A stretch of DNA of 64,000 bases, taken from Cyanobacteria bacterium P01_F01_bin.150. GTDB lineage: Bacteria; Cyanobacteriota; Cyanobacteriia; CAKZMO01. The DNA lies in NCBI GenBank assembly GCA_039189765.1, contig JBCCYL010000018.1, forward strand, positions 25,537 through 89,536, written 5' to 3'. The position numbers and the translations under genes were made by a program. Of this stretch, positions 1-64,000 are shown in pieces; the stretch's first letter is position 1, and every line of letters begins with the position of its first letter. The notes below the pieces were generated by a model. That model saw nothing but the letters and a program-made list of their open reading frames with translations, was not told the origin of the DNA and ran no database searches.

Positions 1-87
1 ATATGCCACAGCATGACTAAGACCCTCTGCGCGGTATAGTCAAAAGAGGGGTGAAATGTTCAGCACTACTGTTTTGGAGAACGACCC

Positions 88-1821
88 ATGCCAAGGAAGA
101 AATCTACAACCAGTCGAACCACCAGCGGCAATACTAGGCGAACCGCTAGCCGCGCGGCCAGCACTAAGAAGGGGACAAAACGGACCAAAACTGTAAACTC
201 AGAGGCTGAACAACCAACTCCAAATTCGGTAAAAGCGGACAACCATGATACGGCTGCAACGGAAAAAGCCGTTGAGAAAAAAACGAGTGTGAAAAAAACG
301 AGAAGGAAAACACAGACTAAAGCTAAAGTCTCCTCAAAAGCGACGGAAGCAGCGGTTGAAGCGGCAAAAGACGACGACAAAGTAAAAGAGGCTGATTTAG
401 ATTTAGAAGCAATAAATGACGCAAGTTTAGAGGCTACAGCTACGGTTAATGCCGTCATAGAATCTGTGAACGATGTGGAGGAAGCAGAGGAAGCAGAGGA
501 AACTCATACTGTCGATGTTGTGGTTGATCAGCGATCGCCCGAACCTGATGAGAACCCCCAGCCCATTCATCCCATGGCTGCAATGACGGCCCAACTGAAT
601 GAACCAATGGATGAAACGTTGGGTGATGAAGATGTGGACACCATTACCGTTAGTGTAATAGAGGCCACTGAAGATAAAACTGGCCATGATGAATCTGGAG
701 ACACATTAATAGAAGCAGAGGCAGAGGCAGAGGCAGAGACTGTAGACGTAATGGTAGAGATTGCTGTGGATGCGGTGGAAGTCAAAAACAGCAACTCCGG
801 TCGAACCCTTTCTGGGCCAGTGGTAGATGAACTGAATGAAGCGATCGCCACCGCTCACCTTCATGAGCGAGAGCTGGAAGCTCAAATTGAAGCGATTCAG
901 GCCCATGAGAATCAACTCCAACAGCGGGTGGAAGATGCGGAAAATACGGCAAAACAGTTTACGCAAGAATTAGTCGCAGCAGAGCTTAGGGAAAATGCGC
1001 TCAAGCAAGAAATTGTTGAGTTAAAAAAAGCGTTAGCTGAGGTGAAAGACGAATCGAGCCGGATTAAAACTCAAGCGATGCAGACCCAAGCCCAGCTCAA
1101 TGACCAGGACAAAAATCAGAGGGAAATTCGTAAGCTGAAGGGAGAAGTTACTACCTTAAAAGGGGAATTAGACGAAGCTAAGCGCTACATTCTCCAGCTC
1201 ACCGAACAACTCACTGCTGCTCAATTTGTCACCCAAACGCCACCTTCACCACAACCTACAGCGTCAACTCAACGCCAGGCATCTACGACATTCCCCCCCC
1301 CTCTGACTCAACGTGCTCCCCACACTCAGGTTGTCGCATCACCTCGCTCCCAACCCCGACGTCCAGCTCCTCGTCCCATTGCACCCATCGCATCGAAGGC
1401 TTCTACTCCCACTTCACCATCTGGTCTTCCCCAAATGCCTACAGAGCGCGTTGGTCGCTCAGCGCCCCTTTCACCTCAGCGATCGCCTAGTTCTTTGAGA
1501 CCGGCCTACACCCGTCCTGGGTTTCCGGCTCCCCAGTCTCCCCCCACATCCCATCCAGGAACTCGTGGACAAGCCCGACCCATGCCGCCTTTAGAATCCA
1601 TTACTCAAGACGGTAATCCATCCGGGACGGCTCAGTCCCCATCAAGTTCTAATCCTGCTAATTTGAACTCAACCCCACCCAATTCGGGCGCAATTATTCC
1701 CAAAAAATCATCTTCCATTGCTCGTCGGCGATCGCGCTATGATAGGCCCGGCATTGATGTAAATACCTCAGATTTGCCCCAGCCTAAAGTTTCAGATGCT
1801 GAAATTGGCTGGTTTGATTAA
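88..1821 (+). CDS. Hypothetical protein: basic then acidic disordered N-terminus, central coiled coil, Pro/Ser-rich tail ending in IGWFD
   Basis: 577-aa ORF with GGAGA upstream; heptad E/Q/K/L-rich segment; short aromatic C-terminal motif. Confidence 0.8.
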   Translation: MPRKKSTTSRTTSGNTRRTASRAASTKKGTKRTKTVNSEAEQPTPNSVKADNHDTAATEKAVEKKTSVKKTRRKTQTKAKVSSKATEAAVEAAKDDDKVKEADLDLEAINDASLEATATVNAVIESVNDVEEAEEAEETHTVDVVVDQRSPEPDENPQPIHPMAAMTAQLNEPMDETLGDEDVDTITVSVIEATEDKTGHDESGDTLIEAEAEAEAETVDVMVEIAVDAVEVKNSNSGRTLSGPVVDELNEAIATAHLHERELEAQIEAIQAHENQLQQRVEDAENTAKQFTQELVAAELRENALKQEIVELKKALAEVKDESSRIKTQAMQTQAQLNDQDKNQREIRKLKGEVTTLKGELDEAKRYILQLTEQLTAAQFVTQTPPSPQPTASTQRQASTTFPPPLTQRAPHTQVVASPRSQPRRPAPRPIAPIASKASTPTSPSGLPQMPTERVGRSAPLSPQRSPSSLRPAYTRPGFPAPQSPPTSHPGTRGQARPMPPLESITQDGNPSGTAQSPSSSNPANLNSTPPNSGAIIPKKSSSIARRRSRYDRPGIDVNTSDLPQPKVSDAEIGWFD

Positions 1822-1867
1822 TCGTAAATTTTGGTACGAATTATTCAACCAACGTCCACTGCAACAT

Positions 1868-2560
1868 ATGGATTCAAAATCATTTCAACCATCGCAACCC
1901 ACAGACGATGCAAGCGGCTCAGCGTCTATCTCATCCCCACTAACGACAACTCAGTGGTTGGCTTGGGCTAGGGAAATAAAGGCGATCGCCCAAAATGGTC
2001 TTACCTATGCGGAAAGCCCTTTTGATGTTCAGCGCTATGGGCGACTCCAGGAATTAGCAGCGGAAATGCTAGCGAGTCAAACTAACCTGAATGACGAGCA
2101 AATCTTAGCTATTTTCCGCCACGAGACTGGATATGCGACGCCCAAAGTAGACGCGAGAGGGGTGGTTTTTAAAGACAATAAAATTCTATTGGTCCAAGAG
2201 CTAGACGGTGCATGGGCTTTACCAGGAGGATGGATTGATATAAACGAATCCCCTAGAGAGGCAGTAGTGCGCGAAATCTGGGAAGAATCGGGTTACAAGG
2301 TGCAACCAGTAAAGCTTTTGTCGGTTTTCGATCGCTCCAAACATCCCCACCAGCCCAAGCGCCCTTACCATCTGTATAAGCTTTTTATCCGATGTGAACT
2401 GACGGGTGGTAGCTCAACCACAAGCATTGAGACGACTGCAGTGGATTTCTTTGCAGAAGACAGCTTGCCACCTATTTCTATTTCACGAGTTACGCCTTGT
2501 CAAATTCGTCGTGCCTTCGAGCACTATCGAAATCCAGATTGGCCCACTGATTTCGATTAA
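1868..2560 (+). CDS. NUDIX hydrolase with N-terminal Nudix_N domain (YjhB-like)
   Basis: AIAQNGLTY, GYATPKVDARG, Nudix box GGWIDINESPREAVVREIWEESG; start taken at ATG 1868. Confidence 0.92.
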   Translation: MDSKSFQPSQPTDDASGSASISSPLTTTQWLAWAREIKAIAQNGLTYAESPFDVQRYGRLQELAAEMLASQTNLNDEQILAIFRHETGYATPKVDARGVVFKDNKILLVQELDGAWALPGGWIDINESPREAVVREIWEESGYKVQPVKLLSVFDRSKHPHQPKRPYHLYKLFIRCELTGGSSTTSIETTAVDFFAEDSLPPISISRVTPCQIRRAFEHYRNPDWPTDFD

Positions 2561-2699
2561 GGGGTTTCATTTCAATGCGGACTATGCGAAAAGAATACTG
2601 ATGAGCCCCTGCGTGCATATTTGCAAAATATTCGTTAAGATACTTAACATAATTTACAAAAGTTAATAATATTTTATGCAACGAGGAACGCTCATAAAA

Positions 2700-3197
2700 A
2701 TGTCGTTTACTGATGATCGAACCCTAACTCGACCCATAAAGCTGTTTGATGCTGTGTCAGCGGCGAGAAAAGCGTTTAACCAGCTTGCTACTGATGATAG
2801 ATTGGGCCTGCTTCAGGTAGTTTATGAAAACATGGATGGTCCCATCAGTCCAGCGGCGACCGGTGCAGCACGTTTGCAGTTTGCCCAAGGTTTATTGACT
2901 AAGGTGAAGACATTGAGCCAGAGTGAGCAGTTAGATTTCATGCGAAATTTGACCGATTGCAGGGACACGCCAATGACCCGGTCCTACGGTATTTTGACAA
3001 GAAATACTAAACTTGCATTTTGGTTTCAACTATCTGAAATGATGCGCTCTGGCACAGTACTTGGTGTGCCAAGTGACCATCAACTTTCCCAGGGTGCTCA
3101 AGAGGTTTTCGATATGATTGTCGCCCTGGAGTTTGGTCAGCGAATTTCCTTTCTGCGTCAAGTGGTAACAGATATGGGCTATGAGTCTCCTGAATAG
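2700..3197 (+). CDS. Helical carotenoid protein (OCP N-terminal domain homolog)
   Basis: PAATGAARLQFAQGLL, TRSYGILTRNTKLAFWFQL and FGQRISFLRQVVTDMG motifs typical of the OCP NTD. Confidence 0.88.
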   Translation: MSFTDDRTLTRPIKLFDAVSAARKAFNQLATDDRLGLLQVVYENMDGPISPAATGAARLQFAQGLLTKVKTLSQSEQLDFMRNLTDCRDTPMTRSYGILTRNTKLAFWFQLSEMMRSGTVLGVPSDHQLSQGAQEVFDMIVALEFGQRISFLRQVVTDMGYESPE

Positions 3198-3231
3198 AGT
3201 TGCATTCTAAATCTGCCCTCCAGGCATCCAG

Positions 3232-3257
3232 GCATCGGATAACCCCGATGCTTTTTT
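3232..3257 (+). terminator. Probable intrinsic terminator
   Basis: GCATCGG-ataacc-CCGATGC stem followed by TTTTTT, just downstream of the HCP gene. Confidence 0.65.
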
Positions 3258-3328
3258 ATAGCCCAATTCCGCTGTCAATTGTATACTCACTACTTTAAGG
3301 AATAAACAGTTCGCCGACTAGCTTGTCG

Positions 3329-6247
3329 ATGGCCACATCATCCAATCCAACCTACTCCTATCAACCAGGGGGAAGTCTACCGCCAGACTCGCCTACCTAC
3401 GTTAAACGGCAGGCTGATGCTGATCTTTATCAATCGTTACTAGCGGGTATCTATTGCTATATCCTCAATGCCCGTCAAATGGGGAAATCTAGCCTTCGTA
3501 TCCGCACAATGAAGCTGCTGGAGCAACAGGGCATCGCCTGCACTGATATTGAATTGAGTGGTATCGGTAGCCAACAAATTACCAGTGCCCAATGGTACGG
3601 GGGCATGATTCAGGAGCTGGTAAGCGGATTTGGGCTTTCTTTTAAGCGGCGAGCATGGATGCAGGAGCGAGAAGACTTATCTCCAGTTCAGCGCTTGTCC
3701 CAGTTTATTGAAACTGTCTTGCTGACTCAAATTACCACGCCCATGGTGGTATTTATTGATGAAATTGATAGTGTTTTGAGTCTGGGATTTCCCACCGACG
3801 AATTTTTTGCATTGATTCGCCACTGCTATGAAAAGCGGGCCACCAATGAAAACTACCAACGTCTGACCTTTGTATTGCTGGGGGTCGCTACACCCTCTGA
3901 CTTGATGCGTAGCAAACAGTATTCTCCTCCATTTAATATTGGCCGAGCCATCCCCCTCCAGGGATTTCACATCGATAACTGTGGCCCCCTCATCCAAGGC
4001 TTGGGGCAACATGTGCAAAAGCCGAGAGCCGTTTTAGAGGAAATTCTATATTGGAGTGGGGGACAGCCATTTCTCACCCAAAAGCTTTGTTGGCTCCTTG
4101 CTCACCATGGTAGTGAACAACTGTTTAATAAAAATAGTATTGACAGTAATGTTCAAAATGATGTTGCCACCCTAGTGAATAACTATGTTGTTCAAAACTG
4201 GGAGGCGGAGGATGAACCTGAACATTTGAGGACGATTCGCGATCGCCTCCTGCGGGAAGGACAGGCTAATCAAGCTGTTTTCCAGGCGTATCAACAAATT
4301 CTCAAAACGGGCAGTATTCCCTTACGGGACAGTCCTGAACATGTAAAGCTGCGTTTAACCGGAATTGTAGAGGTTGACCGGGGCTATCTCCGTATCAAAA
4401 ACCCAATCTATGCCACCATTTTTAGCCATCAGTGGATAGAGCAAGAGATTAAAGCCCTTCCCAGCCTCACTAAAATTCTCCCTGTCACAACCACTTTAGT
4501 CTTTTCTGGGGTGGATGGGTTTATGGAAATAATGGCTGAGAATGAATACCATGCCCTTAGCCTTATCCAGCGGGATTTTATCCTGATGAAACAGTACGCT
4601 CAGCGATTTGACGGCTCGGTGCTCAAAACATTGGGTGATCAGTTAATGGTGTCGTTTGAAACCGCTGAGCAAGGGATGCAATATGCCATTGAAGTGCAAA
4701 AAGCCCTTGCGACTGCCGGTCTTGATCGTCCCCCTCAGGAAAATCTCTGCCATCGTATTGGGATTCATATGGGGGAGATTGTGGTGACGGACGACGACTT
4801 GATGGGAACCGATGTTACTATCACTACCTTAATCCAAGCGAATGCCATACCTGGAGGTATTTGCCTATCTGAACCCGTATTTACTACTGTCAGCAGACAC
4901 CTTGTTACCGACGTAATTGACATAGGAGAGCATGGAATTCTGAGGTTTGCCAATCCGATTCAGCTCTATCAGATTCCTCCCAACTATCTCCCTAATGCGG
5001 TTGATCGGTCCCTCAAACGCTGGTGGATGCCGGACCCCGTGGCGATCGCCCTTGGCCTGGGTGTAACGGCTATGGTAACAGCGGCAAGCTTCTTAGGATG
5101 GCTGGAAGCCTGGGAATTAAATGCCTTTGACCATTGGATGCGATCGCGCCCCGATGAAGGAGCGGATCATCGTCTGATGCTGGTCACCATTACAGAGGCA
5201 GATGTCCAGTCCCAACCCATTGAAGACAGGGGCGCTGCTTCCCTCTCCGATGAAACCCTGGCTCGACTGCTGACGATTCTGAACCAGGGCCACCCCCGAG
5301 TTATTGGCCTTGATGTTTATCGACAGCGACAGGTAGACCGTCGGTATCCGGAGCTAACCAGGATGCTATCCAGTAACGATCGCCTCTTTTCTATCTGCTA
5401 TTACGGCGATCCGGGGCTACCCCCACCGCCGGAAGTCCCCCCCCATCAGCACGGATTTAATAGCGTGGTTCAAGACGCCGATGGCGTCCTCCGTCGCCAA
5501 ATTTTAGCGGTTACGGCTCCTGTCCCCTGCCAAAATCCCTATTCCTTTAATTGGTGGTTAGCCCAAACGTATTTGCAGGATGAGGGCATTCAGCAAGTTA
5601 ATCAAGCCGATTATTTACAGCTAGGTCCTGTTCCCTTCAGGCGAGTCCAATCAAATACGGGCGGCTATCGTCGCATCAACCCGGATGGCCATCAGATTTT
5701 GCTTAACTATCGAGCCACAGCGCATATTGCCGAGACGATAACGCTCCAAGAAATCCTTAGCGAACAGTTTGATCCCAATCGGGTCAAAGACCGAATCGTG
5801 CTAATTGGAGTGGTGGCTCCCACCTTTAATGATCATGACTGGTTTACGCCTTATAGCAGCGGTAGCCAAAATCCAAGGCGCATGTCTGGAGTGGAAATTC
5901 AAGCTCATATGACCAGCCAAATTATCAGTGCGGTATTAGATGGTCGACCATTGATTTGGAGTTGGTCTGAACCCATTGAAATGTTGTGGATAGGTGTATG
6001 GACAATAGGCGCAAGCGTGGTGTCGGTGAAGATGCGATCGCGTCGCTATCTGACCCTAATGGTGGGCACAATGGTGCTCGGTCTTAGTGGAATATGCTGG
6101 ATTTTGATGATCTATGGTGGCTGGATTCCGTTTATTGCCCCTGTGGTGGGTATGGTGGGAACAGGAGCCGCAGTCAGTCTTTATCGAGCGGCGCTCGTCC
6201 ACTCTTCGTCTAAAGCTGGTACCCAATACCTCGGTGTTTGTCTATAA
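3329..6247 (+). CDS. AAA_35-type NTPase + degenerate class III nucleotide cyclase + CHASE2 sensor with C-terminal TM helices
   Basis: YQPGGSLP..YVKRQAD, Walker A NARQMGKSS, Walker B FIDEID; HRIGIHMG cyclase strand; CHASE2 motifs VIGLDVYR, DADGVLRR, SGVEIQAH. Confidence 0.88.
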   Translation: MATSSNPTYSYQPGGSLPPDSPTYVKRQADADLYQSLLAGIYCYILNARQMGKSSLRIRTMKLLEQQGIACTDIELSGIGSQQITSAQWYGGMIQELVSGFGLSFKRRAWMQEREDLSPVQRLSQFIETVLLTQITTPMVVFIDEIDSVLSLGFPTDEFFALIRHCYEKRATNENYQRLTFVLLGVATPSDLMRSKQYSPPFNIGRAIPLQGFHIDNCGPLIQGLGQHVQKPRAVLEEILYWSGGQPFLTQKLCWLLAHHGSEQLFNKNSIDSNVQNDVATLVNNYVVQNWEAEDEPEHLRTIRDRLLREGQANQAVFQAYQQILKTGSIPLRDSPEHVKLRLTGIVEVDRGYLRIKNPIYATIFSHQWIEQEIKALPSLTKILPVTTTLVFSGVDGFMEIMAENEYHALSLIQRDFILMKQYAQRFDGSVLKTLGDQLMVSFETAEQGMQYAIEVQKALATAGLDRPPQENLCHRIGIHMGEIVVTDDDLMGTDVTITTLIQANAIPGGICLSEPVFTTVSRHLVTDVIDIGEHGILRFANPIQLYQIPPNYLPNAVDRSLKRWWMPDPVAIALGLGVTAMVTAASFLGWLEAWELNAFDHWMRSRPDEGADHRLMLVTITEADVQSQPIEDRGAASLSDETLARLLTILNQGHPRVIGLDVYRQRQVDRRYPELTRMLSSNDRLFSICYYGDPGLPPPPEVPPHQHGFNSVVQDADGVLRRQILAVTAPVPCQNPYSFNWWLAQTYLQDEGIQQVNQADYLQLGPVPFRRVQSNTGGYRRINPDGHQILLNYRATAHIAETITLQEILSEQFDPNRVKDRIVLIGVVAPTFNDHDWFTPYSSGSQNPRRMSGVEIQAHMTSQIISAVLDGRPLIWSWSEPIEMLWIGVWTIGASVVSVKMRSRRYLTLMVGTMVLGLSGICWILMIYGGWIPFIAPVVGMVGTGAAVSLYRAALVHSSSKAGTQYLGVCL

Positions 6248-6278
6248 TTTCACCAATAGATTAAACGGAGTTGTCTTA

Positions 6279-6947
6279 ATGTCTGAACAGAAACCTGGGT
6301 TTCTTGCACCTGACCAACTGCTGGCCCATCTTAAATGGCGCTATGCAGTCAAAAAGTTTGATCCAAATCGTAAGGTTTCACCAGAGGATTGGGCGGTTCT
6401 TGAAGAAAGCTTAATCCTGTCGCCGTCGTCTTTTGGGCTTCAACCATGGAAGTTTTTTGTGGTCAAAACCCCAGAACTACGTGAGAAGCTGCTGGGGTTC
6501 TCATGGGGGCAAACGCAAGTGGTAGATGCATCTCACTTGGTTGTTTTGGGCCTAAACCCCAACGTGGATGAAGCCTATATCGATAAGTTCATAGACCTCA
6601 CTGCCACTTCGCGTCAAATGGATGTGGAAAAGCTGGCCTCCTCCTATGGCAAAGTGATTAAAGGCTTCCTCGGACGCATGACCACCAAAGAGGAGATTAA
6701 AGCCTGGGCTAAGCTCCAGGTGTATATTGCCTTGGGTCAATTGATGACCAGTGCGGCCCATTTGGGTATTGATGCCTGCCCAATGGAGGGATTTATGCCA
6801 GAGAAGTATGACGAGGTTCTAGGGCTTACTGAAAAGGGATTCTCAGCAGCAGTGGTCTGCCCTGTGGGCTATCGGGATGAGTCCGATCCCTATGCCTCTT
6901 ATCCTAAGGTTCGCTTTAGCCGAGAGGAGATGCTAGAGACGCTTTAG
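6279..6947 (+). CDS. Nitroreductase family NAD(P)H-dependent oxidoreductase
   Basis: WRYAVKKFD, LSPSSFGLQPW, GIDACPMEGF, YPKVR; GGAG upstream of ATG 6279. Confidence 0.93.
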   Translation: MSEQKPGFLAPDQLLAHLKWRYAVKKFDPNRKVSPEDWAVLEESLILSPSSFGLQPWKFFVVKTPELREKLLGFSWGQTQVVDASHLVVLGLNPNVDEAYIDKFIDLTATSRQMDVEKLASSYGKVIKGFLGRMTTKEEIKAWAKLQVYIALGQLMTSAAHLGIDACPMEGFMPEKYDEVLGLTEKGFSAAVVCPVGYRDESDPYASYPKVRFSREEMLETL

Positions 6948-6993
6948 GCGTCACTTCCGGGTGAGCATCTCAGTTTTGTAATTTGATAATCTT

Positions 6994-7030
6994 CACCCTA
7001 AATCCTTCTCCCAATGGGAGAGGGACTTTA
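6994..7030. repeat. Small dispersed palindromic repeat
   Basis: TCCTTCTCCCA-A-TGGGAGAGGGA hairpin. Confidence 0.55.
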
Positions 7031-7230
7031 ATGCCTCGTCTCGACCACCAGTAACTTACTCTGGGCCTCTCTAAGCGATTGAAGATACAGCCTCCTCTCG
7101 TATGAGCGTCGGTCCCAGGTCCCCATTTCCCTAAAGATTAAAAGACAACCTAATCTACAGATTTGGTTTATCTCCATGTAGGGCCAAACTACTTGGTCGG
7201 AGCGGCGGTTCCCCCTGTAGCAAAAGCTCT

Positions 7231-7983
7231 ACATTTGAAGATAATCGATACTTTTTTAAACGTAGGAATATAGAGATACTAACTCAAGAATATATTGCAA
7301 ATCTTCCTGATGCAAGTCATAGTCTTGAAATTTTGGATGCACACAGTAAGGTAATCCTAAAGGCAATTAAAACTCAGCATGGTCTATTAGTGGAGAGAGC
7401 AAAAGGAATATATTCTTTTTCTCACTTAACCTTTCACGAATATTTTGCCGCTCGAGAAATAATTGGTCATTCTGACCCAGCATCTAATGAGAAGAGGATG
7501 GTAGACTTGTTTTTACACGTTGCTGACCCCCGTTGGCGGGAGGTAATACTTTTGACTGTGGGTATGTCCATGAATGCTGACTATCTTCTCTCAAAGATGA
7601 AATTGCATGTTGATAAAATATTGGCAGATAAGCAATTTAACTCTTTTATTGAATGGCTTTTATCCTTTTTTAAAGACTTTAAGCTGACTACAAAAGAATC
7701 AATAGAATTTAGGGAATTTTATTTTTGTTTATCCTGTATCGAATTAGATTTGCAGGTTATGAGTCCGGGAGAAAATAATATCCTTAGGACTGATATGAAT
7801 TTAGTCCTCTCACTTGAACTGGCCAAAGCGATTTACTCAATTTTAGGGCCAGCTAATTCTCTGAGTAATTTTGATTTAGTACAGAAATTCAACTCTAACT
7901 TTAACGAATCCTGTCACCTTTTAAGAGAAAAGCTTGAAATATCTCTTAAAGATATTTCAGATTCAAAGTGGGTTGCGGTTTAA
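7231..7983 (+). pseudogene. Internal fragment of a NACHT/STAND NTPase (winged-helix and C-terminal helical region), lacking the P-loop
   Basis: In-frame TFEDNRYFFK..EYIANLPDA..AIKTQHGLLVERAKGIYSFSHLTFHEYFAAREI..WREVILL; no N-terminal NACHT core upstream. Confidence 0.8.
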
Positions 7984-8000
7984 GGCGAAACAAAAGTAAT

Positions 8001-8031
8001 GATAGTGTGGGCGCTTCGCGCCCACACTATC
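8001..8031. repeat. REP-like hairpin, GGGCG-CTTCG-CGCCC family
   Basis: GATAGTGTGGGCG-CTTCG-CGCCCACACTATC perfect 13-bp stem; same core recurs near 14.6, 31.5 and 34.9 kb. Confidence 0.8.
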
Positions 8032-8501
8032 CGCCTAAAGTTGATACCCAAAGTTTAGGGTAGCTATAGAAGAAATGATCCGGCGTCTTCCTCCACTCGG
8101 CAAAAATGGAAGGAATTGTTGGGAAAAATTAGGTAGAAAATAGATTGTTGAGTTTAAGAGCTTGTTAATACAATATAGAAATATTGGCCATTCTTGGGAT
8201 TTTACACTGGAGCAGTCTATTCGGATTAAACAATTTTACGAGGCCAACGTACTTCTGTGTGACTGTTTAAAGACTGATTGCTATGTCAGTCGCGAAGTAC
8301 GTCAGTCCCTTTTAGAAAACTGGTTGATTCCCTCGTAAGGCTATGTCTCTGGTTTAAATAGCTTCACACCATCCCCTAATGACATGAAATGAGAATTTCT
8401 ATCGTGATAGAGGTTCGTGTTCTTTTTTAACAGGTCAGCCACAGGTCAGATTTTGCCTTCTAGAATAAATTTGGCAAATATTTAGATCTCCTGATTTCAG
8501 A

Positions 8502-8951
8502 ATGGAACCACCTGCTCAATATCGGATTCTTGCTATCGACCGCCATCCAGAACACGTTGAAGTTATCCGTAGGACTTTAGAAAAAGGGGATATTGTCAGC
8601 GAAGTGGTGGCGATCGCCGACCCAGATGATGCTCTAGCCTACTTGAATCGCCAGGGTTCGTATGATCAATCGCCTCGGCCTGATCTTATTCTTCTTGACC
8701 TTAACTCATCCCATGCTGGCAATACCCAAACAGGGTTGAGCATTTTAGAGGCTCTCAAAACCAGTCCGGAATTGAAGCACATTCCTATTATCATTTTGAC
8801 CCTGGCGGACGACACAGACCTGATTTATGACAGCTACACCTTACAGGGAAATTGTTATGTATTAAAGTCTTCTAATCTTGATCAGCTAACCCATATCGTC
8901 CAACGGATTGAGGAGTTTTGGTTGGGAATTGTAACGTTACCCATACAGTAG
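8502..8951 (+). CDS. Rcp1-like single-domain response regulator, atypical acidic pocket
   Basis: RPDLILLDLN, LKHIPIIILT, GNCYVLK, IEEFWLGIVTLP. Confidence 0.88.
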   Translation: MEPPAQYRILAIDRHPEHVEVIRRTLEKGDIVSEVVAIADPDDALAYLNRQGSYDQSPRPDLILLDLNSSHAGNTQTGLSILEALKTSPELKHIPIIILTLADDTDLIYDSYTLQGNCYVLKSSNLDQLTHIVQRIEEFWLGIVTLPIQ

Positions 8952-9317
8952 CAGCTCATGGTCAGAATAACTTTTATAAAATCAAGATAAATTTTCTATT
9001 GTTCATCAAAGTCAATTATAGATTTGAATCAAGAAATATCTCATTATTAGTCATTTCTCAAGGCTTTATTCTTTTTTAACTATTGATTTTGTCGCAGCCT
9101 AAATTACTGGGTTAGGCTTTCTATAAAATGATGCCTAGGAAATGTTCACCTTAGTTATTAAAGGCGAAGGCTTTTTGTTTACGCTTTGCTGCTTTGCGAC
9201 TTTAAGGAGTTGGAGCAAGTAATGGCAATGGGCTGGACGAGGTCATTCTCTTCGTTAATGTGACTCAAGCACTTTGGGCTGGAGTTTATTTTTTGCACCA
9301 CTTGAGTGAGGCTTATT

Positions 9318-11639
9318 ATGACTATTTTTGATACATCGCATTTAGAGGCTAGTAATGGTATTGATTTAATGCCGCTTAAGCAACCGCCAATTCACTCAAT
9401 TAATAAGATTCAGCCTCATGGAGTGGTGCTTGTTTTAGACCCTAAAAGCTTAGCGGTTTTACAAGTCAGTGATAATACTCGTCGAGCCTTTGAGCTATCG
9501 CCCCAAGAGGTCTTAGGCAAAAGTCTAGAAGAGATTCTTGATCCCTATCAAGTGCAGCAGTTTCAGGAAGGGCTATCCCGTGGTGACTTAGATTTAATTA
9601 ATCCAACAAAAGTGTGGGTTCGACGAAATGGGGACGACTATCAAGTTTATGATGCAGTTTTTCATCACAGCGCTGATGGCTTTTTAATTTTGGAATTAGA
9701 GCCTACATTTACGAATGAAAGTATCCCATTTCTAGGCTTTTATCATTTAGCTAAGGCTTCAATTCGGCAATTAGAATCAACTTCAATTCTTAGCGATTTC
9801 TTTCAAATTATCGTGAAAGAAATTCGGAGTGTGACGGGATTTGACCGAGTCATGCTTTATCGCTTTGATGAGGATGGTCATGGCGATGTGGTAGCGGAAG
9901 ATAAAATTGACGAACTAGAATCCTATTTGGGACTCCACTTTCCAGAGTCGGATATCCCTAAGCCTGCCCGAAAGATGTTTTTGTCGAACTGGATTCGAGT
10001 CATTCCTGATGCTAAGTCTGGTTCGGTGTCACTGTATCCGCCGATCAATCCCGTTACCCAGCAGCCCGTTGACTTAACGTTATCGATTTTAAGGAGTCCC
10101 TATTCCTGCCATACGGAATATCTAGAAAATATGGGGGTGGCGGCATCCCTAACGATTTCTTTGATGAAAGATGAAAAGCTATGGGGATTAATTGCCTGTC
10201 ACCATCGCACCCCTAAACCTGTGCCCTATGAGTTAAGAAAAGCTTGTGAATTTTTGGGTCGGGTGATTTTTTCAGAAATTTCTAATCGTCAAGAAGAGGC
10301 TGATTACGCCTATCGGATGAAGTTGGCGTCGGTACAGTCCAGCCTGCTTGAATTTATCGCTCAAGACGATAATTTTGTGGCGGGATTAACCCAGCATGAA
10401 CCGAATCTTTTGGATCTGGTCAATGCCCAAGGTGCGGCAATTTGTGTCGGTGGACAGTGGACAAGCGTGGGCAAAACTCCTGTGGAAGAGGAGCTGAATT
10501 ATTTAGTCCAGTGGTTGGCAAAATCGGTTGATGATGAGGTATTTTACACCGATTCTTTGCCTCTAATTTATGCCGATGCCGAGCGCTTTAAGCAGGTGGC
10601 AAGTGGCCTACTGGCTATTCCCATTTCCAAGCGGAGTTATGTGCTGTGGTTTAGGCCAGAGGTGATTCAGGCTGTTAATTGGGGTGGTGATCCCAATAAT
10701 GCCTATGAGCTGAAAGACATTGAGGGGAAAGCCAGACTGTGTCCTCGCAAGTCCTTTAGCCTGTGGAAGGAAACGGTCAAGCTGCGATCGCTGCCATGGA
10801 AGTCGGTGGAGATTCGGGCGTCCTTGGAATTACGAAAAGCGATTGTCAATTTAGTGCTACGGCAGGCGGAAGAGCTGGCTCTTTTAGCCCAGGATCTGGA
10901 GCGGTCTAATGCGGAACTCAAAAAGTTTGCCTACGTGGCGTCCCACGATTTACAAGAACCGCTTAACCAAGTTGCTAATTTTGTTCAGCTTCTGGAAATG
11001 CGCTACGACCAGGAATTGGGGACCGATGGCAAAGAATTTATTGGCTTTGCGGTGGAAGGGGTGAGCTTGATGCAAACCCTGATTGACGATGTCTTGGCCT
11101 ACTCCAAAGTAGACTTGCAGGGATTGGAATGGGAACTGACTGGAGTAAGCCAGGCATTGGACCAATCGCTGGCAAATTTACGAGGGCGGATTACCGAGGC
11201 GAATGCGACCATTAGCCATGATGCAATGCCAACGATTGTGGCGGATGGGACCCAGCTTATGCAGCTTTTCCAAAATTTAGTGGGCAATGCCATTAAGTTT
11301 AGGAAGCCAGATGAGCAGCCCCAAATTCATATCAGTGTGACCCACCAAGAAGACGAATGGCTGTTTTCGGTTCGAGACAATGGCATTGGCATCGATCCTC
11401 AGTTTGCCGATCGCATTTTTGTTATTTTCCAGCGCTTGCATACGCGAGATGAGTATCCCGGTTCAGGCATGGGACTGGCAATTTGTAAAAAAATTGTAGA
11501 GTGTCATCGAGGAAAGATCTGGGTTGAGTCAGCGTTGGGGGAAGGAGCTACGTTCTATTTCACTATTCCCGTAGGAGGACGCGATCGCCATCATGCCAGC
11601 GAACGAAAGCGACAGAGTTATCTTGCTGATCGAAGATAA
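9318..11639 (+). CDS. cph1: Cyanobacterial phytochrome (PAS-GAF-PHY-histidine kinase)
   Basis: IQPHG, GFDRVMLYRF, FPESDIP, LRSPYSCH (bilin-binding Cys-His), PRKSF, H-box ASHDLQEPL, G boxes. Confidence 0.95.
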   Translation: MTIFDTSHLEASNGIDLMPLKQPPIHSINKIQPHGVVLVLDPKSLAVLQVSDNTRRAFELSPQEVLGKSLEEILDPYQVQQFQEGLSRGDLDLINPTKVWVRRNGDDYQVYDAVFHHSADGFLILELEPTFTNESIPFLGFYHLAKASIRQLESTSILSDFFQIIVKEIRSVTGFDRVMLYRFDEDGHGDVVAEDKIDELESYLGLHFPESDIPKPARKMFLSNWIRVIPDAKSGSVSLYPPINPVTQQPVDLTLSILRSPYSCHTEYLENMGVAASLTISLMKDEKLWGLIACHHRTPKPVPYELRKACEFLGRVIFSEISNRQEEADYAYRMKLASVQSSLLEFIAQDDNFVAGLTQHEPNLLDLVNAQGAAICVGGQWTSVGKTPVEEELNYLVQWLAKSVDDEVFYTDSLPLIYADAERFKQVASGLLAIPISKRSYVLWFRPEVIQAVNWGGDPNNAYELKDIEGKARLCPRKSFSLWKETVKLRSLPWKSVEIRASLELRKAIVNLVLRQAEELALLAQDLERSNAELKKFAYVASHDLQEPLNQVANFVQLLEMRYDQELGTDGKEFIGFAVEGVSLMQTLIDDVLAYSKVDLQGLEWELTGVSQALDQSLANLRGRITEANATISHDAMPTIVADGTQLMQLFQNLVGNAIKFRKPDEQPQIHISVTHQEDEWLFSVRDNGIGIDPQFADRIFVIFQRLHTRDEYPGSGMGLAICKKIVECHRGKIWVESALGEGATFYFTIPVGGRDRHHASERKRQSYLADRR

Positions 11640-12042
11640 CCGGGGAGATATCCGCCTCATCCAGGAAGCCCTTAAAAGTTCTACTCTCCGATGTGAGGTA
11701 GAAATAGCGAGAGATGGGGTGGAAGCAATGGATTACTTACGGCAACGCGGTGAGTTTGGCGAAGCAAAACGGCCAGATTTGATTTTGCTGGATTTAAACT
11801 TACCGCGCAAAGATGGCCGAGAGGTCTTAGCTGACATTAAATCGGATCCTGACCTGAAATATATCCCGATCATTGTGCTGACGACGTCTCGTAATGAGCA
11901 GGATATTTCCCAGAGCTATGATCTTCACGTCAACTGCTATATCTCTAAGTCTCGCAATTTAGCTGAGCTGTTTAAAATCGTTCGAGGAATTGAAGAATTT
12001 TGGTTACAGACCGTCACGTTGCCACCCCTACCCTCCTCATAA
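11593..12042 (+). CDS. rcp1: Phytochrome-cognate response regulator
   Basis: LLIEDN, DLILLDLNLPRKDGREVL, LTTS, FWLQTVTLP; overlaps the end of cph1. Confidence 0.92.
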   Translation: MPANESDRVILLIEDNRGDIRLIQEALKSSTLRCEVEIARDGVEAMDYLRQRGEFGEAKRPDLILLDLNLPRKDGREVLADIKSDPDLKYIPIIVLTTSRNEQDISQSYDLHVNCYISKSRNLAELFKIVRGIEEFWLQTVTLPPLPSS

Positions 12043-12047
12043 AACCC

Positions 12048-14051
12048 ATGATTGAGGTCTTACTCGTGGAGGACAACAGGGCGGAAGCTCGGTTGTTGCA
12101 AGAACTCCTAAAAGGATCGCCTCGTAATCGGTTTCACCTCGTACATGTACTCCGATTAGGAGATGCGATCGCCCGTCTAAGTGAGCATTCATTTGACGTT
12201 ATTCTACTGGACTTAACTCTCCCCGATAGTGTGGGCCTTCAGTCTTTGCAAACGCTGCTTGACCATGTGCAGAGCTTGCCAATTGTGGTGTTAACCAATA
12301 CGAATGACGATGAGCTGGCGATTGATGCAGTTCGTCAAGGTGCCCAAGATTATCTGATCAAACGGCAGGTCAATCAGGATATGTTGGTGCGATCGCTACG
12401 ATACGCTATTGAACGCAAGCAAGCAGCAGAAGCCTTGCGGGAAGCAAATGAAATTTTGGAGCAGCGAGTAGCAGAACGCACGACTGAATTGGCTACGGCC
12501 AATGCTTTATTGCGCAGTGAGATTCAAGAACGGCAGCGTACTCAAGAACGATTAACGCTAGCTCAAACGGTTAGCAAAATTGGCACGTTTGAATGGCATA
12601 TTCCGGCCCACGTAATAACCTGGAGTCCAGAATTAGAAAGTCTTTATGGTCGCTTGCCAGGCGAGCTACGGGGGCAATTCGATCTCTGGCTTCGGACTCT
12701 GCATGAAGACGATCGTGATCGAGTGGAACAGGAATTTACCCAAGCGGTTAATGGGGGGGAAGAATTTTCCACAGAGTTCCGGATTGTTACCCCGTTACAC
12801 AGCATTCGTTGGATTTCAGTTAAAAGCCACATCTTTGTAGACAAAAATGGGGCCCCCCTGAGGATGATTGGTATTCATATGGATATTACTGATAAAAAGG
12901 ACCTAGAGGCTCAGTTTTTACGAGCCCAGCGCTTAGAAAGTCTAGGAACATTGGCCAGCGGTATTGCCCATGATTTGAATAATATTTTGACCCCGATTTT
13001 AGGCGTTGTCCAGCTTTTACCGCTTCAGTTATCGAATTTGAGCGATCGCAACCAACTCCTACTCGATACCCTAAATCGTAGTGCTCGACGGGGTGCAGCA
13101 TTAGTGAAACAAATTCTCTCGTTTACCCGTGGCGTGGAAGGGAAACGAACGACGTTACAGGTCAACTATATTTTGAGAGAGGTCGAAACGTTAATCCAGC
13201 AAACCATACCTAAATCGATTCAAATTCACACCCATATTTCGACTAAGGTATGGCCCGTTTTGGGAGATGCAACCCAGCTCCATCAAGTATTTATGAATCT
13301 CTGTGTCAACGCACGGGACGCGATGGCAGATGGAGGCACATTAACGATTTCTGTCGAGAACTGCACTTTGGACTCAAGCAAAGCTAAGCAATATCTAGAT
13401 GCGATTGCTGAAGCCTCATACGTTATGGTGACTGTGCAAGATACGGGCAGCGGCATGCCCCCAGATATCGTCGATCGTATTTTTGATCCTTTTTTCACCA
13501 CTAAACCCATTGGCAAAGGCACTGGACTAGGGCTATCGGCGGTATTGGGTATTATTAAAAGCCATGGGGGGTTTGTTGATGTTCAAAGCGAAGTGGGCGA
13601 AGGAAGCTGCTTTACGATATTTCTGCCAGCTCAGCATACACAAGTAGCCAAGGACAACTCTCCTCAACCCCTGTCTTCTGGTCATCAAGAGCTTATTTTA
13701 GTGGTGGATGATGAGGCTGCAATTTTGGATATCGCTAAAATGATGCTCGAAACCTATAACTATCGGGTGATAACTGCCCAATGTGGCACCGAGGCGATCG
13801 CCCTATTTCACCAGCATAGAGATGAGCTTGACTATGTGTTGATAGATATGATGATGCCGGAACCAAGTGGGGTCTCCTTAATGCCATTGATAGGGCAATT
13901 GCGCCCTGACCTATTGTGTATTGCTATGAGCGGTTTAGAGTCGAAGAATACCATAGAAACAACTAAGCAATTAGGGTTTCAAGGTTTTTTGGCTAAGCCT
14001 TTTACAACCCAAGACTTATTATTAATGATGCAATGTCCTCGCCAGGTTTAG
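12048..14051 (+). CDS. Hybrid histidine kinase (REC-PAS-HK-REC)
   Basis: N-terminal REC (VEDN, LLDL), PAS, H-box GIAHDLNN, FFTTKPIGKGTGLGL, C-terminal REC. Confidence 0.93.
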   Translation: MIEVLLVEDNRAEARLLQELLKGSPRNRFHLVHVLRLGDAIARLSEHSFDVILLDLTLPDSVGLQSLQTLLDHVQSLPIVVLTNTNDDELAIDAVRQGAQDYLIKRQVNQDMLVRSLRYAIERKQAAEALREANEILEQRVAERTTELATANALLRSEIQERQRTQERLTLAQTVSKIGTFEWHIPAHVITWSPELESLYGRLPGELRGQFDLWLRTLHEDDRDRVEQEFTQAVNGGEEFSTEFRIVTPLHSIRWISVKSHIFVDKNGAPLRMIGIHMDITDKKDLEAQFLRAQRLESLGTLASGIAHDLNNILTPILGVVQLLPLQLSNLSDRNQLLLDTLNRSARRGAALVKQILSFTRGVEGKRTTLQVNYILREVETLIQQTIPKSIQIHTHISTKVWPVLGDATQLHQVFMNLCVNARDAMADGGTLTISVENCTLDSSKAKQYLDAIAEASYVMVTVQDTGSGMPPDIVDRIFDPFFTTKPIGKGTGLGLSAVLGIIKSHGGFVDVQSEVGEGSCFTIFLPAQHTQVAKDNSPQPLSSGHQELILVVDDEAAILDIAKMMLETYNYRVITAQCGTEAIALFHQHRDELDYVLIDMMMPEPSGVSLMPLIGQLRPDLLCIAMSGLESKNTIETTKQLGFQGFLAKPFTTQDLLLMMQCPRQV

Positions 14052-14344
14052 ATAGGACAACGGTGTGCAAACGTGTTAAGTCCACCTGGATTTCTTGTTT
14101 TGTTGGAGAGTGCTTCACCCCCCAACAAAACTGTCCTTAACGCGGTTGAATATCGCTATAGACGAGTAAATAAGCCTATTAAGAGAGTAATGCCCTACAG
14201 CCATTTAGCCATAGGACATTACGTTTATAAGCCAGTCATTTATATTGAGTGACCAGCAGCTTTTATAGCCTAAAATTAGTAGCCGGATATTGTGACTAAT
14301 GAGTGACAGCAATATTGGAATATTTGATTATTAACAAAAGAGTG

Positions 14345-14530
14345 TTAACAATGTGCAAGGCTTTTATTTCCTATTATTGATATCTCCTGCGACCGACGTA
14401 GAAAATTATGAAAATCTTCTACGTCAAATAATCCAGGCATTTCCTGATGACATTTGGGACAATACCAGTAAGCGGTATTATTGCGAATATGGTGAAGTAA
14501 CGTATTGTGACAACAAAGACAATAATTCAT
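14345..14530 (-). CDS. Small Cys-rich (Zn-ribbon-like) protein
   Basis: MNYCLCC...YWYCPKCHQEMP; GGAGG RBS upstream on the minus strand. Confidence 0.7.
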   Translation of the reverse strand: MNYCLCCHNTLLHHIRNNTAYWYCPKCHQEMPGLFDVEDFHNFLRRSQEISIIGNKSLAHC

Positions 14531-14601
14531 AACTTCCTCCCTCCTTCTTTAATACAATTAATATCAGGGAAACTTGAGGATCTTATGAGGATACTGAACT
14601 G

Positions 14602-14682
14602 GGCTTGAATTTTAAGGTGTGAAACAGGGGCGCTCCGCGCCCCTGTTTCACATTAGATCTTTCCCTGCTTAAGTTTTAAGCC
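14602..14682. mobile_element. About 81-bp MITE-like element with GGCTT...AAGCC ends and an internal GGGCG-CTCCG-CGCCC hairpin
   Basis: Same layout as 31468-31548; 15-bp stem at 14618-14652. Confidence 0.65.
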
Positions 14683-14836
14683 CTGCGAGGATGCGATCGC
14701 TCTTACCCTCCTAAGAAACACGACGTGTTTCTTGCATGTTGAACGAGTTGTGTCGGCGAAATCGACACAACTCGTTAGAGGCTGGGATGAGTCAATAGTT
14801 TAAGCGATCGCCAGGTTTGACAAATCTGGCCTAGCC

Positions 14837-15403
14837 TTAGGCTATACAAGCAACCTTCTCGGTTTCGGGGACAATAGCAGGCATTGTAGGACGCCCCCAC
14901 TTAGGTTGTTGATAGGTTTTGAAAAATTTGGCAATGGTTTGAAGGGCGCGATCGCCCCCCTGTTTGGCCGTATCTGACAGGGCACAGCCCAAATCAAACC
15001 GCGCTGCCGCCACCTGCAATAACCAGGCACAGGGATAGCTCCCATACTGGGCATGGGTCAATTTCAATAGAGTACAGGGATCACAATGATGGGATTTCCC
15101 CGAAAAGGATATGGGCTGTGGACAAATCACCAGCGGATCAATTTGCACCGTTTGAGCACAGCTACGACTGCACGCATCGACAAAAATCACGTGGTTCGTT
15201 TTTGCCATCTCCGCTGTCAATTCAGGGGATAATTGGGGAACCGCCAGAGTCTTTACCGACGGTAAATTCCAATCAGCCACCGCCTTTGCAACCCACGGGC
15301 CAACCCCATTGTCACCTCGACGTTCATTGCCGTAACCAATTACAAGAAAATGGGATATAGTCTCAGGCTCTGCTTGCACCTTGGGAGCAGTGGCAACCAT
15401 CAT
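14837..15403 (-). CDS. hoxW: Hydrogenase maturation protease, HoxW-like
   Basis: LVIGYGNERRGDNGVG, PQLSPEL, VIFVDA, SHHCDP..LL. Confidence 0.75.
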   Translation of the reverse strand: MMVATAPKVQAEPETISHFLVIGYGNERRGDNGVGPWVAKAVADWNLPSVKTLAVPQLSPELTAEMAKTNHVIFVDACSRSCAQTVQIDPLVICPQPISFSGKSHHCDPCTLLKLTHAQYGSYPCAWLLQVAAARFDLGCALSDTAKQGGDRALQTIAKFFKTYQQPKWGRPTMPAIVPETEKVACIA

Positions 15404-16385
15404 TCTGTCTCCTGTTTAAATAAATAATTTTGAGAATGAACTGTTATTGAAAATATATTCGTAGTGAATATTTTTAAGATAGAAGAACAGTTCACTTTCT
15501 TTCATCATAGGGAAGAAAGTTGAGGATTTCATGAGGAATAAATCACTGATATCTAGTTCGTTTCCCCCAGACACTAACTGCCATCCTCGTAAACCTTCAC
15601 TTGAACATAGCTGAACCAATGAGGGGATTTTATTCCCCGGTAGATCATAGCCTAATTAATGGGAATTGGCAGTGAAATAACACAATTAAATTTGCTGTAG
15701 TGAACCTCCTTATAAACGCGATCGCAATCTTTTAATTAGCTTGGAGCTTTCTACAGTGCTGTTTCTAGATAGGGTATCAGCCAGAAGATGAGCAGTTTAA
15801 GTGCTTTGAGTTCACACTATCTTTAACTTTTAAAACAAATCCCGTTTTAACAGGAATTAAAACTTAATAAGATACTGCAACACTCCACGCCCTAATGTCT
15901 CGACTTGAGCAATAAGTCTTCAAGGTAAAATATAAAGAGAATATGAGGATTGCATTTTCTGAATTTATTAAATTAGACAACTAAAACTTAATAAAATTCA
16001 AGTTATCTACAGCAATTATAGGTATCAATAAATCATTCATATTCTCTTAAATTATGTTAGTAAAGGCTTCAAACTTCCATACAGTCATCATAATCATCTT
16101 TACTGGCCTAAAGTTAAAACGCTTAGGATTTATTATTGCCCACTTTCTCTTTTGAGAACTAATTTTTATTCCTCAAAAATACAGCCACCATTGCCTTGAC
16201 GTGCACACAGCGATCAGGGGTACGAAATTCCGTGCTTCATCCTCTTAGCATATATATTTATTTCTTAATAATAAAGGGGCTGAGTTTATCTTTCTTTATA
16301 AAAGTCGAGTTATTCGCATCATTGCAGCTCCAGGATTGGCGGATTGCCTGGAATCCATGAGAATCATACGGGAATTGGCTCATTC

Positions 16386-16760
16386 CTACCAGGATAGAAA
16401 ACCTGAGATTTGGCTAGCCAAAGTAGTGGGATCAAAGGGTTTGGAGATAACGCCTTTAGCGCCTGCCGTATAAAATTCCTTACGACTGCTGGCTTGGGCT
16501 TTGGCCGTCAGAAAAATAACGGGAATATCTTTAGTCGCTGGTATGGTCTGTAGCAGTTCCAGGGTAGCGAGGCCATCTCGCCCAGGCATCATGGCGTCAA
16601 GCAAAACTGCATCGGGTTGCTCATTTATGGCAACCTCAACCCCTTCATCCCCTGACGAAGCAGTGAGCATCTCCCAAGCAGCTTCCATCATCAACCCCAG
16701 CTCAACAATGGTGTGGATGTCGGGTTCGTCGTCGATTAATAGAATGCGCTTATTAGCCAT
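16386..16760 (-). CDS. Single-domain response regulator (RcaF-like)
   Basis: LLIDDE, VLLDAMMP, FLTAK, ISKPF. Confidence 0.92.
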   Translation of the reverse strand: MANKRILLIDDEPDIHTIVELGLMMEAAWEMLTASSGDEGVEVAINEQPDAVLLDAMMPGRDGLATLELLQTIPATKDIPVIFLTAKAQASSRKEFYTAGAKGVISKPFDPTTLASQISGFLSW

Positions 16761-16797
16761 AAAGAGAAGGAGTGCTAGATTTTCGATTTTGGAACGG

Positions 16798-16856
16798 TGA
16801 CTGAGCTTGCCGAAGTCTCTGGATTTTGGAACAATAACTGAGCTCGTTGAAGTCTG
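16798..16856. repeat. Two degenerate CTGAGCTTGCCGAAGTC-type palindromic repeats interleaved with GATTTTG heptamers
   Basis: ACTGAGCTTGCCGAAGTC and ACTGAGCTCGTTGAAGTC. Confidence 0.5.
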
Positions 16857-17038
16857 AATTTTGGGTTTCGGCTTGATCGCGCCTCAAACCTTTGGCTTGA
16901 ACTCTGGTCGAAAGCTGTGCTCAAGCCAAACGACTTAGTCAAACGATTTTAGACTTTGAACGTTGTCTTTTTTCTGGAAAGAAGAAATTACGTTGGGAAC
17001 CAGAAAGAAACAGCTCCCTTTAAAATTGTAAGCTATCG

Positions 17039-19852
17039 TTACCGCCTGTGGGGAATGGAGAAAAAGAAGGTACTGCCTTTGCCCATGGTACTTTCGACCC
17101 AAATCTTGCCATTGTGCTGCTGTATAATTTGCTGACAGATGGTGAGACCCAAGCCCGTCCCGCCCCGTTGGCGAGAGTCAGACGCATCGACCTGTTGAAA
17201 CCGCTCAAAAATAGTATCAACCTTGCTTGCAGGAATTCCTCGTCCTTGATCTTGCACCAAGATAACTGTTACATCTGCCTGGATTTTGGCCCTTAGCCAA
17301 ACGGTGTCACCAGGGTTGGAAAACTTGATGGCATTGTTGAGTAAGTTAGTGAGAACTTGAGTTAAATGATCGGAGTCGGCCCAAATGCTGGTTTCCAACG
17401 GTGTCACTGATAGCTGGACATCGTATTCCCTCGCCATCGACTGCATGGATTGAATCGATTGAGTCATCAGAGACGATAACTTACAGCTCTGTAGGTTCAT
17501 AGTGATGCGGCCCGATTGAATCCGCTCTAGGTCCAGCACATCATTAATCAGGCGGGTAAGTCGTTCGGTATTTCTCAGGGCAATGTCCACAATGTTCTGC
17601 CCTTGGGGCGCTAAGGCCCCCAAACGTTTGGTTGCCAGTAGTTTTAGAGACCCATGGATAGAGGTCAACGGGGTTCGCAGTTCATGACCAACAACGGACA
17701 CAAACTCATCCTTAAGGCGTTCGGTGGCTTTGCGATCGCTAATATCGTTAATCAAGCTAAAAAAGCCGTTGACGATCCCATCTCCTTTTACATCAGGAAT
17801 ATAGGTGATATCTAAATCACGAGTTTTGCCATCGGGAGTCAAACGCGACGTTTCATAGCGCACCTGTTCTCCTGCTAAGGCTGTTTTGATATGTGATTCT
17901 GCTTGGTTATAGGCTTCGTTACCAATCACCTCACGAATCGACTGACCGCATAATTCAGCGATAGGGCGTTGAAACCAATCCGCATAGGTCTGATTGAGAA
18001 ATTTATAGCGCTGGTGAATGTCCACATAACAAATCAACGCAGGCAGGGCATCGGTGGTCAAGCGTAACTGTTCCTCACTCCGCCGCAGGGCATCTTCAGC
18101 CTGCTGACGTGCGGTAATGTCCTTCAGCATTACCGTAAACAGATAGCCTTCATGGGTTAACTGTTTAGAAATGGAGGCTTCTGCCGGAAATTCATCCCCA
18201 TTTTTGCGTCGTCCCCAAATATTACGGTTACGTTCTGCCATTGGTCGAGAAGTGTCCATAGACATGGCAAAAGTTTGCACATATTGTCGATGCCGCTGAC
18301 AAAAAATTTGGGGTAAAAGCACGTCAAGGGACTGTCCCACCACCTCATCGGCAGTATAACCAAAAATCATTTCAGCACCTTGGTTGTAAAGCACAATTTG
18401 CTGATTTTGATCGATGGAAATAATCGCTTCATCTGCATTATCGAGGATACCGCTCAAACGCTGTTGGTTTTCCCTTAGCTCAAGTTCCGTATTCACTCGT
18501 TCTTCAATTTCCCGTTCCAGTTGGAGATTGGTTTGGCGCAGTTGGGCTGTACGCTGATCGACTTGCTGTTCCAGCTTGCTTAAGAGCTGAGACTGGGCAA
18601 TGGCAATGCCAAGCTGGTTAGAAATTTGTTGGACCAAGTCAATTTCAAATGCTTCCCATTGGCGGGGGGTATCGCACTGCACAATAATAATTAGTCCCCA
18701 CAGGTCTTCCCCAAGATGAATGGCTACCTCAACGCAGGATTTTACATTGTACTCATGTAGCCATTGACACGTGTGGAGCGAGCAGGGCGGCATATCTGGG
18801 ACGTCAAACACACAGGTATGGGGTGGGTCTTTGCTGGCATTGTTTATTAGCTTTAGATCCGTCACGGCCTCATTCAGCAATAATAAACCTGAATGTGAAT
18901 GATCCATCGCTTCTTGAATCACCCGTCCGGTTGTATTCGATTCAAGCTGAATGATGAGAACACGATCGCACTCCAATAATTCCCGGACCCCTGCGACAGC
19001 AGTCTCCAGAATTTTATTTAACTCTAGGGAATCTCGAATATTGCGGGTCACTTCTGTCAGTAGCTGCTGCTGTTGATACTGTCGGGCGAGGATCTGCTCT
19101 TCAGTCCGGAGTTCTTCATCGATTTGAACGATTTGGGCCGCTTGCAGCCCCATGCGCTCTTCTAGATACCGATTCGCTTGCAGCAAGGTGCTCTCTAACC
19201 GTTCTTGTTCTACCAAGCTGGCCTGGAGTTTTTGATTAGAGTCTTGAAGCTGTTGATTGACCTCACTTAGCTTTTCAGTTTGGGCTTGGTTTAGGTGCTG
19301 AAGCCGTTCTACTTCTTTGAGCATTATTACTGGATCAATGAGGGCTAACAAAGCTGCTTGGGTAATGATTCCGGCTAGCCGTCGGTTTTGGTCAAGAATC
19401 GGAAGCTGATGCACCTGATGGGTCTTTAATGCCGATAGAACTGAAGAGAGGCTGTGGACTTCAGCATATTGCAGAGTCCGCACTGGCTGACTCATCACTT
19501 GAGCGATCGCCACGTCTTCCAACGGTACGCCATCTGCGACCAGGCAAACCAAATCCCGTTTCGTAAAAATGCCAAGAAGTTGCTCTTCTTTCATCACCAA
19601 AGCACAATCTCTCTGGAGCTGGGGACGTTGCTGCAATGATGCTGATTGCGGAGATAATTCCTGCTGTAGCGATCCGTCCCCAGGAAGTTGCTTGCCTGCT
19701 GTATGGGGACGTTGATAATCCTGAGCTGAAACTGGTTCCATCAAGGCAACAACTTCAGCAATCGTCATATCAGGCGACACCGTTAGGGGATGACGGTCTA
19801 AGAGCTGATCAATCGTGAGACATTGAAGGATGCTTGGGTTGATTAGGGTCAT
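17039..19852 (-). CDS. CBS-GAF-PAS-PAS sensor histidine kinase
   Basis: CBS pair (GIFTKRDLV), GAF (LECDRVLI..LWGLII), two PAS domains, H-box VGHELRTPL, GGTGLGL. Confidence 0.92.
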   Translation of the reverse strand: MTLINPSILQCLTIDQLLDRHPLTVSPDMTIAEVVALMEPVSAQDYQRPHTAGKQLPGDGSLQQELSPQSASLQQRPQLQRDCALVMKEEQLLGIFTKRDLVCLVADGVPLEDVAIAQVMSQPVRTLQYAEVHSLSSVLSALKTHQVHQLPILDQNRRLAGIITQAALLALIDPVIMLKEVERLQHLNQAQTEKLSEVNQQLQDSNQKLQASLVEQERLESTLLQANRYLEERMGLQAAQIVQIDEELRTEEQILARQYQQQQLLTEVTRNIRDSLELNKILETAVAGVRELLECDRVLIIQLESNTTGRVIQEAMDHSHSGLLLLNEAVTDLKLINNASKDPPHTCVFDVPDMPPCSLHTCQWLHEYNVKSCVEVAIHLGEDLWGLIIIVQCDTPRQWEAFEIDLVQQISNQLGIAIAQSQLLSKLEQQVDQRTAQLRQTNLQLEREIEERVNTELELRENQQRLSGILDNADEAIISIDQNQQIVLYNQGAEMIFGYTADEVVGQSLDVLLPQIFCQRHRQYVQTFAMSMDTSRPMAERNRNIWGRRKNGDEFPAEASISKQLTHEGYLFTVMLKDITARQQAEDALRRSEEQLRLTTDALPALICYVDIHQRYKFLNQTYADWFQRPIAELCGQSIREVIGNEAYNQAESHIKTALAGEQVRYETSRLTPDGKTRDLDITYIPDVKGDGIVNGFFSLINDISDRKATERLKDEFVSVVGHELRTPLTSIHGSLKLLATKRLGALAPQGQNIVDIALRNTERLTRLINDVLDLERIQSGRITMNLQSCKLSSLMTQSIQSMQSMAREYDVQLSVTPLETSIWADSDHLTQVLTNLLNNAIKFSNPGDTVWLRAKIQADVTVILVQDQGRGIPASKVDTIFERFQQVDASDSRQRGGTGLGLTICQQIIQQHNGKIWVESTMGKGSTFFFSIPHRR

Positions 19853-19934
19853 ACATCAAGGAGTATCACAAGTACTGCGCTGGCTTCAGGATAAGCTGCG
19901 ATTGCAACTATTAAGGGTGAATTGTGATCAATTT

Positions 19935-22097
19935 TCAAAACTTTTCCATCGTCTTGGTTTGGCGTCGTAATCGTTGCAAAATGCGGTGGGGTAGTTCCGT
20001 CGTCATTCTCGACTTATGGATAAAATCATCGGCCCCTAGATTGAACGCCTGTTGCTGAGTGGAGATATCCTCATGAATCGTCAGAAAAACAATGGGGAGC
20101 GATCGCCACCGAGCGTCCGCACGCACAACTTGGCAAAGTTCCAGCCCATTTGCATCAGGCATTTCCACATCCAGCACCACCATATGGGGCTGCACTGTTG
20201 CTAGCGTCTCCCAGAGTTTAGACGGATGATTGACCGTTGTGAGCTGAATTCCCCAAGCAGACACCAAGGTTTGGGCCAAATCCAGCACCTGGTCATCATC
20301 ATCCACCATCACCACCTTGAAATCTCTGTGGACATCCCGGAAAATCTGCTGCACATGCCCCAGTAAGTCTTGGGGTGAAATGGAGAAGGGCAACAGCCGA
20401 TCCACCCCATGCTGTACCAGTTCAAGTCGTTGACGAAAGTCATCGATATCGGTAACCAGCAGAATCGGCACAGACGTGGCACCATAGTCTTTGAGACCGT
20501 TGCTAGGGTTCTTTTCATCAGGTTCCAGAGCTGCCACTGTTTGAGTATTGGCTAATGTGATGGTCTGGTTAATAGCGTCTAGCCATTCAACCCCATGTTC
20601 CAAGGTTTGTTGATGGGTTGTTGTTTTTAGATCTTGATGCGTTTCCTGGGCCAACCATAGAATCACCATATCAGGCGGCTGTTGTTCTAAATCAGCAGCA
20701 AGAAGAGCCTTATCCAAACTATTGTCAGAACCCATGCCATGTTGCGTGACAATATATTGCCCTGTGGCCTGGGCTTGAGTTGCCACGGTTTGGGCCATGG
20801 TTTGGGCCATGGTTTGGGCAGAAGTATGAGCCGCATCAATCAGGAGCAGTCGCGGAGCATAGGGGTGTTTCAGCGGTTGAATTGGAGCTGCTATGTTCGC
20901 GCTAAATTGACCCGCCTGATGGGAATCCCCGTCCAGATTGAGCCGCAGATCACGAACTAGCCGGGAGAAGCGAGTAGGATAGGCCTGTGTACTATCCGTA
21001 TCACCGCTCATCAAAGTCTCCAACGTCAATAAATGTTCCAGCTCACGGGCTAATCGTGATCCTTCAGTAAATCCAAAGCAGCCCAGCGCCCCAGCTAATT
21101 TATGGGCTTGGGACCGTCCCGCCTGCTGGAGTTCCTGATCAAGATGACCGTTTTCAATAGCGACAGCAGTCGCCTCCAATACCCTCAGCCGTTCACGCAT
21201 GGTCCCCTGATGTTTGGTCCAAGCCCGAGCCACCGCTGCTTCAATCTCAACACGGGAGGGTTGGGACTGAGGTTCAACCTGAGACTCCTCTGGCTGCAAC
21301 GATGTGGTTTGAGAATAATTAGCTGAGCAAGGAGCGAAGCTGGGCGCGATCGCGTTGGGGCTAGCCTGGAGTTTGGCTTTAACGTTGGATTTAACGGGTG
21401 AAGAGGATAGGCCTGCCCCAGTGACCATTGGTTTGAGCCGATAGCCCATACCGTAGACTGTTTCAATAAAATCTTTGGGAGCACCGCCAGCCTTTAGCTT
21501 TTGCCGCAGCCCTTTAATATGGGTTCTAACCGCATCGCTGCTGGGCGGGTCTTCGAAGGACCAAAGATTTTCAATAATCGCATCCAAACTAAACACTCGA
21601 CTGGGATGCCGCAAAAATAACTCTAACAGTGCATATTCTTTAGGCGTAGTGTGAAGAATATGGGTTCCGTAGAACACTTCAAAGGATTCAGGATTAAGAC
21701 GTAATTCGCCCCAGATGATGTCCGATGTAGATGATTGACTATCTCGTCGCAAAAGGGCACGAATTCGAGCGCACAGCACTTCAAAATCAAACGGTTTCAC
21801 CACATAGTCATCGGCTCCTGCATCCAACGCTGCCACTTTATCTTGATTGGCATCTGTGGCCGTGAGCATCAAAATCGGTACGTTTACGCCTTTTTGACGA
21901 AAGTATTGGCATAGGGTAATGCCATGGCTATCTGGTAACACCATATCAAGAACAATCAGGTCATAGGAAAACAGATCGACAAAATCTTGAGCTGTTTCCC
22001 CATCAATGGCGATATCAACTGCATAGCGCTGTTTGATTAGGTTTGTCATCAATGTTTCCATTAATGGTTCGTCGTCATCGATAAGTAGGATGCGCAT
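19935..22097 (-). CDS. Multi-domain response regulator REC-wHTH-Hpt-(pseudoREC)-REC, RcaC-like
   Basis: Start MRILLIDDD; OmpR wHTH (ETVYGMGYRL); Hpt AHKLAGALG; C-terminal REC. Confidence 0.88.
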   Translation of the reverse strand: MRILLIDDDEPLMETLMTNLIKQRYAVDIAIDGETAQDFVDLFSYDLIVLDMVLPDSHGITLCQYFRQKGVNVPILMLTATDANQDKVAALDAGADDYVVKPFDFEVLCARIRALLRRDSQSSTSDIIWGELRLNPESFEVFYGTHILHTTPKEYALLELFLRHPSRVFSLDAIIENLWSFEDPPSSDAVRTHIKGLRQKLKAGGAPKDFIETVYGMGYRLKPMVTGAGLSSSPVKSNVKAKLQASPNAIAPSFAPCSANYSQTTSLQPEESQVEPQSQPSRVEIEAAVARAWTKHQGTMRERLRVLEATAVAIENGHLDQELQQAGRSQAHKLAGALGCFGFTEGSRLARELEHLLTLETLMSGDTDSTQAYPTRFSRLVRDLRLNLDGDSHQAGQFSANIAAPIQPLKHPYAPRLLLIDAAHTSAQTMAQTMAQTVATQAQATGQYIVTQHGMGSDNSLDKALLAADLEQQPPDMVILWLAQETHQDLKTTTHQQTLEHGVEWLDAINQTITLANTQTVAALEPDEKNPSNGLKDYGATSVPILLVTDIDDFRQRLELVQHGVDRLLPFSISPQDLLGHVQQIFRDVHRDFKVVMVDDDDQVLDLAQTLVSAWGIQLTTVNHPSKLWETLATVQPHMVVLDVEMPDANGLELCQVVRADARWRSLPIVFLTIHEDISTQQQAFNLGADDFIHKSRMTTELPHRILQRLRRQTKTMEKF

Positions 22098-22107
22098 ATT
22101 GAGTGCT

Positions 22108-22329
22108 TGGGTTGGGGAGTTGGGGAGTTGGGGAGTTGGGAAGTTGGGGAGTTGGGAAGTTGGAGAGTTGGGGAGTTGGGGAGTTGGGAAGTTGGAGAGT
22201 TGGGGAGTTGGGGAGTTGGGGAGTTGGGGAGTTGGGGAGTTGGGGAGTTGGAGAGTTTGCGTAGGGTGTGTTAGGCGATAGCCGTAACGCATCATCGGAG
22301 AAGTTGGGGAGTTGGGGAGTTGGGGAGTT
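22108..22329. repeat. Octamer tandem array (GGGGAGTT)n with an embedded GTAG-type REP hairpin
   Basis: Array seen directly; GTAGGGTGTGTTAGGCGATAGCCGTAACGCATC at 22261-22293. Confidence 0.92.
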
Positions 22330-22467
22330 TTTAGAAATCCCCACAAGTTCCTCAGACTTTTCTTATACACCAATAAGTAGGAGGTAATAAGATCTCCGCT
22401 ACAGAGCTTATTGTTTCCTCTATTAATCCATCGTTGTCAGGATTTATTCAGACTTGGGGGAATATGT

Positions 22468-23031
22468 ATGTTTAAGAAAATTTTGGTCGCGCTTAATAAA
22501 TCGGACATTAGTCTGCAAGCGCTGGAGGAGGCGATCGCCCTTGCCCAAGCCACCAATGCCCAATTGAAGCTGGTCCATGTCTTAGATGACCGCGATCCAG
22601 ACCAGCCTGCTTTTCCTTATCCCGTTGACTATCAAGCTTATTCGGCTGCTAATGTCGAGATTCTCGATCAGTATCAAAAAGATTATCAAGCGTTTGTGGA
22701 TAACTCTTGGAAATGGTTAAGCTGGCACGCAAACCGAGCAACTGAATTTGGCATTCATACTGAATATGACCAGTTTAAGGGGAACGCTGGCAAGCATATT
22801 TGCGCGACGGCCAAAGCGTGGGATGCGGATGTCATTATGATTGGTAGCCGTTGTTTAACGGGACTCAAAGAACTCTTTTGGGGCAGCGTCAGCAACTATG
22901 TTGCCCATCATGCAGCATGTTCTGTTTGTGTCATGCATCCGCAGCTACTCCAGAAACAAGAATCTGGCCAGCCCACTGACCAACCCACTGACCAAGCTCT
23001 CACGGCCAAAACAGCCCTTCCTGTTTCGTAA
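22468..23031 (+). CDS. Universal stress protein
   Basis: MFKKILVAL, ADVIMIGSR, LFWGSVSNYVAHHAACSV. Confidence 0.92.
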   Translation: MFKKILVALNKSDISLQALEEAIALAQATNAQLKLVHVLDDRDPDQPAFPYPVDYQAYSAANVEILDQYQKDYQAFVDNSWKWLSWHANRATEFGIHTEYDQFKGNAGKHICATAKAWDADVIMIGSRCLTGLKELFWGSVSNYVAHHAACSVCVMHPQLLQKQESGQPTDQPTDQALTAKTALPVS

Positions 23032-23180
23032 TAAAGGTGATGACTCCGCAGAGTCGAATCGAATTAGAGCATGTTTCCCTACCATGTGAAGAAATATGCC
23101 TGGTCGATGCTTAAAGCAAAGATCCAGAAGCCATAACCTCTGGATATGAAATTAATTGAATTTTATCGGGAACCAGCACC

Positions 23181-23723
23181 ATGAAAACGACTGTTACAAC
23201 GACCGTGGCCGATATTATGACGATTGATGTGTTGACGATTGATAGACAAGCCACCGTTGCTGAGGCGATCGCCCTAATGCAGTATCACCACATTCGAACG
23301 CTGATGATCGAACCCGTTAACAAGCATGAAAATCATGGCATTATCACCGAGCGGGATATTGTCTATGGCGTTATTGCCCGACGTCTTGACCCACAGCAAA
23401 TCAGGGTCTCTGAAGTGATGCGATCGCCCTGTGTGCTTATTTTTGCCGACGCTACCGTTTCTGAAGCCGCCCAGCGGATGGCAGAAGCAGGTATTCAACG
23501 CGCCCCAGTGATTGGGTTTGGTGCAGAACAGGACGATAAGCTTTTAGGGATGATTTCCATCACTGACATTGTGATGAAAATGAACTGGGTGCATGCCAAA
23601 GGCCAACCCCTAGAAGCTCATCTTCAAGACGCCCTACGTCACTCTCGCATTATCTCTGACTCCGACCAACAAACGGCCAAGGAATCGGCGATCGCCTGGG
23701 ATATCGTGGAAAAATATGGATAG
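23181..23723 (+). CDS. CBS domain pair fused to a truncated CP12 domain (CBS-CP12)
   Basis: Two CBS motifs (GIITERDIV, GMISITDI), then the CP12 core AWDIVE. Confidence 0.82.
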   Translation: MKTTVTTTVADIMTIDVLTIDRQATVAEAIALMQYHHIRTLMIEPVNKHENHGIITERDIVYGVIARRLDPQQIRVSEVMRSPCVLIFADATVSEAAQRMAEAGIQRAPVIGFGAEQDDKLLGMISITDIVMKMNWVHAKGQPLEAHLQDALRHSRIISDSDQQTAKESAIAWDIVEKYG

Positions 23724-23775
23724 AAATTAGAACAATATCAGATATGTAATAAGTCGAAGTCGTATCCAACGGTAA

Positions 23776-23866
23776 GGGATCTGTAACTAAATAACCTACC
23801 AAGTTGCGTAGGGTGCGTGTAGGCGATAGCCGTAACCCACCGGGAGTTTATTTTCATGCAAATCCC
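23776..23866. mobile_element. 91-bp MITE-like element flanked by TAA, carrying a GTAG-type REP hairpin
   Basis: taa|GGGATCTGTAACTAAATAA ... TTATTTTCATGCAAATCCC|taa imperfect TIRs. Confidence 0.6.
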
Positions 23867-23894
23867 TAACGCTCAGCCAACAATAGATTAACGC

Positions 23895-26624
23895 TCAGCT
23901 AACCATGGATTTAGGAAACCGTTGCATCAGAGCAATCAACGCTGGCGAAGGGGGGCTAGAAGCTAATGTCTCAGGCTTGTTCCAGGTAAACGGTGCATCT
24001 TGGGCCGCAGATATCCATAGCAGGCGCTTTGCTCGGGTCATCGCCACATACAGTAACCGAAACTCCTCTGCAATCTTTTGCTGTTTTGCCTGTTCCCATA
24101 ACTGTTGAACATCCAAGTCGAGAAGACTAGAGTTACTTCCATTGGCTTTTGTAGATTCTGTCTGCTGGTTGTAAGGAGGCGGAGGAGAAGTCGTCGTCGT
24201 GTATCGCACCAGGGTTCGAATTTGGGCTTTAATCAGCTCGTTCAAATTAATCTTGCCTAAAAACTGCATTTGGGGCGGAATCCACGATCGCCCAGGAATC
24301 ATGCGTTCATGGAGAAACGGCAGAAACACCACATCCCAGTCCAGCCCCTTGGCCTTGTGCATCGTGATAATTGTCACCTGGCCTGCGCGGGTATATTGGG
24401 CTTCAAATTGTTCCGTTTCCACCGAGCCAAACTGTTCGGCTGTAGTAAGTTCCGTCAGCGCCGTTAACATTGCCGCAAGCGATGGGTCAAACGCCGTTTC
24501 CTGACACAGACGCTCCGAGAGTTTATCGGCGGTAGCCAACTCTGTCTGATCATACTTAAGACTAAAGGCAAGAAACGGAATAAGCTGGTGCTGGGGCAGT
24601 TCCAAGCGGGCTTTCAAGAGTTTAGTACAGTAGCGTCGTGCCATTGCAATTGCCTCAGAGGCAGGCTCCTCCAATGGCCCTGGATATAGGAAAGCCTCCG
24701 GCACCGTTGCGAGGGTATTAAAATCCTGCATGGGAATCAGTTTGCGGGTGGCCAACACTTTTAAGACCGCTTTGACATAGTTTGAAGAGTGGGGACGGTC
24801 AAGAAACCTTAGCAGCGTTAGCATTTCTGCTGGAATGGTGGAATGGCGATCGCGTTCCCCCACGTCATAGATCTCCAGACCCTGATCTTCCAAACTAACG
24901 GGAATATTGTAGTCCTGGGGCGATCTCAACCGATCGGCAATAAAGCGCCCCTGCTTATTTTCCCTGACTAAAATAGCAATTCGCAGCTCTGGATTTGCCT
25001 TTACCAATTGGACAATCCGCTGGGCAATTAACGTAACCGTGTGAAACGTATTGGGAGGACGGTAGCATTCTAGCCCCAGGCCAATGGGCGGAGGATTGGC
25101 ATCAGGCTGAGGGTCGGCGGCACTAACAGGGGCGATCGCCTGGTGACGAAAAGGGGCCGGGGTAAACCTATAGCGCTGATTCACCCACTCCAATAAAAAA
25201 TTAGCCGCATCCATAATAATGGCGCTACTGCGTCCAGCTTGGATCATTTCTGCCAGGTGTCCAGTGCGCTGACACTGGGCGCAAAACTGACGGAAAAAAA
25301 TAGGATTGGCAGGGGTGAAGGTGGAGTTGATGGCTTGGTTAGGATCGCCAACACGGATTAGATTTTGGATTTTGGATTTTGGATTTTGGATTTTGGGGAA
25401 GCTGTTGGGGAGTTGGGGAGTTGGGGAGTTGGGGAGTTGGAGAGTTGGAGGGTTGGAGAGTTGGAGGGTTGGGGCGGTTCGGTCCCCCTCTTGGGAGGGG
25501 TTAGGGGTGGGTTCTTCTGCCTTCTGCCTTCTGCCTTCTGCCTTTACTTCTGCCTTCTGCCTTCTGCCTTCTGCCTTTACTTCTGCCTTCTGCCTTCTGC
25601 CTTCAGTTGGGGGTTCAGTGGCAAGGATTTCGAGGAGGTGGGTTTGGAGGGGGGAGGAGTCTTGGGCTTCGTCTTCAAAAATGGCAAAGATGTGAGACTG
25701 CCATTGGTGACGGATGGGGGCGTTGTCTAAAACTTTGAGGGCTGCAAGCATCATATCGTCGTAGTCAAAAGCGTTGCACTGTTGTTGGACGGATTGGTAT
25801 TGCTCGTAAAGTCCGGTGGCGATCGCCAGCAGCTGTGTATAAATATCGCGACTATTCCCAGGGGTTTGATTTGTATCAAACCGGAAATGAGGCGGAGCAA
25901 CGGTTTCCCATATATGGCGCAGTTGGTCTGGCCGCAGGCCTGAACTTTTGGCCTCGTGAATGACAGTTTCTGCTAAATTTGGCAAAACTTCTGTCCGGAG
26001 TACTGACTGTCGCCGCAATCGTTCGGTTTCTTCGCCGTCAAAAAACTGACCCTGGACTAGGGTCTCAAACGCATCTGGATTGATGCTAATCCATCGTTCC
26101 ACTGCACTCCGCATTAGACGATGACTTTGGGTCGGCGTCATTAAGGTCATCTGACTCATATTGAGGCCGGACTGTTCGGGGTGGCGCTGGGCAATATGGA
26201 GGGCCAGACCATGTAGAGTATGGACGGAAAAGCCAATGGCGGGAAGGGCTAAGTTGCGCAGGTCTTCGCGGATTTTAGCTTTTAGATTAGCCGCAGCGGA
26301 CCGGGTAAAGGTGACAAGGATAAGCTGTTGGGATGGGGATGTTAAACTGACGGACTCAGCGGAGAAGGCCGTTTGTTGAGGCGTTGATTGAGGCGTTGGT
26401 TGGGCAAGCATTCGATTAGCTAGCACGATGACGGCGGCGATCGCCATTCCTGTGGATTTTCCGGCACCGGGTACGGCGGATACTGCTAATGGGCCGCCCT
26501 GCCAATCCACCATTCGCCGCTGTCCTGGACGCAAACTATCCTTGAGTCGCTGAAGTTCAGCTTGGATGGTCTGATCCTCCAGGGCCGTTGAAAATACTGG
26601 AGAGGAAGAGTCAAAGGAGATCAA
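23895..26624 (-). CDS. UvrD/REP-family ATP-dependent helicase with an in-frame repeat insertion
   Basis: AVPGAGKS, VTFTRSAA, EDEAQD, VGDPNQAI, TMHKAKGLDWD, LYVAMTRAK; start codon uncertain. Confidence 0.92.
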   Translation of the reverse strand: MISFDSSSPVFSTALEDQTIQAELQRLKDSLRPGQRRMVDWQGGPLAVSAVPGAGKSTGMAIAAVIVLANRMLAQPTPQSTPQQTAFSAESVSLTSPSQQLILVTFTRSAAANLKAKIREDLRNLALPAIGFSVHTLHGLALHIAQRHPEQSGLNMSQMTLMTPTQSHRLMRSAVERWISINPDAFETLVQGQFFDGEETERLRRQSVLRTEVLPNLAETVIHEAKSSGLRPDQLRHIWETVAPPHFRFDTNQTPGNSRDIYTQLLAIATGLYEQYQSVQQQCNAFDYDDMMLAALKVLDNAPIRHQWQSHIFAIFEDEAQDSSPLQTHLLEILATEPPTEGRRQKAEVKAEGRRQKAEVKAEGRRQKAEEPTPNPSQEGDRTAPTLQLSNPPTLQLPNSPTPQLPNSFPKIQNPKSKIQNLIRVGDPNQAINSTFTPANPIFFRQFCAQCQRTGHLAEMIQAGRSSAIIMDAANFLLEWVNQRYRFTPAPFRHQAIAPVSAADPQPDANPPPIGLGLECYRPPNTFHTVTLIAQRIVQLVKANPELRIAILVRENKQGRFIADRLRSPQDYNIPVSLEDQGLEIYDVGERDRHSTIPAEMLTLLRFLDRPHSSNYVKAVLKVLATRKLIPMQDFNTLATVPEAFLYPGPLEEPASEAIAMARRYCTKLLKARLELPQHQLIPFLAFSLKYDQTELATADKLSERLCQETAFDPSLAAMLTALTELTTAEQFGSVETEQFEAQYTRAGQVTIITMHKAKGLDWDVVFLPFLHERMIPGRSWIPPQMQFLGKINLNELIKAQIRTLVRYTTTTSPPPPYNQQTESTKANGSNSSLLDLDVQQLWEQAKQQKIAEEFRLLYVAMTRAKRLLWISAAQDAPFTWNKPETLASSPPSPALIALMQRFPKSMVS
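25361..25604. repeat. Composite tandem-repeat cassette within the helicase CDS
   Basis: (TTTTGGA)n + (GGGGAGTT)n + CCCCTCTTGGGAGGGG palindrome + (TTCTGCC)n. Confidence 0.92.
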
Positions 26625-26744
26625 TACTCTTAAGAAAAATGAAACTAACGCACTAGAAGATTATTCTACTAGTTACATGCTCCTAGATGATACCGCTCAA
26701 TCTGCAACGGAACGAGATGATTATTCACAGGGACAATTGCTGTC

Positions 26745-27248
26745 CTAGTCTAAATAGAATAAGGTAACCACTCTATGCTGCTCTTCTGCATCTCGACAGG
26801 TCTTAAGCAAGGTGACACTGTCGTGAAACGCAAAACAAATCAACTGTTGGCAGCGAGAAATAATATCTTGGTTGCATGAAGAACTTGCTTCAGCCAAGGA
26901 CATGGCATCATTATCTGGGTTTTCAACCAGATGGATAACTTGCTCTAGCTGTTTCCTTGATTCAACGGGTTGACGGCTCAAACTCTGGGGCAAAATTACC
27001 GTCAGTAGGTTGGGGTTAGCTCGCATGGCCCCCTTTATTGCGGCAGAGTTAGTGCCTGTCGCTCCAGACGTCAACAAATTGTTGCCCGCTTCTACTAACG
27101 CAAAACTCATCAGCTCAATCATGTTCTGATGGGTGATGGGTACGTGGCGAGACCCTAAAATCGCAACTCGCTTGGAGCCAGTTTGTTGAATGGCTGCTAG
27201 CTCTTGCAAGTACGTATCTACAGTTGGTATATCCAGTGATTGGCTCAA
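26745..27248 (-). CDS. SLOG/DprA-related 'DNA recombination-mediator protein A' family protein
   Basis: SKRVAILGSRHVP, LTSGATGTNSAAI, CFAFHDS; TTG start inferred. Confidence 0.75.
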   Translation of the reverse strand: MSQSLDIPTVDTYLQELAAIQQTGSKRVAILGSRHVPITHQNMIELMSFALVEAGNNLLTSGATGTNSAAIKGAMRANPNLLTVILPQSLSRQPVESRKQLEQVIHLVENPDNDAMSLAEASSSCNQDIISRCQQLICFAFHDSVTLLKTCRDAEEQHRVVTLFYLD

Positions 27249-27565
27249 GGTCAGACTTGGATGCACGGCCCAAGTATTTTAGCAGGTTCTTTGCACTATG
27301 GGTGATTTAATGAAACATCGCAGCAATTCTCCTTTTAGGAGCATTCGCCCGTCCAAAATTCTATTTGTGAGCTAACTTGCACAAAATCCCTCCGGAATTT
27401 TGAGAATTGCAATTTTAAATAAAGCTGAGGTGTGCGCCCCTCCAGAGCTCACACCTCAATAAAAACAATTTTGTCTAGTGCTTAGACTACAGACTGTTCC
27501 CCAGGGGGCCAATGGGTGAACAGTGGGGCATTAGTGGGGGGCTATAGGCAACATATGGGTGAACA

Positions 27566-27700
27566 GTGGGGGCTATTTAAGTGGGGGCTATTTAAGTGGG
27601 GGCTATTTAAGTGGGGGCTATTTAAGTGGGGGCTATTTAAGTGGGGGCTATTTAAGTGGGGGCTATATTTAAGTGGGAGCTATTTAAGTGGGGACATATT
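27566..27700. repeat. 15-bp tandem repeat GTGGGGGCTATTTAA (6 perfect plus about 3 degenerate copies)
   Basis: Seen directly in the divergent intergenic region upstream of thrB. Confidence 0.92.
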
Positions 27701-28025
27701 AGTTGTATCAAGATTGAACTGGGGTTTGATTAGGTGAAGGTTATGAAACAGGTTATGAAAACTGTTCTCTAAAAAGTTGAGGCTTTTAGAATCGCCACAT
27801 ATCTCTTTATAAAGCCTCCTTAGCACCTTAAAAGAGTTTCGCCTTATTAAAAGTTGGAGAGGCGCTACTCTCAAAAGCGATCGCCTGTCTGATAGAGTTT
27901 TAAGACTGGGTGATACAGGTTTAGCTATTAGGTCTTACCTATGCGTCCTTGTTTGATAATGAGCGTATTGTCCTACAAATATTTTTTCTCACCGAGCAGT
28001 CATTCCCTTGTTAAGTCAGAAAATT

Positions 28026-28967
28026 ATGGCAATTCCTTCCGCTGTCCACGTTACCGTTCCAGCTACTACTGCCAATATTGGCCCTGGGTTTGACTGTTTA
28101 GGGGCAGCCCTTAGTCGCTACAACAAAGTGATTGTAACTCCGGTGAGTCAAGATGAAGCTAACGGTGCTCCGGTTGTAATCCAGGTGTCGGGCTTGGATG
28201 CAGACAAGATTGGCACCGAACCGGATAATCTCGCCTATCAAGCGTTTGCCAGACTTTACGACTACATTGGTCAAACGCCTCCGTCAATTCGTATGGAGAT
28301 TAAAGTAGATGTTCCTTTAGCCCGTGGGCTAGGAAGTTCGTCTACTGCAATTGTGGGGGGATTGTTAGCGGCAAATGGTCTGGCCGGATCGCCCCTGTCC
28401 CAGGATGAAGTCATGCAGTTGGCGATCGCCATTGAAGGCCATCCCGATAATGTTGTCCCTGCTTTATTGGGTGGATGTCAGTTGACCAGCAGCACTGAAG
28501 ACGGTCAGTGGCTCGTCTGTGATGTGGAATGGCATAGCGATATTGTTCCCGTCGTGGCGATTCCTAACTTTGAATTATCTACGGCTGATGCTCGTAAGGT
28601 ATTACCTGCTGACTACAGTCGTAGCGATGCTATTTTTAATGCAGCCCATATGGGCTTGTTGGTACGAGCGCTACAAACGGGAAACAGTGAATGGTTACGG
28701 GCAGCGCTCCTGGATAAAATTCACCAGCCCTATCGAAAGACGCTGATTCATCATTATGATGCGGTGAGGCAAGAGGCGATCGCCGCTGGAGCTTATGGCA
28801 TGGTAATTAGTGGAGCTGGACCAACATTACTGGCGCTTTCCAATAAGGAGCAGGCTGAAACTATTAGGCAAGCCATGGCCAAGACTTGGGACGCTCAAGG
28901 CATCACCGCCCAGACCCAACCGCTTGAGATCGACCATCAGGGTGCAATGGTACAGATTACGACTTAG
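28026..28967 (+). CDS. thrB: Homoserine kinase
   Basis: VPATTANIGPGFD, PLARGLGSSS, EGHPDN, ISGAGPT. Confidence 0.96.
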   Translation: MAIPSAVHVTVPATTANIGPGFDCLGAALSRYNKVIVTPVSQDEANGAPVVIQVSGLDADKIGTEPDNLAYQAFARLYDYIGQTPPSIRMEIKVDVPLARGLGSSSTAIVGGLLAANGLAGSPLSQDEVMQLAIAIEGHPDNVVPALLGGCQLTSSTEDGQWLVCDVEWHSDIVPVVAIPNFELSTADARKVLPADYSRSDAIFNAAHMGLLVRALQTGNSEWLRAALLDKIHQPYRKTLIHHYDAVRQEAIAAGAYGMVISGAGPTLLALSNKEQAETIRQAMAKTWDAQGITAQTQPLEIDHQGAMVQITT

Positions 28968-29210
28968 GGGTTACTCCTTAGAAAAAAACTCACAGAGAAA
29001 TCCGGTTCTCTGGAAAAGTCTTCACGTCCTCATTACCATTAGCATGTACCCTAGGAACTGTAACGACTTCAACTGTTTATAAGTTATCTTTACAGGCCGT
29101 ATTTACAAGTTATATATGCGGCTTGTGGAGCAGGCCAATAGCCGTGCCTTTAATCAGTACTGTTGTTCACAATTCGAACGGCCCATTTGCATACTGAATT
29201 TACACATTAA

Positions 29211-30857
<1,647 letters not shown>

Positions 30858-31467
30858 CTCCTCAGTAAATAAAGCTCCAGGAATTTTGCATATCCCTGGA
30901 GCCCAATACTGTGTGGGTTAAAGCTGTCTGTTGGGGCGATCACCAATAGATTGTACCCTTCAACAACCCTACTTGATTAAATCGCTCCAGCATCAACTCT
31001 AAGAGTTGATGTTCAGTATGGCCTGCCAATAGGCGATCGCGAAACTCACGCAACACTAAATGGTCAACGCCCGGATCGATTAACTCCAATGACAGCCAAT
31101 ATGTCCAATCGATTCCACTACGGACGGCTTGAGCCTCTTGACGATCGGAAAGATTATTGTCATTTGGCTGACCAAATTTGACAATTTCAGATATTTTGCT
31201 TGGGAACTTAGTTAGATGAATCCTGTCCTCTGTTTATAAGGCTTGTGCAGAGTCTCCATTTACGGTTCTTATCATCCATTAGCACTGGGAAAAGGTTGCA
31301 TCTGTTTTCTCAGATAAATAATTAGTAATTCCAGAGTATAGATCACATTTAACTGAAGATCTTCCCACCAATCGCGAGTCTCAGTTTAGCAAAGGAATCT
31401 AACGTATAGACATGGCAGTTTATGCACGGTTTCTTTGTCTTCCTCTCTGCTAACGATATCCGCTGGT

Positions 31468-31548
31468 GGCTTGTATTCTAAGGCGGGAAACTGGGGCGCT
31501 TCGCGCCCCAGTTTCCCGTTGGGTCTTGCCTGGCTTAAGTTTTAAGCC
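31468..31548. mobile_element. About 81-bp MITE-like element with a possible 8-bp TSD (CCGCTGGT/TCGCTGGT)
   Basis: GGCTTGTATTCTAAG ... CTTAAGTTTTAAGCC ends; internal CGGGAAACTGGGGCG-CTTCG-CGCCCCAGTTTCCCG. Confidence 0.65.
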
Positions 31549-31715
31549 TCGCTGGTCTAGTTTGTAGATCCATCACGGTTTGGCAAGCGATTGCTTTTAC
31601 CATTTTTCAAATTCTTCACCTCCTGGCTATTCGCCAGTCCTTGCCAGCACTGGTCTCTGACTGTGCTGCGGAATTTTTGACTCATTTAATTTAATTTAAT
31701 TTAGGAGAATAAACT

Positions 31716-34700
31716 ATGGCTCAACCTACGGCATATGAGCAGTACATGGTTGAACTTATCAACTGGATTCGGGCGAATCCGACCGCTGCCACACAACGCT
31801 ATAACGGTCCCCTAGGAAACAACACAGCTATCCCTAAGGAGCCGTTAGCCATCAATCTAGATCTGACTGATGCAGCTCAGGGTCATAGTGACGACATGTT
31901 GAGCAGAGGCTTCTTTAGCCATACCGGTTCTAATGGTAGCAGCGCTATTCAGCGGATTGAAGATACTGGATTCCCGCTGCAAACCTTTAGGACTCCTCAA
32001 AATCAACTGTGGTCCTATGGCGAAAATATATCAGCCAAACCATTGGAGGATTTCAACAATCCTAACGCTGACGTCACATTTCAAGATATTGAGAATCATA
32101 TCTATTGGGCGGCAGCGGGCGGTGGCTGGTGGCCGAGTACAGGACATCGAGACACTATTTTGCGAGAGGGCTATAAAGAAATTGGGGTCGGAATTGCCAA
32201 TGGACCCTATGCTCGGTATAACAACAAAAGCTATTCAATTGCTACAGCCAACTTTGGCACTCAAGATCTCGATGGCATCTATAATACACAAGATTTAGAT
32301 CAATCCTTCCTCACGGGGGTGGCATTCAATGACCAAGTGAGGGACGACGATTTCTACACACCTGGAGAAGGCTTGGCAGGGGTCAACATTCGGGCCATTC
32401 GGCAGTCAGACAACCAGAGTTTTACCACCCAGACATTCGGTTCAGGTGGCTATTCCTTGGCTTTAGATGCAGGCACTTATCAGGTCACCTTCTCCGGCGG
32501 CAGGCTCGCAAATTCGGTCACAGAAACGGTGCAGATTGGTTCTCAGAATGTCAAACTCGACCTTGATACGGATGAGCGCGGCATTGTCACAGACCCCAAC
32601 CCGACCCCGAGTCCCGACCCCACACCAGAACCGTCACCCACACCGACTCTACCCGAAGGCAGCGTAGGCACTGACTTCAACGGTGACAGTAAGGCCGATA
32701 TCCTCTGGCAAAATACCGCCACCAATCAGGTAGAAACCTGGCTGATGAACGGGACTCAGCGACAAAGGACGCAATCTATGGGCACTTTGCCTAAGAACTT
32801 TGAAGTCAAGGCCATCGGCGACTTTAATGGCGATGGTCAGGATGATTTGATTCTTCAAGGTCCACGAGGGCAAGTCGAAGCTTGGTTCCTCAACGGGACT
32901 CAACGGAGTAGTAGTGAAACCATCTTTCAATACCTCTATGACACCAACCAGCAAGTCAAAGGAGCAGCTGACTTTAATAGAGATGGCCAAGATGACCTCC
33001 TCGTACACCATGCCACCACTGGGGAAACGGAATTTTGGCAAATGAATGGCACCGATTGGCAAGCCGATGTCGCTTTGCCATCACCCCAAAGCTTAGATTG
33101 GGCGATCGCCGGAACAGGTGATTTCAACAACGATAATAATGTTGATATTCTCTGGCGCAATCAAGCCACCGGCCAAAATCAGGTTTGGTACCTCGACGGG
33201 TTTGCCCGCATCGGCACTACAGCGTTGCCCAACGTCCGAGATGCTAACCAAACGATCGCCGGAACAGGCGATTTCAACCAAGATGGTCAAACTGATATCG
33301 TCTGGCGTGACCAATCTACCGGTGAAAACTCGGTCTGGCTTATGAATGGAGTGCAACGCACCAGTACCGAAACCTTGCCCAGCCGCACTAATTTAGATTG
33401 GCAGACAGCGGCTAGCGTTGGCATGGCCTCAACCCCGACTCCGGCCCCAGCTCCGGCCCCGACCCCGACCCCTGAACCCATGCCCAATCCATCTCCGAAT
33501 CCCAGTGGGTCAGTGGTGCCCACTGATCAATTTGATCAAGAAGTGCTGCGCCTGGTGAATCAAGAACGGACGCAACGGGGGCTACAGCCGTTTACGCTGA
33601 GCCAAAAGCTCGACGAAGCCGCTGATTTACATTCCCAGGACATGGCAGACCAAGGCTACTTCGCCCATCGCGGGTTGAATGGCTCCAGCGTTGGCGATCG
33701 CATCGAAGACGCTGGATATACCGATTGGAATCGCTGGGGTGAAAACATTGACTGGTACAGAAGCACAGCAGAAGGTGTTGTCCAAAGCTGGATGAACAGC
33801 CCCGCTCACCGCGATAACATTTTGAATCGCGATTATACCCATATGGGTTTGGGATATGCCTTCGATGATGATATTCAAGGTGATCACCGCTGGACCCAAG
33901 TATTTGCAGCGGGTGATTCTAACCCAGGTCAATATGTCGCCGAAACGACGGGAACAACTCCAACACCCGCACCCATGCCTACTCCGGAACCAGATCCCAC
34001 TCCCACTCCGGCCCCCAAACCCATTGCCTCAAATGATGGAGGCAATACCATCGGAGAATACGGCACTCTCAACCTCAATCACACCTGGAAGACGGTTGCT
34101 TTAAAGGAAAACTACAAGAACCCTGTGGTACTTGTATCCGATCCCACGATTAGAGGTGGCGATCCAGCAGCAATTCGCCTCAGAAATGTGGCTGCCAATA
34201 CATTCCAAATCCGCCTCCAGGAACCCAATTATAAGGATGGTTGGCATACTACAGAGTCAACCTCCTATATGGTGGTTGAAGCAGGCAATTGGAAGCTGGC
34301 CGATGGTACTCGTCTGTCTGCGGGGATTCATAGAGGTGAAATCCTTAGCAACCAGGGGTTTAACTCTATTAACCTCAACGGGTTCACAAAAACGCCGATG
34401 GTATTGTCCCAAGTCCAAACTTTCAACGAAAGCGATTGGCTAACGACTCGCACCACCCAGCCATCCTCAAGAGGAGTTAAGCTGACAATGCAAAAGGAAG
34501 AAAAGCTCAATCGAGGAACCCATGCTCAAGAAGACATTGGTTGGTTTGCCATTGACCAAGGGATTGCCTCCGATGGCGATACCTTGTTGCAAGGAAACAT
34601 GACATCTCGTAGCCACAGGCATACTCGTTCTGAAGTCAAGTTTGATGCTAGCTTTGACAAAACTCCATCTGTGATCGCCAAGTTGGGGTCGTTTTACGGC

Positions 34701-34865
34701 AGAGATACTGCCACCTTGAGACTGGATGGCATAACTCGCGATGGCTTTGGTGTGCGCGTTCAAGAAGAACAGTCCCTAGATTCGGAACTTCTCCACACCA
34801 CAGAATCTGTCTCTTTCCTAGCCCTTGAGGGACAATCAGGCATGTTAACGGGTGTAGATATCTAA
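31716..34865 (+). CDS. Large multidomain protein: CAP domain, beta-sandwich, FG-GAP repeats, second CAP domain, C-terminal lectin-like repeats; PT linkers
   Basis: AAQGHSDDM..FSHTG..GENI; repeated GDFNxDGxxDILW; WMNSPAHRDNIL; AGGAG RBS. Confidence 0.85.
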   Translation: MAQPTAYEQYMVELINWIRANPTAATQRYNGPLGNNTAIPKEPLAINLDLTDAAQGHSDDMLSRGFFSHTGSNGSSAIQRIEDTGFPLQTFRTPQNQLWSYGENISAKPLEDFNNPNADVTFQDIENHIYWAAAGGGWWPSTGHRDTILREGYKEIGVGIANGPYARYNNKSYSIATANFGTQDLDGIYNTQDLDQSFLTGVAFNDQVRDDDFYTPGEGLAGVNIRAIRQSDNQSFTTQTFGSGGYSLALDAGTYQVTFSGGRLANSVTETVQIGSQNVKLDLDTDERGIVTDPNPTPSPDPTPEPSPTPTLPEGSVGTDFNGDSKADILWQNTATNQVETWLMNGTQRQRTQSMGTLPKNFEVKAIGDFNGDGQDDLILQGPRGQVEAWFLNGTQRSSSETIFQYLYDTNQQVKGAADFNRDGQDDLLVHHATTGETEFWQMNGTDWQADVALPSPQSLDWAIAGTGDFNNDNNVDILWRNQATGQNQVWYLDGFARIGTTALPNVRDANQTIAGTGDFNQDGQTDIVWRDQSTGENSVWLMNGVQRTSTETLPSRTNLDWQTAASVGMASTPTPAPAPAPTPTPEPMPNPSPNPSGSVVPTDQFDQEVLRLVNQERTQRGLQPFTLSQKLDEAADLHSQDMADQGYFAHRGLNGSSVGDRIEDAGYTDWNRWGENIDWYRSTAEGVVQSWMNSPAHRDNILNRDYTHMGLGYAFDDDIQGDHRWTQVFAAGDSNPGQYVAETTGTTPTPAPMPTPEPDPTPTPAPKPIASNDGGNTIGEYGTLNLNHTWKTVALKENYKNPVVLVSDPTIRGGDPAAIRLRNVAANTFQIRLQEPNYKDGWHTTESTSYMVVEAGNWKLADGTRLSAGIHRGEILSNQGFNSINLNGFTKTPMVLSQVQTFNESDWLTTRTTQPSSRGVKLTMQKEEKLNRGTHAQEDIGWFAIDQGIASDGDTLLQGNMTSRSHRHTRSEVKFDASFDKTPSVIAKLGSFYGRDTATLRLDGITRDGFGVRVQEEQSLDSELLHTTESVSFLALEGQSGMLTGVDI

Positions 34866-34917
34866 CCCGTTGAGTGAAAGTTTCAGGTCTGAGTAGCCAA
34901 ATTTTAATTCTCAATAT

Positions 34918-34981
34918 GGCTTAAGTTTTAAGCCGGGAAGAATTTAACGGGAAACTGGGGCGCTCCGCGCCCCAGTTTCCC
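34918..34981. repeat. Partial, oppositely ordered copy of the 81-bp element
   Basis: GGCTTAAGTTTTAAGCC followed by GGGAAACTGGGGCG-CTCCG-CGCCCCAGTTTCCC. Confidence 0.7.
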
Positions 34982-35512
34982 TCTTTGAAATATTGTTGAA
35001 TGTCTTCGCATCCAAGTGGCTGGTATCGCGCTTACCAAGCGTTCAACAGCAATACCCAAATGTAAACCACGATAGCCATTGGTGCGATCGCCCCCTTGTA
35101 AGTTCATTCCGACCGCTACAGTGCATACAACTGGTTGGATGTGAATCATCGTCAAGTGTGTTGGGCGCATCTAAAGCGAGATTTGATCAAGATATCAGTT
35201 TGTTTATGACACCGCTACCAGTATGTTTTTGAGCACGATTGTCCTATGGCCGCATCTTATTTGCGCTTATTTCGCTTGCCTGTCCATCACAGGGTTTGCC
35301 GTTGTTCTTAGCGATTAGCATTGCGGTTACCATTTTGCCGTTCGGATCGTTCAGGCTTGGGTGCCTATAGCGCCTCCCATTGCTCATCCGATAGGGATTC
35401 AAAGAAGGTGCGCATGGGTTCACGCATTGTTTGGGCCACTTCACGAATCTCGGCGCGATCGCCACTTTCACACGCCTCTTCAATATCCAGGTTCTCGGTA
35501 GTGTCTACGACA

Positions 35513-35917
35513 TCATTCCAATATAGTCGAATCTTTACCAGGCTGACGACAGAGAATCACCAGCGCGATCGCCGCCATGGCCAACTCAACCCCAGTCGCT
35601 ATCACTAAATTGTTAGACGGAATTCCATCCAAAGTGAACCCAACTAGGCGTGAAAGTCCAAAAGCACTGTAGACCAATGTGGTGAGAGTGATTGAGAGCG
35701 ATCTGAGATGGGCACGAAACGCTCCGAGGAGGATAAGCAGACCACTACTCACCAGCAAACCGCCAGGGGCACGAATTTCCGAGAGTAGACTGGGATCATT
35801 ACCGAGCAGAATCCCATCACTCGCGTAAAAAGTGTGGGGTACAAACAGGATAGTGCCACCAATGGCCAGCAGTAATAGGGCTGCAAAGACGAGAAAAATA
35901 GAAATGAGGCGGTTCAT
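35513..35917 (-). CDS. DUF4345-like small membrane protein
   Basis: LLSEIRAPGG and SRLVGFTLDGIP; four hydrophobic segments; GGAGA RBS. Confidence 0.72.
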   Translation of the reverse strand: MNRLISIFLVFAALLLLAIGGTILFVPHTFYASDGILLGNDPSLLSEIRAPGGLLVSSGLLILLGAFRAHLRSLSITLTTLVYSAFGLSRLVGFTLDGIPSNNLVIATGVELAMAAIALVILCRQPGKDSTILE

Positions 35918-35943
35918 GGGACGGTTCTCCAGGGTTTGGGATT

Positions 35944-35999
35944 AACAAGTGGCAAGTAACAAGTAACAAGTAGCAAGTAGCAATCAACAAGTAATAAGT
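35944..35999. repeat. Degenerate heptamer tandem repeat (AACAAGT)n
   Basis: Seen directly. Confidence 0.7.
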
Positions 36000-36136
36000 T
36001 GAGTGGCGGCAAATTGACGGGCAAAATCAGCAAATTAACTCATCTGACATCCATAATGGCGGTATTAATCTGGACTTACAATGATAGGAAATCCATTATT
36101 ATTGACTAATCGTCCAAATTTTCTGGATGATTAGAG

Positions 36137-37138
36137 ATGAGAGTCATGACGACACCTGAGACTACCTACCCTACACCGACTCCCCTACCACCCCGCGCCC
36201 CCCTCGGTGAGGTGCTCCACATGCTTCGCCTCACAGGAACGCTGCACTGTCGGGCCGAATTGACTGCACCGTGGGGACTTTCTATTCCTGCGATCGCCGA
36301 TTGTATGGTTTTGGAAATCGTCAATGCAGGCCGTTGCTGGCTGCACGTAGAAGGGGAGGACCCTTGTGAACTGCGCGAAGGCAGTCTCGTTTTGTTGCCC
36401 CACGGGACGGCCCACCAGCTACGTAGCGCGATCGATGCGACCACTCAACCGCTTTTTGATATTCCAGTGGAGAAACTGAGCGATCGCTACGAGATCATGC
36501 GCCATGGTGGGGGCGGTGAGTTGACTCAGGTCACGGCGAGTGTGATGCGGGTCGATCGCTCAGCTGTCGGTAATCGCTTGGAGCTGTTCCCCACGGTGCT
36601 CCAAATCGATGCTTGGGATGATGAGAGTGGATGGTTGCCTAGTACGCTCCGCTTTATTGCCCGAGAAGCAAGAGAGCTGAAGCCAGGCGGAGAAACGGTA
36701 ATCACTCGGCTTACGGATATTCTTATCATTCAACTGATCCGCACCTGGGCTGATTCGGTGTCTGGGTCAAACCAAGGTTGGCTTGCGGCCCTGCGGGATG
36801 AGTCGATTGGTCAGGCACTGGTGTTGATCCATCGTGAGCCCCAGCATCCGTGGACGGTGGCTGCGCTGGCCAAAGCAGTGAACCTGTCTCGCTCGTCATT
36901 CTCCGCCCGATTCACTGAGCGTGTTGGTCAACCGGCCATGGGCTACCTGACACAATGGCGGATGCAACTGGCCCACACGTTGCTTTGTGATACGTCGCTC
37001 CCGTTGGCGGCGATCGCAGAGCGTGTTGGTTATGAATCAGATGCAGCATTTTCAAGAGCCTTCAAACGGAGGTATTGCGTTCCGCCTGGACATATTCGTC
37101 GAGCGAGCCATTCTGCAATCCTTACTCCTCAGCTTTAA
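36137..37138 (+). CDS. AraC family regulator with N-terminal cupin domain (RclR-like)
   Basis: APWGL, GWLAALRD, WTVAALA..LSRSSFSARF, GYESDAAFSRAFKR. Confidence 0.92.
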   Translation: MRVMTTPETTYPTPTPLPPRAPLGEVLHMLRLTGTLHCRAELTAPWGLSIPAIADCMVLEIVNAGRCWLHVEGEDPCELREGSLVLLPHGTAHQLRSAIDATTQPLFDIPVEKLSDRYEIMRHGGGGELTQVTASVMRVDRSAVGNRLELFPTVLQIDAWDDESGWLPSTLRFIAREARELKPGGETVITRLTDILIIQLIRTWADSVSGSNQGWLAALRDESIGQALVLIHREPQHPWTVAALAKAVNLSRSSFSARFTERVGQPAMGYLTQWRMQLAHTLLCDTSLPLAAIAERVGYESDAAFSRAFKRRYCVPPGHIRRASHSAILTPQL

Positions 37139-37176
37139 CATGAGCGTGGAAAAAGTTGAAAGGTTTAATAGTGGAA

Positions 37177-37668
37177 TCACTCTTCAAACGACAATAAGAG
37201 GTCCCGAAGTAATCGATCTAATGTCTCTCGATCCAACGACTTAGCCGCGCTGAGAATTCGATGTTCATTCTCCACATGGGCCTCAATCGCCTGTTCAATC
37301 AGGGTAAAGCCCTTATCCGTAAGCTGAATCAGCGTTCCCCGGCGATCATTCGGATCGGGCATACGGCGAATCAGCTCCGCCTTTTCTAAACGGTCAAGGC
37401 GATTGGTCATCGTGCCAGATGTCACCATCAACGTACTAAACAGCACTGTTGGCGAGAGCTGGAAAGGGGCACCGGAGCGCCGCAGCGTCGCTAGCACATC
37501 AAAATCACCTAAATTCAGGCCAAACTCTGAAAACGTGGTTTTAAGACTTCGCTCCAAATGCTTGGACAAACGGAGAATACGTCCGATCACGCCCATCGGG
37601 GAAACATCCAAGTCAGGCCGTTCTTGATGCCACTGGGCCAGGATTCTATCGACAGGATCAGCAACCAT
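37177..37668 (-). CDS. pecS: MarR family regulator, PecS/UrtR type
   Basis: QWHQERPDLD, FDVLATLRR, SGTMTNRLDRLE, DRRG; divergent from an EamA gene. Confidence 0.8.
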   Translation of the reverse strand: MVADPVDRILAQWHQERPDLDVSPMGVIGRILRLSKHLERSLKTTFSEFGLNLGDFDVLATLRRSGAPFQLSPTVLFSTLMVTSGTMTNRLDRLEKAELIRRMPDPNDRRGTLIQLTDKGFTLIEQAIEAHVENEHRILSAAKSLDRETLDRLLRDLLLSFEE

Positions 37669-37703
37669 AGAACTGTCTTCTCTTCATTTTTCTCAGCACC
37701 AAG

Positions 37704-37761
37704 TATCTTAACATCAAGACAAATGCTAGTATCTTAGAGTCAAGTATCTTGAGTTCAAGGT
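37704..37761. promoter_or_regulatory. Three imperfect TATCTT-N5-(C)AAG palindromic boxes, putative PecS operators
   Basis: TATCTTAACATCAAGAC, TATCTTAGAGTCAAGTA, TATCTTGAGTTCAAGGT. Confidence 0.65.
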
Positions 37762-37767
37762 AAATCC

Positions 37768-38679
37768 ATGCGCTTATCAACTACAGCTTCTCTTGATATA
37801 GGGTTGACGGTCCTAGCCCCCATTGCCTGGGGCACAACCTATATTGTCGCCACTGAATTCTTGCCAGCAGGGCATCCTCTCTTGGTGGCCTCATTGCGAT
37901 CGCTCCCCGTTGGCCTCCTCCTTACCCTTGCCTTTAGAAAGTTGCCTCAAGGCATTTGGTGGTGGCGAATGTTAATCTTGGGTGGATTAAATATTGGTGT
38001 TTTTCAAGCCTTTCTGTTTGTAGCGGCATATCGGTTACCTGGGGGTGTTGCCGCTACTGCGGGAGCAATTCAGCCTCTTTTGGTTGTGTTGTTTTCCTGG
38101 CTGCTTTTAGATGAAAAACCTTCGCCGCGATCGATTAAGGTGGCGATCGCCGGAGTTATCGGGGTTAGCCTTCTCGTCCTTGGCCCTGGTGCGCAATTGG
38201 ACGGGATGGGTATTGCTGCGGCGATCGCTGGAGCCGCATCCATGGGGCTTGGAACGGTACTGGTTAAACGATGGAAACGCCCAGTTTCTTTGCTGGTCTT
38301 TACAGCGTGGCAGCTAGTGGTTGGAGGTACTCTTTTATTGCCCATTGCCTTAGTGGTTGAAGGCCCGTTTGAAACTCTTTCGACGACTAATATTCAAGGT
38401 TTGATGTATCTGGGCGTTATTGGGACTGGTCTGGCTTATTTACTCTGGTTTAGGGGGATTGATCGGCTCAAAGCCTCCGCCGTTTCCTACTTAGGGCTTA
38501 TGAGTCCGGTAGTGGCTACCCTAATTGGCTTTGTCTGGCTTCAACAAACGTTTACCCCCACTCAGTTGCTGGGAACAGTAATCATTTTTACAAGTGTTGT
38601 ATTTGGTCAAAAAATCGATACCCCGCGTCGGTTCTCTGAGCAACCTCAAAGCCTGACTCGTCAATATCTGGCAGATTAA
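37768..38679 (+). CDS. pecM: EamA/DMT family exporter, PecM-like
   Basis: APIAWGTTYIVATEFLP, AAYRLPGGVAAT; about 10 TM segments. Confidence 0.8.
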   Translation: MRLSTTASLDIGLTVLAPIAWGTTYIVATEFLPAGHPLLVASLRSLPVGLLLTLAFRKLPQGIWWWRMLILGGLNIGVFQAFLFVAAYRLPGGVAATAGAIQPLLVVLFSWLLLDEKPSPRSIKVAIAGVIGVSLLVLGPGAQLDGMGIAAAIAGAASMGLGTVLVKRWKRPVSLLVFTAWQLVVGGTLLLPIALVVEGPFETLSTTNIQGLMYLGVIGTGLAYLLWFRGIDRLKASAVSYLGLMSPVVATLIGFVWLQQTFTPTQLLGTVIIFTSVVFGQKIDTPRRFSEQPQSLTRQYLAD

Positions 38680-38803
38680 ACGGACATCCAGGAATTTTCT
38701 AGAATGTAGCCCATCACACAACGGCATTTTGAAAATCCATCATCCTAGTAAGGAAGAATCGCCTGTTGTGAACGACTCATATCTAGAGAGCGGATTGAAT
38801 GCC

Positions 38804-39478
38804 ATGCGTCTTCTGTTGGTTGAGGATGATACCCAGCTTGCCGAATCCCTGACTGAGGTTCTAGTGGCCCAGCGCTACGTAGTGGACGTGGCCCAGGATG
38901 GGGAGATGGGCTGGTGTCAGATGCAAGCGTTGGAGTATGACCTTACGTTAATGGATGTAACGTTGCCCCATTTAGACGGCATCCGTCTGTGTCAGCGGCT
39001 CCGGAGTAGAGGTTATGACTTGCCGGTGCTGATGCTAACTGCACGAGATACCAGTCAGGACAAGGTTAGAGGGCTAGATGCCGGAGCCGATGCCTATATG
39101 GTTAAGCCCTTTGATTTGCAGGAATTATTGGCTCAGATTCGGGCGCTGCTGCGTCGAGGTGGTCCGTCCCTATCACCAGTATTAAATTGGGGACCACTGA
39201 CTCTTAATCCCATCACCTACGATGTCAGCTATTGCGACCAAGTCCTTAGATTGACGCCCAAGGAGTTTTCGATTCTGGAGTTGCTACTCCGCAACGGTCG
39301 GCGGGTTTTAAGTCGGGCTTTTATCTTAGAGGCCCTCTGGTCAATGCAGAGTCCCCCCGATGAGGAAACGGTCAAGGCCCATATCAAAAGCCTACGCAAC
39401 AAGCTGAGAAAAGTGGGTGCGCCCAAGGCTTTTATTGAAACCGTTCATGGTGTGGGCTATCGGTTACTACAGCTTTAG
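38804..39478 (+). CDS. OmpR family response regulator
   Basis: LLVEDD, MLTAR, KPF, ETVHGVGYRL. Confidence 0.93.
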   Translation: MRLLLVEDDTQLAESLTEVLVAQRYVVDVAQDGEMGWCQMQALEYDLTLMDVTLPHLDGIRLCQRLRSRGYDLPVLMLTARDTSQDKVRGLDAGADAYMVKPFDLQELLAQIRALLRRGGPSLSPVLNWGPLTLNPITYDVSYCDQVLRLTPKEFSILELLLRNGRRVLSRAFILEALWSMQSPPDEETVKAHIKSLRNKLRKVGAPKAFIETVHGVGYRLLQL

Positions 39479-39544
39479 AGCAGGTTCGCAAAGGCGATGG
39501 CGGTGGCAGCGGTGGCAGTGGCAGTTAAAACTGCACCTGGGAGA

Positions 39545-39616
39545 GCAAAGTCTGCCTGCGCAGACGATCAGCCCCTAACCTGCGTAGGCTTCGTCTAGCC
39601 GCGACTTCCAGTCGCC
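39545..39616. repeat. Degenerate REP-like element related to the pair inside the 43.8-kb MITE
   Basis: AACCTGCGTAGGC..TAGCCGCGACTTCCAGTCGCC. Confidence 0.55.
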
Positions 39617-39650
39617 ACGGCTACAACCTCATTAGAGAGAGAAAGCAAAT

Positions 39651-41468
39651 CTATTCCACACGCGGTAATTTGACTGTAAACTCTGTTCCCTTACCAACAA
39701 CACTTTGACACAGCAACTTGCCCTGGTGGAGATTCAGACAGGCCGATACAACAGATAGTCCCAGCCCAGTCCCCGGCAAAGCCCCGACATTACTGCCTCG
39801 GTAAAACGCTTCGTTAAGCCGTGACTGATCCTGTTCTGGAATGCCGATGCCATTGTCTCGCACCACGAATAAAATCTCATGGGCATGTCCGGTTAACGTC
39901 AAGCTGACATTCGGGTCGGGCACAGAAGAATTGAGGTCGGGCGCAGAATATTTGATCGCATTCGTCAATAAATTGGTTATCACCGCTCGCAGGAGCTGTG
40001 GGTCAACATACCCCATTTGGCAATCGCCCTCTATTCGAAACTCAATGGAGACCGCCGACTCTATACCAAACTGGATCTCATCAATAAGCTGTTGGCAAAA
40101 CTGAGGTAAATTGACAATCTCAGGAGTAAATTGCAGCTTGCCGGACTCGGCACGGGCCAGGGTTAACAGGTCATTTAACAGCAGGCTCATTCGTTTAGCC
40201 GCTGTTCGTATTCGACTATAAATCTGTTGTTTGGTGTCCACGCTGGTGGACGTTGAGGCAGCAGAAAGGGTGCCCTCCTCTGTCTGAATTGGCTCTAGTT
40301 CCAACTGTTGAGCCGAAATAAGAATCGTGCTGAGGGGCGTCCGTAACTCATGGGATGCCATGGAAAATAAGCGTGTTTTTAACTCACTAAGTTCCCTAGT
40401 TTTGGCAATTTCAGACTGGGCTTGGGATAGCGATCGCCCCACTCCAAGAGTCAACAGTAAACCAACCAACAGCGTAGACACCGTTCCCCACAGCGGTGGT
40501 GCCGGATAGGTAGCGGCAGGGGAAAAAGCGATCGCCCACGTTTGCCCTCCTGTCGTAATCCTCTGCCTGCAATCTTCTATTTTGGGACACAGGATCCGAT
40601 TACGGGGGACGGCAGAAAATGGATCGGTAAGAACGGTTTGGGTAGCCGCATCGTAGTGGCCCAGGAAGTGGGATGCGGATGGCGTTGTTTGATCAGCGAG
40701 GGTAAAGTCAATCTCATAGTTGAGCAACTGAAGCGCTTCCTCTACCACATCCGATACCCGAAAGACCCCCAATAAATACCCATCAACGGCCTGCCGCCGT
40801 ATTTCAATCGAACTGAGGGAAGACTCGTTGAACGAGGCACTACTGTACAGGGGTAAAAAGACGAGAAATCCAAACTGTTTTTTATGTTCCTGGACCAGGC
40901 GAATGGGGCCAGAAGCAGCTACCGTGCCTGTACCCCTGGCTTTTTCCATGGCTTGGTGACGGGTGGGATCGGACGTGAGGTCATAGCCAAAGGCCAGTTC
41001 ATTGCCATTCCATGGTTGCAGATAAGTAACAGGAACGTAGTGCGATCGCCTCTGCGCCCTTACTAATGCGCCACGACTATCTCGCTCGGTGATTTGAAAG
41101 GTTGGATATCCCTGAGCTTGGATAGCCGCCTCAAAAGCAGGGCGATCGCGCTCCAGAACCAGCGGTGCCCACTCCAAGGCTTGAATTCCAGGATAGGTAT
41201 CCAGTGCCCGTTCCACAAATTGATTAAAGCGATCGCGGGAGACGGTATTGTTAGAAACACTATAAAAGTCCCCCAATGCTAGCAAAATATCGGTATAGCG
41301 GTTGATACTCCGCTGTAACGTCGTTGTCAGGTTATCGGTTTGACGCTGGAAGTGCAGACGATAGTTGGTGCGCTCCCATCGGGCCACCGCAACTGTTGCG
41401 AGGATCGAAAGGCTAGTCCCCACGATAAGGCTTAGGGCGATAGAAAAACGAGACTGATCAGTAGGCAT
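39651..41468 (-). CDS. CHASE-domain sensor histidine kinase
   Basis: TM, YPGIQALEW, GYDL, PIRLVQE, TM, H-box ASHELRTPL, GTGLGL. Confidence 0.92.
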   Translation of the reverse strand: MPTDQSRFSIALSLIVGTSLSILATVAVARWERTNYRLHFQRQTDNLTTTLQRSINRYTDILLALGDFYSVSNNTVSRDRFNQFVERALDTYPGIQALEWAPLVLERDRPAFEAAIQAQGYPTFQITERDSRGALVRAQRRSHYVPVTYLQPWNGNELAFGYDLTSDPTRHQAMEKARGTGTVAASGPIRLVQEHKKQFGFLVFLPLYSSASFNESSLSSIEIRRQAVDGYLLGVFRVSDVVEEALQLLNYEIDFTLADQTTPSASHFLGHYDAATQTVLTDPFSAVPRNRILCPKIEDCRQRITTGGQTWAIAFSPAATYPAPPLWGTVSTLLVGLLLTLGVGRSLSQAQSEIAKTRELSELKTRLFSMASHELRTPLSTILISAQQLELEPIQTEEGTLSAASTSTSVDTKQQIYSRIRTAAKRMSLLLNDLLTLARAESGKLQFTPEIVNLPQFCQQLIDEIQFGIESAVSIEFRIEGDCQMGYVDPQLLRAVITNLLTNAIKYSAPDLNSSVPDPNVSLTLTGHAHEILFVVRDNGIGIPEQDQSRLNEAFYRGSNVGALPGTGLGLSVVSACLNLHQGKLLCQSVVGKGTEFTVKLPRVE

Positions 41469-41491
41469 AAGGTGTTTCTATCTGGTGGGCC

Positions 41492-41524
41492 AGATCCCAG
41501 GGTTCTTAAAGAACCCTGGGATCT
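41492..41524. repeat. Perfect 16-bp-arm palindrome (small dispersed repeat or terminator)
   Basis: AGATCCCAGGGTTCTT-A-AAGAACCCTGGGATCT. Confidence 0.75.
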
Positions 41525-41547
41525 AAATCCAGCCGATTTCAGTGACA

Positions 41548-42453
41548 TTAGTCTAACGTTGAGCCTGACGTTGATGCCCGTTCAAAACGGGGAATGGCTG
41601 CAATTAATGCTTGGGTGTAAGGATGCTGGGGATGATTAAAAATAGCGTCGGTTGGTCCCGTTTCTACGAGTTTGCCGCGATGCATTACTAGAATGCGATC
41701 GCACAATAGCCTCACCACGTTTAAGTCATGGGAAATAAACAGATAGCTCATGCCAAGCCGCTCCCGTAGATCTGCCAGCAAACGTAGAATCACCGCTTGA
41801 ACGGAGACATCCAAGGCCGACGTGGGTTCATCCAGAATAAGGAGTTTGGGATTGGTGGAGATCGCGCGAGCAATGCCAACCCGAGCATTTTGGCCTCCCG
41901 AGAGCTGATGGGGAAAACGGCTCAGCAGTTCGGGCGATAGCCCCACCTGAGTGGCCAGTTCTGTGGCTCGTTGTTTCAACCACTGTGGGCTACGGCGTTC
42001 TTGTTTAAATCCAAGACGCTTAATTGGTTCCGTGATGGTATTAAAGGCGGTAAATCGAGGATTAAGGCTATCGTTGGGGTCTTGGAAAACCATCTGTAAA
42101 TCTCCCCGCTGGGGACTACGGGCAAAAGCACTAATGGGCACCTGGCTGATATCTACGCCCTCAAATGTAATCTGGCCCGCAGTTGGCTCTAATAATCGGG
42201 CAATCAGACGGGTCAAAGTGGATTTCCCACAGCCGGATTCGCCCACAAGTCCAACGCTTTCCCCTGGTTGGATGCTAAAATCGATGCCATCCACTGCATG
42301 GAAAAACGATTTTTGGGTCTTTTGACCAGGAAGCCACTGTAGGATACTACCTTGCTTGAGAGGAAAGTGTTTTTGAAGACTAGTAACGGTTAGTAGTGAA
42401 TCTTGGGTTTGCTGAGCAGATGCATTGGTTGTTGAAAAGGATGGGGTAGACAT
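41548..42453 (-). CDS. Peptide/nickel-type ABC transporter ATP-binding subunit (DppF/OppF-like)
   Basis: GESGCGKS, LSGGQ, LILDEPT, HPYT. Confidence 0.93.
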   Translation of the reverse strand: MSTPSFSTTNASAQQTQDSLLTVTSLQKHFPLKQGSILQWLPGQKTQKSFFHAVDGIDFSIQPGESVGLVGESGCGKSTLTRLIARLLEPTAGQITFEGVDISQVPISAFARSPQRGDLQMVFQDPNDSLNPRFTAFNTITEPIKRLGFKQERRSPQWLKQRATELATQVGLSPELLSRFPHQLSGGQNARVGIARAISTNPKLLILDEPTSALDVSVQAVILRLLADLRERLGMSYLFISHDLNVVRLLCDRILVMHRGKLVETGPTDAIFNHPQHPYTQALIAAIPRFERASTSGSTLD

Positions 42454-42663
42454 GAGTAATGAAGTGTAATCAGAGTATGGGATGGCTTATTACTTTGCAA
42501 ACGGCCTTATTCCTTACTCAAGCTTTCTAGCGATAAGAATATATTGAGTAAGGGCTTGGACGAATTCATCAAGGGTTTGAGAATTATTTTTGCCCGAGGT
42601 GAAGGTAAGGTGCACGATTTCTTGATCATCTTGAAACTCGACAAATTCCAATCGTCAAAGCAA

Positions 42664-43542
42664 TCATGGGTCTTGAGGATAAGAATTAATTAGCTTCATA
42701 GTGTAGGGATGACTGGGCTGAGCAAATAGGGTATGAGCGGGAGCACTTTCCACCAAATGCCCAGCGTACATCACCAGGATGCGATCGCAATATTGTGATG
42801 CCAAAGCCAAATCATGGGTAATCACTATTGTTGCCATCTGACGCTCGGTGGTCAGGTCTCGAAGCAGATTCATTACGGTGGCTTGGGTGGTAACATCCAG
42901 GCCCGTCGTGGGTTCGTCAGCAATCAGCAGCTTGGGCGTACAGGCGAGGGCGAGGGCAATCATAATCCGCTGGCACTGTCCCCCCGATAGTTCATAGGGA
43001 TAGGCGTGGTAGCGTTGCTGAGGATCAGGAATATTAACGCTGGCAAGCAGTTCAATAGCACGGGTTTTAATGGCCGCACCGGAAAGAGTCGTATGACAGC
43101 GCAGCACATCCGCCAACTGCTGGCCCACCTTACGAATCGGATTAAGCGCTACTCTGGGATTTTGGAAAATCATCGATAGCTCTTTGCCCCGTAGCTGCCG
43201 CAGCCTTTTGTCCGGCATCTGTAATAGGTTGTAAACGCTATTGTCTTGCTCTTGACTCCATAACACCTCTCCGTTGGTGACCTTACCCGCGCGATCGAGA
43301 ATGCCCATAATGGCCATGGCCAAAACGGATTTGCCAGAGCCACTTTCGCCCACAATACCGATGGTTTCCCCCTGGTTAATATGAAAACTAATATGTTCCA
43401 GCGCGGTGACAACACCCGATCGCGTCCGGAATTCCACCGTCAAATCCCGCACGGACAGCAATGATGACAGTTGAGGTTTGGTAAGAGTTGAGAGTTCTTG
43501 AAGGGTTGGAGGGTTTGGGGTGCGATCGCTGTTGGAAACCAT
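42664..43542 (-). CDS. Peptide/nickel-type ABC transporter ATP-binding subunit (DppD/OppD-like); C-terminus possibly truncated
   Basis: [23 protein letters not shown]; ends shortly after HPYT. Confidence 0.9.
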
Positions 43543-43629
43543 ATTTCTTTATAAACACCAAACAGACTTGACTGATTGCATTTTACGAGGAGATGACTTG
43601 AGAGGAAGTTCTGTCTGTACAATTTGGCT

Positions 43630-44015
43630 CAACATCCTCATTCGATACCGATTGGAGGTCCCAACCATAGCCTTCACATTTGGAACCTCTTGAAGGGTTG
43701 CAGCATTTAGCAGTGTCGTAAACGCCAGTTGATAAATCTGTGTAATAAACAGGTTGTTTTTTCAGCTTTTTCAAGTCTTTTAAGAAGAGTTTGCGGTCTG
43801 GCTGACTGACAAAAGTCCTGAAACCCTTGATTTTCGGTTCATGACCCTGGCAACTAGAAGTTGCGGCTACACAAACGAAGTCCACCTCCGTGGACTATGT
43901 ACATCAAGGGTTCTGGTAACCCGCGTAGGCGGGTTTTGTTTGTGTAGCCGCAGTTTCCAACTGCCAGGGGGCAAAGTTTTGTCAGTCAATCAGGTTTGCG
44001 GTAGTCTGTTTTCAA
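43630..44015 (-). pseudogene. RelE/ParE-type toxin pseudogene (MITE insertion, frameshift, truncation)
   Basis: Removing the MITE and one TSD copy gives (M)KTDYRKLFLKDLKKLKKQPVY; a +1 shift continues TQIYQLAFTTLLNAATLQEVPNVKAMVGTSNRYRMR; the TTG start overlaps the antitoxin TGA. Confidence 0.78.
43798..43993. mobile_element. 196-bp MITE with 17-bp TIRs and a 9-bp TSD
   Basis: GTTTGCGGT|CTGGCTGACTGACAAAA ... TTTTGTCAGTCAATCAG|GTTTGCGGT. Confidence 0.88.
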
Positions 44016-44269
44016 TCTATGTCCTCTTGCTCCAAAAAGGCGTTTGCCGAAGGCATGGCGGAGCCAAACGCGTCTTTTTTGGACAACACAGGTGAATCAA
44101 TGGCCTCATCCATTGCTTTACTCAAGCAGTAGTCTTCCAGGTTTTCGGGCAAATCCTTCAGGGAGTCGGTGGATTGAGGCAGCAGCTTTCGCCAAAGTTC
44201 AATGGGAATAACGACTGCTTTAGGATTGCCATCGGAGTCAGTGAGATAGTCAATTGCAAGGTTAGACAT
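44012..44269 (-). CDS. Putative antitoxin partner of the RelE-like toxin
   Basis: YLTDSDGNPKAVVIPIELW..LEDYCLSKAMDEA; translationally coupled to the toxin remnant. Confidence 0.7.
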   Translation of the reverse strand: MSNLAIDYLTDSDGNPKAVVIPIELWRKLLPQSTDSLKDLPENLEDYCLSKAMDEAIDSPVLSKKDAFGSAMPSANAFLEQEDID

Positions 44270-44789
44270 GATAATTCCAGTGACGCTTGAGATACTACTG
44301 ACCAGTGTAGTCAAATGGATGAGGATGGGAAAGCGATCGCCATTGTCGTCATAAATCGCCATTGTCGTTACAGAGAATGGTGGGCTACACGTTAGCGATC
44401 GCTCTTCCATTCCTTTGTCTGGGCCTTGTTCTGCCTGTTTGGTGGCGATCGCGTCCATGTGCCTCTCCTTAAACTGGTGTTACTCAACTGTCGTTCATGT
44501 TTCTGGTTAAGCCTAAGGGATGGAGGGTTGCTTTGAGGAGGGCGATCGCTATTCTAATCATCGGCAATAGGCCGATTGCGTTCCTGTCGTCAAGGAATGG
44601 ATGGGGGTCTAAGAAGGCGATCATATAGCCAGGTAGACATGGTAAGCCTTGGATATCGGACTGCCTGGATTCAAAACGGTGGCGATGGTCTTGGCGGTCT
44701 GATTATCCGAAATTTTGGCAAAGTGCTTCTACGAACTTCATGAGTAGATACAGTTTCAGTAGGTGGTCTTTGAAGGGTTGAAACACATA

Positions 44790-44886
44790 TCTCTAAGGTG
44801 GCGGCTTTTTGCAAGAGAGATTTGATTTCTGGACTGACTCGCGCTTCACGTCGGGCGGTTGCTTTGAAGGGAGGTGGGGTATCCAT
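44790..44886 (-). pseudogene. DUF1778 (TacA-like) antitoxin N-terminal remnant
   Basis: TARREARVSPEIKSLLQKAATLE, after which similarity is lost. Confidence 0.6.
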
Positions 44887-45152
44887 ATTGCATAGAGCGG
44901 ATGGGACAATAAGCTATCTTCATTTCATCCGACGAATTGCCGTACGCAAATTCAGAGCCGAAATACAAGATGAGCACGCACAGAAGTAGAAAGACAGACT
45001 TATCTTCAATAAAAATACCTGAGCTGATTAGCTATTCTAGAAAAAAGCGTATCGAGAATTGTTAACATTATCAATGCATAATCAAGTTTATTAAACGCTA
45101 GCCATTATCTATATGATTACATTATTGAGAATGTGAGAGTTTTATACTTTGA

Positions 45153-47876
45153 TTAGGTAAAATCATTTTTTCCCGAAAGTAGAAACTCAAGAATATCGAT
45201 GTTTCTATACTCACAAGTCTGTAAAACGCTCAGCATTATTAGAAATTCTCGAATAGATTTCTCAGTAGGTCGCCCATCAGCAAATCTTCTATATTTAGCA
45301 AAGCTCTTTATGGCATGCTCGGCATTATTATTATTCCAGGGGACACCGTCATAATCCAGAAAAGTAAACAGTTTATTTTTATATTTATTGATTCGTTTCT
45401 GGTATTTTTTAGCTATTATAGACGAGAATTTTTTGCTCATAACGTAATCAATAAACTTATCCTTTAAGTCTTTGTGTTTGTTTAAATTTCTTTGTTTCAA
45501 TCCATACTTATCAATTGTTTGAACGATGTCACGTAGTAAAGGAGCGAACTTTTGAGTGAGATTCTTAAGTTCCTCGTCAAACGGATTACTTAGCAGATCT
45601 TCATTCATATCTCTAATTAAGTGTATGAGACATTTTTGTTGGGGACAGTCAATTGAGTCATAACCAGAAAAGAAATCAGAAATCAAAACACCTTGAAAAT
45701 CTTTAAGCAGCTCTTTCAGAAATTCTGCCTCTCTAGATTCTCGATACATAAAATAAACACTGTCCATACTTGTAAAAACCCACACATACCCCTTTTTGTC
45801 TCTCAAATTAATTTCCGTCTCGTCGATATGGAGAATTGGGCCCTTAATAATATTGCTTAAAATTTTTTCTGTTAGTGATTGAAAACGATTGGCAGTATAC
45901 GATTTAAATCGATAGATAGCTGGTCTTGAAATATTTAGGTTGAAGACATCAACTAAAGCTCGCCGGACCTTAAGCATGTTTTGACCAGCAACAATATTGT
46001 GATATACGCACCAAGCTCTTAATCCATTGCCATGCCTCTCTCTATGGTCTGGAACACCATCTGGGATAAATTTTGCATGGCATTTCATACATTGATAGTG
46101 CCATGACACGTAATCCGTAATCCATTTTTTCACCCCTCCGTTAAAAAACTTCAGGTCAATCAAGCGCCTTTGCACCTCTTTTTGTTGTGAAATTTTTCTA
46201 CTTTGGCATATTTTACATACCTTAGCATTTATTTTAATTAATTTATTTGCTTTTAGTTTTTTCTTCTTAGTGTTGCTAATATTTTTCTTTAATTGCTTGT
46301 TAGTTCTTATGAAAACCTTGTCTCTTTGATAATCAAAGTATGCATATTTATTAATAAGATTAAAGTTTGAAAAAATACACTTTTTTTTGCCAAAAACATG
46401 TTTCTTCCCAGTAGGAGACTTCATTTCATTTGTATGAATAAAGTCTTCCCTGGAATTGTCATTAGATAGATTTTCATCTTTAAATATTATTGATTCAATA
46501 AAACTACTTACTTTTTTTAAGGCTAAGCAATCATCATAATTATATTGAATCAATTGTTCTTTAAATTCATAATTTTGAGTGCTTTCCCAATCCTCTCGCC
46601 ATACTATACTTTGGAGACCATTGGCTTTACTATTTCTCCACTCAAATCTCAAGAACTTAGCAATTTCCTTCAGACTGTTAGACCAGGTTGGGAAATAGAT
46701 ATGTTGATGAATAATTGAGAGTAGATTAACTGTCTTTTTTTCAACATCAGTGAGTATTATTTGATATTCATCAGGTAACAGTGATCTCATCCGTCTTAAA
46801 GCTAGTTTGTCATAACTTCCGAAATGAAAAAGTAAATAATTATCATAACAATTCAATTTTTTTAGAAACTTGATGTACACATCTTTTTGTTGTTCTTCAC
46901 TATCGATCCAAAAGGAGTAATGCTGTTGAGTTCCATTTTCCTCAATCAATAAACCAATCAAATAGTCAAAATTTCTGGATGGTAGCCCCTCAACATCAAA
47001 ATACATATAAACTTTTGTGCGAGGTAATTGGGGATTCCCATGAATATATATTTTATTCTCACGCAAAGCTAGTGCTTGGAGAGGATAACTATGGGGAGAA
47101 GAAGATGACTTAGCTCTTTTGGGTTTCCGTCTAGAGCGAAAAGTATATGAAAGTTGGGTAACAGTAAAGATTCCTTTATGATTGTGCCGAGCAATTTCAG
47201 TCTCGCTTATTCCCCGCAATAGGCTAAGATGATCCTTGGCTAGAGCATCTTCTCTGCAATGATTCTTAAATTGACAAATATCACAGTAACGGTTGAGATA
47301 AAGAGATGGCTTACTCTGATCATTAATATACTCAAGTAAAGAGTTCAAAATCTGCGATAATTCTTCAAAATAGGGTGATAGTTTAATCCTAGATCGTTTT
47401 AAATTATTTCCAAATATAATTGTTCCATAATCAGGAATTTTATCCTGAATTTTCCCTAATACAAAGGCTTTATAAGTAAGAGATAATTTACTTTTCTTGT
47501 TAGTTTTAGCTTCTCTATAAAACATAATTGGTTCATAGTAAAATTCTCCAAGTGATGATTTACCAGAAACTCTTTTAACTGCATCAATCTGAGAGTGATA
47601 ATCGTTCTTTGTAATGGAGATATTAAGTATCAAATCTTGACCTGAATATAAATTTGGTGGTTGCAAGACCTCATGTTTTGATTGCGAATTATTTCTTAGA
47701 GTCGCTTTTAGATTTTGCTGTACCTCTAAGCGAAATTTTCTATTCAATTTTGAAACGAGTTGAATATACTCAGTATCCTGACCATCAACATCATTCAAGA
47801 GGAGATATGGCTTATACTTACAAAAAAGGAATGCATCAAATAGTTCATTCGTAATATGAGACTTGGCAACCGTCAT
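45153..47876 (-). CDS. TM0106/RecB-like nuclease + RNase H-like exonuclease + IS66-type Zn-finger and DDE transposase fusion
   Basis: N-terminal C (FCKYK) plus CDICQFKNHC; LSLLRGI HhH; FDVEG/HFGSYD/YNYDDC; CKIC..CMKC; HIDET, ISDFFSGY, QKCLIHLIRD, NNNAEHAIK; GGAGA RBS. Confidence 0.82.
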   Translation of the reverse strand: MTVAKSHITNELFDAFLFCKYKPYLLLNDVDGQDTEYIQLVSKLNRKFRLEVQQNLKATLRNNSQSKHEVLQPPNLYSGQDLILNISITKNDYHSQIDAVKRVSGKSSLGEFYYEPIMFYREAKTNKKSKLSLTYKAFVLGKIQDKIPDYGTIIFGNNLKRSRIKLSPYFEELSQILNSLLEYINDQSKPSLYLNRYCDICQFKNHCREDALAKDHLSLLRGISETEIARHNHKGIFTVTQLSYTFRSRRKPKRAKSSSSPHSYPLQALALRENKIYIHGNPQLPRTKVYMYFDVEGLPSRNFDYLIGLLIEENGTQQHYSFWIDSEEQQKDVYIKFLKKLNCYDNYLLFHFGSYDKLALRRMRSLLPDEYQIILTDVEKKTVNLLSIIHQHIYFPTWSNSLKEIAKFLRFEWRNSKANGLQSIVWREDWESTQNYEFKEQLIQYNYDDCLALKKVSSFIESIIFKDENLSNDNSREDFIHTNEMKSPTGKKHVFGKKKCIFSNFNLINKYAYFDYQRDKVFIRTNKQLKKNISNTKKKKLKANKLIKINAKVCKICQSRKISQQKEVQRRLIDLKFFNGGVKKWITDYVSWHYQCMKCHAKFIPDGVPDHRERHGNGLRAWCVYHNIVAGQNMLKVRRALVDVFNLNISRPAIYRFKSYTANRFQSLTEKILSNIIKGPILHIDETEINLRDKKGYVWVFTSMDSVYFMYRESREAEFLKELLKDFQGVLISDFFSGYDSIDCPQQKCLIHLIRDMNEDLLSNPFDEELKNLTQKFAPLLRDIVQTIDKYGLKQRNLNKHKDLKDKFIDYVMSKKFSSIIAKKYQKRINKYKNKLFTFLDYDGVPWNNNNAEHAIKSFAKYRRFADGRPTEKSIREFLIMLSVLQTCEYRNIDILEFLLSGKNDFT

Positions 47877-48114
47877 GACAATCTCCAGACATAAAAGTAG
47901 ATATCATCAAGGTAACTGATTCAACATATATCATCCTAAATATTTATTGCATAACAAGTAGTCTAATAGTTAGGCTTATATCATTGGCAACGTATTGAGA
48001 ATTTCTGTGCTTTATACCCCTACGAAACTCATCTCTATTTAATTAATAAACCGATAGGTAAGTAGATTAACTATCAATAAACTTTAATATTCGCATCTCC
48101 ATCAGAGACTAACC

Positions 48115-48327
48115 ATGCAACCCATCATTGAACGTGAAACCATCGAACATCTTAGCCCAGTGGCCGCCCGGATGATTTTGGCCGCCCTACCCGATCACAT
48201 TCGAGAATCCTTTGAACGCCGAGCAGCCGATATTGAATATCCTGTAGAGGCCGTATTGGAGATGGCCCTCGCTGGCTTTCTGGACAGTGAATCTCTAAGT
48301 TTTTCGGATTGTAATCCCAGATATTGA
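48115..48327 (+). CDS. Small hypothetical protein
   Basis: 70-aa ORF with ATG start and a plausible helical sequence. Confidence 0.6.
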   Translation: MQPIIERETIEHLSPVAARMILAALPDHIRESFERRAADIEYPVEAVLEMALAGFLDSESLSFSDCNPRY

Positions 48328-48462
48328 GATGCTTATGGAAAATGAGTGATTTCGATAATGGGGTGCGATCGCCCCTTCCCCTCCCTACCTATCCTCACTG
48401 AGGTAACCTATAGGCTACGATAAGTCTGATCCTAAAGTAACGTTCAGGCATAAGTCGGCTCA

Positions 48463-48927
48463 ATGGCAAAACTTTACTACCGGGGCATGGTTGCCAAGGA
48501 TGGTAAGCCTAAATTAGGACATAGCGCTCGCCTTCTGGGAATTAGACCCGGTATTGATATCGACGTGACCCATCTGCCTCAAGGGTGGCTAGATGAAAAG
48601 GGTTGCTTACGCCCAGAGTCGGAGAGGGTCGATTCGGACCAACCAGTAGAAGTAGCTATCCGAAATACAAAAGGAATGTCTACATCATTATCAATCGAAG
48701 GGTTACCGCCTTTTCGTAAACCTGCTGCCTTTGGCGGAATAGGCAAAGATCCTCTGTGGCAAATTGAAAGCGAGTATATTACGGGCGATTTAGACGCTGT
48801 TCAAGATAGCGCCACCCACGTCAGCATTATGCCAAAGGTTACAATGCGTCTAGAAAGGTATGAGGCAGCATTAGCAAAAACTCAAGACTATTGGCAAAAG
48901 GTGATTGAAGATGGCGTGGGTATTTAG
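48463..48927 (+). CDS. Putative Tse2-like ADP-ribosyltransferase-fold toxin
   Basis: LYYRGM, GMSTS, FGGIGKDPLWQI, HVSIMP..M.LERYEAALA pattern. Confidence 0.55.
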   Translation: MAKLYYRGMVAKDGKPKLGHSARLLGIRPGIDIDVTHLPQGWLDEKGCLRPESERVDSDQPVEVAIRNTKGMSTSLSIEGLPPFRKPAAFGGIGKDPLWQIESEYITGDLDAVQDSATHVSIMPKVTMRLERYEAALAKTQDYWQKVIEDGVGI

Positions 48928-49435
48928 TCTATCGGTAGAGTGCGGCTCAGACCAAAGCACGGCAGAACAGTTTGCTGGGCATTACGAAGACATTTCTTGG
49001 TCCTTGTCAAATGGCACTCAGTCCAAATGTTTGTCTACTCTTTTTCAAGACATTGATGAACACTGGTGGTGTCGTATCTGTCCTAATGGCATCAGCGAAA
49101 TCGGCATTGAAGCGCCAGAATCTGCTTACTTAATGACAGAGTTAGGCATTTTGCTATATCAACATTTGCAGTCTGCGCCTGCGTTTCGATATGCCCTTGT
49201 CGGCCTTGAAGTTGATGAATTTAGAACATTTGAAGAGTTACTGGACGAGACATCTATCTTTAATATGCCGGGATTAGTTTTATCCAATAACATTTGGCAG
49301 TTAATGGGATCTCCAACCACCTTTAGATCCTTTAGTCCAGACTATGTTTGGCAGCCCTACGAAGGTGAAACCTATAAACCTTTGACCGTATCTCCATTGT
49401 TAAAAGAACAGATGAATCGATTGTTGGCGGCATAA
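48911..49435 (+). CDS. Hypothetical acidic protein, candidate immunity protein
   Basis: Overlaps the 3' end of the putative toxin; FRYALVGLEVDEFR. Confidence 0.55.
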   Translation: MAWVFSLSVECGSDQSTAEQFAGHYEDISWSLSNGTQSKCLSTLFQDIDEHWWCRICPNGISEIGIEAPESAYLMTELGILLYQHLQSAPAFRYALVGLEVDEFRTFEELLDETSIFNMPGLVLSNNIWQLMGSPTTFRSFSPDYVWQPYEGETYKPLTVSPLLKEQMNRLLAA

Positions 49436-49730
49436 GCATAGATGGGAGAATTATTTGAACCGATCAGATCGGCAATCAGATCGGCAAAAATAACTCGTAT
49501 AAACTTCCATAGAGCTTGAACATCCTAGTTTACGGGGAATTTAGCGATCGGCAATGTATGCGAATGAAATAATCGACTTGACGAAACCAACGCTGTCAGA
49601 TGTGACTTCTGTGTTGGAAGATTGCTAATACTCCCAATGGTCCGGTTAAAATCGCTTTTCCCCTTGCGGCTGTGGAACGGATTTTTCCAGCTCTCTATCC
49701 GTCCTAAGGGATCTGCTCGAAAATAAAAGA

Positions 49731-49788
49731 TCGGTGCGTTACGGCTGTCGCCTTTTCTTGAGTGTCCCTTGGGCTATACACACCCTAC
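49731..49788 (-). repeat. GTAG-type REP-like element, extended variant
   Basis: Reverse complement reads GTAGGGTGTGTATAGCCC...AGGCGACAGCCGTAACGCACCGA; compare 22261 and 23808. Confidence 0.6.
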
Positions 49789-49793
49789 GCAAA

Positions 49794-50684
49794 CTATGTT
49801 CTCATCCTTGGATCAATTAAATCCCTTAATCCATCCCCCAGCAGATTAAAGCAAAACACGGCCAGCATCAGTACCGCACCGGGAAAAATCGCCAGCCACC
49901 ATTCCCCCGAAATAATATAGGTTGCCCCCTCCGCTACCATAATCCCCCACTCCGCCGTGGGTGGACGAACACCTAAGCCAATAAACGATAGCCCCGCCGC
50001 ATTGAGAATGGCCCAGCCCATATTCAGGGAAATATGCACCATCATCACGGGCAGCACATTGGGAAACAAATGAAAGGCCATAATCCGCCAGTGGCTATTG
50101 CCCGCCAGCCGAGCCGCCTCTACATAGCCAGCACTGCGCCGCACCAGCACCTCCGATCGCACCACCCGCGTATATAGCGGCAAGTTAATCACCGCCGTGG
50201 CGTAGATAATATTCTCCACCGTATTTCCCAGAGCTGCCACCAATCCCATCGCCAGGATAAACAGGGGAAACGCCATAATCGTATCGATAATCCGGCTAAT
50301 AATATGGTCCCACCATCCCCCCGAATAGCCCGCTATCGTGCCCAATACGCTGCCCAATCCAAAAGACAAAGCCACCGCTATCACCGCAATCCCCAAATCT
50401 AGCCGAGTGGCGACCATGGCACGACTGAGGATATCGCGACCGAGATCGTCAGTGCCAAACCAGTGGGCCAAGGATGGGGGCGAAAGGGCGATCGCCGCAT
50501 TACTGGCAAGGGGATCATAGGGGGCGATCGCCTCACCCAAAATCGCAAACACCACCAACAGGAAAAAGAGTAAAAACGCCCCAAACGTCACCCAATTTTC
50601 ACTAATAACGTAACGGGCTTGGCTCCAAAAGGACCCTGGTCTAGAAGACAGTGGAGCCTGATTCGTCTGATCGGTAAGGGTCAT
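49794..50684 (-). CDS. ABC transporter permease (DppC-like)
   Basis: HWFGTDDLGRDI, YVEAAR, GLSFIGLG..PPTAEWG. Confidence 0.93.
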   Translation of the reverse strand: MTLTDQTNQAPLSSRPGSFWSQARYVISENWVTFGAFLLFFLLVVFAILGEAIAPYDPLASNAAIALSPPSLAHWFGTDDLGRDILSRAMVATRLDLGIAVIAVALSFGLGSVLGTIAGYSGGWWDHIISRIIDTIMAFPLFILAMGLVAALGNTVENIIYATAVINLPLYTRVVRSEVLVRRSAGYVEAARLAGNSHWRIMAFHLFPNVLPVMMVHISLNMGWAILNAAGLSFIGLGVRPPTAEWGIMVAEGATYIISGEWWLAIFPGAVLMLAVFCFNLLGDGLRDLIDPRMRT

Positions 50685-51709
50685 GCATCGACTCCTGCCC
50701 GTGGGTCAATAACGGTATACAGCAGATCAATCAACAGGTTTAACACCACGTACAGCAGTGCCATGGTCAGCACAAAGCCCTGGACCGCCGCATAGTCAGA
50801 GGCCACCAATGCCGAGACCGCATAGGAGCCAATCCCGGGCCATGCAAATACTTTTTCCACCAGGACATTGGCTCCCAGCAGAAAGGAGAAGACTACCCCC
50901 AAGGTTGTGACAATAGGCAATAGGGAATTGCGAAAGGCATAGACAAACAGGATGGTAAAAGGGGAGAGGCCGCTGGTTCGGGCCGTACGGATAAAGTCGC
51001 TGGATAACACTGCTAGCATGGAGGCACGGGTGACTCGGGCCAGGGGGGCCAGGGCAAATAGCCCCAGGGTGATGGCCGGAAGAATAAGCTGGGAAAGGGC
51101 TGCGGTAAAAGTGTCTAAACGTCCTTCGAGAAGACTATCAATCAGATACAGTCCCGTCACTTTTTCGGGGGGAGACACCAAAATATCTAAACGCCCTAGG
51201 GGGGCTGGGGCAATACCTAGGTGGAAGTAAAAGACGTAGACCAGCAGCAATCCGGTAAAAAAGGTGGGTAGAGATACACCAGCGGTGGCCAGCACTCGAA
51301 CGCCGTGGTCAATCCAGGAGTTGGGGCAGGTGGCGGCAAAAATTCCAAGCGGTAGGGCCAAGGCCAGGGAAAATAGAAGTCCAGCAAGGGTTAGTTCTAG
51401 GGATGCTGGTAGACGGGTGGTGAGATCGGAGACGACGGTTTGGCCAGTGGTTAGGGAGGTGCCTAGGTCGCCCCGTAGAAGTTCACCAACGTAAATAAAA
51501 AATTGGACTGGAAGGGGGCGATCGAGTCCCAGGGTTGCACGAATCTGATCGATGGCCTCTTGGGTAGCAGCAGGTCCGGCAAAGTAAGCCGCAGGATCTC
51601 CGGGCAATGCTCGGGTTAGTAGGAAAGTAATAATGATTACCCCGATAATGCTGGGAACTGCCGCTAAAATTCGTTTGGCAATAATAGTAATAGTGGAAGA
51701 ACGAGCCAT
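50681..51709 (-). CDS. ABC transporter permease (DppB-like)
   Basis: LPGDPA, GDLGTS, LPASLEL, VEKVFAWPGIG. Confidence 0.93.
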   Translation of the reverse strand: MARSSTITIIAKRILAAVPSIIGVIIITFLLTRALPGDPAAYFAGPAATQEAIDQIRATLGLDRPLPVQFFIYVGELLRGDLGTSLTTGQTVVSDLTTRLPASLELTLAGLLFSLALALPLGIFAATCPNSWIDHGVRVLATAGVSLPTFFTGLLLVYVFYFHLGIAPAPLGRLDILVSPPEKVTGLYLIDSLLEGRLDTFTAALSQLILPAITLGLFALAPLARVTRASMLAVLSSDFIRTARTSGLSPFTILFVYAFRNSLLPIVTTLGVVFSFLLGANVLVEKVFAWPGIGSYAVSALVASDYAAVQGFVLTMALLYVVLNLLIDLLYTVIDPRAGVDA

Positions 51710-51748
51710 AACTTTTAGTCTCTTTTTTTCGGTTGGGGGCGATCGCGA

Positions 51749-51930
51749 TTAAAACAGAAATGCAACAGAACCATCTCCAACCTCAACAACATTAAGCTCC
51801 TCAAATTGGATACCTGCTCCATGCTCAATGTCCCAATTACAACTCAGTTCTATTCCATAAATTGGTTCGCCAGATGAGTTTAATTCCCCAACATGAAGCG
51901 AGACTGAACCACACAGAGGGGCAAGTTCAT
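51749..51930 (-). pseudogene. C-terminal remnant of a DUF6985-like (immunity-type) protein
   Basis: Manual translation YGIELSCNWDIEHGAGIQFEELNVVEVGDGSVAFLF*; no start codon. Confidence 0.5.
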
Positions 51931-51940
51931 AGTATTAGCT

Positions 51941-52186
51941 CTAAACAGCTTGCTTAAGAGATCTCATATTCAAAACCGTATTCTGTCTCAATGGTTCAAT
52001 ATGGGATTCTGAAACAACCAACACGGCGATAGTTTCTCCCAAAGCATTAAAAACTTCCAAGCTGTAGCCATCTTCACCACTAGAAACAGGATGATGATCC
52101 ACAACTGTCGCCACATCACCCTGTTGCAATTGATGTTGAGGTAAATCCTGGCTTAGAGCCACCCGTGAAAATAATTCAAATGTCAT
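51941..52186 (-). CDS. DUF4926-like protein
   Basis: VALSQDLP..GDVATVVD..GYSLEVFNALGETIAV. Confidence 0.8.
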   Translation of the reverse strand: MTFELFSRVALSQDLPQHQLQQGDVATVVDHHPVSSGEDGYSLEVFNALGETIAVLVVSESHIEPLRQNTVLNMRSLKQAV

Positions 52187-52521
52187 GCGATCGCCTCCTT
52201 ATCGGGATAAAGCGTAATAAATTTGGTTCGTTGAGTTTCATACTCAATCATCCAAACGGTGATTACAGCCAGTTTTTTTCCATTTGGCCCCGTCAGAGAG
52301 CCGCAAATACGGTAAACATCACCAAATTGATTAGGTTCATCACTGAGTACCGCATCCTTCGGTAAAATCTGGGTTCTTAGATCTTGTTCCAATTGTTGCC
52401 AATTATCTTGATCATAACCAGCTTGTGCCAGGAATTTCGACTTATCATCTGCCTCACGCCAGATTAGCAAGTACCGTGTTAACTTAGCTGATGCAATAGT
52501 GGCATCTTGAGACAGTTTCAT
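52183..52521 (-). CDS. DUF6883-like protein (predicted toxin-type domain)
   Basis: AKLTRYLL..DKSKFLAQAGY..FGDVY..LTGPNG..TVW..FITLYP; ATGA overlap with the DUF4926 gene. Confidence 0.72.
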   Translation of the reverse strand: MKLSQDATIASAKLTRYLLIWREADDKSKFLAQAGYDQDNWQQLEQDLRTQILPKDAVLSDEPNQFGDVYRICGSLTGPNGKKLAVITVWMIEYETQRTKFITLYPDKEAIA

Positions 52522-52606
52522 TTTGAATGCGAATAGATCCAAACAAAAGTCTTACATATCTTTCCAAATTGTCTTAAGAACAAAGGCGATCGCTCCCACA
52601 AACTCC

Positions 52607-53158
52607 TCACTCTCGCCAATACTTCGGATTATCCAACGCATCTGCGCATTGCACCGTACCCTGGACTTTGCCAAGAATGTCGGGCTGAAGCTCCTGGACC
52701 ATCCAAGCATCAGCCTGTTCTGGTGGAATGGCATAGGTGGGTTCAAATCCTCTAACCTCAGCAGGGACAAAGCCATGCCGAGAATAGTAGGCAGGATATC
52801 CCAGCACAAAGACGAGTTCCGTCCCCGCAGCCTTTAATTGCTTAAGTCCAGCGTTAATTAGACGACCGCCAACCCCCTGGTTTTGGTAGACAGGCAGCAC
52901 CGCTAAGGGAGCGAGAATCGATGCTGAAACCTCTCGTTGAGTATCTTTAATCCGCGCATGGGTGAACAAGATATGTCCAACGACCTGATCCTGAACAGTA
53001 GCTACTAGGGACAACAATGGTTGAGCAGTGCGATCGCCCAGCAAATCAGCGATTAGCCCGACGATTTCATTGCTAGCCTCAGGGACAAAAGCCTCGGTAG
53101 CAACCGTGAAAATGGCCTGTTGCTCAGCATCAGAAGCTTGCCGTATCTCTACATCCAT
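52607..53158 (-). CDS. GNAT N-acetyltransferase (YhbS-like)
   Basis: VVGHILF, LAPLAVLPVYQNQGVGGRLI, VLGYPAYYSRHGF. Confidence 0.9.
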   Translation of the reverse strand: MDVEIRQASDAEQQAIFTVATEAFVPEASNEIVGLIADLLGDRTAQPLLSLVATVQDQVVGHILFTHARIKDTQREVSASILAPLAVLPVYQNQGVGGRLINAGLKQLKAAGTELVFVLGYPAYYSRHGFVPAEVRGFEPTYAIPPEQADAWMVQELQPDILGKVQGTVQCADALDNPKYWRE

Positions 53159-53169
53159 AAACCACCAGC

Positions 53170-54870
53170 CTAAGCTTTTTTCATCTGACGATAGTCTAGC
53201 TGACGATGGAACCAGTACTGATAGCCGCTGACATTGGGCTGCATTGCCACCGATAGATAGGGCTGCACCATCACAACCCGGGGCACCTCTTCAAAGGCAA
53301 TCTTAAGGAACCCTTTGACGTTTTTGTCGTAAGCTGGGTCGCCGGGTTTAGTGGCCAATGCCGCATCCACCAGCGTATCCAGTTCGGGATTTTGGTAGGC
53401 GCTGCCGTTAAAGGTGGCATTTTGCCCATGATAGGAATAGAAAAAGAAGTAGTCAGGATAGTTGAGCCAGCCGCCAAAATTATTGACAATCATCGGCCGA
53501 TTTTTTTCCACCAGCACCGCCCGGAAGTTCGAACCTGGCACCTTCTCCAGCGTTACCTTAATCCCAATTTCCGCCAGAGCCTCCTGGGCCAGCACGCTGA
53601 GCGGTTCGGCCCACTCTTTTGTGCCGAGGTTAAACGCCAAGGTGGTCTCAAATCCATCGGGATAGCTCGACTCTGCCATCAGTGCCTTGGCCTTGTCCAT
53701 ATCAGTGCTGTAGGGATAGGGCTGAGGCCAGTCGATGGACTTGGGGTCAACGCTCTCGCCACCGTACATTTTGACGCATTCCCCGTAGAGGGCCGTATCC
53801 ACAATGGCGTCGTAGGGCATGGCATGGGCCACCGCCTGCCGCACTTTTACATCACTAAAGGGATTCGCCTTGCCGTCGAGTTGCGGCTGGGAGTTGAGGT
53901 CAATGGTGTAAAGACAGTTTTCAATCGGGGTCGTGACAACGTTGTATTTACCCGTCGCCTTTAACTCGCTAATATCCTTTTCGGACACCGTAAAGTTGAC
54001 GTCCACATCGCCCTTTTCTAACAGTGCCCGCCGGTTACCCGCTTCTGGAACGTTTAGCTCAATCACCTTCTGAATCGCAGGGAGGGGACCGGACTTCCAG
54101 TCGTCATATCGAACTAAGACAACACGCTCCTCTGGCTGGAAGGTTTCTAGCATATAGGCACCCCCTCCCGCCGGGTTGGCATTGGCCCACTCCAGCCCCC
54201 AGGGATCGTCTTCTGTGACATGAGGGTCGATCAGAGCCGAGTTCATAATGGCGGGGATAGGAACTGCCATATCCATTAGGGTCAGCTTATTGTCTTTGCG
54301 CAGGAACTTGACCTCAAAGGTGTGGTCATCAATAACGCTAAACTGATCGGGGCTTTCCAACGCCCCTGCTTTCATTTGAAATGAGGGAAAGCCACCCACT
54401 GATACGGCGCGATCGTAGGACCACTTCACATCCTTAGCTGTAACCGGGGTGCCATCATGGAAGGTGGCGTCCTTGCGAAGATTAAACTGGACCGATAGAC
54501 CATCTTCCGCAACAGTCCAGGATTCCGCCAGCTCAGGTTCAATCACCGTGTAGTCGTAGGAAAGAGAGCCATCGGCTAGGGTTTTAGTCCCAAACGTGAC
54601 GAGGCGATCGTATAAACACCAGGAAGTCCCATAGGCCGGACGGTTCGTACCCACCTTATGCAAATCGAGGCCATTGGGAAATCCGCCACCCCGAACCACG
54701 GTCAGAACCGCAGGTTCAGTCTTTGACCCACCCTCTTTTGCCGCCGTATCCTGAGATGCGGCCCCACTATCTGCTGCTGGTTTTGACCCAGAACAGGCGT
54801 TTACTAAGGCCGCCAGAGAGACTCCAGTGGCAAATCCCGTGCCATATTTTAGTACATCTCGTCGCCGCAT
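53170..54870 (-). CDS. ABC transporter substrate-binding lipoprotein (family 5) with Tat signal
   Basis: MRRRDVLK..LVNAC lipobox; LAESW, FHDGTPVTAKDVKWS. Confidence 0.92.
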   Translation of the reverse strand: MRRRDVLKYGTGFATGVSLAALVNACSGSKPAADSGAASQDTAAKEGGSKTEPAVLTVVRGGGFPNGLDLHKVGTNRPAYGTSWCLYDRLVTFGTKTLADGSLSYDYTVIEPELAESWTVAEDGLSVQFNLRKDATFHDGTPVTAKDVKWSYDRAVSVGGFPSFQMKAGALESPDQFSVIDDHTFEVKFLRKDNKLTLMDMAVPIPAIMNSALIDPHVTEDDPWGLEWANANPAGGGAYMLETFQPEERVVLVRYDDWKSGPLPAIQKVIELNVPEAGNRRALLEKGDVDVNFTVSEKDISELKATGKYNVVTTPIENCLYTIDLNSQPQLDGKANPFSDVKVRQAVAHAMPYDAIVDTALYGECVKMYGGESVDPKSIDWPQPYPYSTDMDKAKALMAESSYPDGFETTLAFNLGTKEWAEPLSVLAQEALAEIGIKVTLEKVPGSNFRAVLVEKNRPMIVNNFGGWLNYPDYFFFYSYHGQNATFNGSAYQNPELDTLVDAALATKPGDPAYDKNVKGFLKIAFEEVPRVVMVQPYLSVAMQPNVSGYQYWFHRQLDYRQMKKA

Positions 54871-54987
54871 ACCTGCCCTCCTTTCCAGTAATGGATAATG
54901 GAGCCTAGGCTAAGTCATCGACGTGAAGTTTTTTAGGAAAATTTCGGGAAGAAATCGGGAAGATGCTGTTATCCCGTAACAGCCGAT

Positions 54988-56310
54988 TTACAAGACACGG
55001 AGAATACTGGGGACGCTAGCGATCGCCTCACTCCCCTCCAACTCTTTGATCGCCTGACGCACATTCCCTTCCCGCACCTCATGGGTGACAATTACAATTT
55101 CAGCACAGCCATCCCGCTTGCCAATTTGAACGATTGATTCCAAGCTGACCTGATGATTGCCAAAGCAGGTACCAATATAGCCGATTACCCCGGGCTGATC
55201 TTGGGCTACAAGCCTTACATAAAAGCGAGTTACGACCTCATCCATAGGGGCGATCGCACAATAATTCTGATGGGACGGTGCCAGCAATGGGTCTAGCATG
55301 GGAGTGCCATCTGCCTTTGTCGCATCCCCCCGCTCTACCTTCAACAATGCAGCAATATTGAGAATGTCAGATACCACCGCGCTCGCTGTAGGTCCAGACC
55401 CCGCTCCGGGACCGTAGAACATCACCTGCCCTACAGGGTCTCCCTCCACAAAGATGGCGTTAAACACATCGTTGACATTAGATAACGGATGAGTTGTAGG
55501 CACCAGGGTAGGGTGAACCCGCATTTCCAACCGTTCCGGTTCATCCGGGCCAGATTGACGCTTAGCCGTAGCAATCAACTTAATCACAAAGCCTAAGCGA
55601 TCGGCATAGGCAATATCATCCGCTGTAATATTGCGAATCCCTTCGCAATAAACCTCATCCAAATTAATGCGACCACCAAACGCTAGAGAGGCTAGAATCG
55701 CAATCTTATCAGCAGCATCCAGCCCGTCTACATCCGCCGTAGGGTCAGCTTCGGCATACCCTAAATCCTGGGCATCTTTAAGAATGGCGTTAAAATCGCC
55801 CCCTTCATTCTTCATTCGGGTAAGGATATAGTTGGTGGTGCCGTTGATAATTCCCATCAATGCCGTAATGCGATTGGCACAGAGGGACTGCTTTAGGGGT
55901 TCCACCACCGGAATACCTCCACCAACAGCTGCTTCTAGAAGAACGTATACCCCCGCCTTCTCCGCTGCCGTAAAAATTTCATCACTGTGACGGGCAATTA
56001 GCGCTTTGTTGGCCGTTACAACATGCTTCCCATTGGCGATCGCCTCCAACACCAGCGTCCTAGCTGGCTCAATCCCACCAATCACCTCTACAATAATGTC
56101 AATATTAGGGTCGACAACAATGGCATTGAGATCGTCCGTAAATAGCTCCTGAGGTAGCTCAATATCCCGCGATTTATTAGGCGATCGCACCCCCACTCGG
56201 TGAATTTCTAGCTCCTTCACCAATGGATGGCGCTGTGCCGGACTACGCAAAATTTGTGCTGTCCCTGTTCCAACCGTCCCTAATCCCAATAAGCCAATCT
56301 TAAAACTCAA
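54988..56310 (-). CDS. hom: Homoserine dehydrogenase with C-terminal ACT domain
   Basis: GLGTVG, VTANKA, EAAVGGGIP, NGTTNYIL, GYAEADP, GPGAG, DQPGVIG. Confidence 0.95.
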   Translation of the reverse strand: MSFKIGLLGLGTVGTGTAQILRSPAQRHPLVKELEIHRVGVRSPNKSRDIELPQELFTDDLNAIVVDPNIDIIVEVIGGIEPARTLVLEAIANGKHVVTANKALIARHSDEIFTAAEKAGVYVLLEAAVGGGIPVVEPLKQSLCANRITALMGIINGTTNYILTRMKNEGGDFNAILKDAQDLGYAEADPTADVDGLDAADKIAILASLAFGGRINLDEVYCEGIRNITADDIAYADRLGFVIKLIATAKRQSGPDEPERLEMRVHPTLVPTTHPLSNVNDVFNAIFVEGDPVGQVMFYGPGAGSGPTASAVVSDILNIAALLKVERGDATKADGTPMLDPLLAPSHQNYCAIAPMDEVVTRFYVRLVAQDQPGVIGYIGTCFGNHQVSLESIVQIGKRDGCAEIVIVTHEVREGNVRQAIKELEGSEAIASVPSILRVL

Positions 56311-56570
56311 CGCTTGTTACCTGAATATGACATTGATCAATGTGGTGTAGACGGTTTGCATATCGCTTATATCCGCCTATACAAGAGTATCAAAAAAGAG
56401 TATCAATAACTGGGGCGATCGCCTCCTCGAAAATTTTGTTTGTGTTGTGGATGCTTTGCATCCACAACACCTGTACTTAACATAGCTGAATGCCGCTACA
56501 GTGATCGCAATAAAAAAGGAGAAGGGTAGGCTGGTATAGCATGGTGTAAGGAGAGACTGAGCGAACCAGC

Positions 56571-59156
56571 ATGAACCCAACCCCAGGCCCATCAGGACCA
56601 GCATCAAACCTCAAAGCCCAAGCGAAAGAGGCTGTTACTGCGTTAAAAAATGAAGACTACGGAGAAGCGATCGCCCTGCTTGAGCCATTACTAGAGCAGG
56701 CCACCAAACCCTCCACCGAAGTCTATCTCCGGCGCAACCTAGCCAAAGCCTATATGGGATTAGACAATGCCCTGGCTGCATTTCACCAGTGCAATCATCT
56801 GAGGCGTAATCCCGACCCCGAAGTCCGCAAATGGGCAAAGAAGGCGATTAATCATCTCAGAAAAAAATATCCATATATTGAGAATTCTGCTACACCGATT
56901 CCTGATGGGGGGACGGGTTTTGTGCCTTTGGGTGAGGGAGTTGGGGCGTTAGGCTTAGAAAAGCAAGGGAGCGGGGGAGCAGAGGAGCAGGGGAGCGGGG
57001 GAGGTAGCTCAATTCAGTCCTCGAAAGCTTCAACACCTCAACACTTCAACTCTCAAACTCTCCAAAATCCAAAATCCAAAATCCAAGATCAACCCACCCC
57101 TAGCCCCTCCCAAGAGGGGGATCGGAGTCTCCCCTCCCCCCCAACACCCCGACTCTTCAACTCTCCAACTCCTCAACTCTCCAACTCTCCAACTCCCCAA
57201 AATCCAAAATCCAAAATCCAAAATCCAAAATCCTCTGTTTTTCCCTGGAAAAATGCCGATCGGGCTAAGAGCTGGTCTCCTATTAGGGCTAAATCAACCT
57301 TTGCTAGCCGAATTAATACTATTCTGGTGCATGGTTGGACTGCGATCGCGCTCTGGATTGTTGCGAAAAGCTTTCTTCAAATTGGCATGGCATTGGGTAA
57401 TCCCCTCCGGGAGAATATGCAGCGGTTTATGCGATTTGAACGGTGGTATTTTCTGGAACAGTATCCGGGACGGGTGGCAGCCATGGTGTTGGTAGGGCTA
57501 TTGCTCTTATCGCCGTGGATACTGGATTTATTTTTGAAATGGGGCCACCGGGCTAAGCGAGTCTCCATAGATGACTTAGCTCAACATAGTCCAGAGGCGA
57601 AGAAAGTATTGCAGCAGTCCAGTCGCAAGCAGAATCATCCCGTTCCTGGTCTTCGACTACTGCCGACCCAGACTCCTGTCATACTCAGCTATGGGTTGCG
57701 ACCTCGTTTTTCTCGCATTGTAGTTAGTGAAGGGCTATTGCGCCAGCTAGATGATGAAGAAATAGCGACGCTTATTGCGATAGAGCTAGCCCACATTCGC
57801 GGCTGGAATTTAGCGCTAGTCACCTTAGTGACCCTATCAGCTCAAATTTCCTATGGACTGTGTCAGCTTTTCGCAGGCTGGGCTGATGGACTCGGTAATG
57901 CTTTTTTACAGCAAGTAGGAGCTGCCTTTGCCGCAATCGCCTACGGTATGTTCTGGCTAGTGCGTGGGACTGGCCTGTGGCTATCCCGCAGCCGATTTGA
58001 ACACAGCGATCGCGCTGCCGTCAATTCAACCGGGAACCCCAACGCCCTAACCCGAGCCTTAATGAAACTGGCGATCGCCACCGCCACCGATATCCGCCGC
58101 CAAGGCCACACCGCCCCGCTACTCGAACAGTTCGAATGGCTAATGCCCGTCGGCTACCGTTCCGCCATCAGCATCGGCACTATCTTCCCCCTTCAATATC
58201 AAGCGTCTCAATTAAAGGAAGAAGGGGTATTAAAGGCAGAAGGCAGAAGGCAGAAGGCAGAAGAACCCACCCCTAGCCCCTCCCAAGAGGGGGATCGAAC
58301 CTCCTCTAACTCCCCAACTCCCCAACTCTCCAACTCTCCAACTCCCCAACTCCTCAACTCCCCAACTCTCCTAACCTGGGACTATCAAAACCCCCACCGT
58401 AGCTGGTTAAGCATCAACAACACCCATCCTCCCCTAGGCGATCGCCTTTATCGTATTGCCCAGCATGCAAAAAGATGGAAGCTTGAATCAGAGTTGGACC
58501 TGCCCGTAGCATCTCGATTGTCACCGTCTCCCAAAATGAAAATCCAGGTGGCACCATTTGTCGGCTTTTTTGTGGGAGCCGCGTTAACGCTGATTCTATG
58601 GTTTGTCGGTGTTTTAGCCGATCAGTTTGACTGGCGAGCCATTGAATGGCTACAGTACGATTCCCAATCTATTTTTCGTGGCATGCTGGCGCTGAGCTTT
58701 AGCTTTGGCATAATTTTGCGCTTTAACGATTTCTTTCCAGACATCAAGCCATCGACACAACGTCAGGAAGAATTAACGGAGTTGTTAACCCCACCAGACC
58801 ATGTGCCTGCGGATAGCCAACCCGTCCAGCTAGAGGGAAAGTTATTGGGGCGGCGTGGAACAGACAATTGGCTTAACCAAGATTTAATTCTGCAAACTCA
58901 AACTGGATTGGTCAGACTCCACTGTATTTCCATATTGGGTGCGGTGGGCAATTTAATATTTGATGCGATTCGTCTCCAATCACTCAAAGGACGGACAGTA
59001 ATAGTGACGGGCTGGCTGCGGCGGGGGGCAACTCCCTGGGTCGATGTGGACAAAATCAAAAGCCAGCAAGGCAGAACGATTCAAGCTGGCCATCCAATCT
59101 GGTCCATGCTCCTGGCGACAATAGCGGCAATCTGGGGAGCTTATGTCCTTTACTAG
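56571..59156 (+). CDS. TPR + M48 (HtpX-like) membrane protein with a degenerate zinc motif and two in-frame repeat inserts
   Basis: IVVSEGLL, IELAH in place of HExxH, DRAAV..TGNPNAL, THPPLGDRL. Confidence 0.82.
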   Translation: MNPTPGPSGPASNLKAQAKEAVTALKNEDYGEAIALLEPLLEQATKPSTEVYLRRNLAKAYMGLDNALAAFHQCNHLRRNPDPEVRKWAKKAINHLRKKYPYIENSATPIPDGGTGFVPLGEGVGALGLEKQGSGGAEEQGSGGGSSIQSSKASTPQHFNSQTLQNPKSKIQDQPTPSPSQEGDRSLPSPPTPRLFNSPTPQLSNSPTPQNPKSKIQNPKSSVFPWKNADRAKSWSPIRAKSTFASRINTILVHGWTAIALWIVAKSFLQIGMALGNPLRENMQRFMRFERWYFLEQYPGRVAAMVLVGLLLLSPWILDLFLKWGHRAKRVSIDDLAQHSPEAKKVLQQSSRKQNHPVPGLRLLPTQTPVILSYGLRPRFSRIVVSEGLLRQLDDEEIATLIAIELAHIRGWNLALVTLVTLSAQISYGLCQLFAGWADGLGNAFLQQVGAAFAAIAYGMFWLVRGTGLWLSRSRFEHSDRAAVNSTGNPNALTRALMKLAIATATDIRRQGHTAPLLEQFEWLMPVGYRSAISIGTIFPLQYQASQLKEEGVLKAEGRRQKAEEPTPSPSQEGDRTSSNSPTPQLSNSPTPQLLNSPTLLTWDYQNPHRSWLSINNTHPPLGDRLYRIAQHAKRWKLESELDLPVASRLSPSPKMKIQVAPFVGFFVGAALTLILWFVGVLADQFDWRAIEWLQYDSQSIFRGMLALSFSFGIILRFNDFFPDIKPSTQRQEELTELLTPPDHVPADSQPVQLEGKLLGRRGTDNWLNQDLILQTQTGLVRLHCISILGAVGNLIFDAIRLQSLKGRTVIVTGWLRRGATPWVDVDKIKSQQGRTIQAGHPIWSMLLATIAAIWGAYVLY
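56963..57232. repeat. Composite repeat cassette 1 in the M48 gene
   Basis: GGGAGCGG/GCAGAGGA units, (TCCAAAA)n, CCCCTCCCAAGAGGGG, (CTCTCCAA)n. Confidence 0.85.
58232..58370. repeat. Composite repeat cassette 2 in the M48 gene
   Basis: (GGCAGAA)n + AACCCACCCCTAGCCCCTCCCAAGAGGGGGATCG + (CTCCCCAA)n. Confidence 0.88.
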
Positions 59157-59295
59157 TCTTAGTTACGTCGTTTCAGGACTTTTCTGCACCACTAAGTAGA
59201 TTACGCTGTAACCTCATTGCTGCAATCTACAACAAAGAGTATGCCAAAACAGCTTGACACAGTCAGAAAAATTTAATTTGCAATGAAGTCTAATG

Positions 59296-59355
59296 TTCAG
59301 GTGTGTGCATCTTGTCAAGGATTTAGAGGCGCTACATAGAAAACGGTAGGGTCAG
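59296..59355 (+). mobile_element. IS right-end remnant, copy 1
   Basis: 58/60 identical to 62099-62158; encodes QVCASCQGFRGAT*. Confidence 0.7.
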
Positions 59356-59373
59356 CTTTTTTTTCATACCCCC

Positions 59374-59404
59374 TTGACCTTCAAGTTGCTTGAAACTTTA
59401 GACT
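59374..59404 (+). promoter_or_regulatory. MerR-type promoter/operator with a 19-bp spacer
   Basis: TTGACC-19 nt-TAGACT, with dyad TTCAAG-TTG-CTTGAA in the spacer. Confidence 0.8.
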
Positions 59405-59431
59405 GTAATTGTCAGCACAGAGGACACAAGA

Positions 59432-60268
59432 ATGTTTCGCATTGGTGAGTTTTCCAAAATAGCCCAAGTGCCAGCAAGTCAGTTGCGCTACTATAACGAA
59501 ATTGGTCTTTTTACGCCGATCCGTAGCGATCGTGAAACTGGCTACCGTTACTATAGTGTGCAGCAGCTCCCTAAACTTAACCGCATTCTTGCCCTTAAAG
59601 ATCTGGGTCTCTCTCTCGAACAGGTTAAACGCTTGGTGGAGGATGAGGTATCTGTTGAAGAAATTCGCGGGATGCTTACTCTACGCAAAGCCCAGATTGA
59701 GCAAACCCTCCAATCTGAAGCAATGCGGTTGCAGGCGGTAGAATCTCGTCTGCAGCAGCTTGAGGGCAAAGATCAACTTCAAGATGATGTCATTTTGAAA
59801 AGTTTGCCTGCTCAATCGTTTTTGGCCACACGGCATCGCTGTTATAACCTGTCAGAGGCATTTGCCATCGCTAATGATATGGGCAAAATCGTGCCGAAGC
59901 ACGTTCGAGCCAAGACTCTGGGGCATTTTGCAGCCGTTATCCATAGCGAGCAGTTTGAGCCGGATGATATCGATGTGGAGCTGGTTTTTTTACTCAAGCA
60001 AAACATAGATATGACGGTAACCCTATCCATGGGCTTAGAGATGAGCGTGCGCGAGCTGCCCCCGATTCAAACTGCACTGACCGCAATGCGATTTGGTGGT
60101 CCTGAACGAGGCATTTCCTGCCACAACGCAATCGGCACCTGGATTGAAACTAACCAATATCAGATTATTGGTCCATGTCGGGAGGTCTTTATAGTACCAC
60201 CCAAACTTGGCCATGAATCAGAAATGGTAGTAGAAATTCAGCATCCAATTGCGGCCATTACAGCCTGA
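59432..60268 (+). CDS. MerR family regulator with GyrI-like effector domain (BmrR-like)
   Basis: MFRIGEFSK..LRYY..TGYRYY..LGLSLEQV; C-terminal WIETNQY..GPCREVF. Confidence 0.92.
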   Translation: MFRIGEFSKIAQVPASQLRYYNEIGLFTPIRSDRETGYRYYSVQQLPKLNRILALKDLGLSLEQVKRLVEDEVSVEEIRGMLTLRKAQIEQTLQSEAMRLQAVESRLQQLEGKDQLQDDVILKSLPAQSFLATRHRCYNLSEAFAIANDMGKIVPKHVRAKTLGHFAAVIHSEQFEPDDIDVELVFLLKQNIDMTVTLSMGLEMSVRELPPIQTALTAMRFGGPERGISCHNAIGTWIETNQYQIIGPCREVFIVPPKLGHESEMVVEIQHPIAAITA

Positions 60269-60400
60269 CACAGCAACATTACTGCAACATCCTTCTATCT
60301 GTAAAACAACCCTTGAGCAACTGATGGGGTATCCCATCAGTCACGGAGGCCTTTGGCCAATTTCAGATCAGTTAATTCAATTTAGGAGATAGATAGTTCA

Positions 60401-60910
60401 ATGAAACTCACGAAACAATTTACTGTTAATGCATCTGCCGACTGTCTTTGGGAAATTATGGGCACCCAGTTTGCCGATATTTCCAATTGGGCTAGCGGTG
60501 TCTATGCATCTCAAGGTCATTACAATGGTGCCAAACTTCAGGGAGCACCTTACTCAGGACGAATTTGTGAGACTTCGATTGGGACCTTAAAAGAACAGAT
60601 TCTTATCTATGACGACCAGAATAAAACTGTTTCCTACGATGCTAAAAGTGCACAGTTGCCATTCTTTGTGACGCATATGGTAAATACCTGGACGTTCACT
60701 CCTTTAGCTAAGGGGCAATGCAAAGGAGAGATGAATTTAGAAATTTCACTGCTGCCCTTATTTAGTTTGATTATGGGACCAATCATGAAAATGCGTGTGG
60801 GAGGCGCGATTGCTCAAACAATTGAAGAGTTGACCCATGTTGCTGAACATGAGGAGATCCACCCCCGCAAGCTTGAATCTCAACAGAAGCTACAGCCAAA
60901 AAGCACGTAA
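60401..60910 (+). CDS. SRPBCC family protein
   Basis: VNASADCLWEIMG.QFADISNWAS; AGGAG RBS. Confidence 0.8.
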   Translation: MKLTKQFTVNASADCLWEIMGTQFADISNWASGVYASQGHYNGAKLQGAPYSGRICETSIGTLKEQILIYDDQNKTVSYDAKSAQLPFFVTHMVNTWTFTPLAKGQCKGEMNLEISLLPLFSLIMGPIMKMRVGGAIAQTIEELTHVAEHEEIHPRKLESQQKLQPKST

Positions 60911-60976
60911 TCAATTTTACAAAAATAGTCAGTGGTTACGACACCGAGACAACTAAATTTCATACAGGAGTCCGAC

Positions 60977-61822
60977 ATGCAAACTCTCACTATGCCCACA
61001 CCTCGCACCACCCACACTGTCAAAGGTGGTGGTGGAGTAGACATCGCAGTCCAAGAGTGGGGCAACCCTGAAGGTCACCCTATCATTTTTATTCACGCTC
61101 TGATGCAGAGCCATCTCGGCTACCTACCGATCCTGAAGGGTCCCCTTGAACAGGAGGCTCGTCTCATCACGTTCGACACGCGTGGACACGGCGACTCGGG
61201 AAAGCCGGAGAACATGGCTGCCTACCAAGACGGTGAACAGCTTGCTGATGATCTTGCCGCTGTCATCGGGCTTGTGGAGGATGCCAAACCCATCGTTGTC
61301 GCATGGTCGATTGGTGGGGTCATTCTCGATGACTATCTCGCGAAATACGGTGACGATGGGATCTCCGGCGCAGTCTACCTCGGAGCCGGTCACGCGCTCG
61401 GCGAAGGCGCTAACAAGTACGTTGCTGCTGGGTTTGCGCAGACTGCACCCGCCGTAATATCTCCGAACCTTGCGACACGAGTCAGGGGCACGATCGAGGT
61501 TGGCCGAGCCAACACCGCACAGCCACTCCCAGATGACCGTTTCATGCTCGATATCGCGGTTAGCATGGTCGTTCCGCCGCAGGCACGGGCTGGCCTTATC
61601 AGTCGTAGCGTCAACCACATCATAGATACCCTGCCGTCCACCACCGTGCCAATGCGCTTTTTGCATGGTTCAGAGGATCAAATTGTTGAGCTAGTCTCGT
61701 CTAAAGACGCAGCTGCAGCTGCACCAAATGGCACCTACGTCGAGATCGCCGATATTGGGCACGCACCGGCAACTGAAGCTACAGAGTCTGTCGTTAAGGC
61801 CATTCGGAGCATCATGGCATGA
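60977..61822 (+). CDS. Alpha/beta hydrolase (non-heme haloperoxidase-like)
   Basis: DTRGHGDS, AWSIGG nucleophile elbow, HGSEDQIV, IGHAP; AGGAG RBS. Confidence 0.88.
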   Translation: MQTLTMPTPRTTHTVKGGGGVDIAVQEWGNPEGHPIIFIHALMQSHLGYLPILKGPLEQEARLITFDTRGHGDSGKPENMAAYQDGEQLADDLAAVIGLVEDAKPIVVAWSIGGVILDDYLAKYGDDGISGAVYLGAGHALGEGANKYVAAGFAQTAPAVISPNLATRVRGTIEVGRANTAQPLPDDRFMLDIAVSMVVPPQARAGLISRSVNHIIDTLPSTTVPMRFLHGSEDQIVELVSSKDAAAAAPNGTYVEIADIGHAPATEATESVVKAIRSIMA

Positions 61823-61899
61823 TTCCGAATTGATGAACCTTTGACAAAATGATTGTCTTAGATTCTGCAACCAGCGCTTGTGCAGGGTGGGTCGTTTAA

Positions 61900-62158
61900 C
61901 ATACCAATTGACACGTTCCCTCTATACTAGACGGGGAGTGCATGGGCATCAAGCCAGTAGCAACCGTCGATTACGGGGATGGGCATTGATCAATAACTTT
62001 CGTCCCTTTGCCCCTCGCAGTGGGCAGCAACGCTCATTTAGTAGCCCTGCCCATCGCCTCAGCCTGAAACAATACCATCTTCTATTGGCTACACAATCTT
62101 CAGGTGTGTGCATCTTGTCAAGAATTTAGAGGCGCTACATAGAAAACGGTAGAGTCAG
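61900..62158 (+). mobile_element. Transposase 3' remnant plus IS right end, copy 2 (family unassigned)
   Basis: HGHQASSNRRLRGWALINNFRPFAPRS..SPAHRL, then frameshifted WLHNLQVCASCQEFRGAT*; terminal 60 bp repeated at 59296. Confidence 0.6.
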
Positions 62159-62223
62159 AGAGTTTTAAATTTACATCTATTTCGTTACAATAGCATCCGA
62201 ATGTCGTTGAATATACCGTTACT

Positions 62224-62655
62224 ATGTCAGTTCTAAATACCATTTCGATTCCAGCTCTGCTACTGACATCAATTGTACTTGCGTCTGCATTAGTCTATCT
62301 TCCTTTTCTGGTGGTGGCCTATGCTCGTCTGCAAGCACCGGATGGATACGATCAGTCCGCCCCCAGAGCAATGGAGCTACCCGCCTATGCGAAACGTGCC
62401 AACTGGGCGCACCAAAATGCCTTTGAATCGTTTATCATTTTTGCCGTCGCTGCCCTGATGGCCTATGTAACGGGAGAGAATAGCGGCCAAGAGTCGATAA
62501 CGGTGGTCTACGGCGCGATCGCCTATTTGATTGCTCGTCTACTATATCCGGTAGCGTATATTCTGGATATTCCAGTGATGCGATCGCTTATGTTCGGCGT
62601 AGGAAATATCGGCATTATCATTCTTTTCACATTCAGTATTCGTAGCGTCCTTTAA
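62224..62655 (+). CDS. MAPEG family membrane protein
   Basis: APRAM..RANWAHQNAFE..ARLLY. Confidence 0.88.
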   Translation: MSVLNTISIPALLLTSIVLASALVYLPFLVVAYARLQAPDGYDQSAPRAMELPAYAKRANWAHQNAFESFIIFAVAALMAYVTGENSGQESITVVYGAIAYLIARLLYPVAYILDIPVMRSLMFGVGNIGIIILFTFSIRSVL

Positions 62656-62779
62656 TAGGTGCTACTATCGCTTACGTTCCCATTATTTGAATAAACGCCG
62701 CTTGTATTAGCGAGATGGCAGAACAGGTCTTTATTGCATCTTCCAACCCACTCAATTTAAAATTACGTTTTAATCACAT

Positions 62780-63271
62780 ATGGCTTCTACATACTCCTTT
62801 GACATCGTCAGCGATTTTGACCGCCAAGAGCTAGTAAATTCTCTGGATCAAACCCGTCGAGAAATTAAAAGTCGCTACGATTTAAAAGATACAAAAACCA
62901 CCATTGATTTGGCAGATGAGGTGATTACTATTACTACAGATAGTGAGTTTACCCTACAGTCGGTCCACACTGTGCTACAGACTAAATCAGCTAAACGCAA
63001 GCTATCTCTGAAGATTTTTGACTACGGTGATGTTGAGTCAGCAACAGGGACCCGCGTTCGTCAAGTTATTAAATTGAAGAAAGGCATCAGTCAGGACATT
63101 GGCAAGAAAATCACCAAAATGGTGCGGGACAATATGAAAAAGGTGCAGGCGTCTATTCAGGGGGATGCAGTAAGAATTTCGGCCAAATCAAAAGATGATC
63201 TCCAAAGCGTTCAGCAGATGGTGCGTGATGAAGAATGGCCCGTTGCTATCCAGTTCAACAACTATCGCTAA
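62780..63271 (+). CDS. yajQ: YajQ family nucleotide-binding protein
   Basis: [34 protein letters not shown]. Confidence 0.95.
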
Positions 63272-63285
63272 CATAGGTTGCCAGT

Positions 63286-63876
63286 ATGGTTTCCCCCATT
63301 GAGCTATTGTGGGCCTTTATTGGGCTGATTCTGACGATTGGTGGTACCTTTCTTGAAGCATTTGTGACTGGAGTGCCCGTCAACTTGATGGCGACGGAGC
63401 CTAACTTTCCGGTACATTCCCTGGGAGTCACCTGTCAGATTGCGGCAGTGCTAATAGTGGGCTGTTTGGGAGGAAAAAATGCTGGGGCGATGTCCCAAAT
63501 TGCCTACCTGACGCTGGGTTTAACCTGGCTTCATATTTTCACCCATGGCGGTGGCCCCAACTATTTATTTCGACCCACATTTGGCTACTTACTGGGATTT
63601 ATCCCAGGTGCCTGGTTATGTGGTTGGATGGCATTCCGTCTATCGCGAAAGTTAGAGAACCTGGCAACGAGCTGTTTAAGTGGCCTAGCAACGATTCACC
63701 TAACGGGGATCAGCTATCTGGTCACGGTTCATTTTTTAGACAAAAGCAGCTTGGGTCTGGGGCGACTTGGGGAGCTAATTTTTGCCTACTCCATTGTTGA
63801 TTTACCTGGTCAGCTAGCATTGGTTTGTGCCGTAACCGTAATTGCGTATATCTTTCGGCATATTATGTTCTATTAG
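63286..63876 (+). CDS. bioY: Biotin transporter BioY
   Basis: AYLTLGL, FTHGGG, PTFGYLLGF. Confidence 0.9.
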   Translation: MVSPIELLWAFIGLILTIGGTFLEAFVTGVPVNLMATEPNFPVHSLGVTCQIAAVLIVGCLGGKNAGAMSQIAYLTLGLTWLHIFTHGGGPNYLFRPTFGYLLGFIPGAWLCGWMAFRLSRKLENLATSCLSGLATIHLTGISYLVTVHFLDKSSLGLGRLGELIFAYSIVDLPGQLALVCAVTVIAYIFRHIMFY

Positions 63877-64000
63877 GATGGGTTTCGCTTTACGGCAAAA
63901 AAATCAATAGAGGAGTGGGGGGGGCGCCCCCCCCACAACCCCCCAAAAAATATAAAAAAAAAAAATAAATATTTTAAAAAAAAAAATGGTAAAGTGTAAA

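What the first reader, a model, noticed from the sequence alone, without database searches (positions are those of the whole stretch)
45153..47876. Stand-alone Cas4/RecB-like nuclease + exonuclease + IS66 DDE integrase in one polypeptide
Seen: a 907-aa ORF in a sharply AT-rich stretch where I found no HIP1 site. It has one N-terminal Cys plus CxxC-x5-C, an HhH-like segment, DEDD-like motifs (FDVEG, GSYD, YNYDDC), a Zn ribbon and an apparently intact IS66-type D-D-E triad (HIDET, ISD, NAE). No tnpA/tnpB accessory ORFs or GTAA...TTAC ends were found. Knowledge: the split 1+3 Cys arrangement binds Fe-S in Cas4/AddB-type nucleases, and IS66 elements normally carry small accessory genes. Inference: this is an end-processing plus integrase machine, reminiscent of Cas4-Cas1 or exonuclease-assisted DNA capture, either domesticated or a new class of element. 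It sits among toxin/antitoxin debris.
Basis: partly seen in the sequence, partly recalled or inferred. Interest (0 to 1): 0.78.

Follow-up and report, generated by a model that had tools for sequence, protein, structure and literature searches.

The report
IS66 transposase fused to exonuclease module
The 907-residue gene is an intact, horizontally acquired member of a large, unstudied family that joins an IS66-type DNA-cutting-and-joining enzyme to an iron-sulfur and exonuclease module, and it lacks the inverted ends that ordinary insertion sequences have.

Summary
The ORF is real: 45153..47876, minus strand, 907 aa, GC about 0.32 against about 0.50, and no HIP1 site between 44549 and 48365. 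TIGR03491 (TM0106 module) covers residues 8-459, RNase_H_2 covers 291-456, a Zn ribbon follows, and DDE_Tnp_IS66 covers 617-865.

It is not a one-off chimera. 119 of the 120 best database hits carry both domains. At least 623 loci exist in reference genomes across many phyla. The two halves co-evolve (r=0.74).

One correction is needed. The Cas4-like domain keeps its four cysteines, but the family has lost the PD-(D/E)XK catalytic residues (0 of 26 have the Glu or the Lys). Unfused TM0106 proteins keep them. The DEDDy exonuclease and the DDE triad are invariant (26 of 26).

No tnpA/tnpB genes and no inverted-repeat ends with target duplications were found in the window, in 40 loci (wide flanks) or in 46 loci (narrow flanks). 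The same test found GTAAG ends in 3 of 6 ordinary IS66 copies.

Family members look foreign and selfish. Gene GC is below flank GC in 56 of 73 loci, at least 9 of 74 copies are broken, four loci hold diverged tandem copies, and toxin-antitoxin genes are frequent neighbours.

Best reading: a single-gene IS66 derivative with non-canonical ends. Whether it moves itself, or is a domesticated nuclease spread by gene transfer, stays open.

The parts
45153..47876 (-). Intact 907-aa ORF (P0001): a TM0106 module fused to an IS66-type DDE transposase.
   Evidence: Searches show the ORF. TIGR03491 scores 251 bits against a cut-off of 97.45, and PF03050 scores 101 bits against 23.1.
47247..47855 (-). Residues 8-210: Cas4-like domain. 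It keeps four Fe-S-type cysteines (C19, C198, C201, C207) but lacks the PD-(D/E)XK catalytic residues.
   Evidence: The PADLOC Cas4 model matches residues 14-208 at E 3.9e-9. The alignment to Cas4 8d3l puts the family's P-h-h-F where Cas4 has P-V-E-Y-K. Foldseek matches 8d3l with target TM-score 0.65-0.67. Residue counts are, and the comparison with unfused TM0106 proteins is.
47022..47246 (-). Residues 211-285: conserved helix-hairpin-helix-like segment (DxLSLLxGI...GIFTxxQL) and a basic linker.
   Evidence: This block has the highest mean pairwise identity of all blocks, 0.49. G235, Q241 and other positions are invariant. The helix-hairpin-helix label is my reading of the motif and was not confirmed by an HMM.
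46497..47021 (-). Residues 286-460: DEDDy-type 3'-5' exonuclease domain (RNase_H_2 / PolB-exonuclease-like).
   Evidence: PF13482 matches residues 291-456 at E 4.5e-26. D294, E296, D/E356, Y445 and D449 are kept in 26 of 26 sequences. Foldseek matches the family B polymerase 5mdn.
46257..46496 (-). Residues 461-540: poorly conserved, low-confidence linker that ends in the conserved AYFDYQR motif.
   Evidence: pLDDT is below 50 for residues 468-476, 488-497 and 514-537. A512, Y513, F514, Y516 and Q517 are nearly invariant.
46029..46256 (-). Residues 541-616: four-cysteine Zn ribbon (C554, C557, C596, C599) at the start of the IS66 transposase part.
   Evidence: NF033517 matches residues 540-899. 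The cysteines are kept in 25-26 of 26 sequences.
45162..46028 (-). Residues 617-905: IS66-type DDE catalytic core (D685, D734, E853, plus C749/H752).
   Evidence: PF03050 matches residues 617-865. The triad is kept in 26 of 26 sequences. Foldseek's best match is the ISCth4 transposase 6xgx at E 4e-8.
45000..48100 (.). AT-rich, HIP1-free block that contains the ORF. It is the likely extent of the acquired DNA, and its limits are approximate.
   Evidence: The fine GC profile is and the HIP1 map is.
45123..45147 (.). One copy of an imperfect 25-nt direct repeat (20 of 25 identical) that brackets the ORF. Its meaning is uncertain.
   Evidence: The z-score against shuffles is only 3.0.
47993..48017 (.). 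The second copy of the same 25-nt direct repeat, 117-141 nt upstream of the start codon.

Best explanation
The gene is an intact member of a large, ancient family. In this family a complete short IS66-type transposase (Zn ribbon plus DDE core) is permanently fused behind the 'TM0106' module. That module has a Cas4-like iron-sulfur domain, a helix-hairpin-helix-like segment and a DEDDy 3'-5' exonuclease.

Shown here:
- The architecture, its conservation, and the loss of the PD-(D/E)XK active site.
- The retention of the exonuclease and DDE active sites.
- The foreign composition of the gene, here and in most relatives.
- Near-identical genes shared across phyla, frequent decay, and several diverged copies per genome.
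- The absence of tnpA/tnpB and of IS66-type inverted ends with 8-bp duplications.

Inferred:
- It is, or recently was, a single-gene selfish element derived from IS66.
- The DDE core cuts and joins DNA.
- The N-terminal module replaces the usual accessory proteins. It would hold DNA ends through the Fe-S and helix-hairpin-helix parts and trim 3' tails with the exonuclease, so that a clean 3'-OH is presented for strand transfer.
- Its ends are not classical inverted repeats.
- In this window it arrived by horizontal transfer into a toxin-antitoxin-rich island that splits an opp/dpp-type ABC transporter operon, and it is single-copy in the 64 kb.
For: Domains and structure.

Size and spread of the family:
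- 119 of the 120 best hits carry PF03050 and PF13482, and 3183 of the 7999 scored candidates hit.
- 1109 representatives at 50% identity hit at E<=1e-30.
- 623 of 666 candidate stretches in reference genomes were confirmed, from Cyanobacteriota, Acidobacteriota, Planctomycetota, Verrucomicrobiota, Nitrospirota, Chloroflexota, Bacteroidota, Pseudomonadota and one archaeal MAG.
- The two halves co-evolve: Mantel r 0.74, with 0 of 2000 permutations reaching it.

Active sites:
- DEDDy and DDE residues are kept in 26 of 26 sequences, and the cysteines in 25-26 of 26.

Selfish or mobile signature:
- Gene GC is at least 0.03 below flank GC in 56 of 73 loci, with a median gap of 0.06.
- Nucleotide identity of 77-81% links loci labelled Acidobacteriota, Gemmatimonadota and Chloroflexota (L018, L033, L014).
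- Of 74 loci, 48 are intact, 10 are cut by a contig end, and 16 are partial inside a contig. Nine of those 16 have frameshifts or lack at least 170 N-terminal residues.
- Several diverged copies occur in one genome or locus: L008/L009, L012 (two copies) with L031, L053, L054 and L007.
- Four copies are listed in Solibacter usitatus (PMC3469429, Table 1 row seen in passages).
- No neighbour gene recurs except toxin-antitoxin modules.
Against: No terminal inverted repeats or target duplications were found.
- In the window there were none.
- In 40 loci tested with 250/300-nt flanks, four had inverted z>4. One of these is a host REP-like repeat and the other three have no duplication.
- In 46 loci tested with narrow flanks, four had z>3. 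One is REP-like and three have no duplication.
- The same scripts found GTAAG-type ends in 3 of 6 ordinary IS66-family copies, with 8-bp duplications visible in two of them.

Other points against:
- Between relatives 75-82% identical in DNA, similarity stops within about 22 nt upstream and about 35 nt downstream of the ORF. No conserved end sequences are visible.
- No near-identical copies in different contexts were seen, so recent transposition is not shown.
- No interrupted host gene was found in the 15 loci whose flanks were scanned.
- All of this fits a non-mobile gene spread by gene transfer equally well.
Confidence: 0.45

Rival explanations
1. The gene is a domesticated transposase. On this view the family no longer moves itself. 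It is a host- or island-borne nuclease or DNA-end-processing enzyme, for example a single-protein defence or DNA-capture function. It is kept by selection and spread by horizontal transfer inside accessory-genome islands.
For: There are no inverted ends or duplications in any locus tested. DNA similarity is confined to the ORF. 48 of 74 copies are intact even though no recent copies are seen. The gene often sits next to toxin-antitoxin or abortive-infection genes, such as AbiEi/AbiEii, HicAB, HigBA-like and VapC, and the RelB-like and Tse2-like genes here. Unfused TM0106 proteins are about 1110-1136 aa long, and 2 of the 3 plasmid loci examined have a WYL regulator beside them. One fused locus, L010, also has a WYL/WCX regulator downstream.
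Against: PADLOC gives nothing beyond Cas4 homology. Several diverged copies in one genome, four tandem pairs and at least 9 of 74 decayed copies are more typical of selfish elements. The complete DDE triad and Zn ribbon are kept in 26 of 26 sequences, so the transposase chemistry has not been given up. No conserved partner gene or operon exists.
Confidence: 0.3
2. The gene is an ordinary IS66-family insertion sequence of the single-ORF (ISBst12-like) kind. On this view its ends were simply missed because they are short, diverged or further away.
For: The IS66 HMMs match strongly. PGAP names some members 'IS66 family transposase'. My end test missed 3 of 6 ordinary IS66 copies. Many homologues sit on 3-4-kb contigs, and one Microvirga contig of 2890 nt carries a coverage label of 200, as collapsed repeats do.
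Against: The GTAAG-type signature was found in 0 of 46 fused loci against 3 of 6 controls. No similarity extends beyond the ORF in seven informative pairs. The NF033517 equivalog score of 172.3 is below its cut-off of 180. The 540-residue N-terminal module has no counterpart in the ordinary IS66 copies fetched here, whose transposase genes are about 1.4-1.8 kb.
Confidence: 0.15
3. The gene is a chance or recent chimera, or a decaying pseudogene with no function.
For: It is single-copy in the window, sits in an island of toxin-antitoxin debris, and has odd composition.
Against: The ORF is uninterrupted and every conserved catalytic or metal-binding residue of the family is present. Full-length relatives reach down to 31% identity. 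The two halves co-evolve.
Confidence: 0.03

Closest known systems
IS66-family transposase TnpC, single-ORF ISBst12-like subgroup
   Same: It has the Zn ribbon and the DDE_Tnp_IS66 core, with the D, D, E triad and the C-x2-H motif. Like the single-ORF subgroup, it has no tnpA/tnpB. That this subgroup lacks them is recalled from ISfinder. The single-ORF copies L083 and L084 fetched here agree.
   Different: It carries an extra 540-residue N-terminal TM0106 module. It has no GTAAG inverted ends and no 8-bp duplication, whereas L083, L084 and L086 show GTAAG ends with the same script and L084 and L086 also show an 8-bp duplication. Identity to ordinary IS66 transposases on plasmids is only 22-26%.
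TM0106 family RecB-like putative nuclease (TIGR03491 / COG2251)
   Same: The whole N-terminal half matches the model end to end, positions 1-461 of 462. The four cysteines, the GI-x-T segment and the DEDDy residues are shared.
   Different: The three unfused plasmid proteins examined are 1110-1136 aa with a long C-terminal part instead of a transposase. I take that part to be a helicase from PMC3985635, which reports tandem AAA domains in COG2251; I did not scan it. They keep D...E-V-[IV]-D-T-K and Q-x3-Y, which the fused family has lost.
Cas4 and Cas4-Cas1 fusions of CRISPR adaptation
   Same: The fold and the 1+3 cysteine Fe-S arrangement match. An end-handling domain is joined to an integrase-type enzyme.
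   Different: The catalytic D/E/K residues are absent. The partner is a DDE enzyme, not Cas1. No CRISPR array was detected in the window by Rfam at gathering score. The Cas4 HMM scores are below their curated cut-offs.
MrfB/YprB-type 3'-5' DNA exonuclease
   Same: Both have a DEDD-type RNase H-fold exonuclease domain. MrfB is described as a 3'-5' DNA exonuclease in passages of bioRxiv 10.1101/2025.09.15.676423. That MrfB belongs to PF13482 is recalled, not tested here.
   Different: MrfB works with a separate helicase in DNA repair. Here the exonuclease is built into a transposase polypeptide.
Tn7 TnsA-TnsB heteromeric transposase
   Same: A PD-(D/E)XK-fold protein is combined with a DDE enzyme. 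This is recalled knowledge; TnsA is listed as a PD-(D/E)XK transposase in passages of PMC3424549.
   Different: In Tn7 the PD-(D/E)XK partner is an active endonuclease that cuts the 5' ends. Here that active site is gone, so the analogy fails at the chemistry.

Membership tests
IS66 family (insertion sequence) | DDE_Tnp_IS66 catalytic domain with an intact D-D-E triad | tested here: met
   PF03050 scores 101.4 bits against a cut-off of 23.1 over residues 617-865. D685, D734 and E853 are kept in 26 of 26 relatives.
IS66 family (insertion sequence) | Reaches NCBI's equivalog model for the IS66 transposase (NF033517) | tested here: not met
   The score is 172.3 bits against a cut-off of 180, over residues 540-899. 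It is just below the cut-off.
IS66 family (insertion sequence) | Terminal inverted repeats, typically starting GTAAG (recalled from ISfinder and reproduced in controls) | tested here: not met
   The window has none. None of the 40 loci (wide flanks) or 46 loci (narrow flanks) has such ends. Controls: 3 of 6 ordinary IS66 copies were positive.
IS66 family (insertion sequence) | 8-bp target-site duplication | tested here: not met
   No 6-10-bp direct repeat lies next to an inverted pair in the window. None flanks the six best inverted-repeat candidates in relatives. Controls L084 and L086 show 8-bp duplications.
IS66 family (insertion sequence) | Accessory genes tnpA and tnpB (canonical group only) | tested here: not met
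   No such ORF lies beside the gene in the window. No recurrent neighbour cluster of that kind appears in 74 loci. The controls L080 and L086 have annotated tnpB.
IS66 family (insertion sequence) | Several near-identical copies per genome | tested here: inconclusive
   There is one copy in the 64-kb window. Copies that share a genome are only 33-80% alike. Short-read assemblies collapse identical repeats. The four copies reported in S. usitatus (PMC3469429) could not be fetched.
TM0106 family RecB-like nuclease (TIGR03491) | Full-length match to the family model above its cut-off | tested here: met
   The score is 251 bits against a cut-off of 97.45, over residues 8-459 and model positions 1-461 of 462.
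TM0106 family RecB-like nuclease (TIGR03491) | PD-(D/E)XK catalytic residues (D ... D/E-x-K, Q-x3-Y) | tested here: not met
   The three unfused members have D...DTK and QxxxY. The window protein has M118 and Y120 at those positions. Among 26 fused relatives, none has E and one has D at the first position, and none has K at the second.
Cas4 | Four-cysteine Fe-S cluster ligands (1 N-terminal plus 3 C-terminal) | tested here: met
   C19, C198, C201 and C207 are kept in 26, 26, 26 and 25 of 26 sequences. Actual cluster binding cannot be tested here.
Cas4 | Reaches the curated Cas4 model cut-offs, and is associated with CRISPR-cas | tested here: not met
   PF01930 scores 14.9 against 22.7 and TIGR00372 scores 17.9 against 65. 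No Rfam CRISPR repeat family reaches gathering score in the window. The window was not scanned for cas genes.
DEDD 3'-5' exonucleases (RNase_H_2, PF13482) | Exo I (DxE), Exo II (D/E) and Exo III (Yx3D) acidic residues | tested here: met
   PF13482 scores 92.2 bits against a cut-off of 22. D294, E296, D/E356, Y445 and D449 are kept in 26 of 26 sequences. Activity cannot be tested here.

The most novel reading that the evidence does not exclude
This family may be a DDE enzyme that works without sequence-specific inverted ends. Its built-in iron-sulfur, helix-hairpin-helix and exonuclease module would recognise and trim free or nicked DNA ends, and the IS66 core would then join them into a target. 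That could be a new way for a mobile gene to define its ends. Alternatively it could be a transposase-derived single-protein machine for capturing or destroying foreign DNA, with a Cas4-Cas1-like logic that arose independently from an insertion sequence.
Probability: 0.2. Interest if true: 0.85.

Novelty: new variant of a known kind. Interest (0 to 1): 0.6.

Why it matters
IS66 is a large insertion-sequence family whose transposition mechanism and accessory proteins are still poorly understood. Here, thousands of relatives replace the accessory genes with an in-cis exonuclease and iron-sulfur module, and they show no classical ends. If they move themselves, they show a different way of defining and processing transposon ends. 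If they do not, they are a widespread case of a transposase recruited for another DNA transaction, as Cas1 and RAG once were. Annotation pipelines name these proteins inconsistently, as 'IS66 family transposase', 'TM0106 family RecB-like putative nuclease' or 'predicted RecB family nuclease'. This hides the family. Calling the N-terminal domain a nuclease is probably wrong for all of them.

Tried and rejected
1. Inverted repeats in the window flanks. The best pair, 45074-45092 against 48076-48096, scores no better than shuffled sequence.
2. Strong inverted repeats in L027 and L062. These are host REP-like repeats that recur in both orientations near the gene, not element ends.
3. Six further inverted-repeat candidates (L051, L016, L070, L072, L045, L002). 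None has flanking duplications or a shared motif.
4. Ends from related copies in unrelated flanks (L008/L009/L010, L018/L033/L014 and others). Similarity ends at the ORF.
5. The 2890-nt Microvirga contig as a collapsed repeat. It starts inside the ORF and has no terminal repeats.
6. A larger unit of gene plus AbiE in L050/L058/L065. It has no inverted ends, and the loci also share upstream flank, so they may be orthologous.
7. A host gene split by the insertion. None was found in the first 150 of 277 flank segments (15 of 28 loci). The second batch was not run.
8. Conserved 5' flank between the window and its closest genome relative, L001. None was found.
9. A non-coding RNA in the flanks. Rfam gave nothing above gathering score, and the 224-nt 5' flank folds less well than shuffles, z +1.95.
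10. A fixed two-gene arrangement in the tandem pairs. Only L053b and L007b resemble each other (44%), so this was not supported.
11. Phage carriage. None of the 50,697 phage records holds the full-length gene.
12. Plasmid copies to define ends. Only 2 of 72,556 plasmids hold a full-length copy, each once.
13. Stand-alone C-terminal relatives. Many 300-490-aa proteins are 45-63% identical, mostly on short contigs. I could not tell fragments from true stand-alone genes without their DNA.
14. Literature. Eight full-text searches found no study of this fusion. The only mention is a table row for Solibacter usitatus.
Full report
**The observation.**
- The window holds an uninterrupted 907-codon ORF at 45153..47876 on the minus strand.
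- It lies in a block of about 3.1 kb (roughly 45000-48100) with GC 0.28-0.36. The DNA on both sides has GC 0.45-0.55.
- The host signature octamer GCGATCGC occurs 79 times in the 64 kb, against about 0.6 expected from shuffles. None lies between 44549 and 48365.

**What the protein is.**
- Pfam finds DDE_Tnp_IS66 at residues 617-865 (E 7.7e-29) and RNase_H_2 at 291-456 (E 4.5e-26). DUF2779 is borderline and Cas_Cas4 is below threshold.
- NCBIfam finds the TM0106 family RecB-like model end to end at residues 8-459 (251 bits, cut-off 97.45). It also finds the IS66 transposase equivalog at 540-899, at 172.3 bits against a cut-off of 180.
- An AlphaFold2 model built on 26 sequences has mean pLDDT 85.7. 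Only the linker around residues 468-537 is poor.
- Foldseek against the PDB returns the IS256-family ISCth4 transposase (6xgx, E 4e-8), Cas4 from the Cas4-Cas1-Cas2 complex (8d3l, E 2e-6, target TM-score 0.65-0.67) and, more weakly, a family B polymerase (5mdn). This is one hit per domain.

**It is a family, not a chimera.**
- 3183 of the 7999 scored candidates match in the 5.8-billion-protein collection. 119 of the 120 best carry both PF03050 and PF13482 at lengths near 910 aa.
- In the library of 50%-identity representatives, 8449 proteins match at E<=1e-3 and 1109 at E<=1e-30. Full-length matches reach down to 31% identity.
- In one-genome-per-species reference genomes, 623 of 666 candidate stretches encode a relative. 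I saw the best 80, which form 74 loci from at least nine bacterial phyla and one archaeal MAG.
- Across 26 diverse members, distances in the N-terminal and C-terminal halves correlate (r 0.74, with 0 of 2000 permutations as high). The halves have therefore travelled together since an old fusion.
- Sources name these proteins inconsistently: 'IS66 family transposase', 'TM0106 family RecB-like putative nuclease' or 'predicted RecB family nuclease'.

**Which active sites survive.**
- These residues are kept in the 26-sequence alignment:

| Site | Residues | Kept |
|---|---|---|
| Fe-S-type cysteines | C19, C198, C201, C207 | 26, 26, 26, 25 of 26 |
| Exonuclease | D294, E296, D/E356, Y445, D449 | 26 of 26 |
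| Zn ribbon | C554, C557, C596, C599 | 25-26 of 26 |
| DDE core | D685, D734, E853, C749, H752 | 26 of 26 |

- The PD-(D/E)XK site of the Cas4-like domain is gone. HMMER aligns the family's P-h-h-F with Cas4's P-V-E-Y-K.
- Three unfused TM0106 proteins from plasmids have D...E-V-[IV]-D-T-K and Q-x3-Y at these positions. The fused proteins have hydrophobic or arginine residues there.
- At the Glu/Asp position, 0 of 26 have E and 1 has D. At the Lys position, 0 of 26 have K.
- This domain is also the least conserved structured block, with mean pairwise identity 0.27 against 0.40-0.49 for the exonuclease, helix-hairpin-helix-like and DDE blocks.
- I conclude that it is a cluster-bearing scaffold or DNA-binding domain, not a nuclease.

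**Is it an insertion sequence?**
- The window has one copy. It has no tnpA/tnpB, no inverted repeat above chance and no duplication next to an inverted pair.
- In 40 loci with complete ORFs and flanks (window included), 250 nt upstream was aligned against 300 nt downstream. Mean z was 0.9 for inverted and 1.2 for direct orientation.
- The four inverted outliers are one REP-like host repeat (L062) and three pairs without flanking duplications or a common motif.
- In 46 loci tested with narrow windows around the ORF ends, four had z>3. They resolve the same way.
- As a control, the same scripts were run on six ordinary IS66-family copies from plasmids. They found GTAAG-type ends in three (L083, L084, L086; z 4.6-9.4). 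Clean 8-bp duplications are visible in L084 (TAGAATTT) and L086 (GCTGAAAT).
- The test misses half of the ordinary copies, so one negative locus means little. But 0 of 46 against 3 of 6 is a real difference.
- Independently, relatives that are 75-82% identical in DNA but sit in unrelated flanks share sequence only from at most about 22 nt before the start codon to at most about 35 nt after the stop. Functional terminal repeats would be expected to show up there.

**Signs of a selfish, transferred gene.**
- Gene GC is at least 0.03 lower than flank GC in 56 of 73 loci, within 0.03 in 15 and higher in 2. L037 was dropped because it is identical to L036.
- Loci labelled Blastocatellia, Gemmatimonas and Caldilineaceae share 77-81% nucleotide identity over the ORF.
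- Of 74 loci, 48 have a full single-frame match, 10 are cut by a contig end and 16 are partial inside a contig. Of those 16, seven only lack an alignable N-terminus (starts at residue 40-98). Nine have frameshifts or lack at least 170 residues: L015, L019, L020, L025, L028, L041, L044, L073 and L074.
- Four loci hold two co-oriented copies within 0.4-2.7 kb that are only 33-63% identical. In L053 both copies are intact.
- These pairs do not form a fixed A/B arrangement. Repeated arrival in the same neighbourhood is therefore more likely than an operon.
- Two other genomes have diverged copies on separate contigs.
- A 2012 survey lists four genes with pfam03050 plus COG2251 in Solibacter usitatus. 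I saw that Table 1 row in passages of PMC3469429, and nothing more is said there.

**Neighbours.**
- The only recurring neighbours are toxin-antitoxin or abortive-infection modules and other transposases:
  - AbiEi/AbiEii in L050/L058/L065, L066 and L015, and AbiEii in L017.
  - HTH_37 with or without Gp49 in L006, L004, L022 and L072.
  - HicA with UPF0150 in L032.
  - VapC on the Acaryochloris plasmid.
- Housekeeping genes next to the insertion were complete in the 15 loci scanned.
- PADLOC gives only Cas4 homology. No phage record carries the gene. Only 2 of 72,556 plasmids do.

**Context in the window.**
- The gene sits in a 6.2-kb island (43543-49793) between the permease genes (49794-51709) and the ATPase genes (41548-43542) of an opp/dpp-type ABC transporter, all on the minus strand.
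- The rest of the island has host-like GC, one HIP1 site to the right (48365) and four to the left. It encodes a RelB-like antitoxin, a weak TacA-like remnant, and a Tse2-like toxin-domain protein with an overlapping downstream ORF.
- The fused gene therefore looks like a later arrival in an older accessory island.
- An imperfect 25-nt direct repeat (20 of 25 identical) brackets the ORF at 45123-45147 and 47993-48017. Longer bracketing direct repeats occur in L003 (40 nt) and L068 (39 nt).
- Three of 40 loci is too few to build on, and I leave this unexplained.

**How it most likely works.**
- Shown: the protein keeps a complete IS66-type DDE core with its Zn ribbon, a complete DEDDy exonuclease site and four Fe-S-type cysteines. 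It lacks a PD-(D/E)XK site, accessory genes and classical ends.
- Inferred: the DDE core performs hydrolysis and strand transfer. The N-terminal module takes the place of TnpA/TnpB by holding DNA ends and trimming 3' tails, so that a defined 3'-OH enters the DDE site.
- MrfB/YprB-type relatives of this exonuclease domain are described as 3'-5' DNA exonucleases in passages of bioRxiv 10.1101/2025.09.15.676423. Their Pfam assignment is recalled, not tested.
- PMC3985635 (passages) predicted 3'-5' exonuclease activity for COG2251/PF13482 and noted its union with DUF83.
- Probabilities:

| Reading | Probability |
|---|---|
| Self-mobilising element with non-canonical ends | about 0.45 |
| Domesticated enzyme spread by gene transfer | about 0.30 |
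| Ordinary IS66 whose ends I missed | about 0.15 |

**Novelty and limits.**
- Eight full-text searches found no study of this fusion. Subscription journals and ISfinder itself are outside that library, so an existing ISfinder entry cannot be excluded.
- I read no supplementary files.
- Still unchecked:
  - the metagenome and viral contig collections, which were closed;
  - all but the best 80 of the reference-genome loci;
  - the Solibacter copies;
  - the second batch of 127 flank segments;
  - the DNA behind the short C-terminal-only proteins.
- I rate it a new variant of a known kind, of moderate to high interest.

Noticed in passing
window 41548-43542 and 49794-51709 (minus strand), island 43543-49793: An opp/dpp-type ABC transporter operon is split between its permease genes and its ATPase genes by a 6.2-kb island. 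The island holds the fused gene and toxin-antitoxin-like genes. Whether the ATPase genes are still co-transcribed is unknown.
   Followed up: partly
window 48463-48927 (+) and 48905-49435 (+): A 154-aa ORF has a Tse2 ADP-ribosyltransferase toxin domain (E 6.3e-15). An overlapping 176-aa ORF of no known family follows it and may be its immunity partner. A 70-aa ORF of no family lies upstream at 48115-48327.
   Followed up: partly
window 51941-52186 (-) and 52183-52542 (-): An overlapping DUF4926 / DUF6883 gene pair lies just beyond the transporter permease genes. Its layout resembles a toxin-antitoxin pair.
   Followed up: no
window 25367-25563, 57091-57233, 58215-58374; also 59292-59355 and 62095-62158: Dispersed repeats of 110-160 nt (84-90% identical; the 25.4-kb copy is inverted relative to the two at 57-58 kb) and a 64-nt repeat (95% identical) occur elsewhere in the window. 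They are unrelated to the fused gene.
   Followed up: no
window 43917-43940 (-): A lone GC-rich hairpin (AACCCGC...GCGGGTT) scores below threshold against Rfam CRISPR-DR28 (28.4 bits, gathering score 35). No array is present, and it is probably a terminator or REP-like hairpin.
   Followed up: partly
L053 754-3474 and 3914-6610; L054 517-3222 and 4001-6187; L012 1747-4461 and 5522-8005; L007 3209-5926 and 8633-9922: Four of 74 loci carry two co-oriented family members that are only 33-63% identical and lie within 0.4-2.7 kb of each other. This is far more than chance placement would give.
   Followed up: partly
L076 1225-2214 and L077 1102-2094; L010 7061-8068: Unfused TM0106 proteins on two plasmids have a divergently transcribed WYL-domain regulator next to them. 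One fused-family locus also has a WYL/WCX regulator just downstream.
   Followed up: no
L003 3731-3770 / 6849-6888; L068 3889-3927 / 6933-6970; window 45123-45147 / 47993-48017: Imperfect direct repeats of 25-40 nt (80-87% identical) bracket the gene in three of 40 loci. They lie at different distances from the ORF and are unexplained.
   Followed up: partly
L027 3386-3416, 6424-6454, 6496-6526, 6549-6579; L062 3839-3870, 6817-6831, 6858-6874: Host REP-like palindromic repeats cluster around the gene in two loci. They mimic terminal inverted repeats.
   Followed up: yes
L073 4001-4835 and 5876-7777: One family copy has a frameshift and is interrupted by about 1 kb of unrelated DNA between residues 285 and 284. 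I did not identify the insert.
   Followed up: no
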